A DNA stretch of 40,719 bases, from IMG/VR virus record IMGVR_UViG_3300038673_000482, positions 1 to 40,719 of that record; one strand, written 5' to 3'. Positions within the stretch are counted from its first letter, which is position 1; each line of letters opens with the position of its first letter. Of this stretch, positions 1-40,719 are shown piece by piece. The translations under genes were made by a program, and so were the position numbers. The notes beneath the pieces were generated by a model, which saw only the letters and a program-made list of their open reading frames with translations, was not told where the DNA came from and made no database searches. Source of the stretch: a virus. Taxonomy: Duplodnaviria > Caudoviricetes.

Positions 1-43
1 GCGATGAGGGCCTCGTCAGTGCAGGTGAACTGTCTCCTGGTGA
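1..43. repeat. 43-bp terminal overlap identical to 40677-40719 (circular contig)
   Basis: gcgatgagggcctcgtcagtgcaggtgaactgtctcctggtga occurs at both ends, and a minus-strand ORF reads in frame across the join. Confidence 0.95.
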
Positions 44-2279
44 GCTCCCCCAGGGAGATGAGGATGGTGTCATCTCCCTGCCCATATAATCCTACCTCGG
101 GGGGAGCCTCCATCGAACCTTTGATCAGGACGGTGTCGCTTGATTGCAGGTATCTCCCGTGCATGTCGACGAGTGCGACCAGGACCTCATCGGTGCTGTT
201 GATCAGGACCGTGACCAGTGAGGACTCTCCAAGGGAGACGAGGACTGCGTCGGTCTTTGTCATCTTCGAGGGTATGGTGAAGACCCCTGTAATGCTGGTA
301 GAGAGGAGAGTGTCGGATTTCCCGGTGACTGTGGTCCAGGGGAAGATCACATCGAAGACCCCGGTGAGCTCGGCCTCGAGAAGGATGTCGGATTTCCCGG
401 TGACTGTGGTCCAGGGGAAGATCACATCGAACTTCCCGGTGATCGTCCTTGTCGCCCCGATGTCATACTTCCCTATGATAGGTGATGAGGGGTGTGTGAC
501 GTCGAACTTCCCGGTGAGCTCGGCCTCGAGAAGGATGTCGGAAAGACCTGTCAGCTCTTTCTCCTGGTTGATGAGGATGTCCGATACCCCTGTGATCGTT
601 CTCCCCAGGTGGATCTTCGATCTTCCAGTGATGCCCTTCTCGACGGGGACCTCGAAGCAGATCAGTACATGCCCTTTTGCGCCGGCACCCCCATTCCCAC
701 CGTCGCCTCCGCCGTAAATGGCCCAGGCCCCCCCGCCTCCGCCTCCACCCCCGGCTCCGTATCCCGATCCCCCGAGCCCTGCCTCTCCTCCCAGGGCGAC
801 GTGTTGACCGTATGGGACGATGGCATCCTCTCCGGGCATCCCGTCCGATGCAGAGATCCCGGGGGTGTAGGAACTGGTCCCGTTCATGCCGTGAGACCGA
901 TCGCGATATTTGTAGAGGTTCGACCCCCCGGATCCCCCGGACCCTCCCATCGCCTTAAACTCTACTCCCGCCCGGGTCACCGAGGAGTATCCCCCATACC
1001 CTCCAGGAGATCCATTGCTGATGCCCCCGGCCCCGGATCCCCACCCTCCCGATCCACCATTCCCAACGACGATCGTGAGGATCTGCCCGGGAGTTACAGA
1101 GACGGTGGAGATAAGGGTGGATCCCGCTCCGCCCCCATACCCTCTCTCTCCCCAGTATTGGACGTTCGCTCCACCTCGGCCTCCTCCGCCTCCGCCTCCG
1201 CCCCCTTGGATTGTGAAGGTGGCCTTCCTCGCCCAGGAAGGGACGACCAGGGTGCCGGATGAGGTGAAGACATGACAACGCTCGTATACGGTGTATTTCC
1301 CAGTGAGCTCTTTTTCAACTGGTTCCTCTCCAGGTTCTTCACCTGGCCCCCCATATAGAGAGGCAGTATATTGGAGGTGTAACAGACTGTTTGATTGGCT
1401 CTTCCCTGCGGTTGCGGATGGTTCTGTGGTGAGGTATTTTCTCACCAGGAACCAGTCACAATGAATATATTCGTTCCATGAATCGCAAGCCGTTGAAACG
1501 TGAATCGGAATGCTACCGGAGGGAACGCGAGTATTTGTTGTTGCTGCCTGGACGCCATCAATCTTCAATGTGGCGTATCCCGTTGCCCCATTGCGGATAA
1601 TATCAAAGATGTGGAACTGATTATCAATTGGATTATTGTTAGGGGTAACCGCCCATAAACCACTACTACTGGTCTCCAACTTATAACCCGTAACAGGTGA
1701 GCCATCACGAGGGATCATTGAGATGCGGTTGTTGTAGGCCCCGTTCATGACCCTGCCATCATACCCGACCATCGGATAGTTGTATCCTGCGGTCTTGGTT
1801 CTGGTTCTAACTGCGGTGTTGGTGCCAAATGAGGTCTTTGATTGAATCCCCTTTACGACGGAGGTGCTGGTGTTGTGGAGTTGATACACCCCGTCAACTA
1901 CCGCTTCGCTGTCAGGAGGACTAACAGATTTATCCCATTTTGCGGTATTTACAGTCCCAAAGGAGAAATCATCGAAGAACTCAAATACGTCGTCCCCCGA
2001 GGATTCCGAGACGGCTTTGCCGTTCCCGTAGTAACAGAAGAACTTCGCGCAGTTCTGGGGCAGTTTTATCCAGACAGATGCGCTCGTGCCGGTTGTCGAA
2101 GTTTCAATCCAATATGGGAAAATGTCGCCTTGGTCGGTAGCGAACCGAATATCAGAAAAATCCCGGCGCATCCCGGGTTTCCAGGTGACAGTAATTGGAA
2201 CCTGGTGATAACTCGCAGTGGGTTTATTCGTTACACTATACGGGACTCTATACTTCCACTGGGAATATGGCTGGCTCAT
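1..2279 (-). CDS. Large fibre/adhesin protein, 5' part (~897 aa in total, continues at 40676-40262): DUF2341-like domain, glycine-rich domain, TG(K/V)xD repeats, DxVLIxLGE repeats
   Basis: Hand-translated; absent from the ORF track because it has no stop before the contig end. ATG at 2279 follows AGGAGG. MSQPYSQWKYR...FSDIRFAT...PYWIE...VWIKLP...YYGN...DVFEFFDDF is DUF2341-like, followed by GGGGGGGG-type glycine-rich segments. Confidence 0.8.
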   Translation of the reverse strand, partial: MSQPYSQWKYRVPYSVTNKPTASYHQVPITVTWKPGMRRDFSDIRFATDQGDIFPYWIETSTTGTSASVWIKLPQNCAKFFCYYGNGKAVSESSGDDVFEFFDDFSFGTVNTAKWDKSVSPPDSEAVVDGVYQLHNTSTSVVKGIQSKTSFGTNTAVRTRTKTAGYNYPMVGYDGRVMNGAYNNRISMIPRDGSPVTGYKLETSSSGLWAVTPNNNPIDNQFHIFDIIRNGATGYATLKIDGVQAATTNTRVPSGSIPIHVSTACDSWNEYIHCDWFLVRKYLTTEPSATAGKSQSNSLLHLQYTASLYGGPGEEPGEEPVEKELTGKYTVYERCHVFTSSGTLVVPSWARKATFTIQGGGGGGGGGRGGANVQYWGERGYGGGAGSTLISTVSVTPGQILTIVVGNGGSGGWGSGAGGISNGSPGGYGGYSSVTRAGVEFKAMGGSGGSGGSNLYKYRDRSHGMNGTSSYTPGISASDGMPGEDAIVPYGQHVALGGEAGLGGSGYGAGGGGGGGGAWAIYGGGDGGNGGAGAKGHVLICFEVPVEKGITGRSKIHLGRTITGVSDILINQEKELTGLSDILLEAELTGKFDVTHPSSPIIGKYDIGATRTITGKFDVIFPWTTVTGKSDILLEAELTGVFDVIFPWTTVTGKSDTLLSTSITGVFTIPSKMTKTDAVLVSLGESSLVTVLINSTDEVLVALVDMHGRYLQSSDTVLIKGSMEAPPEVGLYGQGDDTILISLGELTRRQFTCTDEALI
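311..542. repeat. Intragenic direct repeats in the fibre gene
   Basis: A 46-bp exact repeat at 311-356 and 386-431 (75 bp apart) and a 33-bp repeat at 360-392 and 510-542 (150 bp apart); both spacings keep the frame. Confidence 0.9.
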
Positions 2280-2308
2280 GGGGACCTCCTCCTGATTTCA
2301 AAAAACCG

Positions 2309-2698
2309 TCAGGAGGGATCTGATGCGATCTGCGGGATACTGTAGACACTGATTGCAGTGATGCTGTAGGTGGTGTCAAGGTTCGTTACCAGTACCCGGA
2401 TATACTTCGGTGCCGGGAGGATGGCGAAGTGGACTTTGACAGCATTGCCTGCGGAGACTGCCACATCAAACTGGTCATAGGGATGTGTCGAGGAGTCCCA
2501 GTTGATATTATCGTCAGATGCGTAGACCTTGACCGTCGCCCCGAGGGTTGCAGAGGCATTGAACGTCATTTCAACGTCAATCGCCATCTGGATTGCCGAT
2601 GACAAATCAACTGCCGTGCATTCTGACGCTGTGGTGCTGGAGGATGCGTTCGCAGTCTTATTGTCAAGGATCTTCGTTGAGGTTTTCGAGAGGGCCAT
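2309..2698 (-). CDS. Putative virion structural protein (beta-rich, 129 aa)
   Basis: Ser/Thr/Ala-rich; GGAGG RBS; lies in the fibre operon. Confidence 0.6.
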   Translation of the reverse strand: MALSKTSTKILDNKTANASSSTTASECTAVDLSSAIQMAIDVEMTFNASATLGATVKVYASDDNINWDSSTHPYDQFDVAVSAGNAVKVHFAILPAPKYIRVLVTNLDTTYSITAISVYSIPQIASDPS

Positions 2699-3096
2699 TA
2701 TACGGCCTCCTTGGTTAGTTCACTGGTTTCTGTTTTCAGAACGACTCCCTCCTTTAGCCCGACAATCTCCACCTTCACCGTGGTCTCTTCTTTTACCGGG
2801 TTTGGGTTCTGCCGGGTGTAGGTTTTCACGTTCTCCTCCTCGTAGATCCTTCCCAGGATGCCGGTGATCGCGGTCTGCTCCTCCTCCGTCTTCTCTACCT
2901 TCTTCTTATATTCCAGGATGAGGGGTGCGAGGAGCGACCCCTTCTCATTCACGTTCACCAGGGCCGATACAGAGGTCCAGGTCTTCTCCCAATCATTCCC
3001 CTGGGTGTCAGTGGTGAGGTCTGCTGAAACACTGAAAATGGAGGGGTCATGAGTAGGAGCTACCTTGATCGAATCCTTGTCTATATAGTAGACCAT
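2698..3096 (-). CDS. Hypothetical protein, fibre operon
   Basis: 132-aa ORF, stop/start coupled to the downstream gene. Confidence 0.6.
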   Translation of the reverse strand: MVYYIDKDSIKVAPTHDPSIFSVSADLTTDTQGNDWEKTWTSVSALVNVNEKGSLLAPLILEYKKKVEKTEEEQTAITGILGRIYEEENVKTYTRQNPNPVKEETTVKVEIVGLKEGVVLKTETSELTKEAV

Positions 3097-3101
3097 GACG
3101 A

Positions 3102-3803
3102 TCAGCTCGATGTGACCTTAATTGTGAACGTGTCATCCGTATAGCCATCTCCTTCGGCAGAGACGACCCGCTTAAGCCAGATTCCGATCCCTGCGTTCTG
3201 GGGGAGGCTCCCCAGGATGAGGACGTCTGCGTGTCCCGAAGAGGTTGGATTTACGAACGTCGAGGCAGTGATCGGCGCGAGTTTCGCCCCTTTGCTTGCC
3301 CCAGTCGTCCCACCATACGATGACGCCAGTGTGATCGTCAGACCATCGGCCGAGACACTCGCGATCGCGACTGCGTTCGCGGCCGTATCATCAGTGGAAT
3401 TGAAGATCTTCTCCCCGGGGCGGCATTCTTTCGAGACGTCGTTTGTGCAGGTGATCTCTGTCGAGGCCGCGAAGGTGAAGGTCCCGCTTAAGGCATCCGA
3501 GTCGGCACTCTGTTTTGATTTTGATCCTCCCGCAACGACTGTGATGTGTGTGTTCTCTGCGGGGGTGTTCTCCTCGATCCATGCCTTGATGTTCTCGTAA
3601 GTGTCCTCGTTCTCATTCCGGAGGAAGATCTTCCGGTAATCGGTGACCCCGGAGATCCGCTCGGCGTCACTTATGTTATCGAAAATGTTCTGGGAGGTGT
3701 TGTTGCTGATAGGAGAGGAGGTATCCATCCCTCCCCCATGAGAGGACCCCTCGGCCCAGGTCAGGCATTTATACCAGGTCAAGTTCTCCGCGAGGATTGC
3801 CAT
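3102..3803 (-). CDS. Putative virion structural/tail-associated protein
   Basis: NIFDNISDAERISGVTDYRKIFLRN and GIWLKRVV resemble tailed-virus structural proteins; GGAGG RBS. Confidence 0.65.
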   Translation of the reverse strand: MAILAENLTWYKCLTWAEGSSHGGGMDTSSPISNNTSQNIFDNISDAERISGVTDYRKIFLRNENEDTYENIKAWIEENTPAENTHITVVAGGSKSKQSADSDALSGTFTFAASTEITCTNDVSKECRPGEKIFNSTDDTAANAVAIASVSADGLTITLASSYGGTTGASKGAKLAPITASTFVNPTSSGHADVLILGSLPQNAGIGIWLKRVVSAEGDGYTDDTFTIKVTSS

Positions 3804-3822
3804 GGCTCATTCCCTCCTGGGG

Positions 3823-4209
3823 TTAGGACCCGATGTTGAACGTGAGCTGGACCCCGAATATCCAGATCTGCCCGGATGTTTTGGTCCCGTTCGATTCTAC
3901 TTTCCGCGTCAACATGACCCCCCCAGACGAGGCGTTGAAGGTGGCCCATTCCGCCCAGGTGAAGTTTCCGACGGAGGTCCCAAATGTCGCCTGAAAGTTG
4001 AGGACGTTCGTGGCGATCGTCGGGAATCCCGTATCCATACTGACCCTGACTTTATTCGTCGCGGCTTGGAGGTCGGTCTGGTTCGCATTGAAGGCCGTGC
4101 TCGAGTCTCCGACTCCGATATGTGCGTTCGCATTGTTGAACGGGGTCGGGGGACCGTCCTGGATGGTTGCGGCCGCGAGGAAATTCCGGCCGGCATTGGT
4201 AAGAGGCAT
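3823..4209 (-). CDS. Tail/collar fibre-base-like structural protein (start revised to MPLTNAGR)
   Basis: LTNAGR...HIGVG...EWATFN..GG.ML.RK pattern resembles fibre attachment domains. Confidence 0.65.
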   Translation of the reverse strand: MPLTNAGRNFLAAATIQDGPPTPFNNANAHIGVGDSSTAFNANQTDLQAATNKVRVSMDTGFPTIATNVLNFQATFGTSVGNFTWAEWATFNASSGGVMLTRKVESNGTKTSGQIWIFGVQLTFNIGS

Positions 4210-4213
4210 TTCT

Positions 4214-4426
4214 CTACTCCTTGTCAAAGGGGACCCATTCCGCCTTCCCCTCGGGCGTGATCCGAAGTCGTCCCTGGTCGACGAGGGCCTGGACTTCCTC
4301 CTGGGAGAGAATCCGAGAGTTCTCGACAACCTCATACGGTTCGTCGACTGCAGGGTCCGCCCCCTCCCGGTATTTCTGGAGATAGGACTTCTCCTCGACG
4401 ACAATGTGTATCGGCAATTCTGCCAT
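4214..4426 (-). CDS. Small protein, first gene of the fibre operon
   Basis: 70 aa; ATG lies 30 nt downstream of the late-promoter motif. Confidence 0.65.
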   Translation of the reverse strand: MAELPIHIVVEEKSYLQKYREGADPAVDEPYEVVENSRILSQEEVQALVDQGRLRITPEGKAEWVPFDKE

Positions 4427-4449
4427 CAGAAGAGGGTGGGGGGGTATGC

Positions 4450-4463
4450 TATTATACGGGAAT
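4450..4463 (-). promoter_or_regulatory. Late-type promoter ATTCCCGTATAATA
   Basis: Same motif and spacing as the copies before 23137, 26884, 27725, 38256 and 39926. Confidence 0.7.
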
Positions 4464-4473
4464 GAGGGGACGG

Positions 4474-4608
4474 TCAGTTTTCAGGAACGAACCATTTCCC
4501 GCAGTTTCGGCAATTGAGCTTTGTCCTCGCGCTTGAGGCCCATTCTTTTCCGCACCTGGGGCATTTCACGACCCGGAGGGGAAGGCCCTCCGGGAGGCGT
4601 GTGTTCAT
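4474..4608 (-). CDS. Zn-ribbon microprotein (CPRC...CRNC), last gene of the early operon
   Basis: Hand-translated MNTRLPEGLPLRVVKCPRCGKEWASSARTKLNCRNCGKWFVPEN; GGAGAGG upstream. Confidence 0.6.
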   Translation of the reverse strand: MNTRLPEGLPLRVVKCPRCGKEWASSARTKLNCRNCGKWFVPEN

Positions 4609-4697
4609 TTCCTCTCCTTGTTCTTGAGTCGGTCCATCTCCTCGACCATTGACTTCTCTTTTTCTTTGTTTGATTTCTTTCCCATGTTCTCACCTCC

Positions 4698-5342
4698 TTA
4701 TAGGTAACTCTCGACCGTGAGTGGTTGTTGTTCCATCCTCCCCAGGGCGACCGCGTGGGTGCCCGGGTCAATTTCCATCCCGAGGTAGTTCATCCCCAGG
4801 GCCTTCGCCGCGAGACAAGTGGTCCCCGAGCCGGCGAATGGGTCGAGGACTAGGTCCCCGGGCCGGGCGAAGGTCCGGAGGAGGTGGATCGCCTCGTGGA
4901 TGTCCTGTTGCCAGGCATGATAGGTCTTCGACCGCTTACCCGTGACGACGTCCAAAGAGACTCTGTTTAGGGGCTTTATGGGGGCCTTCTGGTAGACGAT
5001 GATCGGCTTGAATCCTGCGATGATGTTCCTCGAGTGGACGAGACACTTCGCACCATGGTTGCCCTGACAGAAGAGCCAGTAGTACGCGAGGCCGGCGTCT
5101 CCCATGATCCGCATAATCTTGTCGAGGTTGATGTGGCCGCAATAGGAGATCAGGAATCCCGAGGGCTTGAGGACCCGGGCACCCTGGAGGGCGAGGGTGG
5201 TGTAGGCCCCCGCCCATACCTCCTTGATATATGGGGGGTCGGTGAGGATGATGTCGACCGACTCATCCTTAAGGGCGGCCATCCCTTCGGAGCAGTCACA
5301 GTTTAGGATCGTCCTCAATGCTGATCCTCCCGGTCCCTCCAC
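4698..5342 (-). CDS. DNA methyltransferase, N6-adenine/N4-cytosine, beta class
   Basis: Motif IV (DIILTDPPY) precedes motif I (LVLDPFAGSGTT); no adjacent restriction enzyme; exact start uncertain. Confidence 0.92.
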   Translation of the reverse strand: MEGPGGSALRTILNCDCSEGMAALKDESVDIILTDPPYIKEVWAGAYTTLALQGARVLKPSGFLISYCGHINLDKIMRIMGDAGLAYYWLFCQGNHGAKCLVHSRNIIAGFKPIIVYQKAPIKPLNRVSLDVVTGKRSKTYHAWQQDIHEAIHLLRTFARPGDLVLDPFAGSGTTCLAAKALGMNYLGMEIDPGTHAVALGRMEQQPLTVESYL

Positions 5343-5515
5343 ACTCGAGGCACCTTACCCCTTTCCGCTCGTTGAAAATCCCCGTCCCCCTGCAGGAGGG
5401 GCAGGTGAGGTCCCGCCAGGTGTCTTTCATTTTTCCTCCCAGGTGCATCCCTCGGCCGGGTCCCACCAGTTACAGGACGGGCAGTCCGCATCTCCCCCGG
5501 CCGGGCAGGGGTCGA

Positions 5516-5722
5516 TCATACCTCCATCTCCCGGATTGAGACGACCTTCTGGCCCCCTGGGAGGGGGTCGATATAGATCAGATCGTCGGGGTGGTCTTTC
5601 CGGGTCCGGAGGATACATGACTGGACCTCCTCCCATCTCGAGTAGGTCCCGAGAATCTTTCTCCCTGGGGGGACCTGTGTGAGATCCTCGTTGAGTAGGC
5701 CGAACTCTGCGAGGGTTGTCAT
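5516..5722 (-). CDS. Hypothetical protein
   Basis: 68 aa; ATGA coupling; GGTGAGG RBS. Confidence 0.55.
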   Translation of the reverse strand: MTTLAEFGLLNEDLTQVPPGRKILGTYSRWEEVQSCILRTRKDHPDDLIYIDPLPGGQKVVSIREMEV

Positions 5723-5955
5723 GACCTCACCTTCGCGGTCGGTTTGGCGTATTCCGCGCCAGGGATCCGGAGTTTCTCCTCTGTGTTCAGGACTGCCAGT
5801 TCATGGGGACCCAGGATTGCCCGGATGAGATAGACTCCGTTGGTTTCGTTATAGAGTTTGATCCATTTCTCGACGTGGTCGATGTCCTTCTGGTCGCGGA
5901 GGGGGACTGCATTGACCAGGTGTTTCCCTGGGTGGAAGAGATAGAGTTTATACAT
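5719..5955 (-). CDS. Hypothetical protein
   Basis: 78 aa; GGAGGAG RBS. Confidence 0.6.
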   Translation of the reverse strand: MYKLYLFHPGKHLVNAVPLRDQKDIDHVEKWIKLYNETNGVYLIRAILGPHELAVLNTEEKLRIPGAEYAKPTAKVRS

Positions 5956-6091
5956 CTTTCTCCTCCGCCTCGATGATCAGCTTCTCAATGCAGTCGACGC
6001 ATAAGTCCCGGATCTTCGGGTTCGCCTTCTCGTAGGGGATGAGGAGGGGATACTCCTTCCCGCAGGTCGCGCAGGTCCGTATCCCTGTCAT
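5948..6091 (-). CDS. Zn-finger microprotein (CATC...CVDC)
   Basis: Hand-translated, 47 aa; GGAGG RBS; overlaps both neighbours. Confidence 0.55.
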   Translation of the reverse strand: MTGIRTCATCGKEYPLLIPYEKANPKIRDLCVDCIEKLIIEAEEKDV

Positions 6092-6372
6092 AATCTCCTC
6101 CACATCGGCCGGGTCCGCGACCCGAACGAGTACCAGGTCCCCTCAGCACAGATCACCTGCATTGATTTTGTGACCGCTCTCCTGATGGCCGCGACCTCTG
6201 GGGAGACTTTTTCAAGCCTTGACGCCTTGTGCTTGACCCCCATCAGGAAGAGAATCTCGTCCCGGGTGACGATGTCTCCCCGCACCCTTGCCAGAGCCGC
6301 CCTGACTCTCTCCGTGGCCTCCTCCTGGGTGGCGACCCCATAGGTGGCTGCGGCCTTCGCCGGAAGTCTCAC
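6088..6372 (-). CDS. Hypothetical basic protein (GTG start revised)
   Basis: GTG at 6372 overlaps the ASCH stop codon; the longer listed ORF overlaps ASCH. Confidence 0.5.
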   Translation of the reverse strand: MRLPAKAAATYGVATQEEATERVRAALARVRGDIVTRDEILFLMGVKHKASRLEKVSPEVAAIRRAVTKSMQVICAEGTWYSFGSRTRPMWRRL

Positions 6373-6704
6373 TCTCTCACCACCTCGAAGGTGATCGCCC
6401 AGACGAGCTCGTCCTCCCATCCCAGGGCAGGAAGTCGGCGATGGTTCAGGCCATGGAAGATCCGGAGGAACGTCGCCCTGTCGTCGAATCCCTCTGCCCG
6501 GGCGTCCTCCTCGGTGATGTCGCCGATCCGTTCCTGCCGGACGTCGAGGATCCGGACCTTCCCGAAGACGGCCTTCGGGTTGAATCGGTCCCGAGTGACT
6601 TTGTGGATGGACCCCACATTCCACCTCTTCTTTCCCAGGCGTCGGGTCTGGGTTTTCCGGCCGCTGAGGATGTCCTCAACGAGAAAATGGGAGAAGGTGA
6701 TCAT
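6369..6704 (-). CDS. ASCH domain protein
   Basis: ILSGRKTQTRR...GKVRI..V...RIGDITEEDARAEGF...VW.I.F signature. Confidence 0.9.
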   Translation of the reverse strand: MITFSHFLVEDILSGRKTQTRRLGKKRWNVGSIHKVTRDRFNPKAVFGKVRILDVRQERIGDITEEDARAEGFDDRATFLRIFHGLNHRRLPALGWEDELVWAITFEVVRE

Positions 6705-7051
6705 ACCAGTTCACCCCCGACCCGGAATCTCAAGTCCGGATACCGATAGAGGAGCATCTTCTCGGTCCGGTCGAACTCTCGGGTCCGGTATCCCTTGACG
6801 TCCTCGACCTCGACAGTGCCATCGAAATAGGTGACGCGGAAATCAGCCCGGTAATTGATCGGCCGGTGTTTCTTCCCATTCCGTTCAAATCCCTCCTGCA
6901 GGAGGTAGATGGGCTGCAGCTCGATGTCTTTGACGATCCCCTGGGCCTTCATGAGGAGGAGTTCCTGGTATCTCTTTGCCTCCTTCTTCGATGCAAACCT
7001 GATCCCCCTGACCTCGGTCGGGATCGCGCTGTATTTGTGTTTAGCTCTCAT
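6701..7051 (-). CDS. DUF1064 family PD-(D/E)xK nuclease-like protein (start revised to MRAKHKY)
   Basis: KY.A...GIRFASKKEA.RY.EL...IELQP.Y.L...Y.ADF...VEDVKG. Confidence 0.88.
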   Translation of the reverse strand: MRAKHKYSAIPTEVRGIRFASKKEAKRYQELLLMKAQGIVKDIELQPIYLLQEGFERNGKKHRPINYRADFRVTYFDGTVEVEDVKGYRTREFDRTEKMLLYRYPDLRFRVGGELV

Positions 7052-7298
7052 GGATGGCCTCCTTCTGGAGGAGTGTGATTCTCGGGACGCTTGCCAGATT
7101 TTCGAGTGTGTTGTTCTTTGGGTCACCGTCGATGTGGAGTATCACATGCCCGGGTGGGATCTTACCGTAGTGATCGACCCACACCTGCCGGTGGAGGCAG
7201 ACCTCCGTATATCGGCCCCGGGAATACTTCTTCCGACGATAATACCCCTGCCTGCAGAGGGAGTATACCCTCCCCATGTAGACGACCTTTTCAGTCAT
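7041..7298 (-). CDS. HNH endonuclease-like protein (short, possibly degenerate)
   Basis: LHRQVW..HYG.IP.GHVILHIDGD.KNN..ENL. Confidence 0.75.
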   Translation of the reverse strand: MTEKVVYMGRVYSLCRQGYYRRKKYSRGRYTEVCLHRQVWVDHYGKIPPGHVILHIDGDPKNNTLENLASVPRITLLQKEAIHES

Positions 7299-7299
7299 T

Positions 7300-7509
7300 C
7301 CCCGTCCCCCCGTGGGCTCTGTTTCGAGTGGAGGGATTTTTTTGGTATGGCATTAACTTTTTTTGCAGGTTAAGTAAAGTATATATACCTTGGAGGGCCA
7401 ACCATACACTGCCCTTTTTTTCCTGGATGAAAGAGAGATGACCCTCTTTTTCCACATCCCATACCTCGGAGAGAGTTCCAGTGGAAATGACGCCCACGGG
7501 GGTATGGGG
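7300..7509. other. Putative replication origin: inverted ORB-like pair flanking an AT/T-rich spacer
   Basis: Minus 7333-7300 CTCCACTCGAAACAGAGCCCACGGGGGGACGGGG and plus 7476-7509 TTCCAGTGGAAATGACGCCCACGGGGGTATGGGG are 25/34 identical; the 142-bp spacer has T-runs and AGTATATATAC. Confidence 0.7.
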
Positions 7510-7511
7510 GG

Positions 7512-7802
7512 TCATATAGTATCACCCCTCTCGTAGATGTTGATCGGCCTGTCATATCGGCCGCGTGTCTGTCCGCATTTCCTGATCAGCCCTCTTTTCC
7601 GGAGGTTCGCGACTGCCCGGATATACGAGCTGTGTGGGGTCCCCAGGGGGAGGACGACCCGTTCCTCGAGGTCTTCGACCGTAAAAAGTGGCATCCTCCG
7701 GACATAGACGAGGATCTTCGCCTCCTGGGTCTCGGCCTTCGTCTCAAAATCTGCGAGCTGGGCCTGGGTGAGGACGTGGCCGGTCTGGTGGTAGGAGTTC
7801 AA
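7512..7802 (-). CDS. Winged-helix DNA-binding protein
   Basis: FTVEDL...SSYIRAVANLRKRGLIRKCG..RG.Y.RP..IY fits a wHTH with wing. Confidence 0.65.
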   Translation of the reverse strand: MNSYHQTGHVLTQAQLADFETKAETQEAKILVYVRRMPLFTVEDLEERVVLPLGTPHSSYIRAVANLRKRGLIRKCGQTRGRYDRPINIYERGDTI

Positions 7803-7918
7803 TATTTTATCCCCCCAGGAGGAGTCGTATTCTCACACCTGGGGCAGGAGATCCATACGTCTGCAGTCCTGAATCTGTATCTGCAGATAGGACAGACCAC
7901 TATCCGGGGATGTTTCAA
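7799..7918 (-). CDS. Zn-ribbon microprotein (CPIC...CPRC)
   Basis: Hand-translated from TTG, 39 aa; overlaps both neighbours by 4 nt. Confidence 0.5.
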   Translation of the reverse strand: MKHPRIVVCPICRYRFRTADVWISCPRCENTTPPGGIKY

Positions 7919-8247
7919 GATGTCACCCCCGGGATCTTGGTCTGGTCAGGGTCGGCCATTGCCTTCACGGCCTTTGCCGGAGGGGGGGACATATCAACAC
8001 GGCCGGCGACGAGGAATCCTGCGTTCACTCCCTGGGGGGCGTCAGTCGGTTTCAGTACGAGGACTTTCTCCCCCTGCGAGTTGGTCAGGGTCCCGAGCTC
8101 ATACTCTTCGGACCCGTACGCACTCATCATCTTGATCAGGTTTTTCAGTACAGGGGTCCCGAGGAGCATGATCGGGTCATATCCGTCCTGGGGTTCGACG
8201 ATCCCGACTGCAATCACGTTCCCCGCGTCCTTCATCACGATCTTCAT
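7915..8247 (-). CDS. Hypothetical protein
   Basis: 110 aa; ATGA coupling. Confidence 0.6.
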   Translation of the reverse strand: MKIVMKDAGNVIAVGIVEPQDGYDPIMLLGTPVLKNLIKMMSAYGSEEYELGTLTNSQGEKVLVLKPTDAPQGVNAGFLVAGRVDMSPPPAKAVKAMADPDQTKIPGVTS

Positions 8248-8393
8248 GTGACGGCCCCCATGAGTTTCCGGACCATGTAGGCATTGAGGGCACCAGGGGT
8301 ATCCGGGTCGATTCCATGCTCCCGGGCCTTGGCGATAACCTTGTCCCTCTGCTCGAACGTCAGGCGGAGGGGGTAGATGGTCGTCTCGGTCAT
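8244..8393 (-). CDS. Small RHH-like protein
   Basis: MTETTIYPLRLTFEQRDKVIAKAREHG...LNAYMVRKL (strand-helix-helix pattern); ATGA coupling at both ends. Confidence 0.5.
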   Translation of the reverse strand: MTETTIYPLRLTFEQRDKVIAKAREHGIDPDTPGALNAYMVRKLMGAVT

Positions 8394-8947
8394 GCGTTGA
8401 TCACCTCGCCGTTCTTCTTCCCTCCCAGAACAGTTGCCCCGTTCTTCGGTGCAGGGGGTTCAGAGTCCATGAGCTCCCGGGCGAGCTGGAGGCGCTCATA
8501 CGCGGACCTGATCAGCTTATCCGCCTCGACGGGGTCGGCCGCGTTGAACCGAACCTTGAGGACCCCGCCCTTCCCGGGCGTCCCGATCTCGATGCTGTCA
8601 CTGAGCTCGGGGACTGGGACGTGGATATGCCGGATCTCGGTCACTGCCGGCAGGTTGAGAGTCTCCTGGGGCGAGGGCTTTGCGGGAGCTCCTTGAGATG
8701 GGAGATTGGTGACGACCGGGCCAGGGTCGGGCGTGGGACCGAAGTCGCCGGTCTCCACCTGGACGGCAAACATCCCTGTCCTGTTTGGGATCTTCCCCAT
8801 CGCGAGGTGGACGGTCGACCCCACTGGGATCTTGAGCAGTTTCGTCCGCACCTCGACCGACGTGTTGACTTTCCGTCCTGCTACTGTTGCGGTCGGTTGT
8901 CCGTTCTCGAGCCCGATTTTCTCCAGTGGGCCGGAAACGATCTCCAT
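8390..8947 (-). CDS. Hypothetical two-domain protein (N-terminal beta/OB-like part, Pro-rich linker)
   Basis: 185 aa; GGGGGTG RBS; function not recognised. Confidence 0.6.
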   Translation of the reverse strand: MEIVSGPLEKIGLENGQPTATVAGRKVNTSVEVRTKLLKIPVGSTVHLAMGKIPNRTGMFAVQVETGDFGPTPDPGPVVTNLPSQGAPAKPSPQETLNLPAVTEIRHIHVPVPELSDSIEIGTPGKGGVLKVRFNAADPVEADKLIRSAYERLQLARELMDSEPPAPKNGATVLGGKKNGEVINA

Positions 8948-9043
8948 CAGGCCACCCCCCCAGGGGGAATCAATTTTGTCTTCCGTGCCGATTGTACTGA
9001 GACGGCCCTGATCTCACTGATTGCAGTCCGGGGGATCGGTCCG

Positions 9044-9202
9044 TCACTCTGAATTACAGACATCTGCTTTCCTCTTTTCGACATTGTTCATCTGCCAGTA
9101 CCCGCGTTCGAGCATCACTTCCCCGATGCATTCACATCGGAAGTGTGCGTTCACTATCTGGAGGTCCTCCTCAGTCACCGGGCGATGGGGTCGATCTGTC
9201 AT
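9044..9202 (-). CDS. Small hypothetical protein
   Basis: Hand-translated, 52 aa; ATGA-coupled to the upstream RHH gene. Confidence 0.45.
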   Translation of the reverse strand: MTDRPHRPVTEEDLQIVNAHFRCECIGEVMLERGYWQMNNVEKRKADVCNSE

Positions 9203-9372
9203 CCAACTTTGACCCCCTCTGCCCGCGCCATTCGGACCACCGCAGCGACGATCACCGCAGAATTTGAATCAAATTCCGGGTTCTTTTTCCGGATCTGCCC
9301 GAGGAGACCGAACTGCTGTTCAGTCAACCTCATCGCGATGCGTCGCGTTTTCTGTGTGCCTCTTGTAGGCAT
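9199..9372 (-). CDS. RHH-like regulator (Cro-like position), first gene of the early operon
   Basis: Hand-translated MPTRGTQKTRRIAMRLTEQQFGLLGQIRKKNPEFDSNSAVIVAAVVRMARAEG; divergent from the repressor. Confidence 0.65.
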   Translation of the reverse strand: MPTRGTQKTRRIAMRLTEQQFGLLGQIRKKNPEFDSNSAVIVAAVVRMARAEGVKVG

Positions 9373-9386
9373 AATGTATCCTTATC

Positions 9387-9440
9387 GCCATACCAATATT
9401 TATTTGTATGGCTTTGGTGACACTGTGTCAAGATGTGACA
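9387..9440. promoter_or_regulatory. Divergent promoter/operator region
   Basis: Near-palindrome GCCATAC-CAATATTTATTT-GTATGGC (9387-9412) around an AT core; palindromes TGACAC-T-GTGTCA (9418-9430) and TGTCA-N5-TGACA (9426-9440). Confidence 0.7.
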
Positions 9441-9458
9441 ACAAAAGAGTTATTTCAG

Positions 9459-9755
9459 ATGAGTTTCGATCAATCTGTGCTCATGACATCTCCCAGGAGT
9501 GGTAGGACAGAGAAGGTTCAATTCAGACTCCCCGTGCATATACTCGAACGGATCGACGCCCTCATCTCGGAGGATGGAGAGTATTCCACTCGATCGGAGT
9601 TTTTCCGGCACTTGGCTGAGTCATATTTCTCCCATCGTGAAGTGGTTGCGAATCTGGATGACACAATCCAATCTCGTATACAGGAGGGTAGGTACGACAG
9701 CGCGCTCTCTGCGAGGATTGCCAGATTGCTTGCAGATCAATTGCTGAAAAAATAG
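9459..9755 (+). CDS. Ribbon-helix-helix (CopG/Arc-like) repressor
   Basis: TEKVQFRLP..ILERIDALI..GEYSTRSEFFR; start at 9459 or 9483 is more likely than 9408. Confidence 0.85.
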   Translation: MSFDQSVLMTSPRSGRTEKVQFRLPVHILERIDALISEDGEYSTRSEFFRHLAESYFSHREVVANLDDTIQSRIQEGRYDSALSARIARLLADQLLKK

Positions 9756-9873
9756 GTCCAGTGAAAAAACGAACAATTTTTATTCACTCTTGTCATACAC
9801 CTCTGTTTACAAAAAATAGGGGTGTTAAATATTAATATCGACGACAAAATGATTGGATATATCGACTCTTCGC

Positions 9874-11460
9874 CTATTCTTGATGAGATGATCGACTCTT
9901 ACTTATTTGCATTCGTTGATATGCTTCAGGGATCACATCCCAGTGATGGATCACGTCCCGGATCAACTGTTCCCTGTGAGATATTGCCTCTTCTGTGAGT
10001 GGGGCCATACACTTCCCACAAAACTCATTCGTGGGTATGTTGATGTGGTTACAGTTCGGGCATACCCTGGGGCGGTCCTGGACCTCCCTCCTCGGCCTGA
10101 CCTTCTTCGCGACACCTGCCTTCTCCTCGAGTTCTGCATCTATATCCTCGTCCGCGAGGACCCCATAGGTCTTGAGGACCCGAGTGTCGAGGTTGTTCCA
10201 GACACTCTTTTTGATCGTGGTCTCGGAGTATCCGTCCCTGAGCATGTGAGTGACCCGGACCTTCCGAAAGAGGTGAGGGTGGACTCTCTTCTCGATCCCT
10301 GCTCTCTCTGCCATCCCCCTGATGATATACCTCATGGCGTCGTAGGTGAGGGGTCGCCCTCGCTTTGAGTCGATGAATACCAGGGCCTCGGGGTCCTTCC
10401 CCTGGGGGTGGTCCATCCTCCAGGTCGCGACGAGCTGAGAGTATTTGATCACCTTCGAGTGCCTGATCTTCACCCCCGTCTTCTCGTCCCGGATGGTGAC
10501 CGCGATACCTGGGTCGTCGTCTTTCAGGTCCATCCATTTCATCCGGTAGAGTTCCCCGACCCGGGACCCCGTCTCGTAGAGGACTGCGACCAGTGCGCGG
10601 TCTCGGCTGGTGTTCCCTGCCAGTATGAGCCGGTTCACCTCCTCGTTCGTGAGGATCTCATGTGGCATCGTGGTCTGATAGTCCCGGGGGGGGACCTTGA
10701 TCTTCCGGACCTGCTTCTCCTCGAGACCTGACTTCCCATTCTCGATCATCCAGAGTAGGTAGGCTTTCAGAGCCTTGACCCAGTCGTGTTTCGTGTTCTG
10801 TTTGAACGGTTCCCCCCGGGTCGTGGTCCCTGTCATCATCGCACTCACCGCAGCATGAACCTCCTTGATCTTTGCTTTGTGATAGGGGGCCTTGAGGAAT
10901 CGCTTCCAGTAGATGAGGTCCGAGGTGGTTTTGATGACACGGTGGATCTTGATATGCCTGGTTGCGCGGAGCTCCTGGATGAACTCGCGCAGGTCGGCCT
11001 CTTCCTGCTCGTCGATCAGACCCTTCTCGCGCCCCCTAGGGTAGAGACGGAGATACCTCTTCTCGGTAAGACCCGGATAGAATTGAGTGGGGGGTGATCT
11101 CATACCCCTCTTTCTGCGCCTGGTAGGCAATGAAGATTTGCATGAGAGTTGTAGTTCAACCGATAACGCCGAGGGGGAGAGTTCGGGAATGAACTCCAAC
11201 TCCCCTACACGATCCCAGGTCCGGCCGCGCCTGGATCTCCTCTCATATCCGAGCTCCCGCAGGACCCGGGAGATACAATGGAAGAGCCGGTTCGCACCGA
11301 ACCGGGCGACCCCCAGGGAGACAATATCGTCATAGAGTTGTGTGTCGGAGATCACAAGAGGGTATCGGTCGTCCCCACTATGATTGAGAAGGTACTTGAC
11401 CACAAGGGGGCGGACGACGAGGTAGTCCCAGGAGTTTCTCGCGTAGAAATCCCCCGCCAT
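9874..11460 (-). CDS. int: Tyrosine integrase with C-terminal Zn ribbon; in-frame N-terminal extension 11460-11104, core probably from ATG 11103
   Basis: RDRALVAVLYETGSRVGEL, EKT, HPHLFR, W, catalytic Y in KTYG; CPNC...CGKC. Confidence 0.92.
   Translation of the reverse strand: MAGDFYARNSWDYLVVRPLVVKYLLNHSGDDRYPLVISDTQLYDDIVSLGVARFGANRLFHCISRVLRELGYERRSRRGRTWDRVGELEFIPELSPSALSVELQLSCKSSLPTRRRKRGMRSPPTQFYPGLTEKRYLRLYPRGREKGLIDEQEEADLREFIQELRATRHIKIHRVIKTTSDLIYWKRFLKAPYHKAKIKEVHAAVSAMMTGTTTRGEPFKQNTKHDWVKALKAYLLWMIENGKSGLEEKQVRKIKVPPRDYQTTMPHEILTNEEVNRLILAGNTSRDRALVAVLYETGSRVGELYRMKWMDLKDDDPGIAVTIRDEKTGVKIRHSKVIKYSQLVATWRMDHPQGKDPEALVFIDSKRGRPLTYDAMRYIIRGMAERAGIEKRVHPHLFRKVRVTHMLRDGYSETTIKKSVWNNLDTRVLKTYGVLADEDIDAELEEKAGVAKKVRPRREVQDRPRVCPNCNHINIPTNEFCGKCMAPLTEEAISHREQLIRDVIHHWDVIPEAYQRMQISKSRSSHQE
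11167..11180 (-). other. Candidate attP core resembling a tRNA-Ser 3' end
   Basis: TCTCCCCCTCGGCG parses as T-stem 3' strand CTCCC, acceptor strand CCTCGGC and discriminator G; adjacent inverted repeat GAGTTC-N6-GAACTC (11179-11196). Confidence 0.45.
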
Positions 11461-11696
11461 TGGGGAGATATGTCCCTGGGAGAAAAATAGATTAGTCCCT
11501 GGTGGACCCCTGGGAGGGCCGGCGGCCGTTCGGCGGCCGGGTCGGGGTGGAGACCCCGCAGTGTCCTTCACAGGGGCGGCCCTGGACCTTTCCCCCACTG
11601 AATACGCATCCGGCGATACACGGGGTAGTGGCAGACGATCTCCTCGCCATAGTTGGTAGTGGGTAGACAGGGGTTATATATGGGATTCAGGGGGGG

Positions 11697-13190
11697 TTAT
11701 CCCCGGAAAAAAACGATGTGGCACTTCGCGGGATGGTGCGTCTGAATCCACTGCCCGTCTCTATATTCGCTTGTCCAGTATTGAGGACTCCCTCCGATCC
11801 CGACACTCATAGTATTCACCCCAGATACCAGATTTTTCAAGGGGTAGTACGTCGCTTCGTTGAGGTCAAAGTAGGCATAATCCAATACGCCATCATCAGC
11901 GAGGAGATATTGGTATGTATAATAGTCCCACCCCCACCTCCACCAGGATGAGACAATATTTGCGTTATAGTAATCCATTGCTCGAGAGTAGGTAGATGTA
12001 TCCGTCCATCCTCCGACGCTATGGTAAGGGTCGTCTATCAGGGGGATCAGAGTGCAGACGTACGACTCCCGGACGTTGAGATAGTCCGGAGTGTTCGGCC
12101 ACATAAATTCTCCCTCGTGGATGATCGGAATTACGACTGTCTCCCAGGACCCGAAGAAGAACGGAGTGTATTTTCCGGAATTTGACCAGTTATTTATCCA
12201 GTGGCTCCCATGTGATGGCGGGTCATGAGTGATCCTTGTCCAGGTCCCTCCTTCCACTGTCTCGTATATCTCAAGTTCGCCGAGGGTAGGCCCAAAATAG
12301 CCGCGTAGGTTCACAAAAGTAATTGAGGACTTCCCCTGATCCGATATGGCCAATTTCGGATATATACAGTCATACCCCTCATGAGGCCCCGGCACAACTG
12401 TTACAGGGGAGGACCAGGAGTGATCTGATAATTCCCGTATCTCCATCAATCCCCTGCTGCCCCATTCGTCGAACACCACTCGCCCGAGGTTGGTGTTAGG
12501 TGCGACCCTCACGGAGGGGGTCCGGTAAACATGAAATTGATTCGTATCAAGCACCCGGGCCGATGTCCAATGATCAGGATTTGGGGGGCTTGCCGTGGAT
12601 ATTTTTTTGAACACATACAAGGGTTTGGGTGCATCGGGGTCCGAGAAGGACGCCCCAACCTCCTTTATTTGTACTACAACGTAAATAATTCCGTTATTTT
12701 TTCCAATATCGACGTCATAATGTCCCCATCCTAAATCATATCCTTCTGGGAATGGGACTGATTCCTGGACCCACACTCCATCGAATTGCCGATAATAATG
12801 GATTATCTCTCCTCCTTCGACCCAGAAGAGGTGAGGGGTATAATCCCCGGAGAAGGGATCAAGCAAAAACTTTAGATTTCCCCCGTTCCAGTCTTTTATT
12901 AGGAGAATTTTTACCCACCCCGGGTCTGTCCCGGTCGGCCAGTCCTTCGGGTTCGACCCATTTGAGACCCAGTACCAGAGACCTCTCGAGTCTCCAGAGG
13001 ATGTGCCGATAAATCCCCCTCTCCCATCCGCAGAGTAGGTGATCGTATCCCCGACCCCAGGGGACCCTCCGCCAGCCGCGACCCCGTCCGGACTATAGAG
13101 GATTGTGTCCCCCGCCCCTGGGGCTGAATCAGTGACCCCGACGAATCCTCCCTTCCCGTCAGGGGAATACTGTACTGTCTCTCCCGTCAT
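11697..13190 (-). CDS. Putative receptor-binding adhesin (beta-propeller-like, Trp/Tyr-rich)
   Basis: Last gene of the tail module; three N-terminal GxTxxYSxDG repeats; visibly lower GC; ATG 13190 overlaps the upstream stop. Confidence 0.65.
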   Translation of the reverse strand: MTGETVQYSPDGKGGFVGVTDSAPGAGDTILYSPDGVAAGGGSPGVGDTITYSADGRGGFIGTSSGDSRGLWYWVSNGSNPKDWPTGTDPGWVKILLIKDWNGGNLKFLLDPFSGDYTPHLFWVEGGEIIHYYRQFDGVWVQESVPFPEGYDLGWGHYDVDIGKNNGIIYVVVQIKEVGASFSDPDAPKPLYVFKKISTASPPNPDHWTSARVLDTNQFHVYRTPSVRVAPNTNLGRVVFDEWGSRGLMEIRELSDHSWSSPVTVVPGPHEGYDCIYPKLAISDQGKSSITFVNLRGYFGPTLGELEIYETVEGGTWTRITHDPPSHGSHWINNWSNSGKYTPFFFGSWETVVIPIIHEGEFMWPNTPDYLNVRESYVCTLIPLIDDPYHSVGGWTDTSTYSRAMDYYNANIVSSWWRWGWDYYTYQYLLADDGVLDYAYFDLNEATYYPLKNLVSGVNTMSVGIGGSPQYWTSEYRDGQWIQTHHPAKCHIVFFRG

Positions 13191-15046
13191 AACTGAACCC
13201 GGACCCATATCGGGCCGTCCGCGCCCTGGACCTGGACCATTTTCCCATCAGGAGACGTCTGGATGACGAGGCCCTGGGCGGCAGGGGGAGACTTCTGGGT
13301 CGCGAGCTGCATCGCCTTCGCGGCATCGGCGAAGTCGGCGAGGACCCAGTCCTCCGGGTGCCCGAACTCCACCTTCACAGTCCCCGAGAGGTCCCAGGTG
13401 AGACCCGTGATCCGGTGATTGGTCGATCCCGCCTCTGCATACTCGAGGAGGGTGAACGTGTCGCCGACGTCCATGGTGGAAGGGAAAGAGGCGAGGGGGA
13501 CCCGGAACGAGCCCCCTGGGAGGAGGTCCTTGAGTTCAATGAGGGCGGCCCCCGCCCATTTGTCGAGACCGTCGCGGTCCGCAGCCCCGATCACTGACTG
13601 CCGCATCCCCCTCTCCCCATAGAGTCCGATCGAGCTGAGCGGTTCCGGATCCTCGTTCGTGCTGTCTGCAGAGAGGACCAGGGTCCCCGATTTGTGTGCG
13701 TAGGGGGTGGTGTCGTCGACGCCCCTCGTGAGGTTCTGGAGCTTTGACCCATAGACTCCTGTGACCCGGATCTTCTCCGACCCGATCCAGACATACTGGG
13801 GATACCCCATCCCCTGGGAGAGGTCGGACATTGACTCGATTGACAGGCCGGTGATCTCCAGGACCGGGTCGCCGACATGGTGGGCGACGGCGACGGTCCC
13901 CCCAGTCCCCCGGGTGACGGTCAGTAGGTTTCCTGACTTCCCGGATATGGTCATCTTCTCATCGCCGATCTGGATGATGTCCCCGACCGCGTAGTTCAGG
14001 GCACTCTCCAGGTCGAAGGAGGTGTCGGTGGAGACTATATTCTCGGCGAGGACAGACTCGGATGAGGCCAACCTGGTGATCCGCCTCGTATTTGCGTTGA
14101 GTGTCGTCGAGGTCCCCTGCATTTCAGAGGAGGACCCGATCGCAGTGATCGAGTTGTATATATCGTCCTTTGAGGCCGACCGGGTGAGCTCGAGGGCCGT
14201 GAGCCTCGGGGTCCATGTGGCCTTCGGGATCGTAGACCCCCGGTATGACCTGCAGTGGATCGTGTGGACGTCGTCCTCGGTCGTCACCCACCAGTCAAAC
14301 CCACTCATCAGGCAGAGGTTCGCCAGGTGCATGAGGTTGTTCCCGAGTTCCATCCGGTAGTCCATCTTGATCCCGAGCTCGATGTCCGAGTCCCATCCTG
14401 GGGGGACGAGGAGGTTCAGAAGTTCTCCCGTCCTCGCACCCTTATGGATCGTCTTCGTGGTGACCTGGATGTCCCGGATCCTCGTCGCGATCCCTACAAA
14501 ATCCACCTGGACCTCGTTCGTGATCTCGATTCTCTCGACGTGCGAGACGACCCCCACCATGATCAGCCTGCCCCCCAGATAGACCGAGATGTCGTCGCCC
14601 TCCTCCGGACCTGGGTGGATGAAGACCCGAGACCCGTAGGGGTGTGTCCCCTGGGGCGTTCCCTCGTCCCCCCTGGTGAGGCCGGTAAGCTCGAACTGCA
14701 GGGGATCCGGTGGGGTGTATCCCCCAGGGTTCGAGAGGTATGTGGCGAGCTCCGTCTCGAACCTGGTGATCGGGTTGATCTCGGTCCTCCCTGTATACCG
14801 GATCACCTCGTCCCGGACCTTGACCTTCCCAGTCAGGCCGAAGTTGTTGACGTGATCGCAGACAAGGACGTTCCCGCCATCCACGAGGAGAGTTGAGGAC
14901 GTCAGGTTCAGGGTCGCCCTCCCTACCCCTACCTGGTTGAGCTTCTGGTCGACCTTGAGGTCATGGATGTTCGAGGCACGGTATTCCGCCCCGTTGATGT
15001 AGATCATCGCCCTGGGGATTGGGCCTGGGGGTGTGGGGGCCGGCAT
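13187..15046 (-). CDS. Baseplate hub/Tal-like tail protein
   Basis: Position after the Dit-like gene; IYNSITAIG, SSIGLYGER and TMDVGDT..L hub-like motifs; three E-x-I...LTRG..GT...H..G repeats. Confidence 0.75.
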   Translation of the reverse strand: MPAPTPPGPIPRAMIYINGAEYRASNIHDLKVDQKLNQVGVGRATLNLTSSTLLVDGGNVLVCDHVNNFGLTGKVKVRDEVIRYTGRTEINPITRFETELATYLSNPGGYTPPDPLQFELTGLTRGDEGTPQGTHPYGSRVFIHPGPEEGDDISVYLGGRLIMVGVVSHVERIEITNEVQVDFVGIATRIRDIQVTTKTIHKGARTGELLNLLVPPGWDSDIELGIKMDYRMELGNNLMHLANLCLMSGFDWWVTTEDDVHTIHCRSYRGSTIPKATWTPRLTALELTRSASKDDIYNSITAIGSSSEMQGTSTTLNANTRRITRLASSESVLAENIVSTDTSFDLESALNYAVGDIIQIGDEKMTISGKSGNLLTVTRGTGGTVAVAHHVGDPVLEITGLSIESMSDLSQGMGYPQYVWIGSEKIRVTGVYGSKLQNLTRGVDDTTPYAHKSGTLVLSADSTNEDPEPLSSIGLYGERGMRQSVIGAADRDGLDKWAGAALIELKDLLPGGSFRVPLASFPSTMDVGDTFTLLEYAEAGSTNHRITGLTWDLSGTVKVEFGHPEDWVLADFADAAKAMQLATQKSPPAAQGLVIQTSPDGKMVQVQGADGPIWVRVQL

Positions 15047-15047
15047 C

Positions 15048-15464
15048 TCACTCCCCCTGGGTGATCTTCCGGAAGATGATGTTGTATGGGATCATCCCCT
15101 TGGTCCCCGAGTCCCGGTCTATGTCGATAGTATGCAGTTTGACGTAGAGGTCGGGCTCCTCAAACCCATCCTGGGACCAGTGCATCTGGTAGATGATCGA
15201 CTTCGTCTCATTCTCGATCACGAACCGGAGGAGCCGGGCGAATGCAGGGAGACCGTCGAATTTTCCCGCATCGTCATTCTTCCAGGTCCCGACGACGCGG
15301 AGGGTCCGGGCAGAGAGGAGGGGGTCGAGGGAGATGGCCCCCTTCGGGATCTCGAGTTCTGATAGGTGCTTGTCGAGGTGGAGGTAGACGTGGCATCCCG
15401 GGAAATAGAAGGTATGGCCCTCCCCCCCAGGGATAGGTTCGATGAAGACGTTTTTATCAGCCAT
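15048..15464 (-). CDS. Distal tail (Dit-like) protein (start revised to MADKNV)
   Basis: Synteny between tape measure and hub; 138 aa. Confidence 0.55.
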   Translation of the reverse strand: MADKNVFIEPIPGGEGHTFYFPGCHVYLHLDKHLSELEIPKGAISLDPLLSARTLRVVGTWKNDDAGKFDGLPAFARLLRFVIENETKSIIYQMHWSQDGFEEPDLYVKLHTIDIDRDSGTKGMIPYNIIFRKITQGE

Positions 15465-16788
15465 AGAAATTCGTCCTCTTGAGCTGCTGGGCGTTCGTCC
15501 TGTTGGACATCTCCGCGATCTGGTCCATGAGCGATCGGTTCCCTGCCATGTTCGGGTCGATGTTGAACGTCGCATTCTGGATCGTGACGCTCATCTCCTG
15601 CCCCCTTGACGTAGGAGAGGCTGCCAGAGTCCCCCCCTGGGGCGAGGACAGGGTAGGGGTGGCCGGCTCGTTCGCGTAATACTTCGCGAGGATCTGCTCG
15701 AATTTCTCCGAGTCCATCTTCGGGAGGCCTCCAGCCGAGGACCCCTTATTCCACCATTCGTCTTTGTAGTCGTATCCCCAGGAGAGAAACGATTTGATGG
15801 CGTTATCCTCCTCGTTCCATCCTGCATGGGGAGGGACGAACTCATATTTCGGGAGCGCGATGTTCTTCTCCCGGAGGAAGTTCGCATACTCCTGTGGGGT
15901 CATCCCCATCTCGCGCATCTGGGTGATGATCTTCCCCCACCCCTCGGTATCCCCCATGGTGTCGCCCTGGTCTGTTCTCCCCCCGGTCCCGCCCCCCATC
16001 TCCCGGACGTGTTTCTCCAGCTCCTGGGCGTATTTGTCATACTGGTCGAGGTGTTTGATGAGCGGGGACTCCTTCATCCCTGGGAGACGGGCGAACGTGC
16101 TGTTGTAGAGTTCGATGAAGAAGTTCATCCGGTCGATCCAGAAGTTGTCCCAGGCGAGAGACATATCGTCGAGCCAGTTCAGGAGCGCGGCCTTCGCGTC
16201 CCCGACAAAGTCTCCCAGGGCCTTGAATGCCCCGGCATTCCGGAGGAGGAGGACGATCTCGATCCCGATCATTACCCCTGCCAATGCTCCCAGGACGATC
16301 CCGAGGGTCCCGGCCGCGATCCCTGTCGCGATGAGGGCTTTGTGGACCCCCCAGAGTGCTGCGGCCCCCACCACTGCGAATGCGATCATGTCCTTGAATC
16401 CAGAGGGCAGGTTGTTGAGGGCCTTCCCGAGCTCGATGAACCATCCGACGACGACCATGAGGTAGGGGAGGAGCTGGATCAGGATGACGTCCGCGACGAA
16501 TCCGATCGACCGGCCGAGGAGGTCCATCATCGTGTGTGCGACACTCGAGTATCGGATCGTCGCATAGATGGCTGTCACTGCCCCCCCGACGAGCATGAGC
16601 TCATACTTCCATCTCTTCAAGAAGTCTTCGATCTTCGGAGCTGCGTCCTCCGCGTCCTTCTTCGCACCCTGCATTCCATTTGATTGAGTGTCGTAAAATT
16701 CTCTGGCCTGCTGGGTCGCCTCCTCTGCCCCCTGGAGGTTGATAAGGATCTGGATGAACTTCTTGATCGTGTCTGTTTCCCCTTTCAT
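15457..16788 (-). CDS. Tape measure protein (short, 443 aa)
   Basis: Follows the chaperone; Ala/Gly-rich helical body with hydrophobic segments; C-terminal VTIQNATFNI. Confidence 0.8.
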   Translation of the reverse strand: MKGETDTIKKFIQILINLQGAEEATQQAREFYDTQSNGMQGAKKDAEDAAPKIEDFLKRWKYELMLVGGAVTAIYATIRYSSVAHTMMDLLGRSIGFVADVILIQLLPYLMVVVGWFIELGKALNNLPSGFKDMIAFAVVGAAALWGVHKALIATGIAAGTLGIVLGALAGVMIGIEIVLLLRNAGAFKALGDFVGDAKAALLNWLDDMSLAWDNFWIDRMNFFIELYNSTFARLPGMKESPLIKHLDQYDKYAQELEKHVREMGGGTGGRTDQGDTMGDTEGWGKIITQMREMGMTPQEYANFLREKNIALPKYEFVPPHAGWNEEDNAIKSFLSWGYDYKDEWWNKGSSAGGLPKMDSEKFEQILAKYYANEPATPTLSSPQGGTLAASPTSRGQEMSVTIQNATFNIDPNMAGNRSLMDQIAEMSNRTNAQQLKRTNFYG

Positions 16789-16943
16789 GGCATCTGTCTC
16801 CTCTGTGAATTGTTGTGCCGGGCCTCCAGGGCGTGGATCAGGAACATCCGGTCGATCGGATTGATCTCTCCCTGCTCGGACGGGAGTTTGCCCGTCGTCT
16901 CGAACAGGTAGAGCATGAACTGACCCTCATTTGTCTGGGCGAA
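16785..16943 (-). CDS. Tail assembly chaperone extension (gpT-like), predicted to be reached by +1 frameshift
   Basis: The +1 frame from TTC at 16943 gives FAQTNEGQFMLYLFETTGKLPSEQ...QMP*, whose TGA overlaps the tape measure ATG. Confidence 0.7.
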   Translation of the reverse strand, partial: FAQTNEGQFMLYLFETTGKLPSEQGEINPIDRMFLIHALEARHNNSQRRQMP

Positions 16944-17478
16944 AGGATTTGACGTCCTCCGCAGACTTCGCGATCGTATTGAAGATCCGGTCCATCATCA
17001 CGAGGGCATATCCGGATCCCTTGATCTTGCCCCTCACCCCCTTGTCGATCACGGCCCAGGTCCTCCAGTCATTCCAGGGCTCCTCCATGCAGACGCCGGC
17101 GAGGATCTCATACATCGGCCGCATGACCTTGAGGTCATTGACCCGGATCTTATCGGGGTCCTGCCCCAGGGCGAGGGCATTCTCCCGGGCGGCCTTATAC
17201 ATCTCGATGAGTTCCTCCTGGAGGCGGCCCTGCCTCCTCCGGATCTCGTAGGGGACGGCGGCCCTTACCTTGATCTTGACACTCTCCTTCCCGTCACCGA
17301 AGAAGACGTATTTATACTGTTTCTCTGCGATCGAGAGGAAGGATCTGACCTCGTCCAGTTTCTTCTCATGTTCCTGAACGAATGTCTCGAGTTCCTGGTC
17401 CTCAAGATCCTCCCATTCTTCATCTGCTGGGAGGAGTGTGGAGTTCGGGGGTTCCTCCCCGGGGGACTTCATACTCAT
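16927..17478 (-). CDS. Tail assembly chaperone (gpG-like)
   Basis: Between tail tube and tape measure; acidic and helical; ends KSFRPDK over TCC TTT CGC. Confidence 0.75.
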   Translation of the reverse strand: MSMKSPGEEPPNSTLLPADEEWEDLEDQELETFVQEHEKKLDEVRSFLSIAEKQYKYVFFGDGKESVKIKVRAAVPYEIRRRQGRLQEELIEMYKAARENALALGQDPDKIRVNDLKVMRPMYEILAGVCMEEPWNDWRTWAVIDKGVRGKIKGSGYALVMMDRIFNTIAKSAEDVKSFRPDK

Positions 17479-18044
17479 GACTCTCCGCCCTCGAAGTCTT
17501 CCTCGTTGTCGTAGTAGACGGTCCTCCCATGCCCCTTGAGGGGGATGTGGATGAACTTGTTCTCCTGGACCGGCATGTTCCAGTTCTCGAAATAGACCTC
17601 GTCAACGACGATCCGCATCGGTTTCGAGAGTGCGTTCCCGTTGAACTTCGTTGCGAGACCGATGAACTGGAAGAGGGCGACCTCGGAGGTATCTTCGACC
17701 TTCCCGCTCCCCAGGCGGCCGCTCGGGGCCATGATCAGGGTTGCGAGCCATTTCGTCGAGTCCGGTAGGAATCGGCCGTAGGTTGCATTCACGTCGACCT
17801 TGAAGTGGTGTCGTGCGACGCCTTCCCTGAACGTGCTGTCCTGTGCGTATTCCTCCTCATACTGCCATCCCGCGAGGACCTCCCATCCGTGGAGGGAGAG
17901 GAGAGTGTGATAGTTCGATGGAGTGAACACTCGGTATCCGTCTTCCTCTGGATCGTCGTAGGTCCCCTCATAGACGCGGACCTTGGCGGCCTGACCCCCG
18001 AAGTAGAGGGCCGCGCCGTCCGCAAATGTGTTGAAATCTGCCAT
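17475..18044 (-). CDS. Tail tube (major tail) protein
   Basis: Synteny; 189 aa, beta-rich; no sheath gene seen. Confidence 0.65.
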   Translation of the reverse strand: MADFNTFADGAALYFGGQAAKVRVYEGTYDDPEEDGYRVFTPSNYHTLLSLHGWEVLAGWQYEEEYAQDSTFREGVARHHFKVDVNATYGRFLPDSTKWLATLIMAPSGRLGSGKVEDTSEVALFQFIGLATKFNGNALSKPMRIVVDEVYFENWNMPVQENKFIHIPLKGHGRTVYYDNEEDFEGGES

Positions 18045-18047
18045 TCT

Positions 18048-18548
18048 TTACGCTCCGATTTGGTTAAGGGTGATCTGAAATGCGTGGATCAGGTAGTCGC
18101 CGGATCGCCGGTATCCTACCTTGACTTTCGTGTCGTCGATGGTCGCGACCCCGAAGACATACCCACTCTCAAGGACGGCCTGGATCACCTGGTTCTCGCC
18201 GGTGAACAGGTCGAGACAGTTGTATCCGAACTTCCTGACCTCCCGGAGGCCGGAGGGGATGTCCCGATACTGGTAGAATCCGATGATCGTCGTCGAGAAG
18301 TGATGCTCCGCAGAGAGACAATCTGCCCCCTGGGGATACATGATCCGGTCGCCGTCCCCGATGAGAGGGATGACCCGGACCTGGGGGAAGACGTCGATCC
18401 GGTTCGGTTCCTCATCGCCCTCGAGGACAGTGAGGGGCCGGGCTGCCTTCGGAACGAGGAGGTCCTCGTTGTCCCGGATCCTCTCGATGACAGCATCGAC
18501 ATAGGCGTCGATCAGCATCCAGGTAGGGATCGGGGGCGGAACTGTCAT
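18048..18548 (-). CDS. Tail terminator/completion protein
   Basis: Synteny; FPQVRV-type motif. Confidence 0.55.
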   Translation of the reverse strand: MTVPPPIPTWMLIDAYVDAVIERIRDNEDLLVPKAARPLTVLEGDEEPNRIDVFPQVRVIPLIGDGDRIMYPQGADCLSAEHHFSTTIIGFYQYRDIPSGLREVRKFGYNCLDLFTGENQVIQAVLESGYVFGVATIDDTKVKVGYRRSGDYLIHAFQITLNQIGA

Positions 18549-19045
18549 GACCAGGTCACCCCCTGGGGGGCTGCGAGGTCAAACATCTCCTGGAGAGCAT
18601 CGACCGCGTTCTCGACTCCCTCGGTGATCCCGTCCTGGAGGAATGTCCTGGGGCGGATCCCTTTCACACAGGCACGGAAGATGTCTTTCCCGGTCTTTCG
18701 GTCTTTCCAGTGGAGGGCTTTCGGCCGGTCGATCGCCATGATGGTCCCTGCATACCGGATCCCCGTCGCGCATATCGGGGTGTGGTGGGGGCCATAGAGG
18801 CCGGTCCCCCGGATCAGCCAGAGTGCATAGATCGTGTTGTTGAAGAGCTCGACCCGGTTCGAGGTCCGGTCCCCCTCGTGCCAGTGTTCCCGGAGATACC
18901 CCGTATCGACTGGTGAGTGGTCCTTGACGGACGTGAGGATCTCTCCCTGGAAGACGTCGAGGACCAGGTCAGAGACCTTCCTGACGTCAGTCACGGGGAG
19001 GTTGATCTCGACCTCGACCCGGGGGCTCTTCATGGGATCAACCAT
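18545..19045 (-). CDS. HK97 gp10-like neck protein
   Basis: SPVDTGYLR..W, NNTIYA, GTGLYGP, KALHW, VKGIRPR.FL. Confidence 0.85.
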   Translation of the reverse strand: MVDPMKSPRVEVEINLPVTDVRKVSDLVLDVFQGEILTSVKDHSPVDTGYLREHWHEGDRTSNRVELFNNTIYALWLIRGTGLYGPHHTPICATGIRYAGTIMAIDRPKALHWKDRKTGKDIFRACVKGIRPRTFLQDGITEGVENAVDALQEMFDLAAPQGVTWS

Positions 19046-19281
19046 CCCAAGTCGATTCCCCTCCCGAGGATGACCCCGAACAGTGTCGCGACTACCCCAA
19101 ATGCGATCCCGATGAGTGCATAGAGGATCGTCTTCTGGAGTGTTCTGACCTCGGCGATCCCGTCTTCGATCCGTTCCATCCGAGAGTCAAGGGAATCGTC
19201 CTTCTCCTTGAGTGTCGCGATCTTCGCGTCGATCACTTCGCGGTGCAGTTTGCATACGTCTGGTGTGATGGTCTCCGTCAT
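19030..19281 (-). CDS. Small coiled-coil plus C-terminal TM protein (XhlA-like architecture)
   Basis: Heptad region followed by ILYALIGIAFGVVATLFGVIL; GGAGGT RBS. Confidence 0.65.
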   Translation of the reverse strand: MTETITPDVCKLHREVIDAKIATLKEKDDSLDSRMERIEDGIAEVRTLQKTILYALIGIAFGVVATLFGVILGRGIDLGWLIP

Positions 19282-19288
19282 GTCGTGG

Positions 19289-20062
19289 TTACCTCCAGGG
19301 CCTCCCCAGGGTGGCCCTTCTCTGGTAGGGGAGGAGCCGGGTTTTGAGGTCCTCGGTAAAGATCTCGTCCCCGAGCTCCCGGAGGAGGTCGGCTGCCTGG
19401 TCAGTACTCTGCCATCTCGCGACGTCTGCCTCCTGGGATTTCTTTTTCTGTTCGAGATAGTTCGTGACCATCTCCTTTGTGATCGTCTTGATCTCCTGGA
19501 TGATCGGGTGTGCAGAGTCGTATCCTGCAGTGTAGGTGATCCGGACGTTCCCGTTCCCCATCCTGGGGACCTGCCGAAGGAATCGGATCCTCGTGAGGTC
19601 CCCCACCTGGAGGACCTGGTAGTCTCCTGCAGAGAGTTCCGTCCTGGGAGTCCGATCAGTCCATGAGATCACCCCGGAGGGCGACCCGGTATCTTCACTG
19701 ACAGACTCGATCGAGATCACGGGCTGCTCCCGGAGGAAGAAGATACGATCATCCTCCCGGATCTCCCCGAGCTCCCCGGTCCTCCCCCTTCCGTCGTGAT
19801 ACTCGACGACCTCGTGAGGGAGGAACGAGACCCGCCTGCAGAACCGATCGATCCATCCGGAGACTCCCAGGGCGAGCGACTCGAGGAGGGCGACCCATTC
19901 CGAGATCACCATCTCGTCATTCCCCGTCTTGAACGAGGTCTGGCAGTATCCCGCCCAGGCCTCGATCTCCTGCCTGGTGACGTAGCTCTGGGTCATGTTC
20001 GCGATCCGCTTGGTTGTCCTCTCCCCCAGGGCGAGGATGATCGTGTCTTCTGACTCCGGCAT
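19289..20062 (-). CDS. Head-tail adaptor (gp6/gp15-like)
   Basis: YVT..EI, WIDRFCRR.F, EYHDG.G, PVISIESV, NVRITYTAGY, C-terminal L.PY.R. Confidence 0.8.
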   Translation of the reverse strand: MPESEDTIILALGERTTKRIANMTQSYVTRQEIEAWAGYCQTSFKTGNDEMVISEWVALLESLALGVSGWIDRFCRRVSFLPHEVVEYHDGRGRTGELGEIREDDRIFFLREQPVISIESVSEDTGSPSGVISWTDRTPRTELSAGDYQVLQVGDLTRIRFLRQVPRMGNGNVRITYTAGYDSAHPIIQEIKTITKEMVTNYLEQKKKSQEADVARWQSTDQAADLLRELGDEIFTEDLKTRLLPYQRRATLGRPWR

Positions 20063-20084
20063 GGTCCCCTCTCAAAAAAGGGGA

Positions 20085-20615
20085 TTAGCCGAAGAGGTTC
20101 ACGGCCGGATCGTTCGGCAGGGGCTTGATCTGGAGCTCGATCGGGCTCGTCTGACTGTCCCCGAGCATGAACGAGTTGAGGACATACAGGATGTTGTTGT
20201 CCGCGATCCCGGTCGCCGAGGGCGTGGTCCCGAAGCATCCGCGCTTGATCACGATCAGGGTCCCGGTTGAGGACTCGGAGGTCGCGTCGTAGACTTCCAT
20301 GATCTCGCCAGAGGCGGTCTGGACATAGAAGTTCTCGTTCGACCGATTGATCCCGGTGTTCGTGGTGACCCCGACGATGTCATAGGCGATCGACATTGTG
20401 GTTGCGGTATAGGCAGTGCTGCCATTGTTGACGGCGAGCTGCCCCCGCACTACAGTCGCGGCACCCCCGGCAATCAGCCGGGCCGCGATAAGGGAGACTC
20501 CCTTATACTCTTTCAGGATCACCCAGTCATACTGCTCGGCCTGCTTGACCTTCGCGATGACGTCCATCCCGGGCATCCTCTGGAACTTCTTCTCGGTAAT
20601 TTCTGATGCTGCCAT
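20085..20615 (-). CDS. Putative capsid decoration/virion protein
   Basis: Directly after the major capsid gene; GGTGA RBS; followed by a T-run; contains an EIM.V...L.V.KRG.FGT repeat unit. Confidence 0.55.
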   Translation of the reverse strand: MAASEITEKKFQRMPGMDVIAKVKQAEQYDWVILKEYKGVSLIAARLIAGGAATVVRGQLAVNNGSTAYTATTMSIAYDIVGVTTNTGINRSNENFYVQTASGEIMEVYDATSESSTGTLIVIKRGCFGTTPSATGIADNNILYVLNSFMLGDSQTSPIELQIKPLPNDPAVNLFG

Positions 20616-20626
20616 GGTTATTCACC

Positions 20627-21994
20627 TCAAGACAAGGTCGGGATAGCCCAGACTCCACCCTGCATGGAGAGGCAGGTGGACGTGTCGGGCGAGTAGTCGG
20701 TCTTGTCGATCAGACACTCCGCGCAGGAGATCACGTAGGACTTTGACGTGTTGATGTTGGCGAGCTCCTCGAAGGATTCAGCCCAGAGGACCCGGCGCTC
20801 GATCGTGTCGGTGTTCAGCATGAAGATGTTACCATTCCCGACTGCGTTCGGCATGAACGGGATCGGGATGAGCGGGATGATCCCGTTCGGCATGGCGATG
20901 TTGAGCTTGCTGATACCGTAGGTCGTGGTGACCATGTTGTCGACACCCCGGAACTGGTCGTTGAGTGCCGTCCGGACCCATGCGAACGTCCGATAGTCCG
21001 TCAGCATGACATCAGGGACCTGGTTCGAGTAGACCATCCTCCGGTATACCTCGTTCAGGTCGGGGTAGAGGTATTTCTTCCAGACGACTGCGGGGTCCGT
21101 GTCAGAGGACCAGGAGGTCGCGACCTTCCATGACGGGGAGGCGTGGGTCCTGGTGCCCGTCGCGGCAGTGTGGCCGGTGATCAGCTCGTAGAGACCTGCA
21201 TACTGCTTGGACCCGGCCGGCTGGAATGCGTTCTCGGTGTTCGAGAGGTCGCGGTTGACTCCCAGGAAGGACCGCTCCCTGAGCTGCTTGATCATCTCGT
21301 TCGAGGCCATGGTCCGGATTGACATGAGGTCACGGGCCGGGGTCTGGGCCTCGCCGGCGAGGATCGCCATCTTGGTGAGCCTGCCCTTCGAGTACATGAT
21401 CTTGACCGGAGTCATCTTCGTGATGTCTCCCAGGTCGGACTCGACGAGCTCCGGGTCTTCGCCATCGAAGTAGGCGGACCCGCCTCCGTTCGGGGTTACC
21501 GCGTCCCACTGGGCGTATTTGCCCTTACAGGCGACGGTGTTGAACAAGGTCTGGGTCGGAAGGATCTTCTTGAAGAGGATCGTGACCTGCTGGTCGCTGA
21601 TCGAGTGCATCAGGTTCGTATTGGTTGTCGTGGTTGCCTTCCGGATGTCATTCTCCGGAGCCATGATGTTGTCGATCTCGTCCAGGAGATCCATTTTTGC
21701 CTTCGAGATTTTCTTCTCGGTCTCTTCCAGAGTAGTGTCATAGAGGATCCCTGCCTTGATGATGTTCGGGTTGATGTAGTCCATCACCGGAATGATCACC
21801 TTGGCATGGGGGTCCGCCTCGAGGGTCGCGAGGAATCGCTCGGTCGCGAACTGGGTCGCCTTTGAGATGTCGACCATGTCGCCGTCTTCAATGTCACGGC
21901 CCCAGAAGGACCGGCCCCTCTGCCTCAGCTCATCAGTGGAGAGACTGAACGGAGCTCCGAACGTGGTGAGGGTCGGGTGTGCTGCGAGTGCCAT
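20627..21994 (-). CDS. Major capsid protein (HK97 fold) with probable cleaved N-terminal region
   Basis: Follows the protease; 455 aa; E.SFLG.N....F..YAGLYELI and PDVMLTD..T; GAGGT RBS. Confidence 0.85.
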   Translation of the reverse strand: MALAAHPTLTTFGAPFSLSTDELRQRGRSFWGRDIEDGDMVDISKATQFATERFLATLEADPHAKVIIPVMDYINPNIIKAGILYDTTLEETEKKISKAKMDLLDEIDNIMAPENDIRKATTTTNTNLMHSISDQQVTILFKKILPTQTLFNTVACKGKYAQWDAVTPNGGGSAYFDGEDPELVESDLGDITKMTPVKIMYSKGRLTKMAILAGEAQTPARDLMSIRTMASNEMIKQLRERSFLGVNRDLSNTENAFQPAGSKQYAGLYELITGHTAATGTRTHASPSWKVATSWSSDTDPAVVWKKYLYPDLNEVYRRMVYSNQVPDVMLTDYRTFAWVRTALNDQFRGVDNMVTTTYGISKLNIAMPNGIIPLIPIPFMPNAVGNGNIFMLNTDTIERRVLWAESFEELANINTSKSYVISCAECLIDKTDYSPDTSTCLSMQGGVWAIPTLS

Positions 21995-22000
21995 TTCTTG

Positions 22001-23137
22001 TTACCTCTGCAAAATCTTCTCTATCCGGGCCATCGTCGAGAGGGTCCCGGTGCCGGGGGGTGTGTTCGTCTTGCCGTCCAGGGAGGGCTTTGCCCCCTTC
22101 GCGATCGTCGGGTCGACCACGATCGTCCGGACCTGGGGGGTCCGCTTCTTGAGCTCGTTGAGCTCGGCCTCGAGGGCCGTGATACGGTCCGCCTGAGCCT
22201 TCACGATCGAGGGGTCAACCTTCTGTTCATCCTGGGGGACGTCCTCGGCTTTCTTGACCTCTTTCTTGTTGAGGCCAGTGCATTTCTCGAGGTCGTCCTC
22301 CTTCGCGACGTCGTCGAGGCCGGTCCCCTCTGCCTTCTCGACCTCCTCCTGGGCGGTCGGCGGGGGGATCGGCGGGAGCTCGTCCTGACCTTCCTCTGTC
22401 ACCTCGTTATCTCCTCCCCCGACCCCGAGGTGATCGGAGATCGCCATCACGGCCGAGAGGATCTCTTCCATGATCTCCTCTGGGCTCCTGGGGGCGTCCC
22501 CAGGGCCTCCGTCGACGGGAGGAGCTGCTGAATCTACTCCTGGTTCGTCCATCTTCCTGATTCTCCTTGTTCCATCCACCGTGGGGTGGATGAGCGCTGA
22601 TCCGCCAGAGGTCATCGCCTTGACGATCTCGACGAATGTGGTGCGATTCTTTCCGGTCCCCCTGGGGCAGAGGGAGATACTCCAGAGATACATCGCCTTG
22701 GTGATACAGGGCGAGGTCCTCTTATCGGCCGGGATATTGCATTCCCGGCTCCCTGCCTTGCGGGTCCCGAAGATACTCCACTCGTCGATCTCGCCTTTCA
22801 CGATGCCGTGCCAGATGTCATCAGTGTCCGGGGTTGCCTTGATCTCTCCCTCCACCTCAAGACCTCGAGTCACCTTCCCGTCAGAGAGGGTCACTTCGCC
22901 GTATCGGGCCTTCGTGATCCATCCGATCGGCCTCTCACTGTGATAGTAGTGGATGATCGGCAGGGCCATGAAGTCCTCAAGGGCCTTCGTGATCGCTCCT
23001 TCGGCGATGATCTCTTTCTCTCGGTCCATGGAGGGGGTCGTCGCGACGCCCCAGATCTTACGAGACTTGCCGTCGGTCGAGTGGTTGAGTTTAAACGTGA
23101 AGAGAGGATCCTCCTCTCGAGAAGCTCCGATCGGCAT
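22001..23137 (-). CDS. HK97-type prohead protease fused to an acidic scaffold-like region (start revised to MPIG)
   Basis: IWGVATTPSMDREKEII, IHYYHSERPIG, GEIDEWSIFG, LWSISLC; coiled-coil C-terminus; TTTATAA promoter 32 nt upstream. Confidence 0.85.
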   Translation of the reverse strand: MPIGASREEDPLFTFKLNHSTDGKSRKIWGVATTPSMDREKEIIAEGAITKALEDFMALPIIHYYHSERPIGWITKARYGEVTLSDGKVTRGLEVEGEIKATPDTDDIWHGIVKGEIDEWSIFGTRKAGSRECNIPADKRTSPCITKAMYLWSISLCPRGTGKNRTTFVEIVKAMTSGGSALIHPTVDGTRRIRKMDEPGVDSAAPPVDGGPGDAPRSPEEIMEEILSAVMAISDHLGVGGGDNEVTEEGQDELPPIPPPTAQEEVEKAEGTGLDDVAKEDDLEKCTGLNKKEVKKAEDVPQDEQKVDPSIVKAQADRITALEAELNELKKRTPQVRTIVVDPTIAKGAKPSLDGKTNTPPGTGTLSTMARIEKILQR

Positions 23138-23347
23138 TGATACTCTGGTATCGGGCAGAGTGTTATAAACAGGAATTAAAAGCAGGGTTTTACCCCAGGG
23201 GGTCAAGGTGGCATCTTGACAGGGTTGTTATCCCCCTGGGGGAGGCTTTCCCATATGTCGAAAAGAGAGGAGGGGTCCCCCGACCACCCTCCTCATACCC
23301 GGGTTATCCGGGCCAGTTATATACTGGAATGAGCACACCTACAGAGC

Positions 23348-23635
23348 ATGGCAGAGTTAAGTGATATTGTGAAGCTCCTCGTGGCAGGGGGCCTCGCAGG
23401 GTTCGGGGTGGGGCTCCTCGCCTCGCCGGTGTTTATGATGATGCTTGCCCCTGGAGTTATCAATCCGATCGTCGACCTCATCGGGGCCGCGATCGTGGCG
23501 GCTCCTTGTGTGATCATCGCAGGGTGGATCTGGAAAAGAGTTGGGGACCGTGATGGCCTGAACGATTTTTATGGAGTCACGATCCTCGGGGTCGCCCTGG
23601 TTACCATCTTCGTGAAGGTCACGTTCTATATGTGA
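23348..23635 (+). CDS. Small membrane protein (about 3 TM), antisense to the head operon
   Basis: Very hydrophobic 95 aa; TTATATA at 23317, 31 nt before the ATG. Confidence 0.7.
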   Translation: MAELSDIVKLLVAGGLAGFGVGLLASPVFMMMLAPGVINPIVDLIGAAIVAAPCVIIAGWIWKRVGDRDGLNDFYGVTILGVALVTIFVKVTFYM

Positions 23636-25691
23636 CCTTCCGGACGTCCCCAGGGTAGACGATTGCCTTCTGCAGGGATGCGTCTCCCTCTACAAATTTG
23701 TCACGGTATACATCGAGCACATCTTGAAGGACTTTATTTATCTCTTTTTCGTCGAGCATGTCTGAAAATGTCGTGTATATCTCAGTCTTGATCTTAGCAA
23801 TCGGCCCCCATATCGACTCATCAGGGTGCATGTTCTTCAATGTCCAGAGGTCAGACGCGAGGTTCCAGGTATAGTTATTGTAGTGTATACCCTCCTCCTC
23901 GATTCTCTCTCGATAATGTGGGAACTCGACTTTTTGGGAGAGTTTTCCCCTTTCCTTAATGTTCTTCTTCTCACTTCTGCAGTCGATCTCGTGGTCCCAC
24001 CAGGGGACGCCCTCCAGGTCATCGGGATCGACGGGCTCGACAGTGATCACACGCCATTTAGTGTGGAAATTCCCTCCAGTGGGGAGGGGGACGTTGTATC
24101 TCGCATTTGGCGCGACATTCACATCCTCGATTTTCGTTACCTTGTATCTCATTCCGTGAGGCAGGATATATTCCCACTCCGATCCCCCGAGGTATATCCC
24201 ATGGAGTCCATTAGGGTTGACGATTGAGAGGACGACCGGGAGGCCCTCGGGGTTCCCGGGGGTCTCTGGTTTGACTTTTCCATGAGCGTAGTTCCCTCTT
24301 GCAGTGAATTCAAAACTCGTCCATGGGTCGAGACTCCAGGAGGTGAAGGAGGGGTCGATCAGTATATCCCCTGGGGCGAGTTTTGAGTCATCTTCGACCC
24401 CCAGGGATTTCAGTGAGGCAACGCCATGGAGGATAGGTCGGTCCTCTTCAATTGTTACTCTCTCCATCAGAGCGTCTATTGCCATGACATATTTCTGGGC
24501 TCGGGCCATCTCAAAACTTGAGATCTTCCGTTCCCCGTCCCAGTATCTTCCGTCTTGTCGAAGGGCGGCCTTCATGTAATTGAATCCACTTCCGGAGTAG
24601 TCGGAAATCGCAGCTTTCACATTTTTTGGGAGGCTGTCCAGGGTGTCGTATCTGGGATCGGCCGAGGGGTGTGCCTCTGACCATTTTCTAATCTCCTCGG
24701 CTGTTTCAACGAGATGTTTGTCCTCTCCGACATATCGGTAATGGGGGTGCGCCCAGGAGTGATCAGGGTCGCCGTCATCGTATTTCTTGATGAAGTCCTC
24801 CTCTTTTGAGATGAGCGACCCGCTCGACTGGTAATTAATGAGGGTTGCCACCTTCGCCCAGTCATATTTCCATTTTGGCGAGAACTCTGCTTTCGCATAG
24901 TCGTCCTTCTCCACAATGTCGGCAGTGGCATAATCGGCGATATTCCAGGGGGTAGTATAGGTAGATTGACCCTCTGGTGAGTTCTTTACCATCAGGTCAT
25001 ATAGTGCCCGCTGGAGTGCCTCCTTTCGCAGGATTGGATCGGGCGTTCGCTCGGATTGAGTGTCTCCGCTCAAGATGTTTGGCATGGGGGATTCGGGATC
25101 GATCTCTTTGTACTTCTGTATGAGATGTCTTTGCGCGAGGTCGAACCATTCAGTGATGAATACCCTCCATGCAGTAGAGGGGGTCATCCCGCCTCCTAGG
25201 GAGACGCCTTTGTCAATGATCACTTTGAGGACCCAGTCATACGGGAGTCCTACATTGGGGTCGAAAATAAAGTCCCTGAAATATGTGGACTCCCAGAGGT
25301 ATACTTTATCAAAATTGTCCTGCCCGTCATAGAGTCGGGGGTAGTCCATTCCCTTCTCCGCTAATCCTACCGAGTATATCAGGTTCTCGAGGTTCCAGTG
25401 GAATCGATCAAGGAATTGCGGGGGTGCCTGCTTGACGAAGGGGTAGAACTCCCAGTTTCTCTCCCGGGGGACGTCCCACCCCTCCACGATGAGGGGAGAT
25501 TTTTCCTCATCAGGGACAGCCCCTTGAGATGAAGGTGCTGTCTCCTCCTGGGGCTTTTCTGGTTTCTCGCTCGGGATGTAGTAGACTCCCCCGTGAGGTC
25601 CCTTGTAGAGTTTCGTCCCAGGGGCGACTTTCTGCCCGGGTTTCACGTAGACCTTCGTGACCGGGCCGGCTTTCTCGATCCAGAGGCTCAT
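23619..25691 (-). CDS. ADP-ribosyltransferase (VIP2/Alt-like) effector with an N-terminal motif shared with the portal
   Basis: AISDYSGSGFNYMKAALR, IDALM, PILHGV, GDILIDPSFTSWSLD, GIYLGGSEWEYILPHG.RYKV fit the R-S-E ART pattern, with His in place of Arg. Confidence 0.8.
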   Translation of the reverse strand: MSLWIEKAGPVTKVYVKPGQKVAPGTKLYKGPHGGVYYIPSEKPEKPQEETAPSSQGAVPDEEKSPLIVEGWDVPRERNWEFYPFVKQAPPQFLDRFHWNLENLIYSVGLAEKGMDYPRLYDGQDNFDKVYLWESTYFRDFIFDPNVGLPYDWVLKVIIDKGVSLGGGMTPSTAWRVFITEWFDLAQRHLIQKYKEIDPESPMPNILSGDTQSERTPDPILRKEALQRALYDLMVKNSPEGQSTYTTPWNIADYATADIVEKDDYAKAEFSPKWKYDWAKVATLINYQSSGSLISKEEDFIKKYDDGDPDHSWAHPHYRYVGEDKHLVETAEEIRKWSEAHPSADPRYDTLDSLPKNVKAAISDYSGSGFNYMKAALRQDGRYWDGERKISSFEMARAQKYVMAIDALMERVTIEEDRPILHGVASLKSLGVEDDSKLAPGDILIDPSFTSWSLDPWTSFEFTARGNYAHGKVKPETPGNPEGLPVVLSIVNPNGLHGIYLGGSEWEYILPHGMRYKVTKIEDVNVAPNARYNVPLPTGGNFHTKWRVITVEPVDPDDLEGVPWWDHEIDCRSEKKNIKERGKLSQKVEFPHYRERIEEEGIHYNNYTWNLASDLWTLKNMHPDESIWGPIAKIKTEIYTTFSDMLDEKEINKVLQDVLDVYRDKFVEGDASLQKAIVYPGDVRKVTYRT

Positions 25692-26014
25692 TATCTCCGA
25701 GCTGGGTCCGTGTTCATCGCGATCATTTTGAGGTAGGTCTTCATCTGCTCTGTATCATTCCTGATTTCTTTCAGGAGGTCCGCGATCAAGAACAGGGCCT
25801 CGAATGGGTTGACCTGGTCCCCCGGGATCTCGAAGTGACTCGCGAGATCCCTGCATCTCTCCTGGATGATGGCCGTCGCCTTCTCGAGACTGGCCGGGTC
25901 GACGGTGACCTGCAGGTTCAAGGGATCGGCCTTCACTTCAACCTTTACGGGGACCGTCGTCGCGGTCTTCTCCGTCTTCTTCACCTTCGATCTGTCATAG
26001 ACTCCTTTTGGCAT
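25691..26014 (-). CDS. Small hypothetical protein between MuF and the ART
   Basis: 107 aa; TAATG coupling to the ART; contains SLEKA. Confidence 0.65.
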   Translation of the reverse strand: MPKGVYDRSKVKKTEKTATTVPVKVEVKADPLNLQVTVDPASLEKATAIIQERCRDLASHFEIPGDQVNPFEALFLIADLLKEIRNDTEQMKTYLKMIAMNTDPARR

Positions 26015-26017
26015 GGT

Positions 26018-26884
26018 TCAGTTCATCTCCTGTTTTTTCGTCGTCTTCTTCTTCTGTTTCGTCGCCGGCTCTTCCGGCCCCTTGAACTTCGGGCCGATCG
26101 TGCATCTGCAATTGATCACCTGCGCGAGGTCCGGCTGGAATGAGACGTCCCCGGGATACATCATCTTGCACCCTGGGACGGTCTTCGACCCGGGCGTCGG
26201 CTTGAACGAGGGGACCTCGAAGGGTTCCTCGACCGGGACGATCTTGTGGTGCATCTCCTTGTGGCTGTCCCGGGTCCGCTCGGAGGGGACCGTCGCGATC
26301 CACATCTTGTAGGGGGCGTATTTCCGGATCCTCTCCCAGGCGGCACGGTTATAGGCCTGGTTGATGCTCGTCCGAGCGATCATCTCTGCCCTGGGAAGGC
26401 CGATTGAGTTGAACTGCTCGGTGATGTCCCTCGAGATCCGGGTGATCCCGAGTCCCTGCTTGTCCGCGTCGATGATGGTTCGCATGACCTTCCTTCCCAG
26501 GTCTGCATTGATCCCTTTCAGGTCCGCGAGGCTGAGCTTGGCGAGCTCGTCGATGGCCTCCATGTCGGGCCGGGTCCAGTCGACCCCGGCGACGAGCTTT
26601 GTCTCGTATATTGGGGCCTGGGCCTGGACCTGCCCGACTGTGTAGTCGACCCCGCGCTCGTATCCCAGCTTGACGAACATCTCGATCAGGGCCTTCCCCT
26701 TGACCTGGAGATGATAGTTCAGGGACCGCTCGATCGCCCTCTCAAGCTCCTCCAGGTCGAGGGGGCCGGGGGCGATCACGATCGGCCTGATGTTCATGAG
26801 GATACTCTCCCGGGACCGGCGTAATGTTCCGAGAAGCTGCTGCAGATACAGAGTCCGCAGGGGTCGGACTGGATCAATAGCCAT
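26018..26884 (-). CDS. MuF / SPP1 gp7-like minor head protein (no toxin extension)
   Basis: RAEMIARTS..QAYN, KMW, RTRDSH...H, MMYPGD, INCRCT. Confidence 0.92.
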   Translation of the reverse strand: MAIDPVRPLRTLYLQQLLGTLRRSRESILMNIRPIVIAPGPLDLEELERAIERSLNYHLQVKGKALIEMFVKLGYERGVDYTVGQVQAQAPIYETKLVAGVDWTRPDMEAIDELAKLSLADLKGINADLGRKVMRTIIDADKQGLGITRISRDITEQFNSIGLPRAEMIARTSINQAYNRAAWERIRKYAPYKMWIATVPSERTRDSHKEMHHKIVPVEEPFEVPSFKPTPGSKTVPGCKMMYPGDVSFQPDLAQVINCRCTIGPKFKGPEEPATKQKKKTTKKQEMN

Positions 26885-26907
26885 GTGAGTGAGTGGGGAA
26901 GGGTCTG

Positions 26908-26925
26908 TATTATACAGGAATCAGG
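26908..26925 (-). promoter_or_regulatory. Late-type promoter CCTGATTCCTGTATAATA
   Basis: TATA begins 30 nt upstream of the MuF ATG; identical copy at 39951-39968. Confidence 0.75.
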
Positions 26926-27571
26926 AATTTGAGGGGGGAAGGTCCCCGAGGACCGACCGTTCCCTGAACTCCTGCTCGTTCCCCCAGGTTGCATGAATCT
27001 GGTAGGCCCATCCGTCTCCCAGGAAGACGGGCCGGTTCGTATCGGTCGCGTAATAGGTCTCCCCTATCTTCACCCAGTAGAGACGGGGCGGGAGGACCTT
27101 GGTGACGACAAACATGGTCGGTGTCACCTGGAGGACGGCCTCGGGGACGATGTTCCCTCCTGGGGAGTGTCTCTCGCCGGCGTCGTTTGTCCATGTCGTG
27201 GGATCGAGGTGCGCGGGGGGGAAGAAGAGAGTCCCCCGGGCGGCCTCCTGGTGGGTGCGACACAGCATGAAGTTGAAGACTTCCCGGAAATCGGAGTCGA
27301 AGAAATAGACAAAGACTCCCAGGAGGAGGGGCTTGGTGAGGATGTCCTTCCGGTGGGTCCGGGAGTCGGCCCCCTGCCATTCCTTGACGATCTGATAGAG
27401 GACCTTTGCATTCCCGGTAAGGTGGGGGGCAAACCTCTCCTCGTCGACGTTCGCGAACGGGAGGTATTTGATCATCATCCGGGCGATGGCCTTGAACGTG
27501 ATATGGAATCGGAAAGTCTCCGGTGTGGCACTGCTCATCTGGTCGGGGTTGTTGATACTACTCATCTTCAT
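26921..27571 (-). CDS. Hypothetical protein (start revised to MKMSSINN)
   Basis: ~216 aa; AGGAG RBS. Confidence 0.6.
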   Translation of the reverse strand: MKMSSINNPDQMSSATPETFRFHITFKAIARMMIKYLPFANVDEERFAPHLTGNAKVLYQIVKEWQGADSRTHRKDILTKPLLLGVFVYFFDSDFREVFNFMLCRTHQEAARGTLFFPPAHLDPTTWTNDAGERHSPGGNIVPEAVLQVTPTMFVVTKVLPPRLYWVKIGETYYATDTNRPVFLGDGWAYQIHATWGNEQEFRERSVLGDLPPSNS

Positions 27572-27725
27572 TCTCTTGTCGCCTCCCGGTCCCCCTACAG
27601 GCAGGACATACACGGAGGAGAGAATGGATCGGGACCAGCTCAAGGAGATAGGTGTGATCCCAGTAGGCTCTCAGGCCTTTACAGACGGGGCAGGTGTAGT
27701 CCTCGAGCGGAGGTCTCGAGTGCAT
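27558..27725 (-). CDS. DnaJ-type Zn-finger microprotein (CPVCKG...CPACRGTG)
   Basis: ATG 29 nt after the late-promoter copy at 27748-27765. Confidence 0.6.
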   Translation of the reverse strand: MHSRPPLEDYTCPVCKGLRAYWDHTYLLELVPIHSLLRVCPACRGTGRRQENEDE

Positions 27726-27891
27726 GATACCTACTCGGTCCTTGGAGTAATATACAGGAATCAGGGAAAAAAGAGGGGGTTGGATGGAAGTTACATGGAA
27801 CTGACTGGAGTTTCCTGGTTGCGTGAGTGACTGCATCAAGGGTGGCGGCTTGACTTCACCACCCCGCTCATGCTGTGAGCGGGATGAGGTC

Positions 27892-28080
27892 TTATTTTTT
27901 GGGGTTGTTTTCCTTCCCCTCCTGGGGGGCAGGGGTATACTCCCAAGGGTCGTCCTCGGTGTCAAGCATCCGATGACCGTGTTTCCGGACGTATTCCTTC
28001 TTCTGTTCCAGGAGCTCGAGGTATTCCGCATGGCTCCTCGCGGTCGATGGATCGGGCATTTTTTCATTCATGCTTCTCAC
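27892..28080 (-). CDS. Small hypothetical protein
   Basis: Last ORF of the island before a T-rich terminator; start uncertain. Confidence 0.45.
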   Translation of the reverse strand: MRSMNEKMPDPSTARSHAEYLELLEQKKEYVRKHGHRMLDTEDDPWEYTPAPQEGKENNPKK

Positions 28081-28354
28081 GTCTTGAAAATTCCGGTCTC
28101 ATCGAACTTGACGGCCCCTGGGCTATTTTTTCATCAATCCACTCATGAATGACCTGCTTTAATTCCTCCCTTCTCATGTCGGGCCTTATTCGTTGAATGA
28201 GGACCTCTCCGAGCTCATCCAGGAAGGGGTATACGGCCTCCTCTCGTTCGAGTGGATCGGTCGGGATCGGGTCAATGCAGGTGTTCATGAGCTCAAGGAA
28301 ATGGTCCTCCTCTCCCGCCTCCCGGATTGCTCGGGAGACTGTGAGGGGGGTCAC
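28064..28354 (-). CDS. Hypothetical protein
   Basis: 96 aa; GTGA coupling. Confidence 0.55.
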   Translation of the reverse strand: MTPLTVSRAIREAGEEDHFLELMNTCIDPIPTDPLEREEAVYPFLDELGEVLIQRIRPDMRREELKQVIHEWIDEKIAQGPSSSMRPEFSRREKHE

Positions 28355-28494
28355 TCCTCTGCCTCCTGGGCGGCTTTCTTGGCTTTCTCTACTGGGATCT
28401 TCCGATAACAGTGGGGGCAGGTGAGATAGAACCTCGAGGACCCCTTATAGTCCCATTCGTGGCCGCAGTCAGGACGAGGGCATTTAAGTCTCAT
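28351..28494 (-). CDS. Archaeal CPxCG-type Zn-finger regulator
   Basis: Hand-translated MRLKCPRPDCGHEWDYKGSSRFYLTCPHCYRKIPVEKAKKAAQEAEE; GAGGT RBS; own TATA-like TTAAGTA 31 nt upstream. Confidence 0.75.
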   Translation of the reverse strand: MRLKCPRPDCGHEWDYKGSSRFYLTCPHCYRKIPVEKAKKAAQEAEE

Positions 28495-28507
28495 TACCTC
28501 TTCCATA

Positions 28508-28948
28508 CTACTCACCACTACTTAATGATGGTGGAGGGTCCCTGGGGGCCAGGGATTTCAGTGAGGCGTAGGGGTGGAGGATCTTGTGCCAGGCAGTCTG
28601 GTACCCGCATTTCGGACACTCAAACCAGACCCACTGGGGGACCGCGTATCCTTCCAGGGGGACGCCTCCGTCTCCATGATCGCAGGTCATGAACTCACAG
28701 TCAGCGAAGGGAGTCCCGCAGCTACAGGTCTTCCTCTTCGATGAGAAGAGGAGGATCTTCCGGAGCTTGATCCGGGTGTCCCGGGCCTTCTCCTGGTCCG
28801 TGATCGTGACCTTGTCGGGGGCCTGGTCGTCTCCCAGGCGGAGAGTCCGCTGGACTTTCGCCCAACACTCGGGACCGTATCCGTGCCGGATACTCTGTGG
28901 GTTCGAGAGGGGCCGATTACATTTCAGGCAGTAGAGGGAGGGAGGCAT
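28508..28948 (-). CDS. DUF6011-like Zn-finger protein with a second Zn domain
   Basis: CLKCNRPLSNPQSIRHGYGPECW; CSC...CPKC. Confidence 0.75.
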   Translation of the reverse strand: MPPSLYCLKCNRPLSNPQSIRHGYGPECWAKVQRTLRLGDDQAPDKVTITDQEKARDTRIKLRKILLFSSKRKTCSCGTPFADCEFMTCDHGDGGVPLEGYAVPQWVWFECPKCGYQTAWHKILHPYASLKSLAPRDPPPSLSSGE

Positions 28949-29130
28949 CAGGGTCCCCCCCTCTTATATCCTGGGAGGCAGGGGCATTTCCCGGGAGTGT
29001 TCAGAGGGCACTCCTCGCAGTCACATTCGTCTCCATTGAATTTGAACGTCTGGAGACCTGCTTTCTTCCGGGCCACATTACAGGCCTCTTCATTGGCGGC
29101 CTCTTCGGCATCAACGTCAGGGTATAACAC
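28948..29130 (-). CDS. Cys-rich microprotein
   Basis: CDCEECP...CPC. Confidence 0.5.
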   Translation of the reverse strand: MLYPDVDAEEAANEEACNVARKKAGLQTFKFNGDECDCEECPLNTPGKCPCLPGYKRGGP

Positions 29131-29272
29131 GATTTACCCCCTCCTTTTTCCGTCCCCGGAGTCCCCACCCCTTGTCATACCCACACTTCGGGCATTTGAA
29201 GTCATGGGACCCCGGTCCTGGGACATATCCGCATTGTTTACAGTAGGCCTCGAGGTATGGTCCAACGCCCAT
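29117..29272 (-). CDS. Zn-ribbon microprotein (CKQC...CPKCG)
   Basis: Hand-translated, 51 aa; TGATG coupling. Confidence 0.5.
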   Translation of the reverse strand: MGVGPYLEAYCKQCGYVPGPGSHDFKCPKCGYDKGWGLRGRKKEGVNRVIP

Positions 29273-29556
29273 CACGTCGCCCCCTGGGGAGTGGGGGAGA
29301 GGGTAATGATTCCCTCTTTGTCCTGGGAGAGACCGAGGGTCATCACCATCGCCCCCTCACCCAGGAACTCGGCCGCTATGACGTCGTCATAGGTATTCAC
29401 GATCTCGCGCAGTGAGGCAGAGACGACGATCTTCATGACCGCCTGTTTCGCCTTCGGGGGGACGATGGTGATCTTCCATGCCCCGTACTCGGCATTATTG
29501 CCGATCGCCCCGTGCTTCTGCAGGGCTCCTGGTTGTGCGTATGTCATGAGTCTCAC
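29272..29556 (-). CDS. Hypothetical protein
   Basis: ~91-94 aa; GGTGA RBS before MTYAQ. Confidence 0.55.
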   Translation of the reverse strand: MRLMTYAQPGALQKHGAIGNNAEYGAWKITIVPPKAKQAVMKIVVSASLREIVNTYDDVIAAEFLGEGAMVMTLGLSQDKEGIITLSPTPQGAT

Positions 29557-29757
29557 CTATATGATCCGGATGACCTGTCCGGAGTAAGCGGCCTTCTCGA
29601 TCCGGCGGATCTTCCGTTCGACAATTGCGAGGTCCTCAAGGCATTCCTTTTGGGCCTTGGGACTCAAGCCCATTCGAAGTTTGCGGATGTATGCGATCTT
29701 AAACTCGATGAGGGTCGCGAGGGATTCATCCGGGTTGATAGGGTCAGGGTATGCCAT
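29557..29757 (-). CDS. Small helical hypothetical protein
   Basis: 66 aa; directly follows the DUF932 gene. Confidence 0.55.
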   Translation of the reverse strand: MAYPDPINPDESLATLIEFKIAYIRKLRMGLSPKAQKECLEDLAIVERKIRRIEKAAYSGQVIRII

Positions 29758-30669
29758 TTAGGCCACCACCGGGACGGGGATCGGGATGACCTCCCCGAAC
29801 AGGATCTTCGACTCGGCATTGGAGATCAGGGCCTCGCGCTTGATGTGAGAGACCTGCTCATGGGAGGCATATGCCGTGATGGCATTGTAGAGCTCCCATT
29901 TATTCGTCTTCTCCGGGTTGTCGATCTGCAGGGCGGCAACGTCCGCGATCTTCTTGCTCTCGGTGATCGGCGCGAGAGTGTTCGCGATCTCCGCATAGTC
30001 CTTGAACGAGACTTTCGCCTCGATCGCGGCCTCGATCTTGACCTCGAGGAGATGCGAGCGCTGGAGGATCCCGTCGATGAAGGCCTCGACCTTCTCGGGG
30101 ATCGCGAGGACCTGCTTCTCGGTGTGCCAGGCCGTGATTACCAGCTCACCGAAGGTCTTGGTCGCGAGCATCCCGTTCGCACAGGCAAGACGCCATCCGA
30201 AGGCACTGCCTTTGAACGACTTCTTGTCGTTATACTGGTTCTTGAACCGGACGCCCATCTGGATCCCGTCCTGGTGATCGTTGACCATCAGGTCGGGGAA
30301 GAGGATGAACGCCTCGACGACGTCGTGATGGTTGTCGATGTTGATCAGGGTATTGAGGCCCAGGTGGTCGGCAGCCGTCAGGACCGGGTCGAGTGCGTCC
30401 TCGTGGTTGAGGGGCATGTAGTTCTTTGCGGCCCCGAAGTGGATCTGTCCTGTGTTGAGGTTTTTCAGACCGTATACCTTCGGGGTCTGCTTGAGGGACC
30501 CATCGACGAAGAGGTGTCCGTCGTCGTTATACCCCAGGATCTTGTTGTCGAGCTTGGGGTCGAACGGGACTTTTTCATAGAGCGGCACGAGGGCGGCCTT
30601 GTCAAGGCCGGCGAGGACTCCCTTCGCATCGGAAGGGGTCATGTCCTTGAAAGAGTTGATGCTGAACAT
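29758..30669 (-). CDS. DUF932-like protein
   Basis: NY.PLNH...L, N.Y....SF.....GWRLACANGM, T.WH, N.WELYNAIT.Y.SH; GGAGG RBS. Confidence 0.8.
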   Translation of the reverse strand: MFSINSFKDMTPSDAKGVLAGLDKAALVPLYEKVPFDPKLDNKILGYNDDGHLFVDGSLKQTPKVYGLKNLNTGQIHFGAAKNYMPLNHEDALDPVLTAADHLGLNTLINIDNHHDVVEAFILFPDLMVNDHQDGIQMGVRFKNQYNDKKSFKGSAFGWRLACANGMLATKTFGELVITAWHTEKQVLAIPEKVEAFIDGILQRSHLLEVKIEAAIEAKVSFKDYAEIANTLAPITESKKIADVAALQIDNPEKTNKWELYNAITAYASHEQVSHIKREALISNAESKILFGEVIPIPVPVVA

Positions 30670-30744
30670 TTTTGTTCCTCCAAAACAGTTCCGAAAAAAT
30701 GCCCTTTTCTGGGTTTGACCCGACGCCCTGGGGCGGAAAAAGGG

Positions 30745-31299
30745 TTATGCTGGTATTGGTATGAGGGGGTTGTGCAGGGGGGAGACGAGGCGGTTGATCC
30801 TCCAGGAGGACCCTGCCTCGATGATGTGAGGGGGGTCGAGGGTGTGCTCGTATAGGTCGTCAATCTCCTGGGAGAGGTGCCAGGCCTCCCGCTTCGCACG
30901 GGCGAGGACCTTTGCAGGGTGGGGACCCTCGATGATCGCGACGAGCTCGAGCTCCCATCCGGGCTCGTCCCAGTAGATGTCAACGAAGGAAGTCTTCCCC
31001 TCCTTCCTGGGGATGAGTTTCAGGGTCCCGACGAAGGTCTTGACGTCCTCGAGAACCTCCTTCTCGATGTAGGGGCCAGTGTAATAGCCATACATATTGA
31101 AGGCCTTGGGGTAGTGGTTCAGGTCCGGAACCTTCTTGATCACGGACTTGGTCTCATAGCGATACACGGGAAGGGACAGGTCCTTCCCGACCGGGGGGAC
31201 CGGAAGTTCAATCTTTGGAGGGCTCCGGTCCGCCCAGTGTGCCGGGGACCAGCGTCCCCGGTTCGGGAAATCATCGTGAGAGGGGCTTGCGTAGGTCAT
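30745..31299 (-). CDS. Hypothetical protein
   Basis: 184 aa in the early island. Confidence 0.6.
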   Translation of the reverse strand: MTYASPSHDDFPNRGRWSPAHWADRSPPKIELPVPPVGKDLSLPVYRYETKSVIKKVPDLNHYPKAFNMYGYYTGPYIEKEVLEDVKTFVGTLKLIPRKEGKTSFVDIYWDEPGWELELVAIIEGPHPAKVLARAKREAWHLSQEIDDLYEHTLDPPHIIEAGSSWRINRLVSPLHNPLIPIPA

Positions 31300-31498
31300 A
31301 TCCAGTCATTTCCTTAACGTGTTGGTCGAACGATCTCCAGTGCCGGCCCCGGCATTTCTGCCGGGAGATGTCAAGCTCGACCTGGAAGATCCTGCAGAAC
31401 TCATGAGGCCCCCAGGAGAGGGGGTCTCGGGGTGATTGCTCATAGAACAGGCAGTCATCACAGCTTTTTCGCATCGGCCGGGACGCCATAGACGGCAC
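31271..31498 (-). CDS. Cys-rich microprotein
   Basis: CDDC.FY...C...C. Confidence 0.5.
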   Translation of the reverse strand: MPSMASRPMRKSCDDCLFYEQSPRDPLSWGPHEFCRIFQVELDISRQKCRGRHWRSFDQHVKEMTGYDLRKPLSR

Positions 31499-31606
31499 CT
31501 CCTGGGGTGACGAGTCGGCCTCCGATGAAGGCTCCCTCGACCCAGAATCCTCCGATAGTCCCTCCGATTTTGTCGTGGTCCTTGAAGGATTTCTTTTTCT
31601 TCATGG

Positions 31607-31903
31607 TCAGTTCACCTCCTCGAATCCGACGTCATCGACCTGGTAGAGGGCCTCGGTCCCGGTGTCGAGAATCACGTCCCCGACGGACAGGGACCGGGAG
31701 ACTCCTGCGAGGGCAGGGCCGATGTTGGTCAGTTCATACAGGTGGTCAAGGTTATCGGCGACGACGAGACCCGCGTGATACCACCCTGGGGAGGGTGTCC
31801 GGGCATATTTTGATGACCGGGGATAAATCACGTCATCCCTCTTAAGGTCCGGATTGAACCGGAAAGAGGGGTCAAGGGGGTAATAGAGACGATACAGAGG
31901 CAT
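31607..31903 (-). CDS. YodL-like domain protein
   Basis: LDHLYELTN.......RSLSVGDVI.......YQVDDVGFEEV. Confidence 0.8.
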   Translation of the reverse strand: MPLYRLYYPLDPSFRFNPDLKRDDVIYPRSSKYARTPSPGWYHAGLVVADNLDHLYELTNIGPALAGVSRSLSVGDVILDTGTEALYQVDDVGFEEVN

Positions 31904-31905
31904 AG

Positions 31906-32040
31906 TTACCAGGCCCCCAGGGGGTAACTCGGGGAGATACCCGGGGGGAGGGGGATGTCAAGCAGCTCAGCGTAGGCGTCTTCGGCCGCAGAGGCATGAA
32001 CGAAGCGCCAGAAGTAGTCATGGGTTTTGGTGTCAAGCAT
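31906..32040 (-). CDS. Small hypothetical protein, first gene after the structured leader
   Basis: Hand-translated, 44 aa; AGGTGA RBS. Confidence 0.5.
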   Translation of the reverse strand: MLDTKTHDYFWRFVHASAAEDAYAELLDIPLPPGISPSYPLGAW

Positions 32041-32319
32041 TTCAGATCACCTGTCTCCCCTGGGGGGGACGCACCCCGCCCAGGTGGAGGGTAATCTTCT
32101 CCAGTCAGTTCCCTCTTCGGTCAGGTCCCCGAAATGACCTTCATCCCCAGACCCCGGGCATCGGAAGCGACGATCTCCTCTCCGGTTCACCCCCCGAATC
32201 CCTTGGTCGAGCGCCCTGTTCTCCGAGTCTTCCCCGGCAGGGTCACCCTGCGAAGTCCTCACTGGGGGGTGACCATCGCGAGGAGCCCCGACCGGGCTCC
32301 CCCGGGCCATCCACAATAC

Positions 32320-32343
32320 TACTTACTACTCACTACTATATAA
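32320..32343 (-). promoter_or_regulatory. Promoter TTATATA followed by GTAGTGAGTAGTAAGTA (20-bp direct repeat with 32715-32734)
   Basis: tacttactactcactactat is exact at 32320-32339 and 32715-32734; a degenerate copy lies at 28506-28525. Confidence 0.7.
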
Positions 32344-32441
32344 TAGTTATGCCCCCTGGGGGGAGGAATGGGGGTCAGAATGGAGTCCGATTGGATGGCG
32401 GAAGTAATATTTATATACTGAAAAAAGAGAGGTGCCGCACC

Positions 32442-32699
32442 TTACTGGGGGGGTGCCGCACCCTGGGAGACGGGCGACTTGCTCTTGATATAGTGGTCGA
32501 TCTTGTTCATCACCTCGGCGGCCTGGGACTCGTCGATTTTTGTATAGTGCATGTAGGCACTCGACATTCCCATCCAGAGCTCGAATCCGTGGTCGTCATC
32601 CGCCCATTTTCCATTTCCATGATAGGATTGGAAGGCATCAGCATCCCAGTCGCACCGGACCAGGCCGAGGCCGCTATCGTGCATCATGTATTTCCACAT
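32442..32699 (-). CDS. Putative immunity protein for the portal-borne RelA/SpoT-like domain
   Basis: Immediately downstream of the toxin-like domain; own promoter and AGGTGA RBS; small, aromatic-rich, with C-terminal YTKIDESQAAEVM. Confidence 0.55.
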   Translation of the reverse strand: MWKYMMHDSGLGLVRCDWDADAFQSYHGNGKWADDDHGFELWMGMSSAYMHYTKIDESQAAEVMNKIDHYIKSKSPVSQGAAPPQ

Positions 32700-32730
32700 G
32701 GTTCTCACCTGCCTTACTTACTACTCACTA

Positions 32731-35700
32731 CTATTTAGTCTTATCCCAGTGCCAGTTCTCCATCCTGGGGGGATACTTACAAGACTGGTAGATCTCCTTG
32801 ATCTTTGCTTTGGCGGCATTTTTCTGTTCTCTCGTCGCAGTCCGGCTCCTCGCGACCTCATACCATTTATGGGTCCTCTTTTGCTTTATCTCGTAAGATT
32901 CTGGGGTGTGGAATTGGAGCTCGACCTGTTTCCCCTCGATGAGGAGCTTGACGTTGACGCCTTTATAGCATCCCTGCCCCCACCTCCAGAAGTTTGAGAC
33001 CTTCTCCACCTTGACCCCGCTTCCCTCGAGGTCCGCGAGGGTCTTCATCATCGTCTCCTGGTAGGTATAGGGGGAGATGATAGAGGTGAACCTGGTGACA
33101 TCATCCACATACTGGACAAGCTGGTCCTCGGTCAGGTGTGGGTGTCTGGCATGTTCGATCTCGAGGGCCTCGTGGATGGAGTTCCAGGTCTTGAGACGGA
33201 AGTCGAGACCTGCGAATGCCCCCCCGTTCTTGACGACTGCTTTTTTGAGGGCCTTATAGTTCTTATCGACCCGTTCCCGGCCATCCTTATAGATGGCGTC
33301 TGCATGTTGCTTGATCTTCTCCGGGTCGATGGTGTATTCCGGTTTCTTCTCCTCCTCTTCCTTCTTGACGTCCTCGGTGCGTTCCTTATCGAAGTTGATG
33401 TTCAGGGAGAAGTTGACGGTCCCGTTCCTCCCCTCGAGGTAGACGGCTGTAAAGTCCTCATCTGCATTAGGCTGGACCCAGGAATATCCTTCTCCCGTAT
33501 AGGCCGCGCCGATGTTGTCCCCCCGGGTGACGATCATCTCGTTCTGCCCGTGATCGCAGAAGAGGACTGTCGACTGGTTCATCTTCTTCCCGAGCTCGAC
33601 GATGTCGTCTCGATCGGCGTCGTGGGTCATCACGAGGAACGAATCCTCGAACTCTCCATACTTCCCGAGGACCTGGGTGAAGACATACCCCTTCTCGGTC
33701 AGGTCTTTCCTGAGCTCATCATGCCGCTTTTTATATCTCTCCTGGTCGAAGTCCAGGGGGTTGAGTTTCTTCTCGTCATTGTTCGGTCCTGCGGAGATCA
33801 GGGCAAACTTCGTGTGGGCGAGGATGATCGCGAGCTCGTCCTCATCAGCGATCTCGGTCTCGATTCCCTTCCCAGGTTCTCTCTTCGCATACTTCCGGAG
33901 GATCTGGTCGCGCTCCTCGGCAGTATACTTCTTCCCCGGTTTCCCTCCTCCCCCCTCCTGGGGCGAGGGTTTCCCTTCCTGACCTTCTTGATCCTGTGAT
34001 CCTGGTCCTCCCAGGGCCGGTTTGTTGGGGTCGACTCCCTCCCTCTCCGGGAGGGGTGTGTCCCCTTTCTGTTTAGGGGGTGATTGGAGGGTCGTCGCGT
34101 GTTTCGACCTCTCAAGATAGAACCTGCCTCCTCTCTCCCCCTCGTAGACCTTGACTCCCTGGGGGGGTTCTTCTCCGGGCTTGAGGTAGATGGGTTCGGC
34201 CTTCTCGATCATCTCGTCGGGCTCAGTCTCATCGTCCCCTTTTCTCACGGCACCCCCGACATGAACTGGGACCTTCTTCTGACCTTTCTTCCGGAGGTCC
34301 CATTTCGTCTCGTGTTTCGACGCCCCCTGGGCTCCCTTGTGCGATCGGTGCGTGACGTGATCCTCTCTCTCTGGGGCATAGTCCCGCTTATAGTCTGCCG
34401 CGCCCTGTGCGCCTCCAGTTGGCGCATGGGGTCTCCTGGGGAGTGTGGTCGCCTGGTGTTCCTTTGAGAGGTCCTCATACTTCATTGGTTCGGGCCGACC
34501 GACCTTCGGGACCTCGCTTTTGAGATAGTAGACTCCGCCCCTGGGACCCCTGTAGAGCTTAGCGCCTTTCGGGACCTTGCCCGGCTGCGCGTACTCGATC
34601 CGGTCCTCCGGCATGGAGACCTTCACTCTCTTTACCCTGCCGAAGTCCTTATGGTCTTCATACTCGCCGTCGTCTGCCTTCTTGACTTTGTCGCGGTCCT
34701 CGTCACTTCCCTCGTGTTCCTGGGAGGTTGCGGACCCGAAGTTGTCACGGTTATAGACCTGGGGGCCTCCCAGGTCCTCGTCTCCCTCCGCATAGAACTG
34801 GGCGGCCTCGTCTGGGGAGAGCTGCTGTCCTCCCTGGGGGTTCGTGTTCAGTCCGCCTCCCGGGCCTGGGGGACCCATGGGTCCGCCCCCGCCTTCCATC
34901 CCCTGGTTCCATGCTGCTTCCTGGGCCTCCTCCATCGCACTGACAGCCCTCTCGATCTTCTCGTCGTCGAGTCCTGCGATCCGGAGCGCGGCTTCGAGGG
35001 GGACCCCGAGCTGCATGTAAGTCGTGGCGACCTGTGCCCGGGCCTGGTCGATCTGGGCCATCTTGAGCTCGTCGTCGAGGTCGACGACGTCCTTGAACCT
35101 GAACCTCCATCCCGGCTCCCACCCTTCAATGTCGGGGAGGAGGTTCTCATTGATCATCTCCTCGAATTTCCGGAGAAGGGGGCTGAGCATCCGGCTCTTG
35201 GTAATGTTTCTCGCGACGTATGCAGTGGCGCGGTTCACGTCGTCACCGACAAATTCGGAGGAGGAGAATCCGAACATCGCCCAGACGATCTTCGCGACCC
35301 ACATCTGGCCCTCGAGCCATTGCATGTCGACCATGGTCGGCGTGAGGGGTTCGATGTCCTCCTCCCCGATCAGGTTGACGACCCCGTTGAAATTTTCCGG
35401 CCCCAGATTTGCAGAGTTCAGCTCGGCGTTCGCTTCGATGAGCTGGGAGACACTGGTATACTGGGGGTGCTTGTATTTCATCCCGGGCATGACGCCGTTC
35501 GCGAAGGTCATCCCTGCGGCCTTAGTGGAATCGATCAGATACTCGAGATACCACTTGAGCTGCTGCATGAAGTCAGTCCCGTAGCAGGAGTCCGCCCTGG
35601 GGTAACAACAGAAATAAACGACTTCCTTCGGGTCGAACGGGATGAAAATCCCTGCCCGGGCGTGTTGCCAGTATCGCTTGACGTATCCCAGGGAGTAGGG

Positions 35701-36330
35701 TCCCTCATAGACGAGACCCATCTCCCCCGTGATCCCTCGCCAGTCTCGATCGATCTCGACCCAGAACTCGGGTCCGGAGTAGGCCTTGAACTCAAGGAGG
35801 ACCTGCCGGCCGGAGGTGTCGGGGAGGCTCAGAGTCTTGACCCAGGCCCCCGCATCGTATCTGATCACGTCCCGGGCCGTCATCTTGAGGAGGGTCGGGA
35901 AGGTGTCCTGGGGGTTCGGTCGTTTCAGGAACTCGATCGCCCTCTCGACCCGCGTCTCCTTATGGTCAATCACCTCCCATTCGACGATCCCGAGATAGTC
36001 CATGACGCCTTTCTCGCAGATGGCGAATATCGGGTTCCTCGCAAGCCTGTCGTTGTCTGCCTGGAAGAATCCCTCTCGATAGATCCCGTATATGCCCCAA
36101 TAAGCATTTACCGAGGCGACGGCCTTCCGCATAGCGGCCCCGGTGACGGGGTGGTCTGTGTGCTTTTCCCCCCCGTTGCCGAAATACTTCTCGAATCCTG
36201 TAGTGGGTCTCGATTTCCCCTCTGCCCCTCGGAGGGTGTTCATTCTCTGTTTATACCCCGGATCATGTTCCGGGAGGGAGGCTTTTGTCTCCCCCAGGAG
36301 GTGGTCCCGGAGGAATCCGACGAGGGTCAT
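32731..36330 (-). CDS. Portal protein fused to a linker with two GPxGG motifs, a DUF3293-like domain and a RelA/SpoT-like nucleotidyltransferase
   Basis: Portal (~aa 1-470): L.RPNP, YG, F.NG.MPG, DMQWLE, IVWAMFG. DUF3293-like: FALISA...ELRKDL..KGY....GKYGE.EDSF.V...ELG...NQ..VL. RelA-like: GLDFRLKT..S, DDVTRFT, NFW...YKGVN, VELQFHTPESY..K...H.WYE..R. Confidence 0.88.
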   Translation of the reverse strand: MTLVGFLRDHLLGETKASLPEHDPGYKQRMNTLRGAEGKSRPTTGFEKYFGNGGEKHTDHPVTGAAMRKAVASVNAYWGIYGIYREGFFQADNDRLARNPIFAICEKGVMDYLGIVEWEVIDHKETRVERAIEFLKRPNPQDTFPTLLKMTARDVIRYDAGAWVKTLSLPDTSGRQVLLEFKAYSGPEFWVEIDRDWRGITGEMGLVYEGPYSLGYVKRYWQHARAGIFIPFDPKEVVYFCCYPRADSCYGTDFMQQLKWYLEYLIDSTKAAGMTFANGVMPGMKYKHPQYTSVSQLIEANAELNSANLGPENFNGVVNLIGEEDIEPLTPTMVDMQWLEGQMWVAKIVWAMFGFSSSEFVGDDVNRATAYVARNITKSRMLSPLLRKFEEMINENLLPDIEGWEPGWRFRFKDVVDLDDELKMAQIDQARAQVATTYMQLGVPLEAALRIAGLDDEKIERAVSAMEEAQEAAWNQGMEGGGGPMGPPGPGGGLNTNPQGGQQLSPDEAAQFYAEGDEDLGGPQVYNRDNFGSATSQEHEGSDEDRDKVKKADDGEYEDHKDFGRVKRVKVSMPEDRIEYAQPGKVPKGAKLYRGPRGGVYYLKSEVPKVGRPEPMKYEDLSKEHQATTLPRRPHAPTGGAQGAADYKRDYAPEREDHVTHRSHKGAQGASKHETKWDLRKKGQKKVPVHVGGAVRKGDDETEPDEMIEKAEPIYLKPGEEPPQGVKVYEGERGGRFYLERSKHATTLQSPPKQKGDTPLPEREGVDPNKPALGGPGSQDQEGQEGKPSPQEGGGGKPGKKYTAEERDQILRKYAKREPGKGIETEIADEDELAIILAHTKFALISAGPNNDEKKLNPLDFDQERYKKRHDELRKDLTEKGYVFTQVLGKYGEFEDSFLVMTHDADRDDIVELGKKMNQSTVLFCDHGQNEMIVTRGDNIGAAYTGEGYSWVQPNADEDFTAVYLEGRNGTVNFSLNINFDKERTEDVKKEEEEKKPEYTIDPEKIKQHADAIYKDGRERVDKNYKALKKAVVKNGGAFAGLDFRLKTWNSIHEALEIEHARHPHLTEDQLVQYVDDVTRFTSIISPYTYQETMMKTLADLEGSGVKVEKVSNFWRWGQGCYKGVNVKLLIEGKQVELQFHTPESYEIKQKRTHKWYEVARSRTATREQKNAAKAKIKEIYQSCKYPPRMENWHWDKTK

Positions 36331-37835
36331 TTCCAGGACCCCCGAAGAGGCTCGGTCTCCTGCCTCGTATATTTCTTCACTGCAGGTAACTGGGTGATCA
36401 TGACCCCTCCCAGGGGGACTTCGCCGGCGAACATGGCGAAGTCAAAAGCATCGAATTGGTCATCGTGTTCTCCCTCCGGCATCAAGCATAGTTCCTCGAC
36501 GAACAGGTTCAACCCTCGCTTGACCCAGACATGGCCGTTCTGGACGACTCCGGATCGGTTATAGGCGCGGGATACCTTGTCTCTGGTTGTCTTTATCTCC
36601 TTGATTCTTATGAACGGGAATGTATGTCGGACCCTCTGGCAGAAATCCTCCTGGAATGCGACGGCCTCGATCCCGCAGACGTAGGGTTTCCACTTCTGCC
36701 AGGTGGCCGCGATCACCTTGGTCCTCTGGTCATAGGTATACCTGCCCCGGGTGACGTCCAGGATGTAGAAGTCGGGGTTCCTGTCCTTTGAGATCCCGAT
36801 CGTGCATATCGCAAAATAGTCGGCCGTGTCTTTCTCCGAGACGGATGGGTCGACCCCGACGTATATCTTGAGGTCCCGGAGCTTGATCATCTGGCCGTCT
36901 TCTCTCTCGAGGACTGTCTCCCCTCCGACCGTCGTGAACTCGAAGTATTTGAACCAGTCGAATTGGAAGATGTCCCCTTTTTTCATCAGCTCGACGTCGT
37001 TCTGATACTGCAGGTTGAAGACGACGGCCCCGACGTTCTGCCGGATGGTCTGGAGTCCTGTCGTGATCTGCTTGCCTTCAATCCGGTCTTCGAGGGGCAT
37101 AAAATCCTCCCAGATTGAAGTCTCGGTCCCCTGCTCGTCTGTATTGATCGCCATCTGGATCTGCAGGTCGAAGTCAAGCTCCTCGATCAGCATCTTGTAG
37201 AGGTCGAGGTAGTGGTATCGGGTCCCGAGGACGTGGATCTCTCCCCCTGGGATGAGGGTCGGGAGGAGTGTGAGCTTGAACCAGTCCGCCATCCTCTCCC
37301 GTTCCCCCTCGGTCCTCGCATTCGCGAAGTTGACGAGGTCGTCGGCGAGGATGATGTCATAGTGCCCGGAGGTGACGGCCCCGGAGTTCGCGCCGTGAGC
37401 GGTCAGGGTCGCCTCGGTCAGGATCCTGGTCCGGCCGGCGAAGATGGCCTCGTGATCACTCCATTTGTTTCCCCGGAGGTCCCCGTAGATCTCCTGAATG
37501 AGCGGGTGGTACTGGGCCGCGTTCTTGATCGTGTTGAGGAATCGGGTTGCGTGTTGGTCTGTGTCCGAGACGATCAGGATCCTGATGTCAGGGTCATTGA
37601 CGGCCTTCCATGCCCCATACCCGATCGTCCCTACCCTGGTCTTCCCGCTCCCCCTGGGTGCGAGGTCAAGGGTCTGCTGGTGGTCGAGATAGTGGTCCAG
37701 GATCTTCTTGTGGTGTTCCCAGATGGTATATCCGAAGACCCGGTTCGTGAAGTAATCGACCGAAGACTGGAGGAGATCTTTCTGGAGTGCCGGCTCGACC
37801 TCATTGAAGAGGTCGAGGGCCTCGGGCAAGGGCAT
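36327..37835 (-). CDS. terL: Terminase large subunit
   Basis: Walker A APRGSGKT, Walker B DIILADD, GTRYH, nuclease VGVDPS and HDDQFDA. Confidence 0.95.
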   Translation of the reverse strand: MPLPEALDLFNEVEPALQKDLLQSSVDYFTNRVFGYTIWEHHKKILDHYLDHQQTLDLAPRGSGKTRVGTIGYGAWKAVNDPDIRILIVSDTDQHATRFLNTIKNAAQYHPLIQEIYGDLRGNKWSDHEAIFAGRTRILTEATLTAHGANSGAVTSGHYDIILADDLVNFANARTEGERERMADWFKLTLLPTLIPGGEIHVLGTRYHYLDLYKMLIEELDFDLQIQMAINTDEQGTETSIWEDFMPLEDRIEGKQITTGLQTIRQNVGAVVFNLQYQNDVELMKKGDIFQFDWFKYFEFTTVGGETVLEREDGQMIKLRDLKIYVGVDPSVSEKDTADYFAICTIGISKDRNPDFYILDVTRGRYTYDQRTKVIAATWQKWKPYVCGIEAVAFQEDFCQRVRHTFPFIRIKEIKTTRDKVSRAYNRSGVVQNGHVWVKRGLNLFVEELCLMPEGEHDDQFDAFDFAMFAGEVPLGGVMITQLPAVKKYTRQETEPLRGSWK

Positions 37836-38256
37836 CTCCTATCGCCTTGAGCTGGGCGTTCGTGAGCTTGTGCGTGACCTCGGTCTTGTTTTTGGTATTG
37901 ACGTCTGCCTCGATCTTCTGGGCGAGTGTGAACTCTCCGGGGTTCATCCTCTCGAGGCACCAGGCTCGGGCCTTCCAGTCAGGATGCGTGAGGATCCCGA
38001 CGAGGAGATCCCGCCTCGCCTCTGCCCGGGCGACCATGACCCTGTCCGCGAAGTCGATCATCTGCATTTCGAGGTCGGTTTTCTTCTCTTTATCCCGGGC
38101 GTTCTTTGCGATTTTTAACCACTCATAGAACTGCGGCTTTGAAATCCCGGCAAGATTAGCGGCTGTTTCGACGAATATCCCGTTCTTGATATTCTCGATT
38201 ATCCGGTCGATTATCTCTTTGTTCCGTAAAGTCGGGGGGCGGCCTCTTTTCGCCAT
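37801..38256 (-). CDS. terS: Terminase small subunit (start revised to MAKRGRPP)
   Basis: GRP, HTH ETAANLAGISKPQFYEW, DWKA.AW.LER; directly upstream of terL; late promoter 30 nt upstream. Confidence 0.85.
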   Translation of the reverse strand: MAKRGRPPTLRNKEIIDRIIENIKNGIFVETAANLAGISKPQFYEWLKIAKNARDKEKKTDLEMQMIDFADRVMVARAEARRDLLVGILTHPDWKARAWCLERMNPGEFTLAQKIEADVNTKNKTEVTHKLTNAQLKAIGDALARGPRPLQ

Positions 38257-38324
38257 AATCTCGTATAGAAAGGCCGGGATAATATACAGGATAGGAAATT
38301 TTTGGGGGGGATAAAAGGGGTATT

Positions 38325-38948
38325 TCAGGTCCCTGATGCCCCTGGGGCGGGGACAATACCTGGATATGCGAGCTGGAGGTTCGTCCCATAGACTTCTCCG
38401 AACTCTACCAGGTAGACGCCTCCGGACCAGGTCACATAGTAGTGTTTCAGGCCGGCGGCCTCGGCTGCCATCACCTGGGCTTTCATCTTGACGATGTCCT
38501 CGTTCGAGTGCCCGAATGTCATCCACCTGAAATTTGCCTCTGCCATGAAGATAGTCCGCTTCGGCTCGGTATACCCCCCACTCCCTCCCGGGGAATCCGC
38601 GACTACTTCCTTGACTGCCTCGCCGGCGTCCTTCCCTACCAGGGCCGTGACGACTGCAGGGCTCTGACTCGCGCCCCGGAAGACGAGCTTAATGCCTGTC
38701 TCCAGGAGGACGATGACTCCCGCATAGGCGAAGAGCTGTGTCTGGAGGTCGACGGAAGAGACAAGAATCCCGTCCGTGAAGAAATTCACGAGACCGATCG
38801 CGGCCGCGACGACGATGGTCGCGTAGAACTTCGCATCTGAAAATTCCTCTCCGCTCCCGAGATTCTTCTCTTTGTATTTCAGGGCGGCCGTGAAGGCACC
38901 CATCAGGATCGGGGTGACGACCCCGACGATCAAAGTAATGAAATCCAT
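38325..38948 (-). CDS. Holin-like membrane protein (3 TM) with soluble C-terminal domain
   Basis: Hydrophobic segments around GEEFSDAKF; GGTGA RBS; late operon. Confidence 0.55.
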   Translation of the reverse strand: MDFITLIVGVVTPILMGAFTAALKYKEKNLGSGEEFSDAKFYATIVVAAAIGLVNFFTDGILVSSVDLQTQLFAYAGVIVLLETGIKLVFRGASQSPAVVTALVGKDAGEAVKEVVADSPGGSGGYTEPKRTIFMAEANFRWMTFGHSNEDIVKMKAQVMAAEAAGLKHYYVTWSGGVYLVEFGEVYGTNLQLAYPGIVPAPGASGT

Positions 38949-38950
38949 GA

Positions 38951-39166
38951 TTAATTCACCTTGTTTTCATCGATCTTGTGGTCTCCGCACCAGTCGTCTT
39001 CATAGACGACAGGGAATCCGTTCATGGTCGGCGCGTGACGGCGGCACCTTCCGAGGTTCTTCGGGAGTGGTTGTCCGTCCCGGGCCTTCTGGACATACCA
39101 CATGCAGGTCCGGCACCTCATAGTGTCGGACCGATGGACCCAGTTATCATCCTCCAGTGGATTCAC
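38951..39166 (-). CDS. Cys-rich small protein (CRTC...CRRHAP...FP.V...DWCG.H)
   Basis: Motif pattern common in small virus metal-binding proteins. Confidence 0.65.
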   Translation of the reverse strand: MNPLEDDNWVHRSDTMRCRTCMWYVQKARDGQPLPKNLGRCRRHAPTMNGFPVVYEDDWCGDHKIDENKVN

Positions 39167-39926
39167 CCCCTGGGGGGACCGAGAAAGTGGATTTGAAGGA
39201 GGTCCATTGGATGTTCCCTCCGATTGTGGCCGGCTTGCCGATCGCCTGGATCCTCGTGGAGACCATGTTCTCGTATCCGAGTATCCCAGGGCCGCCTCCG
39301 TTCGAGGTCATCGACTGGGACCCTACATAGACCGACCCGATCCCGTTCACAGACCCGGAGAAGTTCATCCCCAGGGCATCAGGTGCATCAGAGGACCAGG
39401 CGGAAATCCCTCCCAGGGAGTTGTATCTGATCATCGATCCCATGAGGGAGGTATCGACTATCACTCGCGAGCAGTAGGCATCCTCGGCTGGGACAGTCTC
39501 GTTCCCTTGCCCCTCGGCCGCGAAATCTTCTCCTCCGCATCCCCCTTCTGGGACGCCGGCGTCGACCCCCTCAAAGAAGAATGAGTTCTGGTAGTATCCC
39601 GGTCCCGTCGAGGTGACATCTTTTCCGAGGTCCATGTTGATGATCTCGGCATTGACCAGTGAGAGGGACCCCCTGTAGGAGGAGGGTCCGGTCAACAGGA
39701 ATCGCTCGGCGGAGGATCCGGTGACGATCTCCTGACCACAATAGAGGGGAGGGGTCCCGGCCATATCCCCGTCAGAGATGGTGAAGATGGCCTCGCTGTC
39801 TCCGAACAGGGTCTCACCAGTCGCGCCCACCTGGACGGTCATCCCGGATCCGGCACATATCCCAACCAGGAGGGCGAGTAGGATCCCGTATCCTCCAAAA
39901 GTCGAGAGAAGAGGTCTCGAGTGCAT
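39147..39926 (-). CDS. Secreted/surface protein with signal peptide
   Basis: N-terminal GILLALLVGICAG; Gly/Ser/Thr-rich; late promoter 31 nt upstream. Confidence 0.7.
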   Translation of the reverse strand: MHSRPLLSTFGGYGILLALLVGICAGSGMTVQVGATGETLFGDSEAIFTISDGDMAGTPPLYCGQEIVTGSSAERFLLTGPSSYRGSLSLVNAEIINMDLGKDVTSTGPGYYQNSFFFEGVDAGVPEGGCGGEDFAAEGQGNETVPAEDAYCSRVIVDTSLMGSMIRYNSLGGISAWSSDAPDALGMNFSGSVNGIGSVYVGSQSMTSNGGGPGILGYENMVSTRIQAIGKPATIGGNIQWTSFKSTFSVPPGGESTGG

Positions 39927-39950
39927 ATATCACTCGATCGAAGTGCCGGA

Positions 39951-39968
39951 TATTATACAGGAATCAGG
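39951..39968 (-). promoter_or_regulatory. Late-type promoter CCTGATTCCTGTATAATA
   Basis: Identical to 26908-26925. Confidence 0.75.
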
Positions 39969-39982
39969 TGGGGGGTGGGGGG

Positions 39983-40261
39983 TTAATCGAACTTCTCGAT
40001 CACTCGGATCCGAGCCGTCTCTCCCAGGACCCCATCGATCAGGGGGGTGACGTAGTAGTTCCCTGCCTGGTCGAGGTCCCCCTCCTCAAGGGTATATGAG
40101 ATATTTGTGGTTCCGATAACCGGAGTCGCCGTCCAGGTGACGACGGATAGGTCTGGTTTCAGCACGTCGATGAAGGTGGTCTCCCCTCCCTCGAGGGTAA
40201 TGTTCACATCCAGGACCAGGATCTCGCCGATGGTCCCGGATTTCAGTGTGGTGACGTCCAT
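39983..40261 (-). CDS. Small Ig-like/BppU N-terminal-like structural protein
   Basis: KPD..V.W.A......I.Y....GDLDQAG.Y pattern. Confidence 0.6.
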   Translation of the reverse strand: MDVTTLKSGTIGEILVLDVNITLEGGETTFIDVLKPDLSVVTWTATPVIGTTNISYTLEEGDLDQAGNYYVTPLIDGVLGETARIRVIEKFD

Positions 40262-40719
40262 TTATGGTTCCTCCTTCTCTTCTTTCTCAATCGGTGTGTC
40301 AAGGGTATCTTCGACCTTCACAACCTGGGATTTGGCCTTGCCTTCCTGCAGGTGCGTGTCGAGATCAGCTCTGCGTCGCGTGGTGGCCCTCAACCAGGAG
40401 ACCCGAGTCTGTTTCAGAGGGAAAGTTATTTCCTCTCCCAGGGCGATGAGGACGGTCTCGCTTGATAGGATCCGGACGGTCGGGACCTCGCCAGTCTCAT
40501 CGACCGCGAGGAGGACCGCGTCCACTCCATCGAACTTTCTCCTGGTTCTCTCTCCCAGGGCGATGAGGACGGCGTCCTCTCTCTCAAATGCCCGGGCCGT
40601 GATCTCGTTGACCTTGATCAGGACCGTGTCTGCCCGGGAGATCCGGGCCGTGATCCCGGGGCCGCCCTCCTCGACCGCGATGAGGGCCTCGTCAGTGCAG
40701 GTGAACTGTCTCCTGGTGA
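40262..40719 (-). CDS. 3' part of the large fibre gene that starts at 2279
   Basis: In-frame continuation across the overlap: ...DEALIAVEEGG...EDAVLIALGERTRRK..DAVLLAVDE... Confidence 0.8.
   Translation of the reverse strand, partial: TRRQFTCTDEALIAVEEGGPGITARISRADTVLIKVNEITARAFEREDAVLIALGERTRRKFDGVDAVLLAVDETGEVPTVRILSSETVLIALGEEITFPLKQTRVSWLRATTRRRADLDTHLQEGKAKSQVVKVEDTLDTPIEKEEKEEP

Follow-up and report, generated by a model that had tools for sequence, protein, structure and literature searches.

A predicted mini-domain behind putative prohead-protease sites heads varied enzymes in a probable methanogen virus and in other head-tail viruses

Introduction

The fusion of effectors to portal or MuF proteins is an already described theme in tailed viruses. 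ART, RelA/SpoT, zincin, zeta-toxin and Nudix domains have been reported fused to, or encoded beside, the portal, MuF and capsid protease, and their packaging and injection have been proposed; the parts of this work consulted describe such proteins as scarce in archaea, suggest that the cargo processes itself through its own peptidases and mention no shared N-terminal mini-domain (PMC5512222, PMC5576092, PMC9503650). In T4 the internal proteins IPI-III and Alt carry the capsid targeting sequence (CTS), a short N-terminal element that is cut by gp21, and similar propeptides occur in SPN3US; according to the same passages the T4 internal proteins stay inside the head until they are expelled together with the DNA (PMC9026906, PMC7411985), and the propeptide by which Alt is loaded is given as only 7 residues long (PMC9026906). 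In P1 the sections consulted describe internal anti-restriction proteins that are processed by the prohead protease, contact DNA in the head and exit with it, together with DarA and Hdf, which attach to the inside of the capsid wall and without which other Dar proteins are not packaged (PMC12810830). Finally, some 400-530 copies of the PBCV-1 kinases A278L and A282L, which bear a small basic adaptor (PF08789), are packaged and recovered with virion DNA, although in the part of that source used here their DNA-binding part is not pinned to the adaptor itself (PMC3281028).

Here we describe a 40,719-nucleotide stretch of a viral record (IMG/VR IMGVR_UViG_3300038673_000482; hereafter the window), the source of which is probably a methanogen virus, and in which a short tag recurs ahead of enzymes of the kind listed above. 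All features described below lie on its minus strand.

Tagged genes in the window

The first tagged gene encodes a portal fusion of 1199 aa (32731..36330) that consists of portal, linker, tag, linker, tag, S-adenosylmethionine (SAM) lyase and an alarmone-synthetase-like domain. The portal domain (35044..35967, residues 122-429) matches PF04860 at 62.6 bits and phrog_2662, and the SAM lyase domain (33523..33744) matches PF23780 at 28 bits, equal to the curated cut-off of 28, with 36-42 bits in relatives. The last domain (32779..33258) resembles a RelA/SpoT-type small alarmone synthetase in sequence (PDB 8vx3 SaSAS, E=1.1e-7 over query residues 26-184; phrog_7625 and phrog_2859). The second tagged gene (23619..25691, 690 aa) encodes a 7-residue leader ending in IEK, the tag, a domain without assignment and an ADP-ribosyltransferase (ART)-like domain (24111..24662, residues 344-527) whose matches are weak throughout (PF03496 at E=3e-4, under the cut-off; phrog_3895).

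Copy 1 of the tag lies in the ART gene (25578..25652, residues 14-38) and copies 2 and 3 lie in the portal gene (34525..34596, residues 579-602, and 34117..34191, residues 714-738), where the first-pass annotation had placed them; against a profile built without copies from the window or its near-twin they score 30.2, 24.6 and 45.4 bits respectively. In a six-frame scan of the window nothing else scores above 6.4 bits, and when the residues of the window were shuffled 20 times the top scores were 3.9-10.8 bits; a chance repeat was rejected on these grounds, and a simple recent duplication because the copies are 46-56% identical. Copies 1 and 3 do directly follow an IEKA, as had been claimed, each a predicted prohead-protease site (25668..25679 and 34198..34209). 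The nearest candidate site to copy 2 is a VKKA 27 residues before it (34675..34686, portal residues 549-552), and no recognisable enzyme lies between this tag and the next site. Within the window such KA sites are too common to carry weight on their own (9 in the portal protein against 7.2 expected), so the significance of the sites rests on relatives. Since the tail of the portal holds two enzymes, three kinds of enzyme stand behind the tag in this virus rather than the two effectors initially proposed.

Both genes sit within a head module with a terminase large subunit (36327..37835), an SU10-type major capsid protein (20627..21994), in which an IRKA (21635-21646) precedes the conserved mature region as it does in relatives, and an S78-type prohead protease/scaffold (22001..23206) with 9 KA dipeptides against 2.2 expected. 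As in polyvalent proteins and portal- or MuF-fused effectors (Iyer et al. 2017; Jamet et al. 2017), conflict enzymes are here fused to a head protein or encoded within the packaging module and the cargo varies between relatives; unlike in polyvalent proteins, a prohead-protease site is predicted ahead of each module. The MuF polymorphic toxins (Jamet et al. 2017) have the toxin fused to MuF, whereas the MuF minor head protein of the window (26018..26884, 288 aa, PF04233) stands alone and is free of the tag. In general, MuF toxins also have an immunity gene just behind them.

The ART cassette (23333..25573) is exchanged at the tag among relatives, which diverge at the end of the tag and rejoin at 23333. 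Near-identical relatives encode at this locus a 49-aa protein of leader and tag only, and within the cluster of the ART gene three such 49-aa alleles are found on 7, 7 and 2 contigs compared with 2 for the form with ART; leader-and-tag genes in general span 45-49 aa. The design of cut site, tag, linker and interchangeable effector that had been suggested is supported by this swap and by the variety of cargo and the mostly head-module setting described below. In RNA run X18 coverage is limited to scraps and says nothing on expression.

P0009 is an orthologue of the portal fusion in which identity to the window is 96% for tag copy 2 and 92% for the other tag, compared with 48-65% for the flanking linkers, 79% for the SAM lyase, 70% for the synthetase and 90% for the portal. 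In a second relative, L008, the portal part is 81% identical and the tail wholly different, with other, unrelated short headers in the slot of the tag. Judging by eye we take the cargo of the two headers to be 'ART-like' and 'JAB-like'; Pfam and NCBIfam hold no family for either header or its cargo, and loose patterns for the headers found no further site-linked copy among the loci of this analysis.

The tag and its carriers

The tag is 26 residues long with the consensus YLxPGExxPxGxxVxxGPRGGxYY, and is modelled as a folded mini-domain of three beta-strands (pLDDT 90.5). Its net charge is only +2 in the median, with 15 of 129 non-redundant tags negative, and in haloviruses the tags are acidic except for the R/K ahead of YV and the R in GxRGG. 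Behind the tag, where Pro/Glu/Lys-rich linkers had been noted, the enrichment in these residues across the family is only mild (P 9.2% against 5.6% background).

There is no model for the tag itself in Pfam, where biotin-lipoyl and PASTA matches to copy 1 were rejected as far under the cut-off, nor in NCBIfam, and its sole match in PHROGs is the N-terminus of the unannotated phrog_24083. A sequence search of the PDB gave no match (best E=1.2), a wide structural search reached a best Z of 2.5, which is uninformative at 30 residues, and Foldseek against viral models found nothing at E<=0.001. The best rows beyond this threshold, an uncultured archaeal virus and HVTV-1, were leads only, of which HVTV-1 was later confirmed by sequence, and an ESM Atlas score of 0.80 is likewise a lead only. 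Among the papers listed in literature searches on the motif or domain, none describes it as far as titles and listings show.

The tag is contained in 735 protein clusters. More than 100 residues follow it in 83% of the 129 tags, and the cargo includes ARTs, SAM lyases, alarmone synthetases, topoisomerase IB, GNATs and kinases; among tag-bearing representatives scanned 47/81 lack any Pfam family. Other carriers are fusions to portal, MuF or protease, of which 20 were counted. Proteins with several enzymes often have one tag for each, and there are polyproteins with 5-6 tags and acidic spacers. Cultured haloviruses also carry the tag (HVTV-1 gp115 and gp116, HCTV-1 gp109, HCTV-5 gp114), with two copies and no cargo in HVTV-1 gp116; a tblastn of copy 1 against cultured phages gave no match and these viruses were found with other copies. 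The 'zeta toxin' genes of these haloviruses are described, in the part of the source consulted, as having no known role (PMC4284463).

Among contig groups of at least 8 kb the tags lie in head modules in 35/57, a further 13 have no recognised head or T4-like gene, and in 9 T4-like groups the tags lie among tail or replication genes. Thus relatives do have diverse cargo and mostly a head-module setting, as had been anticipated, but a restriction to head modules is rejected. Head machinery of the SU10 type, of the T4 type and of other kinds accompanies the same tag, and the portal, capsid and protease families concerned are unrelated. Its carriers include contractile-tailed T4-like viruses as well as viruses with other tails and hosts.

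The predicted cut site

In tag sets collected without any upstream constraint, a strict [ILVMF]xK[AGS] precedes 62/129 non-redundant tags, compared with 0/128 downstream windows and 3.1% of random windows, and in new representatives it precedes 103/209 tags compared with 1/212 in the control. A K stands at position -3 in 53% of the 129 tags, and 52/129 have none of three strict site patterns.

The type of site follows the type of virus. T4-like loci have an E-type site ([IL]xE) in 11/11 and a K-type site (hydrophobic-x-K) in 0/11, and loci with an S78 protease have the K-type in 54/72 and the E-type in 1/72, counts drawn from mutually related rather than independent loci and from a 14-residue window picked after seeing the data. 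By record, E sites are found in 3/3 with a T4-type S77 protease, and at least one broad K site in 11/11 with S78. In a further locus (L192) D/N-L-S/A occurs before the tags and also within the putative protease/scaffold. The tag is thus found behind three different site types, and sites of the same type occur in capsid protein and scaffold without it.

As the site type tracks the virus type, cargo cut within the head is likely to keep the tag. Going by sequence and model, the tag would likely be a folded mini-domain retained on capsid cargo. As in T4, where unrelated proteins including an ADP-ribosyltransferase share an N-terminal element and a prohead-protease site, the carriers are unrelated to one another; the CTS of T4, however, has ~10 residues and, being ahead of the cut, is lost from the protein, whereas the tag is a predicted fold of 26 residues after a predicted cut, occurs also inside polyproteins and spans protease and capsid families. 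Many stand-alone carriers have a separate leader ahead of the site, and by analogy of position this leader is a better counterpart of the CTS than the tag. The DarA and Hdf proteins of P1 are large, dedicated and bound to the capsid wall, with no portable mini-domain described in the parts of that source consulted (PMC12810830).

Relationship to the PBCV basic adaptor

Whilst the tag has no named family of its own, as was first thought, its core GxxVxxGPRGGxYY is shared with PF08789. In hhalign the tag profile matches PF08789-type repeats of Bacteroidales at 97.2% (E=3.8e-11, 23 columns), a match inflated by the picking of this set with the tag pattern, and two of the Bacteroidales repeat proteins exceed the PF08789 cut-off. 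The three copies of the window and three from relatives gave no match to PF08789 itself at E<=10 (gathering cut-off 20.4 bits). The third strand that follows the hairpin in PF08789 (an NxNGNKxY turn and a strand) is absent in 184/194 tag copies, where an xYL strand precedes the hairpin instead, which suggests that the two are related by circular permutation.

Like the tag, PF08789 is a small adaptor joined to unrelated enzymes, and one such protein is fused to an HNH nuclease; the tag, by contrast, comes with a protease site and is the less basic of the two. By eye the Bacteroidales relatives begin with signal-peptide-like sequences, and the ligand there may therefore not be DNA.

What the tag may do

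The reading that we prefer, to which we give a probability of about one half, is that the tag is a DNA-binding handle for the co-ejection of capsid cargo, the binding being predicted. Tagged modules, most of them encoded in head modules, occur alone or as extensions of portal, MuF or protease, and would enter the prohead through the head-protein fusion or the short leader ahead of the site. Going by the co-variation of site and virus, the virus's own prohead protease would then cut behind hydrophobic-x-K or, in T4-like viruses, behind [IL]xE, and free modules that begin with the tag. The tag is predicted to keep these modules on the DNA, and SAM lyase, ART and alarmone synthetase would be carried into the host alongside the genome, where early defence and metabolism would be their targets. 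At the DNA level the coding sequence of the tag is the crossover point for cargo exchange. From the tags outconserving linkers and enzymes in P0009, and from the tag-only genes, we infer that the role of the tag would come after loading; the same tag beside different head machinery would point to a partner shared across lineages rather than one lineage-specific protein. The kinship with PF08789, whose PBCV-1 carriers are virion proteins associated with DNA, the HNH nuclease fusion and the predicted fold also speak for this reading. Against it stand the low net charge, the acidic halovirus copies, the signal-peptide-like starts of the Bacteroidales proteins, the 52/129 tags with none of the strict site patterns and the 13/57 contig groups in which head or T4-like genes were not recognised. 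Complex predictions of the tag with portal, capsid protein or MuF scored 0.00 and are usable neither for nor against binding.

It would seem unlikely that the tag is instead a loading address that recruits cargo by binding scaffold, portal, MuF or the inner capsid wall at prohead assembly. The head-module setting in 35/57 groups would fit such a role, as would the stand-alone ART, which has 7 residues before its site and little else to address it, the polyproteins with 5-6 tags, which with their acidic spacers resemble core components, and the precedent of the wall-bound DarA and Hdf needed for Dar packaging (PMC12810830). However, the tag is strongly conserved on portal-fused cargo and present in 20 portal, protease or MuF fusions, it is the same across unrelated capsid and portal families, the separate leader of many carriers occupies the position of the address in T4 (PMC7411985), and Alt is loaded by a propeptide of 7 residues (PMC9026906). 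Because it outconserves its cargo even when fused to the portal, and because tag-only genes exist, the tag is probably not a loading address. The first-pass annotation had the tag binding DNA, MuF or portal to package or eject effectors; the DNA-binding and ejection option survives, but the MuF or portal packaging address is not supported in that form, as the tag sits behind the predicted site and would be kept, is 92-96% identical on portal-fused cargo, is common to viruses with unrelated portal, capsid and protease, and lies outside the head module in T4-like viruses.

Less probable still is an exit signal read by protein, in which the portal or tail channel or a host factor, and not DNA, would recognise the cut tag and select the proteins to be ejected. 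A tag at the predicted new N-terminus, and the unrelated headers that take its slot in L008 much as alternative signals might, are consistent with this, but the tag is common to contractile-tailed T4-like viruses and to viruses that differ from them in heads, tails and hosts, and a tag-only gene would have nothing to export. We consider it improbable to a greater degree that the tag is itself a small internal protein, DNA-condensing or effector, to which enzymes were appended by recombination: the 49-aa alleles (7, 7 and 2 contigs against 2 with ART) and the cargo-free HVTV-1 gp116 would suit this, but in 83% of the 129 tags the protein continues for more than 100 residues and multi-enzyme proteins often give each enzyme its own tag. 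The least probable role is that of a processing aid or cap, in which the folded tag would present the site to the prohead protease or shield the new N-terminus and have no part in delivery; the fixed spacing, with K at -3 in 53% of 129 tags, and the compact predicted fold speak for it, whereas capsid protein and scaffold have same-type sites without a tag, the tag occurs behind three site types, and copy 2 is 96% conserved 27 residues from its nearest site.

Implications

The virion-type effector fusions of the window, including a portal-SAM lyase, come from a probable methanogen virus, where they are reported to be scarce. The loading of internal proteins is partly known through the T4 CTS, and it is the exit of cut-out cargo with the DNA that the tag makes testable. 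The tag is furthermore a hook for effector discovery, as the domains of the 47/81 representatives that lack a Pfam family are candidate day-zero anti-defence proteins.

More tentatively, and with rather less confidence than in the DNA-binding handle itself, we propose that a portable 'ejection handle' that binds DNA may be common to T4-like viruses and the head-tail viruses of archaea and, as a permuted version, to chloroviruses; exposed by the head protease of each lineage, it would tie enzymes to the packaged genome, and its gene would be a recombination socket for the swapping of cargo. If true, no sequence signal would have been defined earlier for the exit of internal capsid proteins with the DNA, as opposed to their entry, and hundreds of domains without assignment would be marked as virion-delivered effectors.

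The tag in the window and its family

The first-pass annotation had placed three copies of the tag, a 26-residue mini-domain, in the window, and all three are present at the positions it claimed, scoring 24.6, 30.2 and 45.4 bits with a profile built without them, where 20 shuffles peak at 10.8. IEKA lies directly before copies 1 and 3 as it described, and copy 2 has VKKA 27 residues upstream and no recognisable enzyme between it and the next site. Copy 1 forms the head of an ADP-ribosyltransferase (ART)-like protein (23619-25691, minus strand; weak matches), and in its ART-like domain (24111-24662) the first motif is His-Gly as against Arg-Gly in the solved ART Vis, a change also found in the relative P0021. 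Copies 2 and 3 lie in the portal fusion (32731-36330, minus strand), with a SAM lyase (PF23780, score at the cut-off) and a small-alarmone-synthetase-like domain (8vx3, E=1.1e-7) downstream of copy 3.

The family was collected by DNA-pattern scans requiring nothing upstream of the tag, which gave 201 loci and 194 distinct copies; ten bacterial-variant copies were excluded, and dropping near-duplicates took the remaining 184 to 129. A 68-sequence core profile matches 735 clusters (50% identity) at E<=0.001. AlphaFold2 models the tag as three strands (pLDDT 90.5), Pfam and NCBIfam hold no model for it and a PDB sequence search with it gave no match.

Virus and host

The record of 40,719 bases is whole, with a 43-base direct terminal repeat (1-43 and 40677-40719), and a DUF2341/glycine-rich tail-type gene spans its ends (3-2279 and 40262-40717). 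The minus strand encodes terminase, portal, MuF, an S78-type prohead protease/scaffold and an SU10-type capsid protein. Between portal and MuF lie some 6 kb (26921-32700) of genes that are not structural, DUF932 and DUF6011 among them; because the gene content here is different in the related locus L008 and partly different in L001, this region is an insertion hot spot within the head module.

The host is probably a methanogen, since the portal orthologue P0009 clusters with two sequences that carry a Methanoregulaceae label (but also with two labelled Patescibacteria), the top NCBIfam match of the integrase is archaeal XerA, below cut-off, and the runs holding the virus best are metagenomes with the labels bioreactor, wastewater and activated sludge. 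With a tyrosine integrase bearing a C-terminal zinc ribbon (9874-11598) and a DNA methyltransferase (4698-5342), the virus is probably temperate and codes for a methyltransferase as well as a SAM lyase.

A predicted protease site before the tag

Within the 9 residues upstream, 62 of the 129 tags show the strict pattern hydrophobic-x-K-[AGS]; no downstream window does (0 of 128), and among random windows the figure is 3.1%. None of three strict site patterns is present before 52 of the 129 tags. Among new representatives the strict K site is found upstream in 103/209 against 1/212. Counted by virus type, in a 14-residue window picked after inspection and on loci related to one another, [IL]xE[ASD] precedes 11/11 tags at T4-like loci (K site 0/11), and beside an S78 protease a K site precedes 54/72 tags and an E site 1/72. 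Whole-record protease searches agree, with T4-type S77 protease in 3/49 records, all three with E sites, and S78 in 11/49, each with at least one broad K site. The consensus of T4 gp21 is [IL]xE. Excerpts of one study describe gp21 cleavage after glutamate within a short motif (PMC9026906). K-type viruses carry the same K motif where the conserved capsid region begins, and a third site type, D/N-L-A/S, lies upstream of tags in a further group (L192) and also in its putative protease/scaffold. As the motif tracks the head protease across lineages, the best reading is a predicted cut made within the prohead that leaves the tag on the retained product, and we put the probability that the tag stays on head-processed cargo at about 0.8. 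KRSGGRGGR/K replaces hydrophobic-x-K upstream of the tag at loci L003, L014 and L015 and in proteins P0014, P0024 and P0028.

Genomic context

Cultured haloviruses with the tag are HVTV-1 (gp115, gp116), HCTV-1 (gp109) and HCTV-5 (gp114). HVTV-1 gp115 ('zeta toxin') has it at residue 21, preceded by AIAK, gp116 has two, and both genes sit between a head-assembly gene and the prohead protease. Among 57 contig groups of at least 8 kb, the proposed head-module context holds for most, 35 having a head gene within the locus, and fails for T4-like viruses (9 groups, with tail or replication neighbours), where tag genes are located elsewhere; in 13 the profiles used detected neither a head gene nor a T4-like gene. 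Twenty tag-bearing ORFs are portal, protease or MuF fusions.

Cargo exchange at the tag

In one near-identical virus the match to the window (99%) runs as far as the tag and resumes at 23333; the crossover lies within the tag codons, the last tag residues being unchanged with synonymous substitutions. Contigs of runs X2 and X3 depart from the window at 25564 and 25573 and return at 23333, and run X17 has a diverged ART allele throughout. In place of the ART cassette, L001:6107-8016 holds a transposase-like ORF (by eye), gene remnants and a lipoprotein-like gene that resembles one in L008. The orthologous L008 portal (L008:9677-12889) is 81% identical in its portal part, with a different tail of the same build, in which IQKA, a short header unlike the tag and a domain occur twice. 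The headers are WVTTDEGNHIF and then FNPDEPREDDGKWT, so the slot takes headers besides the tag; the domains after both had no Pfam or NCBIfam match, and by eye we take them to be ART-like and JAB-like.

Role of the tag

The first-pass annotation proposed a modular cut site, tag, linker and effector in which the tag would package or eject cargo by binding DNA, MuF or portal; its observation stands and its interpretation finds support in part. In T4 the targeting sequence lies upstream of the cut and is removed (excerpts of PMC7411985, PMC9026906), whereas the tag is on the predicted retained side. A separate leader lies upstream of the site in many stand-alone carriers, and this leader is the likelier address. 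Three findings favour a role for the tag after loading. It is conserved on portal-fused cargo, which needs no address: in P0009 identity is 96% and 92% for the two tags, higher than for the portal (90%), the enzymes (79% and 70%) and the linkers on either side (48-65%). There are cargo-less leader, site and tag genes of 45 and 46 aa, and the window's ART gene falls in one sequence cluster with three 49-aa tag-only alleles; these were seen on 7, 7 and 2 contigs, the ART form on 2. Finally, one tag is common to unrelated portals, capsids and proteases, which suggests a common partner.

That partner may be DNA. The bacterial variant, of which 2/6 proteins tested pass the PF08789 cut-off, is by sequence a PBCV basic adaptor; a profile alignment of its repeats with the tag, biased by selection, covers 23 columns and has a probability of 97.2%. 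Since in tandem repeats the strand after one hairpin is the strand before the next, the tag looks like a circularly permuted form of this adaptor. PBCV-1 kinases bearing the adaptor are packaged at ~400-530 copies and recovered with virion DNA (excerpts of PMC3281028), and by analogy the tag is a predicted DNA handle, a prediction we hold to be evenly balanced and less secure than retention on processed cargo, as its median net charge is only +2, haloviruses have acidic copies and the bacterial relatives look secreted. Six Bacteroidales/Cytophagales-type proteins (L111, L115, L116, L118, L051, L071) begin with a signal-peptide-like stretch, continue in a long linker rich in Lys, Thr and Ala and end in 1-2 PBCV basic adaptor repeats.

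Known systems and range of cargo

Portal- or MuF-fused effectors (excerpts of PMC5512222, PMC5576092, PMC9503650) and protease-processed internal proteins leaving with DNA, as in T4 and P1 Dar (excerpts of PMC12810830), have already been described. No description of the tag mini-domain was found in the portions of the literature covered, and the Iyer 2017 supplementary alignments and the HVTV-1 virion paper, outside this scope, could bear on the point.

The window's synthetase and SAM lyase reappear downstream of tags elsewhere, stand-alone proteins included. Two stand-alone tag and alarmone-synthetase-like proteins (L143:8893-9810, L177:8896-9810) have a DLA/DLS-type site and adjoin DNA polymerase and ribonucleotide reductase genes. 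P0046, P0047 and P0081 are acidic polyproteins of 5-6 tags, mostly preceded by a K site, with acidic spacers and no Pfam family. A cargo scan of 81 of 132 new representatives found a Pfam family in 34 and none in 47; the families hit include exoenzyme-type ART in 5, portal in 4, DRAT-type ART, SAM lyase and PI3/4-like kinase in 3 each, GNAT and S78 protease in 2 each and MuF in 1; a scan of 38 of 43 proteins added polyA-polymerase/HD and zincin domains. The commonest named cargo was topoisomerase IB (7/81; P0055, P0061, P0069, P0072, P0084, P0090, P0092), an unexpected candidate for a virion-delivered enzyme.

Follow-up and report, generated by a model that had tools for sequence, protein, structure and literature searches.

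To our knowledge, known phage SAM lyases are small stand-alone proteins that are produced early in infection. They are regarded as counter-defence enzymes that aid infection (PMC7877911, PMC12255297). A different kind of viral enzyme is found in the Apk2-IapK-Aph1 system, where an alarmone synthetase forms the C-terminus of a head protein of a temperate virus, namely MuF (1-3 copies per particle), and a small Tis1/IapK-like gene follows immediately downstream (PMC10083569, PMC12226406). The nearest solved folds are SaEAS (PDB 8VX3) and Tas1/Apk1-Tis1 (PDB 6OX6), which are exported via Sec or T6SS. The surveys by Iyer et al. (PMC5512222, PMC9503650) describe RelA/SpoT domains fused to MuF as well as portal fusions of PBECR, 2H, InPase, Nudix and ART domains, for which injection is proposed; the passages covered here mention neither a portal-RelA/SpoT or portal-SAM lyase fusion nor a protease-release motif. 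Prohead proteases use a single motif to cut both portals and ejection proteins, and in SPN3US gp245 one short motif (AXE) is repeated across capsid propeptide, protease and portal, where the cuts take off N-terminal propeptides (PMC10052503).

The locus described here lies in a window of 40,719 nt (the whole stretch of viral DNA that was analysed) and is, in our judgement, a variant of these virion-borne polymorphic effector systems, its delivery and activity being predicted (Table 1). It shares with Apk2 the synthetase signature, the C-terminal position on a head protein, the temperate virus and a small gene downstream, which here resembles Tis1/IapK weakly. However, the carrier is the portal with its 12 copies instead of MuF, the virus has a separate short MuF free of a toxin, the host is likely archaeal, a second predicted enzyme precedes the synthetase, the syn1 lysine is lost and no aph1 was found, a gene that is also variable within the Apk2 family (PMC10083569). 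Our literature search found neither a virion-borne SAM lyase nor an archaeal-virus synthetase of the (p)ppApp type whose active site is altered.

Table 1 Features of the portal locus and related genes in the window
Feature	Position	Strand	Basis or remark
Integrase	9874..11598	-	attP core 11166-11180 = 3' end of Methanoregulaceae tRNA-Ser
Major capsid protein	20627..21994	-	motif sites: 4 within aa 1-125, 0 within aa 126-455
Prohead protease, S78-like, scaffold-like C-terminus	22001..23206	-	weak Pfam match; 9 motif sites
690-aa protein, IEKA and GxRGG module, then weak ADP-ribosyltransferase match	23619..25691	-	
Short MuF, 288 aa, without toxin extension	26018..26884	-	separate gene
20-nt repeat, copy 2	32320..32339	-	after TTATAT, before conserved non-coding element
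Hairpin and T-run, terminator-like, at end of immunity gene	32422..32442	-	2 found vs 1.8 by chance
85-aa protein, likely IapK/Tis1-type immunity protein	32442..32699	-	GGTGA ribosome-binding site; weak profile match
20-nt repeat, copy 1	32715..32734	-	overlaps portal stop; after TATA-like word, before GGTGA ribosome-binding site
Portal protein and 729-aa cargo tail	32731..36330	-	single ORF, 1199 aa, 136 kDa
Predicted Apk-type small alarmone synthetase domain, aa 1001-1199	32731..33330	-	alignment, fold; syn1 lysine replaced by A1055
Predicted SAM lyase (SAMase) domain, aa 825-985	33376..33858	-	Pfam, fold matches; G889/Y891/E895/S897/Q919
Low-complexity linker, aa 471-824, likely disordered	33859..34920	-	composition, alignment
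Second YxxPG...GxRGGxFY module, aa 715-738	34117..34188	-	directly after IEKA
Candidate site IEK-A, aa 708-711	34198..34209	-	cleavage predicted
First YxxPG...GxRGGxYY module, aa 580-603	34522..34593	-	sequence
Candidate prohead-protease site VKK-A, aa 549-552	34675..34686	-	first after portal; cleavage predicted
Portal core, PF04860, aa 123-423	35062..35964	-	Pfam E 4.6e-17

The portal fusion and its likely host

The conserved portal core ends near aa 470. The 729 aa that lie beyond agree with the about 730 aa of the original prediction, and the motifs it had read at the end of the tail were found again (RLKTWNS at 1045-1051, DDVTRFT at 1076-1082, YKGVN at 1122-1126 and ELQFHT at 1137-1142), as was SIHEA in place of SxxRK. 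Its statement that the carrier is the portal and not MuF also holds, since the carrier matches PF04860 and MuF is a gene of its own.

The fusion is uninterrupted in relatives at 96, 78 and 66% identity. It is encoded as one ORF in 3/3 homologues from the tail-query search (P0003, P0004, P0005) and at the loci L001, L003 and L004, and a 7.3-kb contig from an independent study covers 31900-35529 across the junction; the insertions and deletions among those listed cancel. The portal fusion, for which a check had been proposed, is therefore genuine and no sequencing error. That an assembly or sequencing artefact joined the portal to an unrelated gene finds no supporting evidence and, in view of full-length independent homologues and the independent contig, has a negligible probability. 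The dN/dS values were 0.02-0.08 for the portal core (aa 60-470), 0.07-0.10 for the SAM lyase domain, 0.07 for the 85-aa gene and 0.12-0.17 for the synthetase domain, which is thus under purifying selection.

The nearest provirus is integrated in a Methanoregulaceae tRNA-Ser and has an identical attP core. Hence, the assignment to an archaeal virus stood, and this is likely a temperate virus of methanogenic archaea of the Methanomicrobiales. Searching 50,697 phage records with the portal core gave no match. A tRNA-Asp call at 30569-30657 lies antisense within a DUF932 gene and was taken as false.

A predicted SAM lyase in the tail

The original prediction was right in what it observed and partly right in its reading. 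It overlooked both a predicted SAM lyase and candidate protease release sites, and its virion delivery, toxicity and killing of non-lysogens are predictions, put too strongly in part. Its DUF3293-like domain corresponds to a weak Pfam match at aa 862-922 (E 7e-4, under the cut-off), and the SAM lyase reading of aa 825-985 is the better one. PF23780 reached 28.0 bits with the isolated domain, which is borderline as it equals the curated cut-off of 28, and it was unreported in the whole-protein scan; the ESM Atlas score was 0.90. Although the model is middling (pLDDT 66), both VIA and Foldseek recovered the ferredoxin-like SAM lyase fold with it. VIA gave Z 9.8 with the T3 enzyme 7ock_L (rmsd 3.4, 131 aligned), the sole chain with a Z of at least 8 among 48,161, and SAM lyases occupied Foldseek ranks 1-2, that of T3 being first, at an E-value of only 2.5e-3. 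A PDB sequence search with the domain returned no match.

The likeness to T3 SAMase (8BB1, 7OCK), Svi3-3 (6ZM9) and PF23780 consists of the fold and the active-site motifs G-x-Y, E-x-S and Q. The counterparts of the Svi3-3 residues G56, Y58, E69, S71 and Q104 (PMC7877911), mapped via the motif and not by superposition, are invariant in 7/7 rows. In contrast to T3 SAMase and Svi3-3, the domain forms part of a virion protein, occurs in a likely archaeal virus and lacks the counterpart of Glu105, which is S920 here and E in the homologues P0118, P0268 and P0269; the exchange E105Q lowers activity just threefold (PMC7877911). Sequence and model together thus predict a phage-type SAM lyase, which makes aa 825-985 a candidate anti-defence enzyme. 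A specificity for SAM-AMP, as in AcrIIIB4 (PMC12255297), may also be considered.

A predicted Apk-type synthetase without the syn1 lysine

The synthetase domain was modelled with a pLDDT of 95.7. SaEAS took Foldseek ranks 1-4 (E 5e-11, query TM 0.71-0.82) and Tas1 rank 5, and the top matches among 41 phage records are Apk2 MuF proteins from phages of Pasteurella, Mannheimia and Streptococcus, which have the apk2-iapK-aph1 layout. This bears out the Apk2-like identity proposed before, while a Pfam scan of the isolated domain gave no significant match. The catalytic or ATP-binding residues D121, R124, K154, N169, E182 and Q184 of SaEAS (PMC12691689) align to D1077, R1080, K1110, N1126, E1137 and Q1139, so that every residue named as such in that paper is retained in the 1199-aa portal. 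The signature of syn2 D..R(Y/F)T, syn3 Y.G.N, syn4 E.Q(Y/F)H and syn5 H is present, and the Apk signature RYT/GxN/YH (PMC12226406) takes the form RFT/GxN/FH.

The exception is syn1 (R.K...S...K), where R1045, K1047 and S1051 are kept and the final lysine is A1055. This lysine is present in 145/148 homologues and in the aligned characterised enzymes SaEAS, Tas1 and three Apk2, but absent from all portal-type members, i.e. from a whole clade that sits on a long branch (0.72, SH-aLRT 98 in a quick tree). The arginine position of SxxRK is also without R in Tas1 and holds E in 14/148 homologues; within this motif, the loss of the lysine alone appears unusual. In P0005, R1161 is missing as well and P stands at the K1110 position. 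No passage on what the syn1 lysine does turned up in a literature search. Its natural loss, at 98% conservation, offers a test of the residues that an alarmone synthetase requires.

We predict that aa 1001-1199 form an ATP-consuming (p)ppApp synthetase toxin, and activity is put as a prediction because a near-universal lysine is lost throughout the clade. Pyrophosphorylation of tRNA seems less likely than (p)ppApp synthesis, since the form of the Apk signature and the small gene resembling Tis1-like antidotes, which partner (pp)pApp-making enzymes (PMC11782079), disfavour it. It is rather unlikely that the domain has a changed chemistry or is a pseudo-enzyme, so that the SAM lyase would be the main active cargo. 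Without the syn1 lysine it may bind nucleotides, hydrolyse ATP or modify tRNA or another acceptor, and the clade-wide loss on a long branch, an acidic residue, D1076, fixed next to the catalytic D1077 and the missing Aph1 partner would suit this, but the retained SaEAS residues, the intact Apk signature and the antidote-like neighbour argue for the (p)ppApp synthetase.

No Pfam portal domain was detected in 37 long synthetase representatives, and the portal profile of the family recovered only P0005 among 150 representatives of 2524 matches, among which further portal fusions may exist. The synthetase profile had 0 matches in 401 Methanomicrobiales genomes, a search run without positive control.

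The downstream 85-aa gene

The 85-aa gene adjoins the portal gene as stated originally, and the proposal of an immunity-like neighbour gained modest support. An IapK profile, low in diversity, scored the protein at 7.4 bits, a value reached by 2/2000 shuffles and 0/466 decoys from the window, and the orthologue at L004 is the top target of this profile (10.4). The Atlas Tis1 score was 0.76. Neither a Tis1 match in a Pfam scan nor any match in a PDB sequence search was obtained, and hhalign against immunity proteins, with shallow profiles, gave a probability of 3.5%. Thus, the protein resembles IapK/Tis1 immunity proteins weakly, yet above controls, and is likely the antidote. The gene lies downstream of the synthetase tail at L001, L003 and L004 and was not found in the provirus with a different tail. 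No match to the Aph1 hydrolase (PF13328) was obtained in the genome.

The claimed own promoter is putative, its signs being a TATA-like word and the 20-nt repeat. The promoter scan used a sigma-70 model whose scope excludes archaeal promoters. The core of the terminator-like hairpin is retained at L004.

Candidate protease sites and proposed delivery of the cargo

The linker is mostly missing from P0005 in the alignment. The first candidate site has VKKA, IQKA or IEKA at the same position in P0003, P0004, P0005, P0006 and P0118. The motif [IVLM]xK-[AGS], defined post hoc from the very sequences tested, clusters at the tail borders and within both protease and capsid propeptide: portal, ORF107, ART690, protease and capsid together hold 26 copies vs 8.5 expected, 21 other proteins together 13 vs 14.9. 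The Methanoregulaceae provirus keeps the motif though the flanking letters differ. The motif is also enriched in homologous portal cores (206 vs 123, from non-independent sequences), and one copy (LKKA 1028) sits within the first helix of the synthetase domain. No site was seen between SAM lyase and synthetase and no conserved one inside either domain.

This clustering suggests that the prohead protease probably frees the cargo tail at xK-A sites. A cut at aa 708-711 would yield a 56-kDa SAM lyase-synthetase fragment. Compared with SPN3US, the motif contains lysine and the predicted outcome is release of a C-terminal enzyme cargo. The YxxPG...GxRGG module also occurs at the N-terminus of the 690-aa ART protein and before the SAM lyase in P0268 and P0269, and its second copy in the tail is possibly a head-targeting or DNA-binding tag.

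The portal is a dodecamer with the C-terminus towards the capsid interior, and therefore up to 12 tail copies could be packaged. For the following course of events we see about an even chance. The tail would enter the head attached to the portal and be cut free by the protease; the fragment of 56-74 kDa would trimerise via the SAM lyase, giving 4 trimers from 12 copies, and pass into the next cell together with the DNA. There, destruction of SAM might blunt SAM-dependent restriction-modification or BREX before viral genes are expressed, and the synthetase, probably slowed relative to Apk2 by the loss of the syn1 lysine, would convert ATP to (p)ppApp; this may briefly stall or stun the host until expression of the immunity gene sets in. 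In the producing cell the 85-aa protein would block the synthetase, and lysogens making the antidote continuously would presumably be protected.

In HK97, the capsid propeptide and the protease are normally destroyed. Since the motif marks these parts here, one could assume that the protease sites merely strip the tail from the head and the cargo works within the producing cell, where a late-made tail would drain SAM and ATP against host defence or metabolism, or would serve the provirus as a toxin-antitoxin addiction module. A producer needs the antidote in either model, and MuF-toxin delivery is itself still a hypothesis (PMC5576092, PMC10083569). However, the motif-free stretch from SAM lyase to synthetase matches survival as one fragment, and the fusion to a 12-copy head protein and the presence of the KA/GxRGG module both on the ART protein of the head operon and on stand-alone SAM lyases fit packaging, so that we consider action confined to the producer unlikely.

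If the tail is packaged and ejected, destruction of SAM would shift from an early-gene to a pre-loaded strategy. Delivery of MuF-type toxins has been hard to demonstrate at 1-3 copies per particle, whereas the 12 copies of a portal carrier, a cut site that can be predicted and a product of 56 kDa bring packaging and ejection within direct reach of virion proteomics.

Swappable tails in relatives

The original prediction had suggested a survey of portal C-termini for polymorphism. The N-terminal carrier stays constant while the C-terminal domains vary: among the tails of the 30 closest portals, 4 have SAM lyase plus small alarmone synthetase (SAS), 8 a JAB-like motif and 5 an ART domain (PF03496), the others being different or short. 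In the two tail types with context, the small gene differs with the tail, the 85-aa gene accompanying SAS and a 79-aa CxAFP gene ART/JAB-like tails. We tentatively picture the portal as a twelve-round magazine of swappable enzymes, whose SAM lyase-synthetase would hit SAM and ATP at entry, and hold this broader view to be possible rather than probable.

Polymorphic tails with differing small genes would also be expected of a weapon against neighbouring non-lysogens, with virions or lysates killing competitors and lysogens being immune, as originally proposed, and virus-encoded toxins that kill uninfected archaea are a precedent (PMC8628083). Yet a SAM lyase helps infection (PMC7877911, PMC12255297), killing of fresh hosts squanders it and the synthetase looks attenuated, which makes such a weapon very unlikely.

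The 690-aa ART protein (E 0.005, weak; phrog_3895, E 4e-5) is a probable second head cargo. In G002 only its first 46 aa match, which had pointed to another swapped slot; a transposase-like ORF (an unscanned reading) and other genes take the place of the remainder there, and this reading was therefore dropped. The habitat labels are digesters and wastewater; if the predictions are true, SAM-lyase counter-defence and (p)ppApp chemistry would reach methanogen viruses of these habitats.

Portal fusion

Directly after the large terminase gene, a single open reading frame encodes 1199 aa, in which the Pfam portal match covers aa 123-423 and conservation among relatives stops near aa 470, so that a tail of 729 aa remains. 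This portal-tail fusion is genuine. With the tail as query (957 candidates), three proteins were returned, all of them full portal fusions, with overall identities of 96, 78 and 66% to the window portal. The portal ORF and the small gene are intact in loci L001, L003 and L004 (L005 ends inside the portal ORF), and one 7.3-kb contig from another study spans 31900-35529. Together, the full-length homologues, intact loci and separate contig rule out sequencing error as the source of the fusion, and the synthetase motifs quoted in the original prediction are present in the ORF. The MuF protein of the virus itself is short. Portal and MuF lie ~5.8 kb apart; the stretch between them contains non-structural genes, a block that is not the same in the related Methanoregulaceae provirus.

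Features of the window and of related loci
Feature	Position	Strand	Description
Portal ORF	32731-36330	-	1199 aa
Small gene	32442-32699	-	85-aa ORF after portal, GGTGA ribosome-binding site
Non-coding element	32030-32320	-	~290 nt, after second 20-nt repeat
Non-structural block	26900-32000	-	YodL-like, DUF932, DUF6011
690-aa ART protein	23619-25691	-	Head operon; starts with IEKA + GxRGG module; weak ADP-ribosyltransferase match
attP core	11166-11180		15 nt inside integrase gene; identical to 3' end of host tRNA-Ser(CGA)
N6/N4 DNA methylase match	4698-5342	-	Short, C-terminal part of profile only; possibly split
Second MuF copy, provirus	L010:10361-10948 / G003 19627-20121	- (L010)	Inverted, partial; right after immunity-like gene
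Short-tailed portal region, genome G323	L025:7904-17366		Portal, then directly large helicase- and methyltransferase-like genes

The predicted synthetase domain

The C-terminal domain (aa 1001-1199) matches SaSAS/SaEAS (E 1e-7) and a MuF-type PHROG (E 6e-19) in sequence. It also matches 41 records of isolated phages, topped by MuF proteins from phages of Pasteurella, Mannheimia and Streptococcus, with 27-33% identity among the 40 matches listed; all three loci inspected have the layout apk2-iapK-aph1. The Foldseek comparison that had been proposed as a check placed the model (pLDDT 95.7) closest to SaEAS, then Tas1, followed by RelP, CapRel and Rel. The SaEAS residues named in PMC12691689 align to D1077, R1080, K1110, N1126, E1137 and Q1139, all of which are kept, and RFT, GxN and FH correspond to the adenosine-type RYT, GxN and YH of PMC12226406.

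The last lysine of syn1 (SxxRK) is present in 145 of the 148 homologues drawn from the top 150 of 2524 hits, the exceptions being P0118, a member of the window's own clade, and two divergent rows. This position is occupied by alanine in the window, P0003, L001, P0267 and P0118, by serine in P0004 and by glycine in L004 and P0005. Tas1 keeps the lysine and lacks the preceding arginine. The lysine binds the donor-ATP phosphates, and its loss was counted against synthetase activity; our literature search found no account of its role. An altered or dead synthetase, to which this loss points, is nevertheless unlikely in view of the retained residues. The dN/dS of the domain is 0.12-0.17. We consider it reasonably probable that the domain is an active (p)ppApp maker. 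A quick tree built from 95 of the 154 rows of the alignment groups the four portal-type domains on a single long branch (0.72, SH-aLRT 98), separate from the Apk2 group. Two MuF chains, P0119 and P0120, each carry two synthetase domains and an ADP-ribosyltransferase.

The predicted SAM lyase domain

The middle domain had been described as DUF3293-like, but it is better read as a SAM lyase. Scanned alone, aa 825-985 match PF23780 (S-AdoMet_lyase) with 28.0 bits, exactly at the cut-off; the homologous fusion P0003 has the same precomputed family, and in the nearest three ESM Atlas clusters (0.90) PF23780 occurs in 48-91%. The model is moderate (pLDDT 66, built from 7 sequences), with T3 SAM lyase (E 2.5e-3) and Svi3-3 (E 7.7e-3) as the first two Foldseek ranks. 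Among 48,161 chains, T3 SAM lyase alone reached a Z of at least 8 (Z 9.8, 131 residues, rmsd 3.4). Substrate contacts of the SAM lyase Svi3-3 are G56, Y58, E69, S71 and Q104; E69 is essential and E105 contributes threefold (PMC7877911). G889-x-Y891, E895-x-S897 and Q919 are invariant in all seven aligned rows, and the place of E105 is taken by serine in the window and by glutamate in P0118, P0268 and P0269. Its dN/dS is 0.07-0.10. The domain very probably belongs to the SAM lyase family. SAM lyases overcome restriction-modification as well as BREX, and the CRISPR signal SAM-AMP is cleaved by a related enzyme of phage origin (PMC12255297).

P0268 and P0269 are SAM lyase cargo without a portal: a CxAFP immunity-like N-terminus is followed by VKKA, the GxRGG module and a SAM lyase whose QES motif is canonical. 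The window virus also carries a candidate SAM consumer, the methylase match listed in the table.

The small gene and its surroundings

By eye, the 85-aa protein can be aligned with IapK proteins. An IapK profile of 34 unique, mostly streptococcal sequences (from 82 downstream of Apk2) gave it 7.4 bits; 2 of 2000 shuffles and none of 466 six-frame window decoys scored as high, and the top target was the L004 orthologue (10.4 bits). Other comparisons were weak (hhalign 3.5%; Atlas Tis1 cluster 0.76, TM about 0.5), and a Pfam Tis1 scan of the protein gave no match. The gene is under purifying selection (dN/dS 0.07), and no copy was found in the provirus whose portal has another tail. Apk2 genes are described as always having a tis1-like neighbour and variably aph1 (PMC10083569); no Aph1 is encoded in the window genome. 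Tis1-like antidotes are partnered with (pp)pApp makers rather than with tRNA modifiers (PMC11782079). Quite probably, the protein is the putative cognate immunity factor.

The system would work like Apk2-IapK, but it is not an Apk2, since it is carried by a protein other than MuF and its syn1 motif lacks a residue.

An exact 20-nt repeat flanks the small gene (2 copies vs 0 expected), a TATA-like word precedes each copy, and past the stop codon lies a hairpin with a T-run. A separate candidate promoter is plausible from these signals.

None of 200 shuffles of the non-coding element further downstream folds as well as the element itself (z -2.8), and its conservation in L004 is high despite ~60% divergence at synonymous sites. 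Rfam gave no match at gathering score, the closest being a weak C/D-box sR39 match (22 bits vs 50). The element was found in one of five related records. It is likely a viral structured RNA.

Proposed release of the cargo

The motif [IVLM]xK[AGS], chosen after inspection of the sequences, occurs 26 times in five head proteins (8.5 expected by composition) and 13 times in 21 other proteins (14.9 expected). The capsid has four sites within aa 1-125 and none within 126-455; protease, portal and 690-aa ART protein have nine, seven and four. Sites are kept in the Methanoregulaceae provirus although the middle letter varies. In portals of this family, they lie directly after the core and between cargo domains; IQKA precedes each of two domains in the related portal L002/P0006, and the deletion in P0005 begins at IQKA. 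The sites are often upstream of a YxxPG...GxRGG module that is also found at the start of the ART protein and of stand-alone SAM lyases. Among homologues, whose sequences are non-independent, the motif is overrepresented in tails (246 vs 138), N-termini (163 vs 28) and also cores (206 vs 123). In the near-identical genome G002, the ART protein is reduced to its first 46 aa, followed by a transposase-like ORF.

HK97-type proteases cut in a lysine-directed manner. In SPN3US, the portal, the capsid and the ejection proteins share one motif at which the prohead protease cuts them (PMC10052503). Cleavage of the tail by the prohead protease at the candidate sites is likely; it would explain how the cargo could leave the virion though the portal stays behind, and how the lyase could form a trimer. 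Ejection into the cell is predicted with slightly better than even chances; an action of the cargo in the producing cell only seems rather improbable.

In the most likely reading, for which we would give about even chances as a whole, as many as 12 tails would reach the inside of the prohead on the portal, and the protease would free a 56-74 kDa SAM lyase-synthetase fragment that enters the cell with the DNA. The injected lyase would destroy SAM, blunting restriction or BREX, the synthetase would make (p)ppApp, probably more slowly than Apk2, and the 85-aa protein would restrain the synthetase-bearing fragment in producers and lysogens. In SSVs, a virus-encoded toxin acts on uninfected archaea (PMC8628083); that the present cargo is a weapon against neighbours is very improbable. 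The original observation is confirmed. Its interpretation is supported in part, and a second enzyme as well as a candidate mechanism of release are added to it.

Polymorphism of portal tails

Portal-fused PBECR, 2H, InPase, Nudix and ART domains and MuF-fused RelA/SpoT have already been described computationally (PMC5512222, PMC9503650), as have MuF toxins (PMC5576092, PMC11699363). In the literature searched (main texts, few subscription papers), we found no archaeal virus reported to encode an alarmone synthetase, and no portal reported to be fused to an alarmone synthetase or to a SAM lyase; the supplements of Iyer et al. may list such fusions.

A search with the portal core returned 115 relatives of 659-2099 aa (shorter portals were outside the search). 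As expected from the original prediction, their C-termini are polymorphic: the 30 closest portals carry SAM lyase plus synthetase (4), a JAB-like motif (8), a PF03496 ADP-ribosyltransferase (5) or other and short tails. The eight were recognized by the regex motif HxH...SxxD, which we take to be JAB-like. Among portals lacking the synthetase, the closest one (84-85% over the core) is followed by a 79-aa CxAFP gene, and its tail appears, in our reading of the sequence, ART-like and JAB-like. Two genome-integrated relatives have short tails.

Many more distant portals (among P0080-P0117) have DUF5661 (PF18905) tails, and three (P0065, P0075, P0079) contain a LAGLIDADG domain. The genes after the short-tailed portal of G323 resemble, in our reading, a restriction system.

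Virus and host

At 40.7 kb, the record is circular and has a terminal repeat of 43 nt. Its closest integrated relative (G003/L010) lies inside a 176-kb contig of 'Methanoregulaceae archaeon UBA467', and has an archaeal thermosome gene among its flanks; of 32 window proteins tested, 26 have a match in this provirus, and their order is unchanged. The integrase of the provirus is split beside tRNA-Ser(CGA). The window integrase is intact and carries the same core, and since this lies within the gene, integration would split the integrase as in G003. Portal core matches were found in 6 of 401 Methanomicrobiales genomes. From the related provirus and the shared tRNA-Ser core, the virus is temperate and its host likely belongs to the Methanomicrobiales; the archaeal host originally proposed is supported. 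One truncated copy (L009) is located in a Patescibacteria bin, which we take as mis-binning. To our knowledge, archaea mostly lack a stringent response; the UBA467 genome has one HD_4 gene. The Methanoregulaceae provirus also contains a second MuF copy (see table).
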